Shown: positions 1 to 40,862, numbered from the stretch's first letter. The stretch: 40,862 bases of DNA from Clostridia bacterium (GCA_035269385.1 DATFJE010000114.1:1-40862); one strand, 5' to 3'. Made by a program: numbers and translations. The notes: a model not told the origin generated them from the sequence alone.

Positions 1-434
1 AGAAACCAAAGGTTTTCTGTCAGTTTAAATGGTTCGTTTGTAAGTGCCATTTCGAAATGCCTGCTGCATTTTTCTTCCGAAATCAAGGAGCCGATTTCTT
101 TGAAATTTTCGAATCTTCTACTTAAAAAGACTTCTTCATGCGCGATAAAAAGGGGCGTCCTAAACGCTATGTTTTCAATTGTCCATTCATTCATCAATCT
201 TATGTATGGATCAAGGCCCCATGTGTGGTCAACATGACCGTGGGAAAAAACGACTTTGTCTATGTCTCGCAGGGTTTCTCCCATCTTGAAAGCATTTTTT
301 ACGAATACGTCAGAATATCCCATATCAAAAAGTATTTTTTCACCGTCTGCTTCAATCAAGAAAGAAAGTCCCGGTTCCCCTAAAAAATATCTGTCGATTA
401 TTGTGTTGTTGTCCGCAAGCACTCTCAGCTTCAT
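1..434 (-). CDS. MBL-fold metallo-hydrolase (partial; C-terminus lies beyond the window edge)
   Basis: This minus-strand ORF is missing from the track because it runs off the edge. My translation from the ATG at 432-434 reads MKLRVLADNNTIIDRYFLGEPGLSFLIEADGEKILFDMGYSD...VVFSHGHVDHTWGLDPY, which carries the HxHxDH zinc motif of metallo-beta-lactamase-fold enzymes. A GGGAG SD lies about 7 nt upstream. Confidence 0.75.
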   Translation of the reverse strand, partial: MKLRVLADNNTIIDRYFLGEPGLSFLIEADGEKILFDMGYSDVFVKNAFKMGETLRDIDKVVFSHGHVDHTWGLDPYIRLMNEWTIENIAFRTPLFIAHEEVFLSRRFENFKEIGSLISEEKCSRHFEMALTNEPFKLTENLWF

Positions 435-504
435 TTTGCATCTCCCTTTATTCATTGTTTATTGTCAATATATTCTATTTTACCACTATTCCGAATTATT
501 TAAA

Positions 505-535
505 AACCGCTTCAATGAAAAAAGCGGTTGCTTTT
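505..535 (-). terminator. Rho-independent terminator after mgsA (hairpin usable in both directions)
   Basis: Stem AACCGCTT / AAGCGGTT with an 8-9 nt loop. T-rich runs flank it on both strands. It sits 100 nt downstream of the mgsA stop. Confidence 0.5.
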
Positions 536-634
536 GCAATCCGCTCAATTATTCTCTATCATAATTTTGTCACCATGCCGTGATTCTACCGCCTTCAAAG
601 AATCCGGCATTTCATTTTGTTTGGATTACACACG

Positions 635-1036
635 TCAGTACCTGCCTTGAATTTCCTGCCACGGGGTCTCTTTGGCAATCAATGCGTAAAGCAAAAGTTC
701 TGCCGAGGTAATGTTTGTGGCCAGCGGCACATTGTGAACGTCGCAAATTCTCAAGAGCGCAAGTATGTCAGGCTCATGCGGCTGTGATGTTAGAGGATCT
801 CTAAGGAATATTACAAGGTCAATCTTTTCTGAAGCAACCATTGCGCTTATCTGCGCATCTCCTCCAAGAGGTCCTGAGAGAAATCTTATTATGCTCAGTC
901 CTGTTTTTTCCTCTATCAATTTCCCCGTAGTGCCTGTGGCAAACAATTTGCATGATTCCAGCATTTTTTTGTTTTTTCGGGCAAATGCAATTATGGCGTT
1001 TTTCTTTTCATCATGGGCTATCAATGCAACCTGCAT
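635..1036 (-). CDS. mgsA: methylglyoxal synthase
   Basis: 133-aa [15 protein letters not shown]...ATGTTG...GPLGGDAQI...PHEPDI match the methylglyoxal synthase family in size and conserved blocks. GGGGGTGA SD. The start abuts the stop of the upstream gene (1036/1037). Confidence 0.93.
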
Positions 1037-1609
1037 CTACTCACCCCCGATGTCTTTTATCCTGATCATAATCTCATCGAGCGATTTTCTTTCCCTGGGA
1101 CTCTCATCCTCAATAAATATTTCATTGAGCTCTTGTTTGTCTCCAATTCTGCCAAGTGCAATTATGGCCAGAAAATTTCTTTCTTCTTCATATCCCAAAA
1201 GTTCCTTAAGCTTCTTTCGGCTGAAACCTCCCATGGCATGTGTTATAAGCCCCCTTCTATGAGCTTCAAGCGACAAGTATCCCCAAGCTGTCCCCGTGTC
1301 GAAATCGGCCCATCTGTTTGCTTTTTCGTTTTTGCGGAACGAAGGACGTGAAGACGCAACTATCAGAACAGGAGCCTTGTCGGCCCAAAGCCGGTTCCTG
1401 TCATTGATTGATTGTCTTACCAATTCAAGCTCTTCTTCATCAAAGGCAATATAAAATTCCCAAGGCTGTTCGTTGAAGCAGGATGGAGCGTATCTTGCCG
1501 CCTCCAAAACCGCCAATACGTCTTCATACTCTACAGGATCAGTACTGAAGGACTTTGGCGACCATCTCTCTTTAATCGTTTCACTGATATCAAAACTGAA
1601 ATAGCGCAT
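1037..1609 (-). CDS. nitroreductase-family flavoprotein
   Basis: Carries RWSPKSF...LEAARYAPSCFNEQPWEF, the typical nitroreductase N-terminal signature. The track ORF extends to 1714, but AAGGAG sits 9 nt before the ATG at 1607-1609 (MRYFSF...), only 13 nt after the upstream stop. Confidence 0.85.
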   Translation of the reverse strand: MRYFSFDISETIKERWSPKSFSTDPVEYEDVLAVLEAARYAPSCFNEQPWEFYIAFDEEELELVRQSINDRNRLWADKAPVLIVASSRPSFRKNEKANRWADFDTGTAWGYLSLEAHRRGLITHAMGGFSRKKLKELLGYEEERNFLAIIALGRIGDKQELNEIFIEDESPRERKSLDEIMIRIKDIGGE

Positions 1610-1622
1610 TCTTTCCATCTCC

Positions 1623-2159
1623 TTATTTTTCAAAATCAACATATTCGATTGAGCATTCAAAGGTTCTTGCCAATGCGTATATCCAATCCGAAAGGCGGTT
1701 GACATATTTGACAAGCTCTGGTCTTATGTCCTCTTCTCGCGAAAGCGTCACTATCCTTCTCTCCGCTCTCCTGCAAATTGTCCTTGCCATGTGGAGGCTG
1801 GCGGATCGATGGCATGAACCTGGTATTATGAATTTGAATTGCTGCTCTTTGTTTAATTTGTCAAGCATTGAATCGATTTCGCTCTCGAGGCTTTCTATTT
1901 TCTCCACCGTCACTTTTTCCGGAAACTTTGAATGGTCGGCTGTGGCAAGCTCTCCTGCAACATTAAAAAGTTCCCTCTGCACGTCCTTTATGGAAACGTT
2001 GATTGAATCATCGTCTATGAACCCTCTTGCCAATCCAAGTGCAGAATTCAATTCGTCAATCGTTCCATAGCTCTCAACCCTGATATGGTCCTTCGGCACT
2101 CGGGTGTTGTCATAAAGACTTGTTTCTCCCCTGTCTCCGCCTTTTGTATAAATTTTCAT
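1623..2159 (-). CDS. ATP:cob(I)alamin adenosyltransferase, PduO type
   Basis: 178 aa. MKIYTKGGDRGETSLYD...ESYGTIDELNS is the canonical PduO/MMAB-type N-terminus. AAAGGAG SD lies 6 nt upstream. Confidence 0.9.
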   Translation of the reverse strand: MKIYTKGGDRGETSLYDNTRVPKDHIRVESYGTIDELNSALGLARGFIDDDSINVSIKDVQRELFNVAGELATADHSKFPEKVTVEKIESLESEIDSMLDKLNKEQQFKFIIPGSCHRSASLHMARTICRRAERRIVTLSREEDIRPELVKYVNRLSDWIYALARTFECSIEYVDFEK

Positions 2160-2201
2160 AAAACCGCTCCTTTCGCCATTTTAAGGCGTCTTCCATTTCG
2201 C

Positions 2202-3434
2202 TTAAAATATATTTCCCAGCAGGCGCGCAGTCGAAAAAGCCGCCTGTAGATTGTATCCTCCAGTTTCCCCGTCAATATCCAAAACCTCTCCAACAAAGAA
2301 AAGTCCTTCCACTATCTTTGATTGCATGGTTTTGCGGTTTATTTCCCTGGTGTCGACTCCCCCGCACGTTGCCATGGCAATATTGAATCCTTTGATTTTG
2401 CTTATTTCATATCTGTCTTCAGTTAATAAGCCCGCCAAGTGTTTTCTTTCCATCTTCCCCAGCTCCGATATCGAAAGCCCTTCGGATATGCCTGCCTTTT
2501 TCAGTCTATCGATGCAAAATCGCTCTGAAAGCCCTGCTTCCCTCAGGTATCTTTTAACTTTCGGAGGAAGGCTTCTGGACGCGCGTTCTGCAAGTTTTTT
2601 TTCGAAAGAAGATTTGTCATGTTCCAAAAAATAATTTATTGCCAGTATGTCTCCCGGCTCAAAATATCTCGAATTATTTAAAATCACAGGCCCGGAAAAA
2701 CCGTCGTGCGTATAAAGCAACGCTCCCTTGAACGACCTGAGTTTTTTGCCATTTCGCCATAGCCCCAAACCGACTTCCTCAAAAGAAAGTCCGGCAAGAA
2801 AGTCTCCTTTGAAATCTTTGCAGACTACCGGAGCCAAAGCCGGCTTTACAGACACAATTGAATGTCCCAGACTTTCAGCGAAGCCGTAACCGTCTCCCGA
2901 AGATCCAGTTGATGGATATGACATGCCTCCTGTCGCCAATACAAGCAATTTTGATTGGCACGCAAGATTTTTCGTATCCACCCGGAATCCATTCTTCGTT
3001 TTTACTGTTCTTATCGCCTTTTCATTGCACAATATGTCGACTCCCGACTTCAGCAGTTCTTTTTCGAGCACATCGAGTATGTCTGATGCTTTACACGATT
3101 CCGGGAAAAATTTGCCGTCCTTTCTTTCTTCGAAGCCTATGCCTCTCTTCTCAAAAAACCTCAAGAGGGCCAGATTGTCGAAGCCTTTGAAAGCCGGTTT
3201 TAAAAACATCCCCTTGTCTCCGTATTTCCCAGTGAATTCCTTTATGCTTCCGGAATGGGTGAGATTGCACTGTCCACTTCCTGAAAGCAAAAGTTTTTTG
3301 CCGATTCGGTCATTCTTTTCAAGGATTGCCACTTTTCCCAAATGCTCTTTCATTGTGATTGCCGCAAACATTCCCGCAGGTCCTCCGCCTATAATCAAAA
3401 CATCATACGATTTTTTCTTTCGCTTCAACTCCAC
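2202..3434 (-). CDS. HI0933/BaiN-like NAD(P)/FAD-dependent flavoprotein
   Basis: 410 aa. N-terminal dinucleotide fold YDVLIIGGGPAGMFAA. Length, internal GGMSYPSTGSSGDGY and C-terminal GGYNLQAAFSTA blocks fit this family. Confidence 0.85.
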   Translation of the reverse strand: MELKRKKKSYDVLIIGGGPAGMFAAITMKEHLGKVAILEKNDRIGKKLLLSGSGQCNLTHSGSIKEFTGKYGDKGMFLKPAFKGFDNLALLRFFEKRGIGFEERKDGKFFPESCKASDILDVLEKELLKSGVDILCNEKAIRTVKTKNGFRVDTKNLACQSKLLVLATGGMSYPSTGSSGDGYGFAESLGHSIVSVKPALAPVVCKDFKGDFLAGLSFEEVGLGLWRNGKKLRSFKGALLYTHDGFSGPVILNNSRYFEPGDILAINYFLEHDKSSFEKKLAERASRSLPPKVKRYLREAGLSERFCIDRLKKAGISEGLSISELGKMERKHLAGLLTEDRYEISKIKGFNIAMATCGGVDTREINRKTMQSKIVEGLFFVGEVLDIDGETGGYNLQAAFSTARLLGNIF

Positions 3435-3942
3435 CGGCTCTACCTCTCTTCATCAAATAATAAATTGGAACAATATACAGATAAAATGCAAAAGGAATGA
3501 ATAAGCTTCCCACACCTATGGATGAGGCTGGAACCGTTCCCTTCCATGTCCCATGTAAACATCCTGGTTCTTCATTATTTGAAACACTATCACTATTGCG
3601 AGTGTTTGTGTACACCCTATTGCAGAGCCAAAAGACTTGCGGCAATCACTCTGGGAAAGATCTCCGCTTTTTCCACCCATAATCTAATTTTACCCTCTGT
3701 TTGATTCATTAAACCAGCCTTGTCCAATATGCCCGAATAGGCTGCCGATATCAAAACTATGGAAGCTATGTTTATCATGGACAATATTCCGCCGCTTTTC
3801 ATTATTTCGGAAAGCAGTCCCGTCCCATCCATCCGAACATGATGATTCCCGCAATCAGTGGCAGCAATAGATTGATTTTCGCCACAACCGCTAAAATCAA
3901 CATTACAAATATAATTATCGATGCTAAAAGCAAGTTCATCAT
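3403..3942 (-). pseudogene. decayed Na+/H+ antiporter NhaC-family remnant (internally deleted, multiple frameshifts)
   Basis: GGAGG SD plus ATGATG at 3937-3942 opens MMNLLLASIIIFVMLILAVVAKINLLLPLIAGIIMFGWMG, then hits a stop. Hydrophobic NhaC-like segments continue in other frames: ...GGILSMINIASIVLISAAYSGILDKAGL..., then AIGCTQTLAIVIVFQIMKN, then GTVPASSIGVGSLFIPFAFYLYIVPIYYL. About 170 codons remain against roughly 450 or more in intact family members. The 3' end overlaps the next gene. Confidence 0.55.
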
Positions 3943-3988
3943 ACCGCCTCCTGAAAGTCCCGCTTCAGAAATCGTACCACTGTAGAAG

Positions 3989-4016
3989 CAAAAAAAAAAG
4001 AGCCATAGGCTCTTTT
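3989..4016 (-). terminator. Rho-independent terminator after the PPIase gene
   Basis: The minus strand reads AAAGAGCC-TAT-GGCTCTTT followed by T10. The stop codon lies inside the stem. Confidence 0.65.
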
Positions 4017-4758
4017 AATAAATTTTTACTTCATACTGCTGTTTCAATTCACTTATTTTTTCCATGTAAACGTCTCTTTGCTTTTCAGATATGAGCCTTT
4101 GCCCTATTTCATTTTTCACTTCGTCATATGCCTTGACCGAAGCTTCCTTCCTATCCTCAACTTTGATCAAATGGTAGCCGAACTGGGTTTTGACGGGTTC
4201 GCTTATTTGGCCGACTTTCATTCCAAAAGCCGCGTCCTCGAATTCGGGAACCATTTTACCTCTTCCGAACATTCCCAAGTCTCCACCATTCGCATTCGAA
4301 GGACATTTGGAGTATTTTTGGGCGGCATCCTCAAACTCGATTCCACCGTCAATTTCAGTCTTTATGCTTTCGGCCTCTTCCTCGCTGTCGACAAGAATGT
4401 GTTTTGTGTGTACGCTTTCAGGCGTTTGGAAGTTGCTTTTGTTTTTTTCGTAATACTCTTCCGCCTCTTTTTCCTCAACACCCACGCCTGCGATTGTCTT
4501 GTTTACGGCATATTGCTTGAGTATGTTGGCCTTGACTGTTTCAAGCTGGGCCTTAAAGGCTTCTTCTCCGTCCATACCGTTTGCCATAGCATAAAGATAA
4601 AAGAGCTCCTGATTGACAAGTTCATTCAAAACATACTCTCGTCCCTTATCGTTATTGAACTGGGCCTCTCGCTCCGGTCCAAGACTTTTAATCATCATTT
4701 CCATTTCTTCTTTAAGTATTTCCCTGTTCCCTACTTTTGCCAAAACATTTTCATTCAT
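4015..4758 (-). CDS. peptidyl-prolyl cis-trans isomerase, parvulin (PpiC/PrsA-like)
   Basis: 247 aa. PpiC domain HILVDSEEEA...CPSNANGGDLGMFGRGKMVPEFEDAAF...GYHLIKV preceded by a SurA-N-like helical region. AAAGGAG SD. No obvious signal peptide. Confidence 0.85.
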   Translation of the reverse strand: MNENVLAKVGNREILKEEMEMMIKSLGPEREAQFNNDKGREYVLNELVNQELFYLYAMANGMDGEEAFKAQLETVKANILKQYAVNKTIAGVGVEEKEAEEYYEKNKSNFQTPESVHTKHILVDSEEEAESIKTEIDGGIEFEDAAQKYSKCPSNANGGDLGMFGRGKMVPEFEDAAFGMKVGQISEPVKTQFGYHLIKVEDRKEASVKAYDEVKNEIGQRLISEKQRDVYMEKISELKQQYEVKIY

Positions 4759-4820
4759 TTAATATTCTCCTTTGAATTTAGTCTAATGACATGATAACAG
4801 AAAGCTTTATTCATGTCCAT

Positions 4821-5387
4821 TTACAGAATCCATTTCCTTTCTCTTAAAAGAGCTTCTATCTTGCCGCTCTGCTTTGCAGCATCCACTCTAACATCGGTCA
4901 TGTCCATGTAAAGGCGTATGGATTCCTCACACAAATTTCCGCCCTTCATTGCGAACACACCGTCATTCATCTTTTCTCCGTTTATGATGCCTTTTTTCTC
5001 CATTCCTCCAAGTATAAGACCCATTCTCATGTGGCCGTCTTCCTCTTCAATGAAAAACCCGGCCACTCTGTCCAAATTGTCTTTGGCAAAATGCTCCGAC
5101 AGACATGCCTCACTGTCCAAATGGCTTATATCGATCATCCTTCCCCCTGCAAATGTAATTCTGCGGTTGTTTAAAAATTCCATGGAATTCCCTTCGCTTC
5201 CAAGGACTGTTCCATAACCCTCGGCCGTTTCCCTGTGGACAAGAATCTCCATGCGGTTCTTTCTGACTCTCCAGAATGAGTCTTCCGGCAACTTGAAAGT
5301 CATTTGGTTGAAAAGGGAATTGATCATTATTTTTTCATATCCCTTTTCATTGAACAACTCGCACATTTCGTTGAATGTTCCCCTCAT
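4821..5387 (-). CDS. hypothetical protein (no family recognised)
   Basis: Clean ORF with coding-like composition. AGAGGTG SD lies 6 nt before the ATG at 5385-5387; the track starts at the GTG at 5396. No TM segment, signal peptide or motif that I can name. Confidence 0.5.
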   Translation of the reverse strand: MRGTFNEMCELFNEKGYEKIMINSLFNQMTFKLPEDSFWRVRKNRMEILVHRETAEGYGTVLGSEGNSMEFLNNRRITFAGGRMIDISHLDSEACLSEHFAKDNLDRVAGFFIEEEDGHMRMGLILGGMEKKGIINGEKMNDGVFAMKGGNLCEESIRLYMDMTDVRVDAAKQSGKIEALLRERKWIL

Positions 5388-5490
5388 AAATTTCACCTCT
5401 TTACTCCATTAAACCATAAATTGCCCAAGCCCGCCACCGGCTTTAAAAATCCCCGTAAACAATTTTACCGTTTCGAGGATCTCAAAATTC

Positions 5491-6045
5491 TTATTCAGCA
5501 TCTCTTTTTCGCAACCTTTCAACATACCCATAGCCCTTGTATGTCCTGACAACTACATCCAGAATGCCGTCATTTGAATCGTATTGCAGTTCTTCTCCTG
5601 TATTTTCCTGTACATAGTATCTCTCGAGCCCATAGTTGAGATAGACACTATAGGACTTTTGAAATCCGCTTGTTTCACGCAGCCCGGAAATTCGCGCCTT
5701 AAGATAAACGCCCTCAGACGGCGGTTTTTCCAAAACAGTATCAATGGAGTGGTAACCGTTTTGATCGATTTTCAACAAAACATACACAAAACTGTCATTG
5801 TATTTTTCAGTGTTATAAAAAATTTCTTTCGAAAGCAAATCGTATGTTGCTCTGCTTATTTCGAGATTCAAATGCACATAGTCCCCGCGAAACAAATCCC
5901 TCGGGTCATATGCGTCTGTCGCAAGAAGTATTTCCTCTCCCTGGGCTTTTGCAACAAGAGGCTTGTAGGCAATACCTCCCAATATTAACAATGGAATAAG
6001 CAAGGCAAGTACAAACCCCAGACTATTCCTATAGTCTATTTTCAT
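5491..6045 (-). CDS. GDYXXLXY-domain membrane-anchored protein
   Basis: 184 aa. N-terminal TM anchor LGFVLALLIPLLILGGIAY and the motif DPRDLFRGDYVHLNLE (a GDYxxLxY variant). Overlaps the upstream gene by 17 nt. Confidence 0.75.
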   Translation of the reverse strand: MKIDYRNSLGFVLALLIPLLILGGIAYKPLVAKAQGEEILLATDAYDPRDLFRGDYVHLNLEISRATYDLLSKEIFYNTEKYNDSFVYVLLKIDQNGYHSIDTVLEKPPSEGVYLKARISGLRETSGFQKSYSVYLNYGLERYYVQENTGEELQYDSNDGILDVVVRTYKGYGYVERLRKRDAE

Positions 6046-7114
6046 AACCTATGCCCTCCTTCTTTCTTATTCGCTCAAACGTGTATCCAAAGGCTATCAG
6101 AATAAGCCCTCCGATTATGAAGAACATGGATTTTGGCATAAAATCATAAAAACTGTCCACATAGTATCTGAATATCAATATGCAGACAAAAAACAAGCTG
6201 CTTAGGCGACCCTTTTTCGTATCCATCAAAAAATATGCCATCAGGACTATTCCGAAAACTATTGCCGTCTCTCCGCCGTAACTAAAATCAAGATCTGTCC
6301 ATATGCCCTTGAATGTAAGGAAAAGGCCCGATATCCCCATAAACAAATTCCCCTGCAGCGCCAGCACCCTCTCATGCCTGGATAACACATATTTCATTGA
6401 TATTCCTGATCCGAAAATGACACACGCCGCTAAAAGACCGCTTCCACCAAGCTCTTCAATGACATCTATGACCCATATCGCAGCCAAAATGTTTTCCATA
6501 AACATAAAATACGGATTATTTTCAAAAACAAATCGGTTTACCGCATAAAAAACGATTAGAAGAGCCAGGTAGACCCATTCGATTCCATGGTAGTTTAAAT
6601 TTCCAATGCCGTAGACAAGAAGCAGCGCATTGGCAAAAACGAATATAAGCTTGTCCTTCAGCACATATGCCATTGGCAGGACTCCCAGAGACCACAGCAA
6701 AAAACTTTTAGAAAAATGGATTGATATGTTGTACATCTGCTCAATAAGAAAAATTCCGGCTCCGAAAATCATTACGGATATATATACAAGGCTTCGCCCA
6801 GTTCTCGGATAGCTTTCCTCCAGAATTCTCCCACTTGCTGCAAAACCCAAAACACCCAAGACAATTATGGTCAGCTTGAATGAATTGCCAATCTCCTTCC
6901 AATTGCTTGCTATGAAACTTATGATGCCCAGCCCTACAAGAATGGCTCCTATCGTCAGTATTATGCGTATGTAGTTCATGCCCTCTTCACGGGGTTCGTA
7001 TGCATCGACTATCCGCGTTCGGGTCTCATGGTCTATAACTTCAATTCTCTCAAGATAGGCGGTTTCATTTTTTATGAATCTATAACTTGAACTTCCAATC
7101 GTTTTCCTTTTCAT
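6029..7114 (-). CDS. polytopic membrane protein, DUF2157/DUF4401-like
   Basis: Roughly 10 predicted TM helices after a soluble N-terminus. This is the usual partner gene of GDYXXLXY proteins. GAGGTGA SD favours the ATG at 7112-7114 over the track start at 7138. Confidence 0.65.
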   Translation of the reverse strand: MKRKTIGSSSYRFIKNETAYLERIEVIDHETRTRIVDAYEPREEGMNYIRIILTIGAILVGLGIISFIASNWKEIGNSFKLTIIVLGVLGFAASGRILEESYPRTGRSLVYISVMIFGAGIFLIEQMYNISIHFSKSFLLWSLGVLPMAYVLKDKLIFVFANALLLVYGIGNLNYHGIEWVYLALLIVFYAVNRFVFENNPYFMFMENILAAIWVIDVIEELGGSGLLAACVIFGSGISMKYVLSRHERVLALQGNLFMGISGLFLTFKGIWTDLDFSYGGETAIVFGIVLMAYFLMDTKKGRLSSLFFVCILIFRYYVDSFYDFMPKSMFFIIGGLILIAFGYTFERIRKKEGIGYENRL

Positions 7115-7180
7115 ACAATCACCTCGCCCTTGTTTCATTTTAACATATCGATGAAATTAAAGTGACCCTCAACATAAATT

Positions 7181-7218
7181 CACCCTCCTTCCACGCATGC
7201 AAACGTGAAAGGAGGGTG
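7181..7218 (-). terminator. terminator of the sigma-54 operon
   Basis: 10-bp GC-rich stem CACCCTCCTT / AAGGAGGGTG, 24 nt after the stop of the transporter gene. The T tail on the minus strand is weak. Confidence 0.5.
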
Positions 7219-7241
7219 TTGAAAATCTACTTTATTGCTTG

Positions 7242-8363
7242 TTATCCTATCTTGCGGTTCTCCAATGCATTGTCCTGCTGTTTGATCTTCCATACACCGA
7301 TTGTGCAGACAGGAACAACATAAAATACGAAGAAGCCCCATGTTATTGTTCCGTATCCTTTAGCAATAAGACCAATCAATCCAAATTGCGCGATTACCGC
7401 TCCGACTATAAGAAGCGTGATTGTAAGGCTTGTTGTCAATTTGGTCGGCATTATTTCGCCTTTTTCTTTGTATACCGAATTGATTCTTTCAGTAACTGCA
7501 AATATGAATCCTGTGCCTGTTTCGATAAGTGTACCGAAGAGCACTACCTGGAATGTTATTTGGAAGAATGGAGATCCCAATACTCCAAGTATGTGGTTTG
7601 TAGGAACTGCAACTGTTAAAATATCAGGATAAAGTCCAATCATGGCAAGATACAAAAGTATTCCGGGAACGATTCCGATTATTCCAGCCATTATGCCTGA
7701 TCCTATCGCTTCTTTTCTTGTTTCTATGTGTCTTGTCGAGAACAATACGGCCGGTATGATTCCAAGATTGTAGAATGCGTATTTGAAACCGCCCATTACC
7801 CATCCACTCTTCATGTTGCCTTGGAATACAGAGCTTACGATTCCGTCGCCAAACTTCGTAAAGCACACTACCAGGAATGCAATGTATACTGCGTAAAGCA
7901 GGAAAGACCAGTACGAAAGAAATTTCTCGATTGCCTCTGAACCGTTGAAAACAAGAAGTCCGACGCCAACCATCATTCCAATGACTCCAACATAGTAGTT
8001 GAGCCCGAAGATTTCATTGAGTATGCTTCCTGCAGTCGATGCGATTACAGCAAGCACGATGAGGAGAAGAACGAAATAGCATACTTCATAGAGCCACCAA
8101 GCCTTTCCGAGCAGTTTGGTGAAAAAACTTCTGTAGTCATACGCTTTAAAGACTCTTGCGAATTCAAAAGTCGCGGCGCAAACAAGAGACCAAATCACTG
8201 TCGATATGAATACCATTGCTATGAGTCCGCCCAATGTACCGAAATTCAGGAAAAACTCTACCAACTCACGTCCCGTACCGTAACCTCCTGCGATTACAAC
8301 AGATTGAAAAACGATGCCCGGAACAAAATATTTCTTGAATGTGTCCGATTTTACAAAATTCAT
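7242..8363 (-). CDS. YkvI-family membrane protein (putative amino-acid/metabolite transporter)
   Basis: 373 aa with about 11 TM segments. N-terminal QSVVIAGGYGTGRELVEFFLNFG resembles the YkvI-type signature. AAGGAGG SD. Confidence 0.6.
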   Translation of the reverse strand: MNFVKSDTFKKYFVPGIVFQSVVIAGGYGTGRELVEFFLNFGTLGGLIAMVFISTVIWSLVCAATFEFARVFKAYDYRSFFTKLLGKAWWLYEVCYFVLLLIVLAVIASTAGSILNEIFGLNYYVGVIGMMVGVGLLVFNGSEAIEKFLSYWSFLLYAVYIAFLVVCFTKFGDGIVSSVFQGNMKSGWVMGGFKYAFYNLGIIPAVLFSTRHIETRKEAIGSGIMAGIIGIVPGILLYLAMIGLYPDILTVAVPTNHILGVLGSPFFQITFQVVLFGTLIETGTGFIFAVTERINSVYKEKGEIMPTKLTTSLTITLLIVGAVIAQFGLIGLIAKGYGTITWGFFVFYVVPVCTIGVWKIKQQDNALENRKIG

Positions 8364-8425
8364 GTGTGTTCCTCCTTGATCTTATTTAGTATGATTGCGA
8401 TATTGACAAACAATTTTTTATTTCC

Positions 8426-9778
8426 TTACCACCCCTTTGCAGTTTCGAGTATCTCGTCGGGAATATCTCCGGCCAAAAACTCTTTCATTGATTCCTCTAT
8501 GACATCGATTGCCTTGTCTATTTCTTCACGGGAAATCACGAGAGGCGGTTGGAATCTTAAAACTCCGTCTCCCAAGAAAATTATGATTACCCCTTTTTCC
8601 CAACACCTGTAGCAAATTTTAGCTGCCGCTTCCCTGTTGCCGGCCTTGCCTGTCCTATCCTTTACGAGGTCAACTCCTATGGAAAGCCCCATGCCCCTGA
8701 CGTCGCCGATGATTTCGTATTCATCCATCATGGCTTTGAATCGAGCCTTCGCATAGTCTCCGAGTTCTTTGCTCTTTTCAACAAGCTTTTCGTCCTTTAT
8801 TATCTCAAGGGTCTCGTATGCGGCCGCGCAGGCAAGCGCGTTGCCGCTCATGGTAAACAAGTGTGCGGGAGCGTCCATCGAGTCCATTATTTCCCTTCTT
8901 CCGACTATTGCGCTAAGAGGAACACCCGACCCGATTGATTTTCCCATTATAAGCATGTCCGGAACCACATCGAAGTGTTCTATTCCGAACCACTTTCCGG
9001 TACGCCCGAAACCCTGCTGAACCTCTTCGCTCACAAAGAGTATTCCATTATCTTTGCATATTTCGTAAAGGGCCTTCATGTATCGGTTCGGCGGAACAAT
9101 GAGCCCACCGTCACCCTGTATGGGTTCGATTATTACCGCCGCGATGTCTTCCGGCGGCATGTATGTAGTCATTGCCTTCTTGAAAGCGCCGAGACATTCG
9201 AGGCCGCAGGTTGCGGATTCTTTTCCGTATCTGCACCTGTAGCAGTCGGGGTATTCTATGTGCTCTATTTCTCCCAGAAGAGGTCCGATTTTTCTTCGCA
9301 TATTAAGGCTTATTGCACTTAAGGACAGTGCTCCGTAAGTAGATCCGTGGTAGGCGCCTATGAATGAGACTATTTTTTTTCTTCCCGTATAAGCCCTTGC
9401 AAGCTTTATTGCTCCGTCATTGGCATCAGATCCGCAATTTCCATAAGCGACTTTCTTTTCATAGTCTCCCGGGGTAACACCAATAAGTGCCTCTGCGTAT
9501 TTGACGAGAGGTTCCGAATACATGTAAGCCGCAGTGTATGTTATGTATTTTTCAGCCTGTTCCTTGATTGCGTTCACTATTCTGGGATGCGCGTGCCCCG
9601 TATTGAGAGCCGAAGCGCTCGAAAGCAAGTCTATGAACTCGTTCCCGTCGAAATCTTCGAGTATGGCTCCATGACCTCTTGCGACCGCCAATGGATAATA
9701 CGGCATCCGCGCAAATTCAGGGTAAACCTCTGCATCCCTTTCGATGATTTGTTTCGTTTTTTTCAATTCAAAACCCAT
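8426..9778 (-). CDS. class-III (omega) PLP aminotransferase, GABA-T-like
   Basis: Blocks ...GNEFIDLLSSASALNTGHAHPRIV..., GNCGSDANDGAIKLAR, EPIQGDGG, DEVQQGFGRTGKWF and GKSIGSG (PLP lysine). The TAATG overlap with the upstream stop plus a GGAGGG SD place the start at 9776-9778 (MGFELKK). Confidence 0.9.
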   Translation of the reverse strand: MGFELKKTKQIIERDAEVYPEFARMPYYPLAVARGHGAILEDFDGNEFIDLLSSASALNTGHAHPRIVNAIKEQAEKYITYTAAYMYSEPLVKYAEALIGVTPGDYEKKVAYGNCGSDANDGAIKLARAYTGRKKIVSFIGAYHGSTYGALSLSAISLNMRRKIGPLLGEIEHIEYPDCYRCRYGKESATCGLECLGAFKKAMTTYMPPEDIAAVIIEPIQGDGGLIVPPNRYMKALYEICKDNGILFVSEEVQQGFGRTGKWFGIEHFDVVPDMLIMGKSIGSGVPLSAIVGRREIMDSMDAPAHLFTMSGNALACAAAYETLEIIKDEKLVEKSKELGDYAKARFKAMMDEYEIIGDVRGMGLSIGVDLVKDRTGKAGNREAAAKICYRCWEKGVIIIFLGDGVLRFQPPLVISREEIDKAIDVIEESMKEFLAGDIPDEILETAKGW

Positions 9779-10881
9779 TAATTTCCCTCCGTCCAATTCT
9801 TCACGACCAATCTCAACCTCTCCAATAGAAGATCCGCGTCCTTGCCTATCCTGAACCTTACGCTATTTTTGCCGAGACCACCGAAGTTTTCGCCGGAAAC
9901 CGAAAGCACCTGCACCTTTAACAATTCCCTGTAAAGGTCGACTTCTTTATCCCTATGCGTAAGCGTCATTATTGGAACCGTCGGACTCGTCTCAAGACTT
10001 CCCAGATTGTCCATTGCTCCAATGATTCTTTTCTTTGCCTTAGCAATTTTTTTTCTGCTTTCGTCAAGAAAACCTTCGTCCTTCAAGGCTTCAATCGCCA
10101 AAATCGTTCCAATGCCCGTTACGCAAAACGGAATTGATATTTTTCTGTAGACGTCCATGAGCCCAATCGACCCCATTGCATAACCTATTCTCATTCCCGC
10201 CATTCCGAAGCCCTTTGAAAAAGACTTCAATACCATTATGTTGCTTAGGTCATCAAGAAGATTTACCGCCGAATTGGCTTTTTCCATGAAATCTCCATAA
10301 GCTTCGTCAACCACAACACAAACACCCATGCTTGCGGCTTTCTTGGCAATTTCCGATATGACTTCCAAGGGAATTATCTGTCCGGTAGGATTATTGGGAT
10401 TGTCAATATAACAGAATGCATGCCTCTCTTCAATTCCATCCATGAAACGGACACCATCGAACTTGCCGTTTTCTTCAGACATGTCCACCGTTTCATATAT
10501 TCCTCCCATGCCTTCTACATCCATGCCGAAGTCCGGAAATTGAGGGCTGTGCCCCAGCACTGCAGTACCTTTGTCGATAAACATCTTGTTTATTTTGGTG
10601 ATGGCATCCATGGATCCACAGGCCAATTCTATCCTTCTCTCACAAAGCAAGGCATTTTCGCTCCAATAGCCGATTATTGCATTTTTCAGTTTAGTATCTC
10701 CATGGGGATAATTGTTTACAATGTCCGCCCCAAATTTCCCCATTGAATCGCCCACGCCCTCAGGAAAGCCGAATGGATTTATTCCCAGGGAACAGTCAAT
10801 CCAACCCGGTCCGAATTCTTCGGGTACATTCGCATAACTGTCATGCTTTATTTCGCTCAAATGCTTTCTTGTCTTGTACAT
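9778..10881 (-). CDS. class-I/II PLP aminotransferase (HisC/histidinol-phosphate aminotransferase-like)
   Basis: DEAYGDF, SFSKGFGMAGMRIGY (PLP lysine block) and a size of about 367 aa. GGGGGGTG SD before the ATG at 10879-10881. Confidence 0.85.
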   Translation of the reverse strand: MYKTRKHLSEIKHDSYANVPEEFGPGWIDCSLGINPFGFPEGVGDSMGKFGADIVNNYPHGDTKLKNAIIGYWSENALLCERRIELACGSMDAITKINKMFIDKGTAVLGHSPQFPDFGMDVEGMGGIYETVDMSEENGKFDGVRFMDGIEERHAFCYIDNPNNPTGQIIPLEVISEIAKKAASMGVCVVVDEAYGDFMEKANSAVNLLDDLSNIMVLKSFSKGFGMAGMRIGYAMGSIGLMDVYRKISIPFCVTGIGTILAIEALKDEGFLDESRKKIAKAKKRIIGAMDNLGSLETSPTVPIMTLTHRDKEVDLYRELLKVQVLSVSGENFGGLGKNSVRFRIGKDADLLLERLRLVVKNWTEGN

Positions 10882-10911
10882 CACACACCCCCCATTTTTT
10901 TAATTTATAAT

Positions 10912-10928
10912 ATGCAAATACTATGCCA
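10912..10928 (-). promoter_or_regulatory. sigma-54 (-24/-12) promoter of the aminotransferase operon
   Basis: The minus strand reads TGGCAT-AGTAT-TTGCAT, against the consensus TGGCAC-N5-TTGCW. It lies about 30 nt upstream of the first start codon and divergent from a sigma-54 activator gene. Confidence 0.75.
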
Positions 10929-11201
10929 CTTCATCGACAAACAACTGCCTTTTCTTCAAAACCGTTGAAAACAGCAGATTCCCGCATTCAAAAAACACAC
11001 TGTCATCTCGCAAAAGATGCGTATCAACTTTGCCCACAAACATTTTATGTTACATTTTGGAACACGGCATTCGACATTTTTCGCGTTTTCTAAATATTCG
11101 CAAATCCCGACGCGCACAAAAACCTGCCCAAAGGTCCATATTGCAACATCATTAATTAATAATGAAGATTTTAAGTTTCTATTTACATTCCGTGTTGCAT
11201 A

Positions 11202-11217
11202 ATGTAACATGTTACAT
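11202..11217. promoter_or_regulatory. perfect 16-bp palindrome, candidate operator/UAS
   Basis: ATGTAACATGTTACAT is its own reverse complement. The half-site ATGTAACAT recurs (as ATGTTACAT) at 11047-11055. The palindrome overlaps a possible TTTACA-17-TAACAT promoter of the regulator gene. Confidence 0.4.
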
Positions 11218-11252
11218 AAATGCAAGACACTATTTGTAAAGGAGTCCAAGCA

Positions 11253-13007
11253 ATGTCCAAACTTTTATGCGAAACACTTAAAAACCTTACCCACAAATCG
11301 CAACAAATCAAAAAAAATAACTACTTGGATGATTTTTTCACCGGTCATATTTTCCCTTCGGTAGCAGCGGTATATCCTTTATCGAACAGAGCTTTGATTC
11401 TCATCGACAAGGATGACAGAATACTTTCCACTGTTTCACACGATTCGGATTTGGAGGAATTGGATTTAACGAACAGGTTTTTTTCATTTTCTGAATCAAA
11501 CTCAAAAATGCACAAACTGATGATAAGATACGACAAGGCAACCCTCTATCTGCTTAAGAACATTCCAACCGCTCTGAACTCTTATGGGTATTCGCTTCTT
11601 TTGATATCCGAAAGCGATATCCCCGAAGCCTTTTCAGATCTTTCCAGAATGTCAGAAAGTCTTGAAAACATTGCTGTGGAAAACGAAAAACAAAACAAGT
11701 CCCACAAGGAATTATTAAATTATCTTGATGCCGTCGATGACGGCATTTCCGCCTGCGACAAAGACGGGAATGTCACTTACATAAATTCCAGCGCTTGCAA
11801 ACTGATTGGGGCTGACAAAGAAAAGGTCATTGGCGAAAACCTCAACAATCCTCCTTTCAAAGACACCATACTTGTGCAAATAATTAAATCCCAAAAACCG
11901 CAAATGGACTTCGAATATGACCTGTATTACAGCGGAAAGCGTTCACATCTTATGAACTCTGCTTATCCTGTATTTGACGATGATGGAAAAATAATCGGCG
12001 CCATTGATATTTTCCGGAGGATAAAGCGATCTTACCAAATAGCCAGCAATATGGCCGGCCACAGGGCCTCTTACGAATTCAATGATTTCATAGGAAGCGG
12101 TCCAAAGCTCCAAAACAAGATAAACCTTGCCAAGGAATTTTCAAACATAAACAAGAATACCCTGATTGAAGGTGAAAGCGGAACCGGAAAGGATCTTTTT
12201 TCGCAGTCTATTCATAATTTCAGCGACAGAAAAGCAGGTCCTTTCGTAGCAATAAACTGCGCAAACTACCCTATAGATCTTTTCGACAGCGAATTGTTCG
12301 GATATGAAGAAGGCGCTTTCACCGGAGCTAAGAAAGGCGGCAAATCGGGAAAGTTCGAATTGGCTGAGGGAGGGACCCTTTTCCTTGATGAAATAGGCGA
12401 AATGCCTATGCAGCTTCAGGCAAAACTCTTAAGAGCTATCGAAACAAAGCAGATTACACGTTTGGGAAGCAACAAGACAATAACAATAGATGTAAGGATA
12501 ATCGCCGCGACCAACAAGGATTTGGAAAAAATGGTAGAAAGGAAGCAGTTCCGGGAGGACTTGTACTACAGGCTGAAAATACTGTATCTTAAACTGCCTC
12601 CGTTGAGAGAAAGACGTGAAGACCTATATGAGCTTTGCGAACATTTCATAGAGCAAATCAATCCCGAAATGGAGATCCCTGTAACCGGAATTTCAAATGA
12701 AGCGCTCGATTTGATTCGCTCATACGATTGGCCCGGAAACATACGCCAGTTGGAAAACATTCTTTCCATAGCAATGTTCATGTCCGGAGGCGGAATTCTC
12801 GAAATAAGCCACTTGACGCAGGCAGGCCTCGAATGTCAGGATGGAGATCCTTACTTCAAAAAAAACCTTGAGGATTCAAGCTTGGATATACTGCTTGCCG
12901 CCCTCAATGACAATGGCTACAATATAAAGCAGACTGCCGAGGACTTGGGAATATCAAGAAATACAATCTACCGCAAGATGAAAAAATATGGAATCGAAAG
13001 AAAATAA
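11253..13007 (+). CDS. sigma-54-dependent transcriptional activator (N-terminal sensor + PAS + AAA+ + Fis-type HTH)
   Basis: Walker A GESGTGKD, the sigma-54 contact loop GAFTGA ([12 protein letters not shown]), DEIGEM, RIIAATN and the C-terminal [28 protein letters not shown]-like block around [25 protein letters not shown] 8 nt before the ATG at 11253; the track start at 11220 lacks an SD. Confidence 0.9.
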
Positions 13008-13011
13008 AATA

Positions 13012-13045
13012 AAGCCTTCCCGAAAAACGGGAAGGCTTTTGTTTG
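13012..13045 (+). terminator. Rho-independent terminator (possibly shared with the convergent XRE gene)
   Basis: AAGCCTTCCCG-AAAAA-CGGGAAGGCTT followed by TTGTTT, starting 5 nt after the stop. Confidence 0.75.
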
Positions 13046-13084
13046 GCACAAAGACTCAATTCCACTGACTCATTTGCTTTTTAA

Positions 13085-13636
13085 TCAATATAATGAAGGA
13101 GAAAAACATGAAATTGCAGTTGTAACTTTTTTCATGGGATTGTAGATTCTGTGGCTTACATTTTCTTGTATGTAAATGCTGTCTCCCTCTTCGAGAACAT
13201 ATTTGTCTTCCCCGAGATAAACATAAAAACAACCTTCTAAAACAAAAATGCATTCATCCGCCTTATGGGACAGATATTCTTCATTGCTCCAGCTTTCCGG
13301 TTCCATATGAATATAAATTATTTCCATCTTGGGTCTTATTACTTTGTTTGACGCCATGGGTGTAACAAATTCATATACCATTGTACTGTTGGGCAAAGCC
13401 AGTTTCTTGCGTTTGTCGGCCTTTATCAAGAAATGGTCTGCATTTTCCTCTGAAAGAAAACTGTAAATCGGCGTGTCGAGAGCAAGAGCTATTTTTCTAA
13501 GTGAAGAAAGTGAAGGTTCAATAATGCTTCGTTCAATCTGCGAAATATAACTTGCAGTAAAATTTACCTGTTTCGCCAATTCACTTAGAGTCATGCCTTT
13601 TTCCTGTCTGAGCTTTCTTATTTTTGCACCTATCAT
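13085..13636 (-). CDS. XRE-family HTH regulator with C-terminal cupin domain
   Basis: IGAKIRKLRQEKGMTLSELAKQVNFTASYISQIERS is a classic HTH_3. The C-terminal cupin is ...IFVLEGCFYVYLGEDKYVLEEGDSIYI. GGAGGG SD before the ATG at 13634-13636. Confidence 0.85.
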   Translation of the reverse strand: MIGAKIRKLRQEKGMTLSELAKQVNFTASYISQIERSIIEPSLSSLRKIALALDTPIYSFLSEENADHFLIKADKRKKLALPNSTMVYEFVTPMASNKVIRPKMEIIYIHMEPESWSNEEYLSHKADECIFVLEGCFYVYLGEDKYVLEEGDSIYIQENVSHRIYNPMKKVTTAISCFSPSLY

Positions 13637-13779
13637 ATATTCCCTCCAATTCATTTTTATTGCCAGACTGCTTTATTGGCTAAATAAATAGTTCATGAAT
13701 ACGATATATTTTCATTATTATTTTAGCACAAAATTATTGATTTCTCCACATGTTTCCTGAATACACAGTCAATATCCCT

Positions 13780-14742
13780 TTATATGTCTTTGAATGAAAG
13801 AACTCCATGAATGGATTCAGCTTCTTTTATTGCCCTTTGCACGGCTTGCGCAACCGCATCCGCGGCCAATATGCCTACGGCATTTATATCGGCATGGACT
13901 TCACCCGTCGACATTGCAAATATAGAGTCTCCATCCAGCTGTGTGTGTGACGGTCTGATTGTCCTCGCAAAACCGTTGTGTGCCATTTGGGCTATTTTTT
14001 TGCATTTCGCCTTGTCAAAACTTCCATTTGTAATTACAACCCCTATTGAAGTGTTTCCGTTGAATTCTATTTTCTCATTTTTTGCCGTTTCCAGCACAAT
14101 CTTTTCCGCATCCAGTATTCTCTTCCCGTCATCCGTCAGAACCCCTGCCAAGTATTCGTTTTTTTTCGGGTCAAGAACATTTCCGAATGCATTGACCGCG
14201 ACTACTGCACCTACCAGCAAACCATTGCTTTCATAGCAAAAACTTCCCAAGCCGCCTTTCATTGCATATTCCATGCCTTTTGCCTTTCCAACGGTGGCAC
14301 CGGTTCCCGCTCCGTGGTTCCCTTCCTCGAAACTTCCTCTCTCCGACGCAATGGATGCTTTATAGCCGGCTTCATTTCCAGGTCTTATTTTATGGTCTCC
14401 AAAAGCCAAATCAAACAACACAGCACCCGTGACAATGGGAACCCTTGTCACTCCAGCATCGAATCCAATGCCTCTTTCCTCAAGATAACGCATTATGCCT
14501 CCGCCGGCATCCAAACCGAATGCGCTTCCTCCCGATATGAAAACGGCATGAACTCTGTCAACCAAATTTACAGGGTCAAGCAAATCCGTTTCCCTTGTTC
14601 CCGGAGCTCCGCCCCTTATGTCGACTCCTGCGCTGGCTCCCTTGTCGGCAATGATCACAGTACAGCCTGTTGCCGCATTTTCGTCTTCCCAATTGCCTAT
14701 TCGAACACCCGGAATATTTCTGACGTCTGAAACATTAAGCAT
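13780..14742 (-). CDS. P1-family (DmpA/BapA-type, S58) aminopeptidase
   Basis: NIPGVRIGNWED..ATGCTVII...AGVDIRGGAPGTRETDLLDP is the family signature. GGAGG SD 6 nt before the ATG at 14740-14742. The track's 38-codon N-terminal extension has no SD and no family counterpart. Confidence 0.85.
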   Translation of the reverse strand: MLNVSDVRNIPGVRIGNWEDENAATGCTVIIADKGASAGVDIRGGAPGTRETDLLDPVNLVDRVHAVFISGGSAFGLDAGGGIMRYLEERGIGFDAGVTRVPIVTGAVLFDLAFGDHKIRPGNEAGYKASIASERGSFEEGNHGAGTGATVGKAKGMEYAMKGGLGSFCYESNGLLVGAVVAVNAFGNVLDPKKNEYLAGVLTDDGKRILDAEKIVLETAKNEKIEFNGNTSIGVVITNGSFDKAKCKKIAQMAHNGFARTIRPSHTQLDGDSIFAMSTGEVHADINAVGILAADAVAQAVQRAIKEAESIHGVLSFKDI

Positions 14743-14970
14743 ATCGCACCTCCACAAATTTCCCTCAACGGATTCCGCCATTTTTCTCAAAAATGTCAAA
14801 ATGCCCCCCAAGGGGCAACGGATCGAATCATCTTTTTTGTAAAAAGCATTTGACAATCATTTCTTATTCCTATAGATCCCCTCTGATGATTTATTCTACC
14901 ATAAAACCAGTTTCAGAATAAGCAGAGTACAAAATCAATATTCACAGACAACTTAAAATCCCTACAAAAT

Positions 14971-15012
14971 AAAAAGAACCGAAAGAGGCAAGTCTCTTGT
15001 CGGTTCTTTTTT
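14971..15012. terminator. bidirectional Rho-independent terminator after the amino-acid ABC operon
   Basis: AAAAAGAACCGA...TCGGTTCTTTTTT with an internal AAGAG/CTCTT extension. A/T runs lie on both sides. Confidence 0.7.
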
Positions 15013-15031
15013 CAAAACTATTTTTTTATTA

Positions 15032-15793
15032 TCAAGAAATTATTTTTTCTAGAAACGTCTTTATCCTTGGATGTTCAGGATTCACAAATATCTTGTCCGG
15101 CGGACCTGTTTCGACAATTTTGCCGTCTTCCATGAATAGTATGCGGTCGGAAATTTCCCGGGCAAAATTCATTTCGTGGGTAACTATCATCATTGTCATC
15201 CGTTCCTCGGCAAGAGCCTTTATGACTCCCAGCACTTCTCCGATAAGTTCGGGGTCGAGAGCGGAAGTAGGTTCGTCAAACAGCATTATGTCTGGATCCA
15301 TCGCCAAAGCCCTTGCTATCGCGACACGTTGTTTCTGCCCTCCCGAAATCTGGGAAGGATAGCTGTTCTCTTTATCCGTCAGACCGACCTTTTTCAATAT
15401 GGCTTTCGCCTTTTGGGCAGCTTCCGTTTGGCTTCTATTCTTGACAATTGTTTGTGCAACCATGACATTCTCAAGAACAGTCATATGCGGAAACAGATTG
15501 AATCCCTGAAAAACCATTCCCATTTTAGCCAAACCTTCTCGGACAGTGTTTTTGTCGATTGGTTCATCGTCGACCCTGTCTTTCCTGCATGCGATTCTTA
15601 GACCCTCTATTTCAACTATTCCATCATCAATCGATTCCAATTGTATGACAGACCTTAAGAGAGTGCTCTTGCCTGCTCCGGAAGGGCCTATGATGGAAAT
15701 TATTTCTCCCTGGTCTACTCCCAAGTTGATTCCGTCCAATACTTTCAAAGGTCCGAAATTCTTTGAAACGTCTATTATTTCAATCATTTTCAT
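15032..15793 (-). CDS. polar amino-acid ABC transporter, ATP-binding protein
   Basis: Walker A GPSGAGKST, signature LSGGQKQRVAIARAL and Walker B MLFDEPTSALD. GlnQ/HisP-like length and tail. Confidence 0.93.
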   Translation of the reverse strand: MKMIEIIDVSKNFGPLKVLDGINLGVDQGEIISIIGPSGAGKSTLLRSVIQLESIDDGIVEIEGLRIACRKDRVDDEPIDKNTVREGLAKMGMVFQGFNLFPHMTVLENVMVAQTIVKNRSQTEAAQKAKAILKKVGLTDKENSYPSQISGGQKQRVAIARALAMDPDIMLFDEPTSALDPELIGEVLGVIKALAEERMTMMIVTHEMNFAREISDRILFMEDGKIVETGPPDKIFVNPEHPRIKTFLEKIIS

Positions 15794-15801
15794 GAATCCA
15801 C

Positions 15802-16446
15802 CTACTCATAGTACGAATATTTTTCTTCCATACGGTTAAATGTCAAAACAATCACCGAGGTCAAAACAAGATAAATGGCAGCCGCTATGAAGAACGGGGT
15901 TATTATGAATTCTCTGGTAACGATTTCCTTTGCGTTCCTCAATATTTCCGCCAAGGCTATTACCGCTACCAGCGCAGTGTCTTTGACGAGAGTGATGGCT
16001 TCATTGCCCAACGGCGGAAGTATCCTCTTGACGGTCTGGGGTATTATTATTTTACGCATTGTCTGGCTGTAATTCATGCCCAGAACCTTTGCCGCCTCAT
16101 ACTGTCCCTTGTCTATGGACTGTATTCCCGCCCTGAAAATCTCCGTGAGATAAGCTCCATAGTTTAGTATGAAAGTCAAAGCGGCAGGAGCAAAAGGCCC
16201 GCTCCACCTGATTCCCAATACGGGCAACCCGTAGTAAGTGAAAAACAATTGGAGCAGGAGAGGCGTCCCCCTGAACACCCATGTGTACAAGCTTACCGCC
16301 TTGCTCAAAATCTTGTTTTTTGATATTTTTCCCAAGGCGCACATGAGTCCGAGAGGCATTGAGAAAACGGCCGTAATGGCGTATAGTCCCAATGTGACAC
16401 CGCTGCCTTTCAATATATACAAAGTTATGCTAAAAAGCTTTTCCAA
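15802..16446 (-). CDS. polar amino-acid ABC transporter permease (His/Glu/Gln/Arg/opine family)
   Basis: 214 aa. FRGTPLLLQLFFTYYG and the EAA-like loop QYEAAKVLGMNYSQTMRKIIIPQ. Confidence 0.9.
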   Translation of the reverse strand: MEKLFSITLYILKGSGVTLGLYAITAVFSMPLGLMCALGKISKNKILSKAVSLYTWVFRGTPLLLQLFFTYYGLPVLGIRWSGPFAPAALTFILNYGAYLTEIFRAGIQSIDKGQYEAAKVLGMNYSQTMRKIIIPQTVKRILPPLGNEAITLVKDTALVAVIALAEILRNAKEIVTREFIITPFFIAAAIYLVLTSVIVLTFNRMEEKYSYYE

Positions 16447-16458
16447 ATTCTCCAGCTC

Positions 16459-17274
16459 CTATTTCAATACAATAGCTTCTCCAAACCATTCCTCGGAAAT
16501 TGCGTCGGCTGTTCCATCGGCTTTCATTTCATCCATAATTCTGTCAAGCTCTTCGCCGAAGTCAGTGTCTTCCTTGCGATAGCCGACTCCGTATTCCTCG
16601 TCTGTGAAATAATCATCCAAAACCTTATACGTGTCAGGCTTCTTGGCGATATAATATCTTCCTACAATTTCATCCACCACTACTGCGTCTGTTCCTTCGT
16701 TTGCCAAGTCAAGCAAGGCCTCGACATTGTTTGAATACTTTCTTACTTCTTCGACCTTTTCGGCAACTTCAGGCTCGCTGTTCAATGCTATGTCGGAGCT
16801 GCTTCCCAATTGAACGCCGACAACCTTGTCCTCCAGGTCCGCTTTTGTTGCTATGTCCGAATCGACCCTCGCAACAATTATTTGCCTGTTGTTGAGATAC
16901 GGTTTTGTAAAGCCCATTGTTTCCCTGCGTTCATCGGTTATTGTCAATCCGTTCCATATGACATCGATGTCTCCGTTTTTCAGGCTGAGAGCAATGCCAT
17001 CCCAATCGACAGGTTTTACAACAAGCTCAACACCCATTCTTTCTGCAACTTCTTTTGCCAAATCGATGTCAAAACCGACTATTTCGCCTTTGTCGTCTCT
17101 GAATCCCATTGGCGGAAAACTGTCGTCCAGTCCAAGAACAAATTCGCCTTTATCGATAATCGCTTCCAAAGAATTTGGCTCATCTGCAACTTCGGGCTCC
17201 TCCTGCTGCGCACATCCTGAAAACACAGCCATGACCATGGCCAAAACCATCAACAATACTAGAATTTTTTTCAA
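16459..17274 (-). CDS. amino-acid ABC transporter substrate-binding lipoprotein
   Basis: Lipobox VFSGC after a hydrophobic signal. Family-3 SBP blocks GLDDSFPPMGF...GFDIDLAKEVA. TTG start with a GGGGAG SD. Confidence 0.9.
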   Translation of the reverse strand: MKKILVLLMVLAMVMAVFSGCAQQEEPEVADEPNSLEAIIDKGEFVLGLDDSFPPMGFRDDKGEIVGFDIDLAKEVAERMGVELVVKPVDWDGIALSLKNGDIDVIWNGLTITDERRETMGFTKPYLNNRQIIVARVDSDIATKADLEDKVVGVQLGSSSDIALNSEPEVAEKVEEVRKYSNNVEALLDLANEGTDAVVVDEIVGRYYIAKKPDTYKVLDDYFTDEEYGVGYRKEDTDFGEELDRIMDEMKADGTADAISEEWFGEAIVLK

Positions 17275-17322
17275 TTCAATCTCCCCTTCTCTTTTTATTA
17301 TTTCAATTTACAACACAGATGT

Positions 17323-17351
17323 ATTATACTTTAGCGGACTAAATTTGTAAA
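17323..17351 (-). promoter_or_regulatory. sigma-70-type promoter of the amino-acid ABC operon
   Basis: The minus strand reads TTTACA-17 nt-TATAAT, about 45 nt upstream of the start codon. Confidence 0.6.
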
Positions 17352-17368
17352 GCATTAATGTGAAAATG

Positions 17369-17396
17369 AAAAAAAGAAAGACCTTTCGGTCTTCCT
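17369..17396 (-). terminator. Rho-independent terminator ending the gnd-zwf operon
   Basis: The minus strand reads GAAGACC-GAAA-GGTCTTTC followed by a T run, immediately after the stop at 17396. Confidence 0.6.
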
Positions 17397-17683
17397 CAGT
17401 CTTTTGCCGTCATCTTGTTTATGGCTACATAGTCAATCATGCCGACAACCAGAAATGCTATGCCCATGTATATGACGCCTATTATCTTTTGACGCCATCC
17501 TGTTGCATATAGAGCCCATCCTATGGCCGAAAGAATCATTATGCGTCCATGAATGCTCATTGCCTTTGTCAATATCTTGGGAAATTCAATCTTTTTACCT
17601 GCCATGTTTTTCCCGTATCCCAAGCTGATTATGAGCGAGATCAGCATTGGAGCAACAAGTATGGCAAAATCCTTACTCGTCAT
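17396..17683 (-). CDS. small membrane protein, unknown function
   Basis: 95 aa with three hydrophobic helices. AAAGGGA SD. Lies 15 nt downstream of the cupin gene and is followed by the terminator. Confidence 0.45.
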   Translation of the reverse strand: MTSKDFAILVAPMLISLIISLGYGKNMAGKKIEFPKILTKAMSIHGRIMILSAIGWALYATGWRQKIIGVIYMGIAFLVVGMIDYVAINKMTAKD

Positions 17684-17698
17684 AATTCACGTCCCTTT

Positions 17699-18046
17699 CT
17701 ATTTATGCCCCTCTTTTGGAACGATGCAAATGAATTTCAATCTGCCTTGTCCCATATTTCTGAACTGGTGGACAATCCCCGAAGGCACATATGCGTATCC
17801 GCCGGCTTTTATTTCGTGGACTGAATCTCCAACCTGTAGTTCGCCCCGACCTTCGATTATATAATTTATATGGGGCCAGTCATGCACATGTTTTGGGGAA
17901 AAACCGTCTTTACCTAATTCAAATTCTCTCATCACATGGTCCGCCCAACCTTCCTCCGGACCGATTAAAACTTTCATGAAAGCGTCTTTCGCTTCAGGAT
18001 TCGCGACTTTTATTTCTTCCACGGAATCCATATTGGAAACAATCAT
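17699..18046 (-). CDS. cupin-domain protein
   Basis: Cupin_2 metal motif PKHVHDWPHINYIIEGRGEL...GYAYVPSGIVHQFRN. GAGGTGA SD inside the end of the cyclase gene favours the ATG at 18044-18046; the track starts at the GTG at 18055. Confidence 0.8.
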   Translation of the reverse strand: MIVSNMDSVEEIKVANPEAKDAFMKVLIGPEEGWADHVMREFELGKDGFSPKHVHDWPHINYIIEGRGELQVGDSVHEIKAGGYAYVPSGIVHQFRNMGQGRLKFICIVPKEGHK

Positions 18047-18051
18047 GCGTA

Positions 18052-18720
18052 TCACCTCGCAATTTTTTCTTTATTATACACCATTTCGTTGAATTCGGTA
18101 AAATCTTTTATCAGCAATGCTCTTGCAGGAGCCGCCTCGGCGGCTTTAATTTTGAGTGGCAATACGATAAAGAAATATTCCCCGGGCAAGACATTTCCAA
18201 GTTCAAGCCCTTCTATTATCAAAATTCCTTCTTCAAGCAACATCTTATGGGTAGGATGTCCTTTCTGGTCTCTTTCTATTCCAAGAGCATCCACTCCCAC
18301 CCCCTTTAGTTTTTTCACTTTCAATATATTTGCCGCTGATTCATCGACGTAAATAAAGTCGTCAATCAGGGTCTCCAATGAATTTCGGGTCTTAAACAAA
18401 ACAAAATCAATCCCCTCGAAATCTATTTTTTCGATTTCCTTCTCCGTAATGGATTCTTGGATGTCTGTAAAATCGATTACTCGGCAAAGCCCCAAAAAAT
18501 TTTCCTGCGGAAGAGAAGCCGCATCGCAACCATCCTTCAGATAATGAAGCGGCGCATCGACATGAGTGCCTGTATGCAGGTTGATTTTGACAGAGCTTTC
18601 ATTGAAGCCGTCCTCTTCAAATATTTTTTCCATATAAAACTCCGGGGATTTCTCTTTTCTGTTTTTATATACGGGCATCCCCGACTCAATCGGCATCGTT
18701 ATGTCAATTATCTCCATCAT
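18052..18720 (-). CDS. cyclase-family protein (kynurenine formamidase-fold metal hydrolase)
   Basis: INLHTGTHVDAPLHYL is the HxGTHxDxPxH motif of the putative-cyclase family. ATGA start-stop overlap with zwf at 18717-18720. Confidence 0.85.
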   Translation of the reverse strand: MMEIIDITMPIESGMPVYKNRKEKSPEFYMEKIFEEDGFNESSVKINLHTGTHVDAPLHYLKDGCDAASLPQENFLGLCRVIDFTDIQESITEKEIEKIDFEGIDFVLFKTRNSLETLIDDFIYVDESAANILKVKKLKGVGVDALGIERDQKGHPTHKMLLEEGILIIEGLELGNVLPGEYFFIVLPLKIKAAEAAPARALLIKDFTEFNEMVYNKEKIAR

Positions 18721-20186
18721 TCCATCGCCTCCACTTCCCACCAGGCTCTCCCTTCTCTTTCAAGAAGCATTTCAGCTTCGGCAGGGCCTGATCCTCCTCC
18801 TTCATAAAAAAGCAATTGCCTATCCCGGTCAAGATACCTTTCAACCGAATCTACGAACGCCCATGATGCGGAAACTTCATCCCACTTGGCGAATCGCGAT
18901 TTCGACCCTTCTATCACATCGGAAATCAATCCCTCGTATGCCTTAGGGCTTCCATGTGGATCAAACGTGCAGCTCTGACAGAATTTCATGCTTACCGGCA
19001 TGATAATCTTATTTTCGCCAGGCCGCTTGATGTTGAATTTCAAATACACTCCCTGGTCAGGCTCAATCAGTATTGCAAGAAGATTTTTGCCGCCCCTGTC
19101 CTCGTAATCGCCAAAATAGCTGCAGGAATCCTTGAATTCCACAACGATATATGCCGATTTTTCTTTGAGCCTTTTTCCGGTCCTGAGAAAAAACGGCACA
19201 TCCTTCCACTCGTCACTTTCTATATTAACCTTAATGGCGGCAAAAGTTTCCGTCATGCTTTCCTCCGGTATTCCCGATTCCTGCCGGTATGCCATGTACT
19301 GGCCTATGACGCATTCATTTTCGGAGTCCTCTTTGCTGAACAAACGCAGAGATGAAAGCAATTCGGCTCTTTCTCCCTTTATCTCATCGTCGAGTCCGCA
19401 AGAAGGCTTTTTCATGGCCACAAGGGACAAAAGCTGCAAAAGATGGCTTTGAATCATATCCTTAATTGCCCCGTTCTTGTCGTAATAACCCCCCCGCTCC
19501 TTTATTCCGCTTGTTTCGGAAACGGTTATTTGAACATTGTCAATTGAATTCCTGTCCCAGAAGCCTTCAAATATCCGATTGGCAAACCTGATAACCATTA
19601 TGTTTTGTATCATTTCCTTTCCCAGATAATGGTCAATCCTGTATATCTGAGACTCTGCAAATACCGTCTTCAGCCTTTCATTGAGTTCTATGGCCGTATC
19701 AAGACTCGTTCCAAATGGCTTCTCCACAACGATGCGCTTCCATGCCGGCTTCTCCCTGTTCCATCCAAGTTTGCGTATGGAATCCGAAACCGACAAATAA
19801 AGATTTGGGGGTATAGAAAGAAAAAACATCATTTCCACTCTCGGTGGCGGCAAACTGCATAGCGATTCGACCATTTCGCTCAATTGTACATAGGACTCTT
19901 CAGACTCCATATCAATACTGCAATAATGGACATGGCGCAAAATACTATCATCCGACCCTCTTTCAGGTTTGCTTAAATAAATTGATCGTCTGACTTTTTC
20001 CCGCACTTGTTCAATGTCAAGTTTTTTTCTTCCAACCAATAACAATGCGGTTTTTTCCCCCCATGCTCCTGATTCGTACAATCCATGCAAAGCCGGCAAC
20101 ACCTTTCCAACTGCCAAATCGCCCGTACCGCCGAAAACAAAAAATATTCTTTCATACCCGCTCGTTTCCCTCTTTTTATTTTTCAT
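18717..20186 (-). CDS. zwf: glucose-6-phosphate 1-dehydrogenase
   Basis: FVFGGTGDLAVGKVLPAL (NADP fold), the active-site block RIDHYLGKE and EKPFG. GGAGGA SD before the ATG at 20184-20186, which lies inside the last 11 nt of gnd. Confidence 0.92.
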   Translation of the reverse strand: MKNKKRETSGYERIFFVFGGTGDLAVGKVLPALHGLYESGAWGEKTALLLVGRKKLDIEQVREKVRRSIYLSKPERGSDDSILRHVHYCSIDMESEESYVQLSEMVESLCSLPPPRVEMMFFLSIPPNLYLSVSDSIRKLGWNREKPAWKRIVVEKPFGTSLDTAIELNERLKTVFAESQIYRIDHYLGKEMIQNIMVIRFANRIFEGFWDRNSIDNVQITVSETSGIKERGGYYDKNGAIKDMIQSHLLQLLSLVAMKKPSCGLDDEIKGERAELLSSLRLFSKEDSENECVIGQYMAYRQESGIPEESMTETFAAIKVNIESDEWKDVPFFLRTGKRLKEKSAYIVVEFKDSCSYFGDYEDRGGKNLLAILIEPDQGVYLKFNIKRPGENKIIMPVSMKFCQSCTFDPHGSPKAYEGLISDVIEGSKSRFAKWDEVSASWAFVDSVERYLDRDRQLLFYEGGGSGPAEAEMLLEREGRAWWEVEAME

Positions 20187-21072
20187 GAATCGGGTGTCCT
20201 CCGAAAACATTCCTTAAAGCAGCCAACACTTTCCCCGAGTAGGTCTCTTCCTTCATCGACCTGTATCTTTCAAGAAGAGAAAGCGAAATAACCGGAGCCG
20301 ACACTTTTTTTTCCAATGCCTCCTCAACAGTCCATCTGCCCTCTCCGGAAGCATCGACCTTTCCTATTATGCCCGAAAGGTCGCCGTGGACCACAAATGC
20401 GTTTTTCATTGTTTCCATAAGGTAGCCTTCTATTATCGACCCGTTGTTCCATATCTCAGTCAAGGCTTCGAAGTTGATGTAATAATCGCTTTTCTCCATT
20501 ATTTCGAATCCTTCTCCCATTGCCTGCATCATACCGTACTCTATGCCGTTGTGAATCATCTTGACATAATGGCCGCTTCCATAAGTACCTATGTAGCCAT
20601 ACCCGTTGGGCATGCATAATGCTTCCAAAACAGGCTGTATTCGCACGTAGGCTTTTTCCGTTCCTCCAACCATCATGCAGGCGCCACGCCTCGCCCCGGT
20701 AATTCCTCCGCTCGTTCCCACATCCACGAATTCTATTTCATTGGCATTCAGAGCCTTTGCACGCCTTATGCTGTCTTTGTAGTGTGAATTTCCGCCGTCG
20801 ACTATTATATCCCCTTTATCAAGATGTTTTTCGAGTTCACCTATAATATCGTCTACAGCTGTTCCTTGCGTAACCATTATCCATATGATTCTGGGACTGT
20901 CCAATTTTTCAACGAGGTTTTCAATGCTAAAAGCCATGCCGGCACCGAAAGAAACCATTTCTCTCGACTTTTCATTGTCCCTGTTGTATACAGTGATATC
21001 AAAACCATGATCTAAAAGATTCAAGCATAGATTCCATCCCATTTTTCCGAGTCCTATCCACCCAATTTCCAT
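20176..21072 (-). CDS. gnd: 6-phosphogluconate dehydrogenase, decarboxylating, short (about 300 aa, GntZ/YqeC-like) form
   Basis: MEIGWIGLGKMGWNLCLNL Rossmann fold, GGNSHYKDS and GSGHYVKMIHNGIEYGMMQA blocks. 298 aa. AGGAGG SD. Confidence 0.9.
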   Translation of the reverse strand: MEIGWIGLGKMGWNLCLNLLDHGFDITVYNRDNEKSREMVSFGAGMAFSIENLVEKLDSPRIIWIMVTQGTAVDDIIGELEKHLDKGDIIVDGGNSHYKDSIRRAKALNANEIEFVDVGTSGGITGARRGACMMVGGTEKAYVRIQPVLEALCMPNGYGYIGTYGSGHYVKMIHNGIEYGMMQAMGEGFEIMEKSDYYINFEALTEIWNNGSIIEGYLMETMKNAFVVHGDLSGIIGKVDASGEGRWTVEEALEKKVSAPVISLSLLERYRSMKEETYSGKVLAALRNVFGGHPIHEK

Positions 21073-21190
21073 ATATAGCCACCTCCTATGTTTTTTTTAC
21101 CCCTTGAATTTAAAAATACGCTCAAAAGTCTTATTTTGATTCAAACAGAGTGATATACTTACTGTGACGAATTTCTAAGGAGGCATGTCC

Positions 21191-22102
21191 ATGGATTTCA
21201 AGCAACTTGAAGCTTTTGTAGCAATTGCAAAACATAAAAGTTTTTCCAAAGCTGCAGAATCGCTTTATATAACACAACCCACAATCAGCACACACATAAA
21301 AAATCTGGAATATGAATTGAATGCAACCCTTATCAACAGGTCTTCAAAAAAAATCCATCTCACCCAGGCCGGCACAATTCTTCACAAATACGCCGTGGAT
21401 ATCTTGAACAAACGCGATTATGCAATTTATTCCCTAAACGATTACAATGGAAAGATAGAGGGCCTTTTGGAGATTTCAGCCAGTTCGGTTCCAGAAGAAC
21501 ATTTGTTGCCTGAAATGCTGAAATCTTTCAATGAAATTTTCCCGAATGTGCATTACAGGATTTCAAAATACGATTCGGGCGTAATCTTGAAAAAAATCGT
21601 TCAGGGAGAAATAAATTTCGGAATAGTTGGTTCAAAAACGGATTCCGGAAAACTGGAATACATCAGAATAATGAGCGATGAAATTATTTTGGCGGCGCCA
21701 TCCACTGAAATGTACTCATCGATTGATGAGATCAATCCCGGAGATTTGAAAGCCTTCAAATTCATATTGCGTGAAAAGGGCTCCGGTACACGGAAAGCCC
21801 TTGAGGATGCCCTGTCAAAACACGGTATTTCATTGTCCGACCTTTCTGTAAGCGCTTTTATTGAAAACAACAGAACAATTGTCGAATGTCTTAAAAAGGA
21901 CATGGGCATTACTTTCCTGTCGAAGAATGTGGTTGCAAATGACCTCGAAGACGGATCGGTCATAAGGATTCCGTTAAGGGGCATGGATATAAAACGAGAC
22001 TTCTATTTTGTATACAACCGGACAATGGCCCTTTCACCTCTTGCCGAAGCCTTCAAAAACTTCGTGTTGCACAGGGTGGACCAAATCGACCTGCAAAAAT
22101 AA
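21191..22102 (+). CDS. LysR-family transcriptional regulator
   Basis: FKQLEAFVAIAKHKSFSKAAESLYITQPTISTHIKNLE is the canonical LysR HTH. Divergent from gnd-zwf. AAGGAGG SD is best spaced for the second ATG (21191). Confidence 0.9.
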   Translation: MDFKQLEAFVAIAKHKSFSKAAESLYITQPTISTHIKNLEYELNATLINRSSKKIHLTQAGTILHKYAVDILNKRDYAIYSLNDYNGKIEGLLEISASSVPEEHLLPEMLKSFNEIFPNVHYRISKYDSGVILKKIVQGEINFGIVGSKTDSGKLEYIRIMSDEIILAAPSTEMYSSIDEINPGDLKAFKFILREKGSGTRKALEDALSKHGISLSDLSVSAFIENNRTIVECLKKDMGITFLSKNVVANDLEDGSVIRIPLRGMDIKRDFYFVYNRTMALSPLAEAFKNFVLHRVDQIDLQK

Positions 22103-22105
22103 AAA

Positions 22106-22138
22106 ATCCCGGAAGAAAATTTCTTCCGGGATCTTTTG
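22106..22138. terminator. bidirectional terminator between the convergent LysR and TVP38 genes
   Basis: ATCCCGGAAGA-AAAT-TTCTTCCGGGAT flanked by an A run and a T run. Confidence 0.7.
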
Positions 22139-22144
22139 TTTCAT

Positions 22145-22765
22145 TTAAAATTTGTAGTGCTTCTTTTCATATCTTTCCAATATCAACTTTGAGACATACC
22201 CTATGAGCAGCATAAGAGTTATTAAAAGTATTGAACGTACGGGATTATCATAAATCGCCTTGAAATTATATCCTATTATGCTGAGAAAAAAAATCATCAC
22301 GAGTTTGCCCGCAAGAGTTGCGGCAACAAACCGTTCAGTAGACAAATCCGACAAGGCCGCTATGAATGAAACCAAAAAGCTTGGTGTAAATGGAAAACAA
22401 TATAAAAGGAAAAAAGGCGCGAATCCCCTTTCTCTTATTTTCACCAGTCTGCCTGCCGTTTTATCGTTTGCATAAATTTTGTTGAAAAGTCCATGGTTGC
22501 CGAAATTTCGCAAAAGCAAAAAAACCAGTATGGTACCTGCCGACGTCCCTATCCATGAATATACATACCCCCATACAAAACCGAACACAAAAACATTCAC
22601 CGTCACAAAAAGAACCAAGGGAAGAAAGGGCAGAAAGGCTTCAATGGAAACAAGTCCGATTCCCAATACAAAACCGAAACCCCTCAAATACTCGATTGCC
22701 GCAACAAGGTTTTCTTCTGAAATATATGTCATAGCTTCTTTTATAAAACCTGTGAGCATATCCAT
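22145..22765 (-). CDS. TVP38/TMEM64 (DedA-related) family membrane protein
   Basis: EAFLPFLPLVLFVTVNVFVFGFVWGYVYSWIGTSAGTILVFLLLRNFG matches the family core. The start is uncertain; the first ATG is at 22810 and I chose MDMLTGF at 22765. Confidence 0.7.
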   Translation of the reverse strand: MDMLTGFIKEAMTYISEENLVAAIEYLRGFGFVLGIGLVSIEAFLPFLPLVLFVTVNVFVFGFVWGYVYSWIGTSAGTILVFLLLRNFGNHGLFNKIYANDKTAGRLVKIRERGFAPFFLLYCFPFTPSFLVSFIAALSDLSTERFVAATLAGKLVMIFFLSIIGYNFKAIYDNPVRSILLITLMLLIGYVSKLILERYEKKHYKF

Positions 22766-22850
22766 GCGGCAATTCCTCCAATCATGTCTTATATTTTGAA
22801 TATACCACAAAAGTTCGATCAGGAAACCCTTGCTTCATGGAAGAATCGAT

Positions 22851-23816
22851 TCAAATCCCATCAATGTCAGTGAAATGGCCGCATATCCTTTTTTCATGCC
22901 AAAACGGGCCATTGCCGATGCTGGAAAAACCAACATGTCCCCCGAACTTGGTGACTATCCAGTCTATGTAATCATTTTCTCTTGCTTCATTTTCATCGGG
23001 ATAGCATTCTTTCCCCAAAAACGGGTCGTCCAAAGCGTTTATTATCAATACCGGAATACTGATTCCCCTAAGGTATGGCTTCGAGCTTGCCTTTTCGTAA
23101 TATTCGTTCGAATCGCTGAAACCGTGGAGAACCGAGGTGTATCTGTCATCATACTCTTTCAAGGTCTTTATTTTTTTAAAATCGGAAAGATTGATTTTGT
23201 CCGGATGCAATTCTTTCTTTCTTGCCAGGGTCTTTCCGAGTTTTTTCAGGAATCTCTTTCTGTATATAAAGTTTCCAGAGGAATCCAAAGCTTTCGAAGC
23301 GGATGCCAAGTCGCATGGCACGGATACTGCGGCTGCTTTCGAAATTCCATAACCGCTTTTTGCATTCGTCCCCTCTTCCCCCAGAAATTTCAGAAGAACA
23401 TTTGCACCAAGGCTGAATCCCACCATAAAAATGTTCTCATAATCCATTTCATTGGAAATCTGGCGGATAATTTGCCTCACATCCTCCGTATCGCCGCTGT
23501 GGTAAAAACGCAAAAGCCGGTTCGGTTCACCGCCACAGCCCCTGAAATTAACGCACATCGCATCTATTCCCGAATCGTTCAAAGCTTTCGCCATACCCTT
23601 CATATAAGGTCTTCCGGCGCTTGATTCCAATCCATGGAGGATTACAGCAAGCGACTTTCCTCCTGTAAATGACAAATCGAGATCCAAAAAATCCCCGTCT
23701 TCGAGTTCAAATTTTTTTCGTACATAAATCAGGTCCGAAACATTTCGGACCTGGGAATGGTATACAGTATTTACGTGTGCGTTCCTGAAAATTCTCTGTG
23801 GCTTATAAGCAGTCAT
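22851..23816 (-). CDS. alpha/beta hydrolase, YheT/ABHD1-3-like
   Basis: FRNAHVNTVY...LAVILHGLESS...NFRGCGG...MVGFSLGANVL (nucleophile elbow GxSxG) ...GGHVGF. The chosen ATG (23814-23816) lies within the last 14 nt of the upstream small gene. Confidence 0.8.
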   Translation of the reverse strand: MTAYKPQRIFRNAHVNTVYHSQVRNVSDLIYVRKKFELEDGDFLDLDLSFTGGKSLAVILHGLESSAGRPYMKGMAKALNDSGIDAMCVNFRGCGGEPNRLLRFYHSGDTEDVRQIIRQISNEMDYENIFMVGFSLGANVLLKFLGEEGTNAKSGYGISKAAAVSVPCDLASASKALDSSGNFIYRKRFLKKLGKTLARKKELHPDKINLSDFKKIKTLKEYDDRYTSVLHGFSDSNEYYEKASSKPYLRGISIPVLIINALDDPFLGKECYPDENEARENDYIDWIVTKFGGHVGFSSIGNGPFWHEKRICGHFTDIDGI

Positions 23817-23988
23817 CGCCCTCGTCACCGCCTTTTGAATTTTCTTCTCTGTATCCGCAGGACTTTGCACAAGTTCCGCATCCACCCGGGCATTGACCTT
23901 TTTTTACTCTATTGATATTTTTCCATATTACATAAGCGGCATACGATATGAGAACCGCCGCTATTGCCAATGTAAGAATCTGTCCCAT
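23803..23988 (-). CDS. FeoB-associated Cys-rich small membrane protein
   Basis: 61 aa with one TM helix, then KKGQCPGGCGTCAKSCG. Lies immediately (10 nt) downstream of feoB, as is typical of this family. Confidence 0.75.
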   Translation of the reverse strand: MGQILTLAIAAVLISYAAYVIWKNINRVKKGQCPGGCGTCAKSCGYREENSKGGDEGDDCL

Positions 23989-23997
23989 CGAGCCCTC

Positions 23998-26004
23998 CTA
24001 TCCGACAAACAAACTGCCGATTTGGTATACTCCAAAGGCTATAACCCAAGCCAATGTCAATTGATAAACTACTGAAAATCCTGTCCATTTCCATGATCCG
24101 GTTTCCTTTTTTATTACGCTGATGACACCAATGCAAGGAATGTACAACAGTACATAAACCATAAAGCTGTATGCGCTGAGGGAAGTGAATGAGGCCGAAA
24201 GAGCATCAACAAGACCAACACCGCTGCCCGCACCCGCGCCATATGCAATCGACATGTTGCTTACTATGACTTCCTTTGCCACTACGCCTGTCAAAAGAGA
24301 AAGCGCCGCTCTCCAATTGCCGAATCCCAGGGGGGCAAACATTGGAGCCAAAAACTTCCCGACCGATGCCGCAAAGCTGTCCGTAAAGGCTGCCGGACCT
24401 CCCAAATTGTAGTTGAGCAAAAACCATATCACTATTGAAGCGGCGAATATCAAGGTTCCGGCCTTTACAATAAATTCCTTGACTCTTTCCCATACATGGA
24501 TTCCGATTCCCTTAGCAGTCGGTATCCTGTAGGGAGGCAACTCTATAAGAAGTGGTATGGGTTCACTTTTAAAGAAGGTCCTCTTGAAAACAAACGCCAC
24601 CATTACTGCGACTGCTATTCCTATGAAATAAAGCGAAAATACCACCATCGACTTGTTCTTCGGGAAAAAAGCCGATGCAAAAAGTGTATAGACCGGCAAC
24701 CTGGCCGAACACGATATGAATGGATTTATCAATATCGCCGTCATCCTGTCCTGTTTGTTCTCGAGTGTGCGAGTGCTCATTATTGCCGGGACATTGCATC
24801 CGAAGCCCAGCACCATTGGTATGAAAGCCTTTCCGGACAAACCTATTCTTCTCATAGTCCTGTCCATTATGAAAGCAACTCTGGCCATATAACCGCTGTC
24901 TTCAAGGATAGATATCGCAAAGAAAAGCGTTGCGATATTCGGCAAAAATACCAATATGCCTCCGACACCGCCTATTATGCCCTCTACTACCAAAGATACA
25001 AGCCAGTCCGAAACATTTGCTCCCGAGAGCCATTGCAATGCAGCATTTGCCAGTATTTCAGAAAAGAACACATCGACCATATCGAGAAGCCTGTTTCCCA
25101 CAACATCGAATGTAAATGCGAAGACGCCAAGCATTATCAATATGAAAATTGGCAACCCAAGATATCTGTTCATTACTATTCTGTCTATCTTGTCTGAAAC
25201 CGTTTCCTTGTCCCTACTCTTGTCGATCACTATTTTATCAACAAGTTCATTTATGAATTCATACTTTTTTTTGACAATCAATTCTTCGTATCTTTCACCA
25301 TGGCTGTTTTCCGGATCAAGGTATGCCTTTTGTCCCGACCCCATTAGGTTCATTATCTCTAAATCCTCTTCGATGACCCTAAGAGAAAGCCACCTGTGGT
25401 TGAACCTGTTCAGACATGCCAAATGGTCGATCAATTTATGCGTATCGACTATTTTATTTTCGATATCTGTTCCGTAATCTACTTCTATCGGAGAATACCC
25501 ATATGATTTTTTTGCCGTTTCAACAACCGCATCAAGCAGTTGTCCTTTATCCCCCATCTTTGAAGCTGTGATTGGAACAACAGGAGCATTCAATTTTTTT
25601 GAAAGCGCCTCAACGTCTATGCCTATGCCTTTTTTCTCAACAACATCCATCATGTTGAGTGCTATTACAACAGGTCTGCCCATTTCTATCAATTGTATCG
25701 TCAGGTAAAGATTCCTCTCAAGGTTTGAAGCGTCTACTATGTTTAGTATCACATCCGGCTTCTCGTCTATGATGTATTTTCTTGTAACTATTTCCTCCAT
25801 CGTATACGGAGAAATGCTGTAGATTCCCGGCAGGTCTGTCAAAAGAATGTTTTCTTCTCCATGCTTGAAGCTGCCTTCCTTTTTTTCAACAGTTACTCCC
25901 GGCCAATTGCCCACATAATGTCTGGCGCCCGTCAACTCATTGAACAAAGTCGTTTTTCCGCTGTTTGGATTGCCGGCAAGCGCCACCTTTATTTGCTTAT
26001 CCAT
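23998..26004 (-). CDS. feoB: ferrous iron transporter FeoB
   Basis: 668 aa. G-domain VALAGNPNSGKTTLFNELTG...DLPGIYS followed by the polytopic gate domains. Confidence 0.95.
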   Translation of the reverse strand: MDKQIKVALAGNPNSGKTTLFNELTGARHYVGNWPGVTVEKKEGSFKHGEENILLTDLPGIYSISPYTMEEIVTRKYIIDEKPDVILNIVDASNLERNLYLTIQLIEMGRPVVIALNMMDVVEKKGIGIDVEALSKKLNAPVVPITASKMGDKGQLLDAVVETAKKSYGYSPIEVDYGTDIENKIVDTHKLIDHLACLNRFNHRWLSLRVIEEDLEIMNLMGSGQKAYLDPENSHGERYEELIVKKKYEFINELVDKIVIDKSRDKETVSDKIDRIVMNRYLGLPIFILIMLGVFAFTFDVVGNRLLDMVDVFFSEILANAALQWLSGANVSDWLVSLVVEGIIGGVGGILVFLPNIATLFFAISILEDSGYMARVAFIMDRTMRRIGLSGKAFIPMVLGFGCNVPAIMSTRTLENKQDRMTAILINPFISCSARLPVYTLFASAFFPKNKSMVVFSLYFIGIAVAVMVAFVFKRTFFKSEPIPLLIELPPYRIPTAKGIGIHVWERVKEFIVKAGTLIFAASIVIWFLLNYNLGGPAAFTDSFAASVGKFLAPMFAPLGFGNWRAALSLLTGVVAKEVIVSNMSIAYGAGAGSGVGLVDALSASFTSLSAYSFMVYVLLYIPCIGVISVIKKETGSWKWTGFSVVYQLTLAWVIAFGVYQIGSLFVG

Positions 26005-26014
26005 TTACCTACTC

Positions 26015-26242
26015 CTATTCCCCTGAATTTCTAACTTCTATTTTTTCACTTATACCCTTGCCCAGTACCAGTCTTGATCCCCTCACACTTATGACTATGG
26101 CGCTGCCCGGTTCACTTGAAATCACCTTTACTTTGACTCCCGGCGTCAACCCCATGTTGTATAACCTCATTTTAAGATTTCTTCCTGAATGTATACTGTC
26201 AATTATTACAAAGGAATCGGCTTCCGCTTCTGCAATAACCAT
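26015..26242 (-). CDS. feoA: FeoA-family protein
   Basis: 75 aa with an SH3-like FeoA pattern ...RLYNMGLTPGVKVKVIS..GSAIVISVRGSRLVLGKG. GGAGG SD. Confidence 0.85.
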   Translation of the reverse strand: MVIAEAEADSFVIIDSIHSGRNLKMRLYNMGLTPGVKVKVISSEPGSAIVISVRGSRLVLGKGISEKIEVRNSGE

Positions 26243-26269
26243 TAATCCGCCTCCGTTCTATCTTGATAT

Positions 26270-26284
26270 TGATAATCATTATCA
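26270..26284. promoter_or_regulatory. Fur box
   Basis: TGATAATCATTATCA is a perfect 7-1-7 palindrome identical to the consensus TGATAATnATTATCA. It lies between the predicted -10 and the feoA RBS. Confidence 0.7.
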
Positions 26285-26297
26285 ATGCCTATGAATA

Positions 26298-26326
26298 ATT
26301 TTACCACCCTTTTCGATGGTTGTAAA
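26298..26326 (-). promoter_or_regulatory. sigma-70-type promoter of the feo operon
   Basis: The minus strand reads TTTACA-17 nt-TAAAAT. The Fur box starts about 13 nt downstream of the -10. Confidence 0.5.
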
Positions 26327-26425
26327 GAGTTCTATTAAAATAATGTTCTCTAATATTATGCCACCATTTTGAACATATGTCCATAATAAGATCGTCCTTT
26401 ATTGGCAGTCTTGTGTGCTTAGGGT

Positions 26426-26470
26426 AAAAAAAAAGAATCGCACCGCATTTGATTTCGGTCCAATTCTTTT
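26426..26470 (-). terminator. Rho-independent terminator after the DUF1295 gene
   Basis: The minus strand has an imperfect 13-bp stem (AAGAATTGGACCG / CGGTGCGATTCTT, 11 of 13 paired) followed by T9. Confidence 0.6.
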
Positions 26471-26548
26471 TAAAACACAGCTTCTATTAAATCGAGTCTC
26501 AAAAGCCAAAGCCCTACCATTGAAATTTTCAGACATCATGACGATTCT

Positions 26549-27325
26549 TTATTTTTCCTTTTTCGGGAACCATGGAATGAATTTGCTGGTGCGCCTTGCG
26601 TATTCCTGAAATTCGCTGTTGTCCGCGTATTTTTTTTCGAGCATAGGGACACCCGAAACAAAGACAAGAAGAATTGTTATGGTAAGCGGACTGATTATCC
26701 CTAAAATCCCGCTTCTGGTTCCAATTCCTATAATAAAAATTCCCCACCACATTGTCGCTTCGCCAAAATAATTGGGGTGGCGCGTATATCTCCAAAGTCC
26801 TTCTTTCATTATTTTACCTTTGTTAGCGGGATTTTTGATGAACTGTTTCAGTTGCCAGTCGCCGACGGCTTCGAAAAAGAACCCCTTGACCCAAACAAGA
26901 GCTCCGATTATAGCAAGCAGCGAAAAAGATGCCTTGTCTGTCGCATTTATTGCGATCACCGGATATGCGATTACAGCCATAAAAAAGGCCTGGAGCATGA
27001 ATATTTGCAGAAAGGCCCTTGGTACAAGCCATTTTCCCCATTCTTTCCTCCATGCGGCATATCTGAAATCTTCAGGCTTTTTCCAGTTTCTTTTGATTAT
27101 ATGGTAAAAGAGCCTTAGCCCCCAAACCGTTACGAGGACAGTCGTCAAAACTCCTATTTCAGTATAGTTGCCGCCTCTTACCATAGAATACCATGCCACC
27201 ATTACGAAACCGGCTCCCCAGCCTATGTCGACTATCGAATTGTTTTTAATAATCAGGGCAACTACGAAAAATACAGAAAAATAGGCAAATATCAAAATAA
27301 TCGATTCTTTTAAAATTACACTCAT
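26549..27325 (-). CDS. DUF1295-family membrane protein (steroid 5-alpha-reductase / ICMT-like fold)
   Basis: 258 aa and polytopic. [21 protein letters not shown] is the family hallmark. ATGA overlap with the upstream gene. Confidence 0.8.
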
Positions 27326-29142
27326 GATTTTTCTCTCCTTTTCAGTTGTACCGCCACAGCCACGGCTTTCTCTCCCGCACTGAGCGCTACAACGGACGAT
27401 ACTTCAGAAATGTATTCCGGCGGCATACCCAGCAAATCTTCCAGTCCGCGCGAATAGTCATTCGCAAGAATTTCTCCCCTGTGATGAACAACTGCATATC
27501 TTTTTATACCGAATTCGTCATTGAGATTTCCCACTGTTTTCATTATTTTTTTCTTGTTGGCTTTTCTGCTGAATGCTTTCGCAAAGGATATGCCTTTGCC
27601 GTTTTCATCAAGGGAAACAATCGGTTTCAAATTCATGGCGCTTGCGAATCTTCCTTTCATAGGACTCAATCTCCCACCCTTGACCATATATTCGAAAGTG
27701 TCCACACTTACAAATATTTTTGTGGCCGGAATGCAGTCGTATATGATTTTCAGTATTTCATCTTTCTTTGCCCCTCTCGAAACTGCTTCGGCCGCCTCGT
27801 AAACAACGAGTCCCTGTGCCGCCGAATTCAGTTTTGTATCAATTACAGTTACTCTCGACCGTGTTTCTTCAGGAAGAAGCTCAAGTGCCTTTACTGCTGA
27901 ATTGAAGGTTCCACTCAAAGAAGATGAAACAAATATGCCTATTACTTCTTCATAATGGCTTAGCAGGAATGCGAATGAATTTTCAAATGATTTCAAACTC
28001 GGCTGAGAAGTCTTTGGAAAAATCGGAGACCTGCCGGCAAGCTCCCGGAATTGTTCAGGAAATATTGTCACCTTGTCGAAATAAAGATTTCCGTCTATTT
28101 CCAGGTTCATTGGAATCACAGTTATGTTTTCATTCAAAATGGTTTCTTTCGGCAAATCCGCGACAGAATCCGTGACAAGCGCGATGGTGCTTTTTTTATT
28201 GTTGACTGCAAGATATTGACCATGCATGTCGTCGATTTTTTTTTCAATCACTTTCCCATATTCGGGAATTCTCGCAAACATCTCAGCCGGCCTGTCTGTA
28301 TGGACATGGATTCTTGTGTTCCTGTTTCCTCCAGCCACGATCACACTGCTTCCGTATCCTTTAAGCATTGTCTTCAGTGCTTCGATATCAATTGATTCAT
28401 CGCTCCTGATTAGAACTTCAGAACAATATCGTTCCGATGGCATGTCCTTAACCGAAGAATGGTCATCCAAAGCCTGAATTCTGTGATCGCCTTTGTAGGA
28501 ACTCGAAACAGCATCCCTGATGTTTCCCGAATTAATCAGCTTTACTATTCCTTCGGTAAAATGGACAAATCCTTTTGCTCCCGAATCCACAACCCCCGAG
28601 TCCTTTAGAACCCTCAAAACATTCGGAGTTTCCGAAAGGGACTTGCGGACAATCTTTTGCGCATCATTCAAAAGCACTGCAAAGTCGTCGGTCATAGCGC
28701 GCGAATCGTAAACGGCCCTCGACCATTCCCTTATTACTGTAAGCATTGTCCCTTCCACAGGATCCAGCATGGCTTTGTATGCATAACCAGCCGCCTTCAT
28801 GACCGATTCTCCAAAAGACCTCGTGCAAAGCACTTCGTTGTTTTTAATTTCTATTGCTATTCCATTAATGAACTGTGCGAAAATGATTCCGGAATTGCCC
28901 CTTGCCCCCAACATTGCAGATTCTGCCAAGGACTGGAACGATTTGTCGATTCTATCGACAAATACGGTGTTTCTCAACATCGAGTTCATTGTAGACGAAA
29001 GATTGCTCCCCGTATCTCCATCTGCAACAGGGAATACATTGATTCTGTCGAGATGATCCGAATTCCTCATGACTTCCATTGCGCCCGAATGAATTGCATA
29101 GTTAAGTCTTTTTCCGTCGATATATTTTATTCTCATTTCCAT
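27322..29142 (-). CDS. DAK2-domain (FakA-like N-terminal and middle regions) fused to a complete DegV (FakB-like) fatty-acid-binding domain
   Basis: Residues 1-205 carry [15 protein letters not shown]...[10 protein letters not shown]...DSGAKG (Dak2/DhaL). Residues about 235-295 carry RYCSEVLI...[19 protein letters not shown] (FakA middle-like). Residues about 318-606 carry [12 protein letters not shown]...PKTSQPS...[11 protein letters not shown]...[12 protein letters not shown]...GGRLSP...LKPIV (DegV). Confidence 0.85.
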
Positions 29143-29198
29143 TCCCCTTGTATGAAAGTAGTATTATATATATCCCCAAATAATGTAATTCAAAGCAT

Positions 29199-29232
29199 AA
29201 AAAAAGACGCATCGACTTAAAGTCGATACGCC
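29199..29232 (-). terminator. Rho-independent terminator after the four-domain rhodanese gene
   Basis: The minus strand reads CGTATCGAC-TTTAA-GTCGATGCG followed by TCTTTTTTT. Confidence 0.65.
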
Positions 29233-29260
29233 TTTGCTGTTCTGTGATGAATGTTTAAAA

Positions 29261-31054
29261 TTATTTTACTATATCATAACCTTTGTTGGCCCAGCCGTAA
29301 GGAGCGTTAGCTTCCATTCCCATTCCGCCGTTCAAGGATACTGCATCGTATCCCATAATTCTGAGCGCTGCCGTTGTCTGGCCTGCAGTTTGTCCTGTAT
29401 AGCAGTAGACAACTGTAGTTTTATCGTTGTTGAGTGATGGGAAAGCTTCTTGCATTCCCGCAGCCCATGGAATATTGAAGGCCGTCGGAATGTGTCCCTC
29501 TGCAAAATCGTTTGCTCCTCTTACAGAAAGAACATATATGCTGTCCGGATCCTCGTCAAGTATTGCCTTGAGATTGTCTTCGCTTATTTTGTAGTTTTTA
29601 TAAATTCCCTCTGCAGCTTCAGCCAAACCGCTGTAGTATATTTCTATTGCAGATTCGATTTCATAGCCATATTCAGCAGCATTAGCCGCTCCAAAATCCG
29701 ATGCTTCAGCAACAACTGTTTCTTCATATCCCTCAACCTTGCTTATTCCCAGGTTCCATCCAAGGTTTACAGATTTTGCGTCGATTCCGGCAAAATTGAG
29801 AAGTGCAACAGTCTGTCCGGCAGTTTGGCCGGTATAGCAATATACATAAACAGGCTTGTCTGATGGAATCATGTCAAGATTGTCGCTTATTGCAGTTCCC
29901 CAAGGAGCATTTACGGCTCCCTTGATGTGTCCTTCGCCGTAAACGTCAGGCTGTCTTATGTCAAGCACGAACATGTCTTCTCCGGCCTTGACTTTTTCTA
30001 TGAAATCACCTTGCTTGATTTTATAATTGTTGTCGGGTTTTTCAGCGAAATAATTGTTTACTATTCCTTCAAGACCTTTTCCCTCATATACATCGAATCC
30101 TTTGTTGGTCCAACCGTAAGGATCATTGGCAGCCATTCCCATTCCGCCGTTCAAGGATACTGCATCGTATCCCATAATTCTGAGAGCGGCCGTTGTCTGT
30201 CCTGCAGTTTGTCCTGTGTAGCAATATACAACTACCGTTTTGTCCATGGGAATCGTGTTGAAGGATTCCTGCATTCCGGCAGCCCAAGGAATGTTGAAGG
30301 CTCTGGCTATATGCCCGCTTTCAAAATCTTCAGCTCCTCTTATTGAAAGAATGTATATGCTGTCGTCCTTTTCATCGACAAGCTTTTTAAGATTGTCTTC
30401 GCTTATCTTGTAGTTCTTGAACATTGTATCTTTTACGTCAGCCAAACCTTCATAATAGTCCGTAATTGCAACCATGATGTCTTCGTCTATTTCAGAGGCT
30501 TCGGATGAATTGAAATCGGAAGCTTCTGTTGTTGTAACTTCCTCGACTCCGTCCACTTTGCTGATTCCAAGGTTCCATCCCAAATTAACCGAGTATGCCT
30601 CGAATCCAGCGAAATTAAGGAGAGCAACAGTCTGTCCCGCAGTTTGTCCTGTGTAACAATAAACATAAACAGGCTTGTCCATGGGAAGCTTGTCAATGTT
30701 GTCGCTTATTGCTGTTCCCCAAGGCGCATTCACAGCTCCTGCTATGTGCCCCTCGTCGTAAACGTCAGGCTGCCTTATATCAAGAACAAACATGTCTTCT
30801 TCATTCTTGACTTTTTCAATAAATGCATCTTGCTTGATTTTGTAGTTGTGCGACGGCTTGTCTGCGAAATAGTCGTCGACAACAGCATCAAAGGCGCTTG
30901 ATTCGTCTCCTGATGAAACCTCTGTCGGCTCTGTTTTTTCGATTTTCTCAGCCGGTTCTGTTTGCGGCTCCGAAGCTGGCGTGCTGCATCCTGCGGCAAG
31001 CGCAATGATGAGAATTGCAACAACCATAAGTAAAAATTTATTCTTCTTGAACAT
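29261..31054 (-). CDS. exported lipoprotein with four rhodanese domains
   Basis: Lipobox LAAGC. Four copies of the catalytic-loop context VY(V/C)YCYTGQTAGQT, arranged as two near-identical two-domain units. Confidence 0.85.
   Translation of the reverse strand: MFKKNKFLLMVVAILIIALAAGCSTPASEPQTEPAEKIEKTEPTEVSSGDESSAFDAVVDDYFADKPSHNYKIKQDAFIEKVKNEEDMFVLDIRQPDVYDEGHIAGAVNAPWGTAISDNIDKLPMDKPVYVYCYTGQTAGQTVALLNFAGFEAYSVNLGWNLGISKVDGVEEVTTTEASDFNSSEASEIDEDIMVAITDYYEGLADVKDTMFKNYKISEDNLKKLVDEKDDSIYILSIRGAEDFESGHIARAFNIPWAAGMQESFNTIPMDKTVVVYCYTGQTAGQTTAALRIMGYDAVSLNGGMGMAANDPYGWTNKGFDVYEGKGLEGIVNNYFAEKPDNNYKIKQGDFIEKVKAGEDMFVLDIRQPDVYGEGHIKGAVNAPWGTAISDNLDMIPSDKPVYVYCYTGQTAGQTVALLNFAGIDAKSVNLGWNLGISKVEGYEETVVAEASDFGAANAAEYGYEIESAIEIYYSGLAEAAEGIYKNYKISEDNLKAILDEDPDSIYVLSVRGANDFAEGHIPTAFNIPWAAGMQEAFPSLNNDKTTVVYCYTGQTAGQTTAALRIMGYDAVSLNGGMGMEANAPYGWANKGYDIVK
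29264..30901 (-). repeat. intragenic direct tandem duplication, two units of 819 bp (273 codons)
   Basis: CTTTGTTGG...CCATTCCCATTCCGCCGTTCAAGGATACTGCATCGTATCCCATAATTCTGAG... starts at 29281 and again at 30100. The protein units are about 80% identical by eye. Unit edges are approximate. Confidence 0.85.
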
Positions 31055-31183
31055 GAATAGTTTTCCTCCTCTTATTTTATGTTATTTAATTAACAAATTC
31101 ATTATATCAATCACTTTGCTTTTACTATAAAACGATTTGCTAATGCAGTATTAGAAAACGCATTGACAAAATCCCGATTCATA

Positions 31184-31218
31184 AATGGCAAGCCGCTTCA
31201 TTGCGGCTTGCCATTTTA
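31184..31218 (-). terminator. Rho-independent terminator after the two-domain sulfurtransferase gene
   Basis: AATGGCAAGCCGC-loop-GCGGCTTGCCATT, a 13-bp stem, with a T-rich tail on both strands. Confidence 0.65.
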
Positions 31219-31243
31219 TAATATGGAGGAGTAAAATATATTT

Positions 31244-32155
31244 TTATGATGCGTCCTGCTCATTGAATTCAACTTTTTCACCGCTCGGTGTTTGAATTGG
31301 AAGAGCTTTGTCTGATGACCATTCCAACCACGCGCCGTCATAAAGCTTCAAGTTCTCATACCCGGCATTTGCGAGCGCAAGATATGTCTGCGCCCCTCTT
31401 ATCGACGACTTGCAGTACATTATTACAGTTGCGTCTTTTTCGATTCCATTTTCCATGTACATTATAGAAATATCCTGAGCAGACTTGTAGCTTCCGTCGG
31501 CATATTGATTTTCCACATAGTTTATATGGATTGAACTTGGAATTGTTCCTTCTTCAAATTCTTCCGTTGTCCTTGTGTCTATAAGGAATGTATCAGAATC
31601 GGGATAATTCAATTGGTCTATGACCGTGTCTATTGTGGCAACCATCGATTCGTCTAATTCATCGGCCTCATATGAAGCCTTCTCGACATCGGGCACCTCA
31701 TCCGTCACTGCCATTCCGATTTCTTCGAGGGCCTTGAGTCCTCCGCTCACTACCTTTACATCTTCATTGCCATAGGCTTTGAGAGTCCACCAGAATCTTG
31801 CCGCGTCCATGTGGTTGTTGTCGTCGTATACGATTATATCCATTCCGTTTCCTATGCCGTTATCTCCAAGTATCTTTTCGATCTGCTCTTTACCGCCAAC
31901 CATGTTCGGGAAGGGTTCGCTTACAACAATGTCCCCTCTTGTTATATTCACAGCTCCTTCAATATGGGCAACGTCATAAGCATCAGCCATTTGTGCGTCA
32001 ACCAGAACCGTTCCGTCATTTATCATCTCTGCAGCTTTTTCGGCATCCACGATAAACGGTCCGTCGGCCTGTCCTGTAGTCCCAAGACAACCCGAAAGGG
32101 CTAACAATGCCAAGACCAAGGTTAAAAGCACTACCGTTTTTAAGTATTTTTTCAT
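31244..32155 (-). CDS. exported two-domain sulfurtransferase (thiosulfate/3-mercaptopyruvate sulfurtransferase-like) lipoprotein
   Basis: Lipobox LALSGC. An inactive N-terminal rhodanese domain (VYDDNNHMDAARFWWTLKAYG) precedes a catalytic C-terminal domain (VIMYCKSSIRGAQTYLAL). Confidence 0.85.
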   Translation of the reverse strand: MKKYLKTVVLLTLVLALLALSGCLGTTGQADGPFIVDAEKAAEMINDGTVLVDAQMADAYDVAHIEGAVNITRGDIVVSEPFPNMVGGKEQIEKILGDNGIGNGMDIIVYDDNNHMDAARFWWTLKAYGNEDVKVVSGGLKALEEIGMAVTDEVPDVEKASYEADELDESMVATIDTVIDQLNYPDSDTFLIDTRTTEEFEEGTIPSSIHINYVENQYADGSYKSAQDISIMYMENGIEKDATVIMYCKSSIRGAQTYLALANAGYENLKLYDGAWLEWSSDKALPIQTPSGEKVEFNEQDAS

Positions 32156-32343
32156 AAATAATCCTCCATCCTTTTTTTATAATAGGATTGTTAATTTATC
32201 AACAATCATCACTGATATTATACAAGAAGCATTCCTTTATCCGGTATCCACTTTTTTAATATTGCATCCGATTATTAAATACGAAGAGCTTTCGCAAGAT
32301 AATGGTATAATAATCACATAATTTCGGAGGGGAGGTAAAAAGA

Positions 32344-33888
32344 ATGCATAAAATAAATAGATTCATCAAAAATAACGTCATGGAAATATTTATCCTTTTG
32401 TTGTACGCTTCAATCAGCATTTTTTTTCTTGATGAATTCCCCTTCATGCACTCTGACGAAGCTTGGCTTAGCGGCCTTTCCCAAACCGTTTTGAAGGAGG
32501 GGCGCATTGACTTGACAGAGCCGTTCTTCGACCTTTATCCAAGAACACCTCACGCAATCAAAATATTTTTTGTTGCTTTGCAAACATTCGCAATAAGGAT
32601 TTTCGGCCACAATCTGATCGGTATGAGGATGGTTTCGCTTGTTTCGAGCATCTTTTCGCTTTGTCTCTTTTATAGAATAATTATGACCCGTTTCAAGGAC
32701 AAGAATTTTGCTTTGATGACAACAATCCTTCTCGCTGTGGATATTCAATTCATATATGCTTCTCATATCGCCAGGCAAGAAAGCCTACTTTTGCTTATAA
32801 GCCTGGCTGCATACGATTATTTTCTTCGGAAAAACCCAACCACCCGCTCAAGTGCAGCCATTCTGGCGGCAATACTTTCAATAGGAATAGGCATTCATCC
32901 AAACAGCTTCATTGTCGCAATACCCTTCGGGCTTATGCTCTTTTATCGTTTTTTCAAAAAAAGAGCAAATTGGACTCATATTGTCATCTTCGTATCCGTT
33001 CTGGCGGCAGCGGCATTATTTTTTATAACTCTAAGTTTATGGATGGACCCCGACTTCATAAAAAATTACACGGAATACGGAAAAACACTGGGTGTTGGAC
33101 AAAGTCTTCTTTCCAAGTTTCTGCAAATAAGACTGTTTTATCTCAAGCTGTTCTTGCAAGTCAGCGGAACCTACTATACGCCCGACATAAGGCTTCAACT
33201 CCTGCTGATGGCTTCAGCCTTTCTTTTCGGATCGGCAAAGCTTGTCAAATCAAGAGGCGATTCGCAGGCTTTTTATCCCATGCTCGGACTTTTGGGAATA
33301 AATATTGGATATATGTTGGTCGGCCGCTACAACCAGACAAGCATTGTTTTCCTTTTCCCTTGGTTCTATATGCTTATGGCGGAACTTCTTCGCCCGTTCG
33401 CAAAATCCAGAAAAAAGATTCTCTCAGTGCTTATTGCCGCCACATTGGCGATAAGCTGTTTCCAAATTTCAATACACCCCGGCAAAAGCTATTCGTCTTA
33501 CATCGATGACATATCAAGCCTGGTCCCTCGTAACGCCCGTGTTCTTTCAAACCTCAACACAGGATATTATTTCAATCCTGAAAATCTGTTCGATTACAGG
33601 AATCTTGCACACTTGAAAGAAAATTCCTTAAGCTTCGAGGACTACATCGACAAAAACGGGATAGAGTATATACTCTACCCCGAAGAAATGGACATCATTT
33701 GGAATACCCGCCCAGTATACAACAGCCTGTACGGAAATCCCGCGGATTATTATGAATCGATGAATGCCTTCATTTCTGAAAAATGCATTCTTTTAGAAAC
33801 CTTTTGGGACGACACCTATCCAGTCAGGATTGTGAGGCTCATGGGACAAAATGAAAGAACCCTGCGAATTTACAAGGTTCTAAAATGA
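32344..33888 (+). CDS. GT-C fold glycosyltransferase, ArnT/PMT-like (GT39/GT83-type)
   Basis: 514 aa with about 11 TM helices, then a soluble tail of about 130 aa. The first extracytoplasmic loop carries an acidic motif (FLDEFPFMHSDEAWLSG), as in ArnT/PMT enzymes. GGAGGGGAGG SD and a TGGTATAAT extended -10 lie upstream. Confidence 0.7.
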   Translation: MHKINRFIKNNVMEIFILLLYASISIFFLDEFPFMHSDEAWLSGLSQTVLKEGRIDLTEPFFDLYPRTPHAIKIFFVALQTFAIRIFGHNLIGMRMVSLVSSIFSLCLFYRIIMTRFKDKNFALMTTILLAVDIQFIYASHIARQESLLLLISLAAYDYFLRKNPTTRSSAAILAAILSIGIGIHPNSFIVAIPFGLMLFYRFFKKRANWTHIVIFVSVLAAAALFFITLSLWMDPDFIKNYTEYGKTLGVGQSLLSKFLQIRLFYLKLFLQVSGTYYTPDIRLQLLLMASAFLFGSAKLVKSRGDSQAFYPMLGLLGINIGYMLVGRYNQTSIVFLFPWFYMLMAELLRPFAKSRKKILSVLIAATLAISCFQISIHPGKSYSSYIDDISSLVPRNARVLSNLNTGYYFNPENLFDYRNLAHLKENSLSFEDYIDKNGIEYILYPEEMDIIWNTRPVYNSLYGNPADYYESMNAFISEKCILLETFWDDTYPVRIVRLMGQNERTLRIYKVLK

Positions 33889-33912
33889 AAGTCCAAAAAT
33901 TAAACAATTTGC

Positions 33913-34665
33913 CTAAACCATTATTTCACTTTTTATCCGTTCCTTTTCGTCAAAATAGCTTTCTTTTGTTTTACGCAATCCCTTCCATTCATTTTTTGCG
34001 ATTCTTTTCACTTTCCCCGATTCTTTCCCCATGATCAATATCCTGTCGGAAATGTAAAGAGCCTCCTCTATGTCGTGCGTTACGAACACAACCGTCAGGC
34101 CTTTCTCCCTCCATATTCCAAGCAGCAAGTCCTGCAACGAATCTCTGGTAATCGCATCTACATTCGCGAATGGTTCGTCCATCAGGAGCAGGTCCGGTTC
34201 GGATGCCAAAGCTCTTGCAATGGCGCCTCTCTGGCGCATGCCTCCAGACAATTCGTGGGGATAATAATTGCCGTAGCCTTCAAGCCCCACCTGAGCAAGC
34301 ATGTCTGCAGTCTTTTTTTCATAAAAAGCCTTCGGCTGTTTTTTATAGCGCTTTTTGACCGGCAGGGCAATGTTGTCATGAAGGTCAAGCCAAGGAAACA
34401 ATTGATGGCTGTCCTGGAAAACCATTATCATTGAAAAGCTCGGGGCTTTTATCTTTTCGCCGCCGAGAAGCACTTGACCCGAATCTGTCTTCTCGAATCC
34501 TCCAATAACATTGAGGGCCGTGGTCTTTCCGCAACCGGAAGCACCCAAAATAGAAATTATTTCACCCTTTTCTACTTCCATGGAAAAATCCTTTAGAACA
34601 AATTTCGGTTTACCGTCCTTCAAATACTTTTTTGTGATTTTAATCGCTTCCAATGCGGTGTTCAT
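33913..34665 (-). CDS. NitT/TauT-family ABC transporter ATP-binding protein
   Basis: GASGCGKTT, LSGGMRQRGAIARAL, LLMDEPFANVD and the characteristic QDSHQLFPWL block. ATGA overlap with the permease stop favours the ATG at 34663-34665. Confidence 0.9.
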   Translation of the reverse strand: MNTALEAIKITKKYLKDGKPKFVLKDFSMEVEKGEIISILGASGCGKTTALNVIGGFEKTDSGQVLLGGEKIKAPSFSMIMVFQDSHQLFPWLDLHDNIALPVKKRYKKQPKAFYEKKTADMLAQVGLEGYGNYYPHELSGGMRQRGAIARALASEPDLLLMDEPFANVDAITRDSLQDLLLGIWREKGLTVVFVTHDIEEALYISDRILIMGKESGKVKRIAKNEWKGLRKTKESYFDEKERIKSEIMV

Positions 34666-35426
34666 TCGGTCATTCCCCATTTTTCCACTGTCCTCTTTTC
34701 TATAAATCCAAACACAAATTTCTCTACGGTTATTCCTATCAGCATTATTACTGCCAGTCCCGATACAATTCCGGCAATGTCCATAAAGACACGGCTCTTA
34801 TATATGGCCCATCCTATTCCTCCCGCGAGACCAGCCGCACCGAAAATCATTTCAGCGCTTATGAGCGCTCTCCACGCCCTCGCCCATGCAATCTTGAAGC
34901 CTGCTATTATGAAGGGTGCCGAAGCCGGTATTGAAATGCGAAATATCTGTTCTCGAATGGAAAGGCCGTAATTGTCTCCCACCTTGAAATAAATATACGG
35001 TATCGCCGCTATACCGGTAAGGACGTTCTGCATCAGCGGCCAAAATGCACCGTGGACTATTATTATTATTATTGCAGTCTTTCCTGTTCCGACCCAAAGT
35101 ATCACAAGTGGAAGCAACGCGACTCCAGGCAATGGATGAATCAAAGTAACGATTGTTTCAACAATCTTTCTAAAGCCTTCCATCTTCATGCATGCGTATC
35201 CCGTCAAGATTGCAAGCATTCCGCTGATTAGGAGCCCCTTGCCTATGAGTTCCAGAGAAAATAGAATCTGAATCGGCAAATCCCCGCCTGCCAGACCCTT
35301 GACAAGGCTTTTTGCCACATCCTCCGGCGATGGGAAAACCATAGGGTCGAGTAGGCCTGAAGATGCTCCCGCCTGCCAAAGCGCAAGAACAAAAAGTGCG
35401 GCTGCCAAACTCTTCAAACGCTTCAT
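34662..35426 (-). CDS. NitT/TauT-family ABC transporter permease
   Basis: 254 aa with 6 TM helices. EAA-like loop ...GLSIREQIFRISIPASAPFIIAGFKIAWARAW. ATGA overlap with the SBP gene. Confidence 0.88.
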   Translation of the reverse strand: MKRLKSLAAALFVLALWQAGASSGLLDPMVFPSPEDVAKSLVKGLAGGDLPIQILFSLELIGKGLLISGMLAILTGYACMKMEGFRKIVETIVTLIHPLPGVALLPLVILWVGTGKTAIIIIIVHGAFWPLMQNVLTGIAAIPYIYFKVGDNYGLSIREQIFRISIPASAPFIIAGFKIAWARAWRALISAEMIFGAAGLAGGIGWAIYKSRVFMDIAGIVSGLAVIMLIGITVEKFVFGFIEKRTVEKWGMTE

Positions 35427-36370
35427 GATCCGTCACTCCTTGTCAGATTCCCAATTTCTCCAAGATTGTCTATATATCCCCGGCTTGCCATGAAATCATG
35501 AAATTTTTCCATCCCATTGATTTCAAGAGTATACACCATGTCTTCCCTTGTTATATATTCGCGGATTTTTTCTTCATCGATCCCATATGCTCCGGAAAGA
35601 ATCGCAGAAACCTCTTTGGGATTTTCTTTCATGAAAAAAACAGCCTCAGCCAGCGCTTCCTTGAAGGCTGCCTCCCAAACAGGCCTCTTTCTTGAAAATT
35701 CATCCATTGAAACTCCCACAACAAAAGTAAACCTTTGTCCCATAGCCTCTTTTCCTGTCAAAACAACATGAGCCTCTTCGTTTTCAAGTTCCATGAAAAG
35801 GTAGGGGGGGCTCGTAAAATGACCCGAAATATCCGCTTTTGAAAGAAGGGCGTGCATTCCGTCGGGATGGGTCATTGTGACTATCCTTTCATCGAAATAC
35901 CCCGCGTCACCGAGCTCCTTTTCCGCCTCCATTGAGAGAAGCATATGCTGTATGCTTCCGGGCTGAGGAAGAGCAATACGGTCCGATTCATCAAAATCCG
36001 ACAATTCGCGTATTCCTTCATCAAGACTCACAAGTGCAACCGGAACTTCGGACAATCCCGAAAATATCTTCCATTGCATGCCTTTGTCGGCTCCTATAAG
36101 GAATGGAGGAATCGCCATGAATCCTATGTCGAGGTCCCCGGCCACCATAGCTTCCCGTATGGACGCTGTGTTCGCCATTTGCTTCCATTCAATCTCAACT
36201 CCTTCAATCCTGTCACTCAAAAAGCCTTTGTTCTTCATTATTGTCACTGGCGCGTAGGCAAGTCCGTATTGTTCGGCAATCGCCAGGCTTTCCCTTTCAT
36301 TAGAACATCCTGAAAGCAACAGAAACAGCGCAAATGCCGCCAAAATCCCCTTCATTTTTTTTGTTTTCAC
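35423..36370 (-). CDS. NMT1/SsuA-like ABC substrate-binding lipoprotein
   Basis: Signal with lipobox LLLSGC. Periplasmic-binding fold of the nitrate/sulfonate/bicarbonate/HMP family. The start is uncertain: the track gives 36388, while the GTG at 36368-36370 has an AAAGGA SD and yields MKTKKMKGILAAF.... Confidence 0.8.
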   Translation of the reverse strand: MKTKKMKGILAAFALFLLLSGCSNERESLAIAEQYGLAYAPVTIMKNKGFLSDRIEGVEIEWKQMANTASIREAMVAGDLDIGFMAIPPFLIGADKGMQWKIFSGLSEVPVALVSLDEGIRELSDFDESDRIALPQPGSIQHMLLSMEAEKELGDAGYFDERIVTMTHPDGMHALLSKADISGHFTSPPYLFMELENEEAHVVLTGKEAMGQRFTFVVGVSMDEFSRKRPVWEAAFKEALAEAVFFMKENPKEVSAILSGAYGIDEEKIREYITREDMVYTLEINGMEKFHDFMASRGYIDNLGEIGNLTRSDGS

Positions 36371-36391
36371 AAGATCAATTCCTTTCATATT

Positions 36392-37633
36392 TTAAAGGAC
36401 CGGTCCCTTTATTATCATATTTCTGCCGTTTTCATCCAGAAATTTAAGTTTTTCAAAGACTTTTCCCACTCTTCGCTTAAGCGAATCCCTGTCGTTTCCT
36501 TTGACGAGGAAATACCCGGCTCGCTGCGTCGCGTTTTTTATGTCGCCCATCTTGTCTCCCTTTGCAAAGTGGTACCCGACCTTGAACACCCCGTCAATGC
36601 TCAGAAGCTCTTTTGGGTCAGTCTGTCTGCCAATCGTTCCGGGAGATGCGAAAAACAGCTGTGCCGAAAAATGCCCGCCCGTTTTCCATGCATCGTGCTC
36701 CATTAGCTTTTCATATGAAAGGGGTCTTTTCATTATGAAATCCGTCTGCATCTTGAGTATGTCCACCCCGGTCAACTCAGGTATGGTCATATCCTCATAC
36801 GCCCCGCCTATCCTGCATGCTATTTCGTTTACCATTATCCCTTGCTTCCCGACAAGCATCTGATAGTAGATCGGACCGTTTCTAATGCCGAAAACCCTTG
36901 TTGTAAGGTCAGTCAGTTCCCTTATTTCCTTTTCACGGCAAGCCATGTGGATTGACGGAAATTGGTGGGCGCTGCAAATGCCTATGTGAACGCCGCTGTC
37001 CATGACTATCCGGTCCGTCACTGCAAGAATCTTTACACGTCCGTCTACAACCCATCCGCTAACAGTTATCTCATCATTGGGATAATAATTTTCAATAAGA
37101 ACCTCCGACTGTCTTGAAAATCCAAGCGTTTCATTGATTCGGCTTCTTACCTCTTCCACTGTGTCCAAACGGAAAACGCCTCTTTGACCCTGGCTGTCCA
37201 ATGGTTTTATCACATAAGGCGCTTTCAGATGCGATATTTCAGATTTTTTGAAATCCCCGCCAATAAACGCATATGGGAGAGTGGAAACTCCTCCCTCTGC
37301 CATTATGGTTTTCATCCTTTTCTTGTTGGTGACGTCAAGCGCCTTACCGGAATCGAAAAAATATCTCAAACCCATGTATTCGGATACGGCGGCAGCCGTA
37401 TATACCGGCTGGTCGGTTCCGGTGGTCATTACCCCGTCAACTCCATGTTTGACGGCCGTTTCAATGCATGCCTCGACGTCGAATGTGCTCGCACTGCTTT
37501 TAAATGTGCTAAGGGCCTTTCCCGGGGCATCCTCATAGTAGTCCGCCGCCACAACTTTGATACCCATTTCGTTTTCAAGCCTTTCAATGGCATTGAGCTG
37601 GCAATGGCCGGCTCCGAGCATCAAGATTTTCAT
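36392..37633 (-). CDS. ATP-grasp domain ligase
   Basis: MKILMLGAGHCQLNAIERL... pre-ATP-grasp Rossmann region, KKRMK...PYVIKPLDSQGQRGVF...VLIENYY...E.ACRIGG core. ATGA overlap with the GT2 stop sets the start at 37631-37633; the track's 20-codon extension is unsupported. Confidence 0.85.
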   Translation of the reverse strand: MKILMLGAGHCQLNAIERLENEMGIKVVAADYYEDAPGKALSTFKSSASTFDVEACIETAVKHGVDGVMTTGTDQPVYTAAAVSEYMGLRYFFDSGKALDVTNKKRMKTIMAEGGVSTLPYAFIGGDFKKSEISHLKAPYVIKPLDSQGQRGVFRLDTVEEVRSRINETLGFSRQSEVLIENYYPNDEITVSGWVVDGRVKILAVTDRIVMDSGVHIGICSAHQFPSIHMACREKEIRELTDLTTRVFGIRNGPIYYQMLVGKQGIMVNEIACRIGGAYEDMTIPELTGVDILKMQTDFIMKRPLSYEKLMEHDAWKTGGHFSAQLFFASPGTIGRQTDPKELLSIDGVFKVGYHFAKGDKMGDIKNATQRAGYFLVKGNDRDSLKRRVGKVFEKLKFLDENGRNMIIKGPVL

Positions 37634-38391
37634 AATGAAATACCATCCTCCATTTCCAGGCTCTCTATCTCGTAAAGTTTGCCGCTTTTGCAAAAGATTT
37701 TCAAAATCCTCAAATCCGAATAGTGGATTACAAGTTTAGCGAAAATTTTAAGAAGGCTTGCCGGTGTGTAGTTCGACTGTCCATGGGCTCTTTCCTCGTG
37801 GCCTAAAGCAATCCATGCTATTTTATCGGTTCTCTTTATCAATTCAGCTGACACATATACAAATCCGGAATCTTTTTTTTTGAGTTCGGCTTTGATTCCT
37901 CCGTCGAACATTCTGCAACTGCTTATGCGTATAGGTTTTTTCGTTTTCAGTATGAAGTTGAATGCCAAAAACGTCAGCTTGGAGCCTAAACGTCTGTATC
38001 TCTTGTGGGCCGGCTTCTCAGGAACTGCAAAAACCAATTCCGCGCCCTTGTCTATTTCCGCCTTCATGAGCCCCAAAATTTCGGGCGGGTGCTGAAGGTC
38101 GTCGTCAAGAGTCGCGATTATGCCGCCTCCTGCAAATTGCATACCGCAAAATGTTGCGTTTTGCTGGCCCGAATTTTTCTTTAGCTTGATTAGTTTTATC
38201 CTGCTGTCCAAATTCCTTAGTTCCCTCATTACCCGGTAGCTGTCGTCCTTGCTTCCATCATCGACCAAAATAATTTCAACCTGTCCGAAATGCCCAATTG
38301 ACGAGTCAAAAATGCTTTCACACAGGATTTTCAACGATTTGGCCCCATTGTAGACAGGAACAACTACAGACAATTTTTCCAAAGGCTCCAT
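37630..38391 (-). CDS. GT2 glycosyltransferase, polyprenyl-phosphate sugar transferase type (ArnC/GtrB/CsbB/DPM1-like)
   Basis: LSVVVPVYNGAKSL...IILVDDGSKDDS...IKLKKNSGQQNA...ATLDDDLQHPPE and the downstream ...RAHGQSNYT block typical of this subfamily. Only 253 aa. Its ATG immediately follows the TGA of the aminotransferase. Confidence 0.8.
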   Translation of the reverse strand: MEPLEKLSVVVPVYNGAKSLKILCESIFDSSIGHFGQVEIILVDDGSKDDSYRVMRELRNLDSRIKLIKLKKNSGQQNATFCGMQFAGGGIIATLDDDLQHPPEILGLMKAEIDKGAELVFAVPEKPAHKRYRRLGSKLTFLAFNFILKTKKPIRISSCRMFDGGIKAELKKKDSGFVYVSAELIKRTDKIAWIALGHEERAHGQSNYTPASLLKIFAKLVIHYSDLRILKIFCKSGKLYEIESLEMEDGISL

Positions 38392-39552
38392 TCACTCACC
38401 CCTCGCCATTTCGTGCAAAATTTTGTCTACATTCAGAAGCACATACTCCAACTCGTCGGCGTGTAGATTTTCATAAAGTGGAAGCCTCACGAGTCCAGGC
38501 GCTTTTTCGCATGTCCTCGCGAGGTCATTGTCATCATAGCCCATGGATTTTCCCATAATAGACATGTGAAGCGGCCAATAATGAGCAAAAGCCTGGATTG
38601 AAGCCTTATCCATTTCGCTTTGAAAAAATTTTCTTCTTTCAAAAGAATCAAATACTATATAAAACAGATGGGCATTGAAAACACCAACGCCGGACGGAGC
38701 TTTTGAATACTCTTTTATGAAAGAACATGCTCTGTATTTGCCAAGAAGTTTTTCATATGCATTGAAAACATCGAGACGCTTTTTAATTATGGAATCCATT
38801 TCCTCGATTTGAGCCCCCAATAGAGCCATCAAAAGGTCGGATGGCAAATACATGGATCCCTCTTCAATCCATTGGTAATGAGTTGTTTCACCACGGATGA
38901 ACCTTGCCTTGTCCGTACCTCCGTTTCTTATGGCTTCGGCTCTTTCCGCCAGATTTTCGAAGGCCTTTCCCAAAACAAGAGCTCCGCCTTCGCCGGCCTT
39001 GAAATTTTTTGTCTCGTGGAAACTGAAGCAGCCGAAATCTCCCCATGTTCCCAAATGACGGCCCGAAGCTTGGGATCCAAAAGCCTGAGCGGCATCTTCT
39101 ATCAATAAAAGCCCTTCGCAATCAGCCATTTCCCGCAATTCCATGATGTCCTTGGAAATCCCGCCATAATGCACAGATAGTATTGCACGCGTTCTTGCAT
39201 TAACTTTTTCTCTTATCTCTTCAATTCCCGAATTCATGCCTTCTGAAGCCACATCTGCAAACACCGGTTTTGCTCCCGTCTTCAAGATGCAATTAGCTGT
39301 GGACGGATAGGTAAATGAAGGCATTACGACTTCATCCCCGGGTTTCAGTCCGGAAAGGAAGGCAGCCATTTCAAGCGCATGGGTGCCGGATGTTGCAACA
39401 AGCACCCTCGCTCCTCCCAAAATATCATGAAGCTTTTTTTCCACATTCCGAGTAAATGTTCCACCTCCGGCAATAGAACCTATTTCCAGTGCTGACATTA
39501 CAGCCTTTTTTTCTTTCGGTCCGATCACCGTTCTGTTAAAGGGAATTTTCAT
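38392..39552 (-). CDS. DegT/DnrJ/EryC1/StrS-family sugar aminotransferase, WecE-like (dTDP-4-keto-6-deoxyhexose 4-aminotransferase)
   Basis: IPFNRTVIGPKEKKAV...GGGTFTRNVEKKLHDILGGARVLVATSGTHALEMAAFL..KPGDEVVMPSFTYPSTANC is co-linear with the E. coli WecE N-terminus as I recall it. FHETKN holds the PLP lysine. GGAG SD before the ATG at 39550-39552, 17 nt inside rmlB. Confidence 0.88.
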   Translation of the reverse strand: MKIPFNRTVIGPKEKKAVMSALEIGSIAGGGTFTRNVEKKLHDILGGARVLVATSGTHALEMAAFLSGLKPGDEVVMPSFTYPSTANCILKTGAKPVFADVASEGMNSGIEEIREKVNARTRAILSVHYGGISKDIMELREMADCEGLLLIEDAAQAFGSQASGRHLGTWGDFGCFSFHETKNFKAGEGGALVLGKAFENLAERAEAIRNGGTDKARFIRGETTHYQWIEEGSMYLPSDLLMALLGAQIEEMDSIIKKRLDVFNAYEKLLGKYRACSFIKEYSKAPSGVGVFNAHLFYIVFDSFERRKFFQSEMDKASIQAFAHYWPLHMSIMGKSMGYDDNDLARTCEKAPGLVRLPLYENLHADELEYVLLNVDKILHEMARGE

Positions 39553-40549
39553 TTGATTCTCCATTCTTACTTTGTCGCGACAAGTGCCAATCGACGGTTC
39601 TTTCTATTGCGTTTTCAAAATCATACGTGGGTTTCCATCCCGTATCTTTTTTCAACTTGTCTCCCCTGATTGAGTACCTGAAATCGTGGCCCTTTCTGTC
39701 TTCCACAAAATCCAGCAGCCCTTCGTTTATTTCTTTTGCCCTTAAATCGGATACATTAAGTTTCTTAGATATTTTTCTTAAGAGTATTTTAACCAATTCT
39801 ATGTTTTCCAGTTCAAAACCGGATGAAATGTTGTAAATTTCACCTTGTTTGAAATTGTTGACAATGTCAAGCAAAGCCCCGCAATGGTCATTTACATAAA
39901 TCCATTCCCTTACCTGTCTTCCTTCTCCATAAATCGGAATTTTTTTCAAGCTCAGTGCATTTTCGATTGTTTTGGGTATAAGCTTTTCGCTATGCTGGTT
40001 CTCGCCAAAATTGTTTGCCGATCGCGTTACTACAACTGGCAATCCATGCGTGTGTTTGTATGAAAGAGCGAGAAGGTCCCCCGCCGCCTTTGACGCCGAA
40101 TACGGATTTGTCGGGTTTAGGCATGCTTTCTCTGAAAATGAACCCTCGTCAATAGGTCCGTATACTTCATCCGTCGAAATCTGCATGAACCTTTCAACAC
40201 CATACTTTACAGAGAGGTCAAGCATAACGCGAAGTCCTTCGACATTCGTTCTTATGAACTTGCTGCTTTTTTCGATGCTTCTGTCCACATGGGATTCCGC
40301 GGCGAAATTGACAACGGTGTCGGGCTTATGCCGTTCGTAAAGCTTTTCCAATATGTCTTCGCAACAAATGTCTGCACGGTAAAAAATGTGCCTTTTCGAT
40401 GATTTTATGCTTTTGAAATTTTCCATACTTCCACTGTAGGTAAGCTTGTCAACATTTATGATCAAAGCGTCTTTTTCTGTCCCATGCAAAAAGCGTACAA
40501 AATGGGAGCCCACAAAACCAGCTCCCCCTGTAATAAGATATGTCTTCAT
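39536..40549 (-). CDS. rfbB: dTDP-glucose 4,6-dehydratase
   Basis: MKTYLITGGAGFVGSHF..., catalytic STDEVYG and YSASKAA blocks, 337 aa. Confidence 0.93.
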   Translation of the reverse strand: MKTYLITGGAGFVGSHFVRFLHGTEKDALIINVDKLTYSGSMENFKSIKSSKRHIFYRADICCEDILEKLYERHKPDTVVNFAAESHVDRSIEKSSKFIRTNVEGLRVMLDLSVKYGVERFMQISTDEVYGPIDEGSFSEKACLNPTNPYSASKAAGDLLALSYKHTHGLPVVVTRSANNFGENQHSEKLIPKTIENALSLKKIPIYGEGRQVREWIYVNDHCGALLDIVNNFKQGEIYNISSGFELENIELVKILLRKISKKLNVSDLRAKEINEGLLDFVEDRKGHDFRYSIRGDKLKKDTGWKPTYDFENAIERTVDWHLSRQSKNGESNENSL

Positions 40550-40602
40550 TCAACCATCCTTTTTTTTATGTTATAATGTTTTAAATAATCTTTTGAAAGG
40601 AA

Positions 40603-40830
40603 ATGATCCTATTGAAAAAAATAGACTGTCTGGGAGACATGTGTCCAATACCTGTTCTCATGTCTCAAAAGGCCTACGATGAATCATCTCCCGGAGAATC
40701 CTTCATGCTGGTGAGCGACCACAGCTGCGTTGTTGAATCTGTGCAAGACCATTTCAAAAATAAATCCGTTTCTCTTTCCGTGGATGAAGTAATGAACGGA
40801 ATATGGGAAATTACTTTTACAATGAAATGA
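40603..40830 (+). CDS. TusA/SirA-family sulfur-carrier protein
   Basis: IDCLGDMCPIPVL carries the CPxP active-site motif of TusA-like proteins. About 72-75 aa. An alternative TTG start at 40612 has better SD spacing. TATGTTATAAT -10 lies upstream. Confidence 0.8.
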   Translation: MILLKKIDCLGDMCPIPVLMSQKAYDESSPGESFMLVSDHSCVVESVQDHFKNKSVSLSVDEVMNGIWEITFTMK

Positions 40831-40862
40831 CAAATCAGCAAAAGCTCCTCTTGCCGATTTCC

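Follow-up and report, generated by a model that had tools for sequence, protein, structure and literature searches.

A candidate sugar-supply and transfer module in a conserved gene island of anaerobic bacteria

What might a glycosylation operon with a built-in ATP-grasp ligase and ABC importer be modifying? The question is raised by positions 32344 to 40549 of a 40,862-nt contig from a Clostridia bacterium (GCA_035269385.1, DATFJE010000114.1:1-40862; hereafter, the window), for which a preliminary description proposed decoration of a cell-envelope polymer, lipid or protein with an amino-dideoxyhexose. Its enzyme assignments and lipid-carrier logic stand, whereas RmlB proves not to be core, the importer is not obligatory, and the scope of the system needs correction. 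The functional unit extends past 32344-40549 and also contains two rhodanese lipoprotein genes, TusA and LysR. It is quite possible, in our tentative view, that this locus serves to supply and transfer a sugar within a conserved island devoted to sulfur handling.

Gene layout and junctions

An ORF check of the window found all eight ORFs where they had been placed, and Pfam and NCBIfam profile matches bear out every family call. The features, including those of the enlarged unit, are as follows:

39536..40549, minus strand: RmlB, dTDP-glucose 4,6-dehydratase; first gene of the operon here, accessory in the island
38392..39552, minus strand: WecE-like PLP sugar 4-aminotransferase
37630..38391, minus strand: ArnC/GtrB/DPMS-type GT2, 253 aa, predicted polyprenyl-phosphate sugar transferase
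36392..37633, minus strand: L-amino-acid-ligase-type ATP-grasp carboxylate-amine ligase, predicted N-acylase of the sugar 4-amine
35423..36388, minus strand: substrate-binding lipoprotein (SBP) of a NitT/TauT-family ABC importer
34662..35426, minus strand: ABC importer permease
33913..34665, minus strand: ABC importer ATPase
32344..33888, plus strand: GT-C fold membrane glycosyltransferase, GT39/GT83-like
32156..32343, no strand: divergent control region of the GT-C and rhodanese genes, with invariant blocks
31244..32155, minus strand: tandem-domain rhodanese lipoprotein, 303 aa (Pfam Rhodanese, two matches)
29261..31054, minus strand: four-domain rhodanese lipoprotein, 597 aa (Pfam Rhodanese, four matches)
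40603..40830, plus strand: TusA/YeeD/YedF-like small sulfur-carrier protein, 75 aa, divergent from the operon
40835..40862, minus strand: 3' end of a LysR-family regulator gene, the last 8 codons (EIGKRSFC) and stop

Gene junctions were inspected base by base, and rereading all of them along with the ORFs confirmed seven coupled minus-strand genes and a convergent GT-C gene. The RmlB stop codon occupies 39536-39538, and candidate aminotransferase ATGs lie at 39564 and 39552; the latter, with GGAG 7 nt upstream, is the start used in the public gene call (386 aa) and yields a 17-nt overlap with RmlB. The aminotransferase TGA abuts the GT2 ATG with no gap (38392/38391), and ATGA overlaps join GT2 to the ATP-grasp gene (37630-37633) and the SBP gene to the permease gene (35423-35426). 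Three possible SBP starts follow the ATP-grasp TAA: an ATG after 3 nt, a GTG after 21 nt and a second ATG after 36 nt. The permease gene overlaps that of the ATPase by ATGA if the latter starts at 34665 and by 19 nt if it starts at 34680; the public record calls the ATPase in a 250-aa form. The convergent ends of GT-C (33888) and the ATPase (33913) leave a 24-bp gap. Judged by sequence comparison, the operon is no chance arrangement: many genera carry the same block in unrelated surroundings, with proteins 41-53% identical.

Enzymes of the predicted sugar pathway

RmlB matches the dTDP-glucose 4,6-dehydratase model TIGR01181 at 382 bits (cutoff, 365). The preliminary description counted it among the system's enzymes; of 28 related loci with good flanks, however, only 10 have it, and it lies outside the conserved core (here and below, locus counts include near-duplicates and are not phylogenetically independent). 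The aminotransferase matches the WecE transaminase model NF008687 at 382 bits (cutoff, 375), and its best solved relatives are of the E. coli WecE type (4piw/6blg; E = 3e-73, 250 bits), whereas the top ArnB-like structure reaches 131 bits. It is predicted to convert dTDP-4-keto-6-deoxyglucose to a dTDP-4-amino-4,6-dideoxyhexose.

The ligase matches Pfam ATP-grasp_4 and LAL_C2, and Foldseek matches of its AlphaFold2 model (pLDDT 93.6) to 4dim and the LAL BL00235 (TM 0.81-0.85) indicate a LAL-like fold. Homologous ATP-grasps are placed directly 3' of DegT aminotransferases in capsule loci, one of them with 24% identity (E = 2e-34). In Bacillus cereus, according to literature citing Hwang et al. 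2014 (PMC11626204), the ATP-grasp enzyme Pyl couples a UDP-4-amino sugar with 2-oxoglutarate. This precedent and the capsule-locus parallel support the proposal that an ATP-grasp ligase stands in for the N-acyltransferase. ATP-grasp, ABC importer, GT-C and rhodaneses are kept at L082-84 (GC 61%) with no DegT or GT2 within 10 kb, and several other loci are without DegT; the ligase may therefore not always act on this amino sugar.

GT2, the 5' neighbor of the ATP-grasp gene in 36 of 40 loci, matches Pfam Glycos_transf_2, and ArnC is both its best NCBIfam match and its closest solved structure (E about 1e-21 over residues 3-231), with further PDB matches to GtrB (1.6e-14) and DPMS (1e-12). DxDLQxPPE and ERxxGxS(K/N)Y motifs are common to GT2 and ArnC/GtrB/DPMS. 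In these respects it groups with polyprenyl-phosphate transferases, as had been claimed; it departs from the ArnC/GtrB type in that a scan of its sequence for hydrophobic segments found none, leaving it without their transmembrane helices. The membrane helices of ArnC and GtrB help to form the lipid-phosphate site, and PpgS-like enzymes illustrate that a membrane-anchor-free GT2 can perform the lipid-loading step. Orthologs of the present enzyme (242-253 aa) have a conserved C-terminal amphipathic helix.

GT-C scores 38 bits against Pfam PMT_2 (cutoff, 26) and also passes the PMT threshold. Its first loop carries an invariant PFxHSDExW motif that includes Asp-Glu, its C-terminal domain of about 130 aa is extracytoplasmic, and Foldseek matches of the AlphaFold2 model (pLDDT 85) to STT3, ALG12 and ArnT at TM 0.60 place it in the GT-C fold. 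An ArnC/GtrB-type GT2 acting with a GT-C is the standard lipid-carrier route. The island encodes no flippase; the lack of a GtrA/ArnEF-type one had already been noted for the window.

Of the importer subunits, the SBP (lipobox LLSGC) matches Pfam NMT1_2 and the NCBIfam SsuA family (90 bits, below cutoff), with TauA as its sole solved relative (E = 1.4e-5); the permease matches BPD_transp_1, with SaoP, SsuC and TauC as best NCBIfam matches, all below cutoffs; and the ATPase matches ABC_tran. In 29 of 39 loci the SBP gene comes next to ATP-grasp on its 3' side. Geosporobacter and about a quarter of loci have no importer, so the importer cannot be an obligatory source of the acid, whose supply the preliminary description had tentatively assigned to it.

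The wider island and its sulfur genes

The operon belongs to an island that is widely conserved in salt-loving anaerobic bacteria and undescribed; we found no published description of it. It was seen in Peptostreptococcaceae, Clostridium, Geosporobacter, Wukongibacter and Halanaerobium as well as at some 80 metagenome loci, with a GC content of 26-61%. Across them, GT-C directly adjoins one or two extracytoplasmic rhodanese lipoproteins, usually accompanied by a LysR regulator, TusA, a split YedE/YeeE channel and a TrxR-Trx fusion. Of the 28 metagenome loci with good flanks, 26 have a rhodanese gene immediately upstream of GT-C; ATP-grasp is present in 26, YedE in 24, GT2 and LysR in 23 each and DegT in 21. 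By the ATP-grasp count, GT-C is strongly co-conserved with the operon. The DegT-GT2-ATP-grasp block neighbors GT-C and rhodanese genes in Halanaerobium, Wukongibacter, Clostridium, Geosporobacter and elsewhere, and the sequences farther out are unrelated from one host to the next. At L054 and L064 the order Rhd-Rhd-GT-C-DegT-GT2-ATP-grasp occupies a single strand, as it does minus DegT at L078, with mapped matches tens to a few hundred bases apart. In Clostridiisalibacter, GT-C lies away from the sugar operon and still adjoins rhodanese and YeeE genes; one GT-C ortholog (L055) is in an unrelated gene context. The sulfur-trafficking proteins are 68-96% identical, versus 41-53% for the sugar genes. 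The preliminary description had identified a real block but overlooked the larger rhodanese/TusA/YedE/LysR island, in which GT-C has its tightest partner in a rhodanese lipoprotein rather than in a cell-wall polymer pathway.

Every rhodanese examined carries a lipoprotein or secretion signal. The tandem-domain protein, the most constant neighbor of GT-C, has the lipobox LSGC, the active-site loop CKSSIRG and 3-mercaptopyruvate/thiosulfate sulfurtransferase as its best NCBIfam match. The four-domain protein (lipobox LAAGC) has a linker rich in Ser/Thr/Pro/Glu behind the lipid anchor, four CYTGQTAGQT active-site loops and PspE/GlpE-type NCBIfam matches; orthologs with one to four domains follow the first rhodanese in most loci. 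No sequence feature indicates that the rhodaneses are glycosylated, and adjacency to GT-C could reflect co-regulation only.

The TusA-like protein has a CPxP motif (Pfam TusA, 47 bits; cutoff, 28.6) and occupies the same position in most related loci. The LysR fragment matches the C terminus of the LysR ORF in a related locus, L001 (89% identical); the full protein, 298 aa on the public contig, extends beyond the end of the window, and its best NCBIfam match is "selenium metabolism-associated LysR" (191 bits, below the cutoff of 250). YedE/YeeE is split into two genes that score below family cutoffs, and the TrxR-Trx fusion has a Cys-rich tail. The GT-C/rhodanese control region, which has invariant blocks across 7 related sequences, contains a perfect dyad, TTAATA-N11-TATTAA (32256-32278), and an extended -10, TGGTATAAT (32303-32311). 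Within the window this dyad is unique, and related versions lie upstream of GT-C in distant loci.

Proposed pathway, alternatives and known systems

In the pathway that we favor, dTDP-glucose would be dehydrated by RmlB, whose gene may lie at this locus or at another genomic site, and the WecE-like enzyme would transaminate the product to a dTDP-4-amino-4,6-dideoxyhexose. ATP-grasp would then amidate the 4-amine with a carboxylate at the cost of ATP, the transmembrane-less GT2 would attach the sugar to undecaprenyl phosphate at the inner membrane face, and, after flipping, GT-C would pass it to an acceptor outside the cytoplasm. We tentatively take this acceptor to be the rhodanese lipoproteins or a membrane component working with them, since their genes are nearly always head-to-head or co-operonic with that of GT-C. 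TusA, split YedE/YeeE and TrxR-Trx may import thiosulfate- or sulfane-derived sulfur, possibly selenium, and the ABC importer would be an optional accessory that may import the acid or retrieve a product. The whole gene set would be co-regulated, probably by the adjacent LysR. We infer the order of acylation and lipid loading, the identity of the acid, the acceptor and LysR regulation.

An unlikely alternative, close to the preliminary description, is general envelope remodeling, with a lipid-carrier pathway that decorates bulk lipid or polymer and is merely co-regulated with the sulfur genes; surface charge might change, or the envelope be protected, under thiosulfate, sulfide or polysulfide. 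Every pathway enzyme fits, Arn, Gtr and CsbB/YfhO systems modify lipids or polymers, and the island, with its LysR gene and conserved dyad, resembles a single regulon. However, the hosts include both Halanaerobium, which we take to be diderm, and Clostridia, presumably monoderm and devoid of lipid A, which counts against both lipid A and teichoic acid as shared targets. Moreover, GT-C stays by a rhodanese when detached from the sugar genes, and at some loci the two share a single-strand gene run.

Less probable again is that the system makes a small-molecule sulfur carrier: a soluble or lipid-anchored sugar amide, built by the aminotransferase, ATP-grasp and GT2, with a sulfur-reactive group (a thiol or other group, e.g., cysteinyl or mercapto-acid). 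As an analogue of mycothiol or bacillithiol, this amide would accept sulfane sulfur from the rhodaneses outside the cell, be taken up again by the ABC importer and be reduced by TrxR-Trx. External rhodaneses need a thiophilic acceptor, TusA is present, an SBP-dependent importer often directly follows the ligase gene, and the thioredoxin-reductase fusion has its Cys-rich tail. Mycothiol is made from an amino sugar by ATP-dependent cysteine ligation, and bacillithiol has the same Cys-GlcN core. Yet nothing points to cysteine or a thiol acid as the substrate, an ArnC-type GT2 with a GT-C suggests lipid-linked transfer over a free metabolite, and the importer is not universal.

It is improbable that the rhodaneses, YedE/YedF-like proteins and LysR deliver selenium instead of sulfur, with glycosylation supporting that route. 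The best NCBIfam matches are selenium associated (LysR_Sec_metab at 191 bits, YedE/FdhT at about 100 bits for both halves, YedF and an ExtH-like rhodanese), but all score below curated cutoffs, thiosulfate TsuA/TsuB scores fall in the same range, and the loci examined show neither a selD gene nor a Sec codon. In addition, an apparently orthologous Halanaerobium pair is among rhodaneses implicated in thiosulfate reduction (PMC5497025). That two unrelated modules merely travel as a mobile or syntenic block is the least credible reading: the unequal identities could mean separate histories, but gene order is shuffled between lineages while partners are kept, sometimes in one single-strand run, across a wide GC range and unrelated flanks.

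The favored pathway resembles the Arn pathway (ArnB, ArnA, ArnC, ArnD, ArnE/F, ArnT), by which lipid A is modified with L-Ara4N, in its DegT-family 4-aminotransferase, N-acylation of the sugar amine (transient or permanent), a GT2 whose best solved relative is ArnC, and a GT-C acting outside the membrane. It differs in its sugar (RmlB and a WecE-like enzyme would yield a dTDP-6-deoxyhexose, not UDP-Ara4N); in having ATP-grasp in place of the formyltransferase, with no deformylase or ArnE/F; in its helix-free GT2; in its rhodanese, TusA and YedE link; and in hosts that include monoderms, presumably without lipid A. Gtr-type systems (GtrA/GtrB/GtrC, CsbB/GtcA/YfhO, GacI/GacL, PpgS/Rv3779) share lipid loading by GT2 and outer-face transfer by GT-C, whereas here there is no GtrA-type flippase gene, the donor would be an acylated 4-amino-dideoxyhexose and the acceptor is probably no wall polymer. 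The enterobacterial common antigen dTDP-Fuc4NAc branch (RmlA, RmlB, WecE, WecD, WecF) shares RmlB and a WecE-like enzyme, both above equivalog cutoffs here, but WecD acetyltransferase and WecF are missing and the sugar enters no repeat unit. Actinobacterial Ppm1/PMT lipoprotein O-mannosylation likewise combines a DPM1-like GT2 with a GT39-type GT-C acting on secreted proteins and lipoproteins, and the present GT-C passes the PMT_2 and PMT thresholds and has the first-loop Asp-Glu; it has no MIR domains, the sugar differs, and protein glycosylation is only a candidate here. The B. cereus UDP-yelosamine pathway (Pdeg, Pat, Pyl; Hwang et al. 2014, as relayed in PMC11626204 and PMC8987622) is described there as using first a DegT aminotransferase and then an ATP-grasp, which joins a carboxylic acid to the sugar 4-amine, on a UDP-HexNAc scaffold feeding a PglC-type phosphoglycosyl transferase that serves polymer synthesis, rather than a dTDP-hexose passing to GT2/GT-C.

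The flanking genes are of the same families as those in thiosulfate handling by YeeE/YeeD (TsuA/TsuB) and Halanaerobium RdlA (PMC5497025), although neither is reported with a glycosylation module and YedE is here split in two genes. Three rhodaneses were more abundant with thiosulfate in Halanaerobium (Booker et al. 2017, PMC5497025), and the proteins used in that study include an adjacent pair in H. congolense WG8 (307 and 301 aa) that matches the island's pair in size and appears orthologous. The island as a whole suggests a sugar modification with a role in thiosulfate or reactive-sulfur handling.

Gene layout and enzymes of the operon

The preliminary description had proposed an uninterrupted minus-strand operon encoding a dTDP-glucose 4,6-dehydratase (RmlB), a WecE-like aminotransferase, a GT2 glycosyltransferase, an ATP-grasp ligase, and the substrate-binding protein (SBP), permease, and ATPase of a NitT/TauT-family ABC importer, with a GT-C transferase gene (32344-33888, plus strand) converging on its end. 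The ORF list for positions 29000-40862 held exactly these eight genes. When the junctions were read base by base, the RmlB stop codon was placed at 39536-39538, and two candidate ATGs were found for the aminotransferase; the start at 39552 is preceded by a GGAG at a distance of 7 nt and produces a 17-nt overlap with RmlB. The GT2 ATG directly follows the aminotransferase TGA with no gap, the GT2/ATP-grasp junction is an ATGA overlap, 3 nt separate the ATP-grasp TAA from the first SBP ATG, and the SBP/permease and permease/ATPase junctions are again ATGA overlaps. The GT-C and ATPase ORFs, on opposite strands, end 24 bp apart. Public gene calls for the source contig (a MAG contig of 55,428 bp; proteins HKL10880-86) have identical starts and generic annotations. 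Since the ORFs, the junctions, and every family name, as returned by Pfam and NCBIfam searches of each protein, all match, the observation is confirmed.

RmlB scored above the cutoff of TIGR01181, the dTDP-glucose 4,6-dehydratase model (382 bits versus 365.1), and the aminotransferase scored above the equivalog cutoff of the WecE-type model NF008687 (382 bits versus 375). The nearest solved relatives of the latter are the WecE structures 4piw and 6blg (E = 3e-73; 250 bits, versus 131 bits for the best ArnB-like match). Together, the two enzymes would make a dTDP-4-amino-4,6-dideoxyhexose of either the Fuc4N or the Qui4N type. The Wukongibacter operon also carries rmlA.

The ATP-grasp protein contains an L-amino-acid-ligase C-terminal domain (Pfam LAL_C2, 39.5 bits versus a cutoff of 29.4), and its profile matches included 4dim (E = 2.6e-32) and the L-amino acid ligases (LALs; 1e-12). 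Its AlphaFold2 model (pLDDT, 93.6) had as best Foldseek matches 4dim and the L-amino acid ligases BL00235, YwfE/BacD, and RizA, with TM scores of 0.81 to 0.85. The 4dim family, looked up with a 4dim sequence rebuilt from an alignment, sits in capsule loci that encode, in order, a PglF-like dehydratase, a DegT (the WecE-like aminotransferase family), an ATP-grasp, a PglC-like transferase, and another ATP-grasp. Such loci with two LAL-type ATP-grasps flanking the PglC-like transferase occur in Anaerococcus and Lacrimispora (L098, 3932-10203; L099, 1580-10206), and one 4dim-family homolog, P0280, is fused to a PglC-type transferase domain. The window ATP-grasp aligned over its full length with the capsule-locus ATP-grasp directly 3' of DegT (24% identity, E = 2e-34). 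The 4dim structure was deposited as a "phosphoribosylglycinamide synthetase"; it belongs to the capsule-locus ATP-grasp family, and the deposited name is probably mistaken.

In a passage of PMC11626204, which deals with phosphoglycosyl transferases, Hwang et al. (2014) are cited for the Bacillus cereus aminotransferase Pat and ATP-grasp enzyme Pyl, which yield UDP-yelosamine by ligation of 2-oxoglutarate to a UDP-4-amino sugar. Because of this chemistry and of the capsule-locus ATP-grasps that follow DegT, acylation of a sugar 4-amine by an ATP-grasp is, by analogy, a recurring theme with biochemical precedent. From its context, with GT2 and DegT directly upstream and with homologs after DegT in capsule loci, the window ATP-grasp is predicted to carry out a Pyl-type acylation of the nucleotide-sugar 4-amine. 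The idea that the ligase stands in for the usual acyltransferase is plausible in the light of Pyl and the capsule-locus homologs. The acid that it joins need not be an amino acid. The Klebsiella ATP-grasp CfmP was rejected as a published counterpart, the CfmP paper dealing with an unrelated TupA-like enzyme.

For the GT2, which had been assigned to the ArnC/GtrB/DPM1 type, the best solved relatives were three ArnC structures (E = 1.4e-21, residues 3-231), followed by GtrB (sll0501) and archaeal DPMS, and it did not group with polymerising transferases. It contains a DxDLQxPPE motif, aligned as TLDDDLQHPPE versus TLDADLQNPPE, and an ERxxGxS(K/N)Y loop; its best NCBIfam match is also ArnC, at 89 bits, far under the equivalog cutoff of 529. 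While these GT-A motifs and relatives fit the assignment, the C-terminal transmembrane helices of ArnC and GtrB are missing from the 253-aa window protein, in which the top 19-residue hydropathy is 1.18. All orthologs are 242 to 253 aa long, with a conserved amphipathic helix at the C terminus. Anchor-less GT2 enzymes of this kind exist, such as PpgS and the catalytic domain of Ppm1. Because the protein has 253 residues and no hydrophobic segment, and its orthologs are alike, we judge it from sequence to be an anchor-less relative of ArnC, with polyprenyl-phosphate sugar formation as its predicted activity.

The GT-C protein did not match any solved GT-C structure in sequence, scored 38.4 bits against Pfam PMT_2 (cutoff, 26.1) and 25.6 bits against NCBIfam ArnT (cutoff, 567), and had no MIR domain in Pfam. 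In a 30-sequence alignment, its first loop contains an invariant PFxHSDExW, including H36-S-D38-E39. The AlphaFold2 model (pLDDT, 85.1; pTM, 0.87) was matched by Foldseek to STT3, ALG12, ArnT (5f15; TM score, 0.60), AglB, and PglB, and on this model the protein is a true GT-C that lies outside every characterised subfamily.

The operon and its immediate neighbors include no gene for a small membrane protein of the GtrA or ArnE/F kind. The following genes lie about 10 kb away.

22145-22810, minus strand: DedA/VTT-domain membrane protein
21185-22102, plus strand: second LysR-family regulator

DedA proteins are linked to undecaprenyl-phosphate recycling, and in Wukongibacter a VTT gene lies at the island edge (L011, 379-1083). 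Linkage of the DedA/VTT gene to the island is not consistent; its product might supply the lipid-carrier handling step that the island lacks.

The importer consists of an NMT1-type SBP, a BPD_transp_1 permease, and an ABC ATPase, all above their Pfam cutoffs and all under the cutoffs of the NCBIfam SsuA family, TauA, and SaoX/P/A models. The SBP, a lipoprotein, is of the NMT1/SsuA/TauA type, and its match to TauA, the sole solved relative, is too weak to assign a ligand. The SAO organometallic selenoprotein transport system (Haft 2022 preprint) was rejected as an identity for the importer: scores for SaoA, SaoP, and SaoX were 226 versus 360, 83 versus 295, and 22 versus 300, the mature SBP has no cysteine and thus no CC/CU motifs, and the partner genes SaoB, L, T, C, and E were all absent.

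Conservation of GT-C with rhodanese lipoproteins

A genome scan with a single protein returned close relatives only; the distant loci were reached through protein look-ups and a metagenome scan. ATP-grasp homologs at 45 to 65% identity revealed the same block in Halanaerobium praevalens, a 245-kb contig, Wukongibacter, Clostridiisalibacter, Clostridium sp., and a JGI contig. Rhodanese and LysR genes accompany the block in every one of these genomes. In most, it is also accompanied by TusA genes, a thioredoxin-reductase/thioredoxin (TrxR-Trx) fusion, and a pair of half-size YedE/YeeE (Sulf_transp) genes; the genes outside this island differ in each genome. The window contains the following members.

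29261-31054: rhodanese gene
31244-32155: rhodanese gene
40603-40830: TusA gene
40835-40862: last codons of the LysR gene, which is complete on the same public contig

All rhodaneses examined carry lipoprotein or secretion signals and therefore act outside the cytoplasm. In a tblastn map, identity between islands was 41 to 53% for the sugar and transport proteins and 68 to 96% for the sulfur-trafficking proteins. The Clostridium sediminicola island is complete, and that of Geosporobacter ferrireducens lacks only the ABC importer; the importer, which had been described as built into the operon, is not a fixed part of it. The sugar operon of Clostridiisalibacter paucivorans has no adjoining GT-C; the ortholog lies elsewhere, head-to-head with a 303-aa rhodanese gene and beside YeeE genes and a CoA-disulfide-reductase/rhodanese fusion.

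The metagenome scan with the GT-C alignment yielded 172 relatives, from which 80 loci (GC content, 26 to 61%) were kept and mapped with the island proteins. The GT-C homologs parallel the ATP-grasp family and occur on the same contigs. Co-occurrence was counted in the 28 loci with flanks of at least 5 kb on one side and at least 8 kb on the other; since several loci are near-duplicates, the counts are phylogenetically non-independent.

Island genes in the 28 well-flanked GT-C loci
Rhodanese directly upstream of GT-C: 26/28
ATP-grasp: 26/28
YedE: 24/28
GT2: 23/28
SBP plus permease: 23/28
LysR: 23/28
DegT: 21/28
TusA: 19/28
TrxR-Trx fusion: 11/28
RmlB: 10/28

The 5' neighbor of the ATP-grasp gene is GT2 in 36 of 40 loci; its 3' neighbor is the SBP in 29 of 39 and GT-C in 5 of 39. 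GT-C is on the same strand as the sugar genes in 8 of 42 loci, and L054 and L064 have Rhd-Rhd-GT-C-DegT-GT2-ATP-grasp on a single strand, with mapped matches tens to a few hundred bases apart. The same partners are thus retained in at least six different gene arrangements. There are exceptions: in L055, GT-C lies in an unrelated context, and loci L082-L084 (GC content, 61%; e.g., L082, 7695-19905) keep the rhodaneses, GT-C, importer, ATP-grasp, TusA, LysR, YedE, and TrxR, lack DegT and GT2 over a distance of 10 kb, and have the ATP-grasp start 92 bp from TusA. This composition is hard to reconcile with a ligase that always acts on an amino-sugar. The co-conservation of GT-C with the operon that had been anticipated is borne out by the ATP-grasp counts; GT-C is genetically locked to the biosynthetic half, and its lock to the extracytoplasmic rhodanese lipoproteins is even tighter.

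Several neighboring genes were noted in passing. Halanaerobium-type islands (L007, 19636-21245; left flanks of L026, L030, L036, and L049) encode, on the far side of the rhodaneses, an additional NitT/TauT-like ABC transporter, which adjoins the YedE genes in metagenome loci. The TrxR-Trx fusion (L001, 2554-3819, minus strand) ends in a cysteine-rich C-terminal tail, CECSCSSCECSC, which suggests binding of polysulfide, selenium, or a metal. After the rhodaneses, the window encodes a 606-aa DAK2-FakA-like-DegV fusion and a DUF1295 membrane protein (26549-29142, minus strand); because their synteny is limited to the close relatives L001, L002, L004, and L009 and does not extend to distant islands, they are probably outside the system. 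A glucose-6-phosphate dehydrogenase gene and a 6-phosphogluconate-dehydrogenase-like gene (18717-21072, minus strand), beside the second LysR, look like ordinary metabolism with no visible tie to the island.

Control regions and transcription units

The 188-bp region between GT-C and the rhodanese gene is highly conserved among seven relatives. It includes the extended -10 element of the GT-C promoter, TGGTATAAT (32303-32311), and, upstream of this promoter, a perfect dyad, TTAATA-N11-TATTAA (32256-32278), which is invariant in close relatives and occurs once in the window (about 0.08 occurrences expected by chance). Distant Halanaerobium-like loci have related dyads 5' of GT-C, for example TTAATAGTGCATTCAATTATCAA. 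A T-N11-A layout, which the dyad has, is typical of LysR sites, and the island LysR may bind here. The dyad is restricted to the GT-C upstream region; when the window's three intergenic regions were searched for a common operator, the only shared words were complements of ribosome-binding sites. An Rfam scan of 26000-40862 with E values up to 0.1 returned no riboswitch or other RNA element. Because a strong stem-loop lies 3' of each rhodanese gene, at 31183-31216 (AAATGGCAAGCCGC-TTCA-TTGCGGCTTGCCATTT) and 29206-29231 (GACGCATCGACTT-AAAGTCGATACGC), the sequence suggests that each rhodanese gene is transcribed as a unit of its own.

Relation to known pathways and to sulfur transfer

The biosynthetic half has the right enzymes, in the right order and with precedent. 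Once RmlB and the aminotransferase had supplied the sugar, the ATP-grasp would acylate its 4-amine, and the ArnC-like GT2 would load the acylated sugar onto a lipid. This three-component logic is shared with the Arn and Gtr-type pathways; however, ArnA (UDP-GlcA decarboxylase/formyltransferase), the ArnD deformylase, and the ArnE/F flippase are absent from the eight genes and the related islands, and there is no GtrA. The acylation step is similar to that of Pat/Pyl, and the sugar supply is that of the WecE/RmlB pathway, but WecD and WecF are lacking; the GT2 differs from ArnC and GtrB in having no membrane helices, and the GT-C falls outside the ArnT and PMT subfamilies. The island thus resembles each of these systems in part and belongs to none. 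Full-text literature searches found no published description of this gene combination with rhodanese/TusA/YedE/TrxR genes and, as far as they show, a glycosylation module joined to such genes is undescribed.

Halanaerobium is a diderm with an LPS outer membrane, while typical Clostridia are monoderms; lipid A or teichoic acids are therefore not the common acceptor, and lipoproteins or membrane lipids are possible. We infer that the rhodanese lipoproteins, or a component working alongside them, may be the GT-C acceptor. These lipoproteins have Ser/Thr/Pro-rich linkers after the lipid anchor, a feature compatible with, although no proof of, PMT-like O-glycosylation. Both rhodaneses match the NCBIfam model "rhoda_near_glyco" under cutoff, and its name hints that curators had already noticed rhodanese domains near glycosyltransferases. 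The surface glycosylation proposed in the preliminary description is partly supported, by the enzymes, their order, and GT-C co-conservation, but the reading as importer-fed decoration of a surface polymer gives way to one that places the glycosylation genes in a sulfur island built around extracytoplasmic rhodaneses. The whole island may form one regulon under LysR and may serve to take up or reduce thiosulfate or sulfane sulfur.

The flanking YedE/YeeE proteins of relatives scored, for example, 100 against YedE/FdhT (cutoff, 350), from the YedE/YedF selenium group, and 69 against TsuA (cutoff, 400), from the TsuA/TsuB (YeeE/YeeD) thiosulfate-uptake group, and since both groups are well under cutoff, these scores do not decide between sulfur and selenium. 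Booker et al. (2017, PMC5497025) report that Halanaerobium congolense WG8 contained larger amounts of three rhodaneses when thiosulfate was present. The portion of the tables of that study considered here lists an adjacent rhodanese pair, Ga0073283_11115/11116 (307 and 301 aa), and a shale-metagenome sequence among its data shares the motif FxLDIRQPDVYxEGH with the four-domain rhodanese of the window. Presumed neighbors of the Halanaerobium rhodaneses had 1 to 3 spectral counts among the rows listed in Table S3. We infer from sequence that Ga0073283_11115/11116 is the rhodanese pair of the island, which would favor thiosulfate. A more specific and, in our estimate, improbable scheme is that GT-C puts an amino-sugar bearing a thiol or sulfur-reactive acyl group, added by the ATP-grasp, on the rhodanese lipoproteins or an adjoining membrane anchor. 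The resulting glycan-borne "swinging arm" or shuttle would take sulfane sulfur (or selenium) from external thiosulfate and pass it to the ABC importer or a YedE-TusA-TrxR route.

Thiosulfate reduction via rhodanese in Halanaerobium and related fermenters produces sulfide and souring in the saline subsurface (PMC5497025), and both the handing on of sulfur by external rhodaneses and the crossing of the membrane by sulfane sulfur are poorly understood (PMC11582611). For glycobiology, the island offers an Arn/Gtr-like pathway on a dTDP-4-amino-6-deoxyhexose, with an ATP-grasp acylase within it and an anchor-less ArnC relative. The gene set is testable in cultured strains (H. praevalens, G. ferrireducens, Wukongibacter, and C. 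sediminicola). A glycosylation module locked to rhodaneses is an unexplored, concrete handle on the sulfur-transfer question, and it predicts glycosylated sulfurtransferases or a sugar-based sulfur acceptor. If true, the glycan-borne shuttle would mean that glycosylation machinery can build an extracytoplasmic sulfur carrier of a new class.
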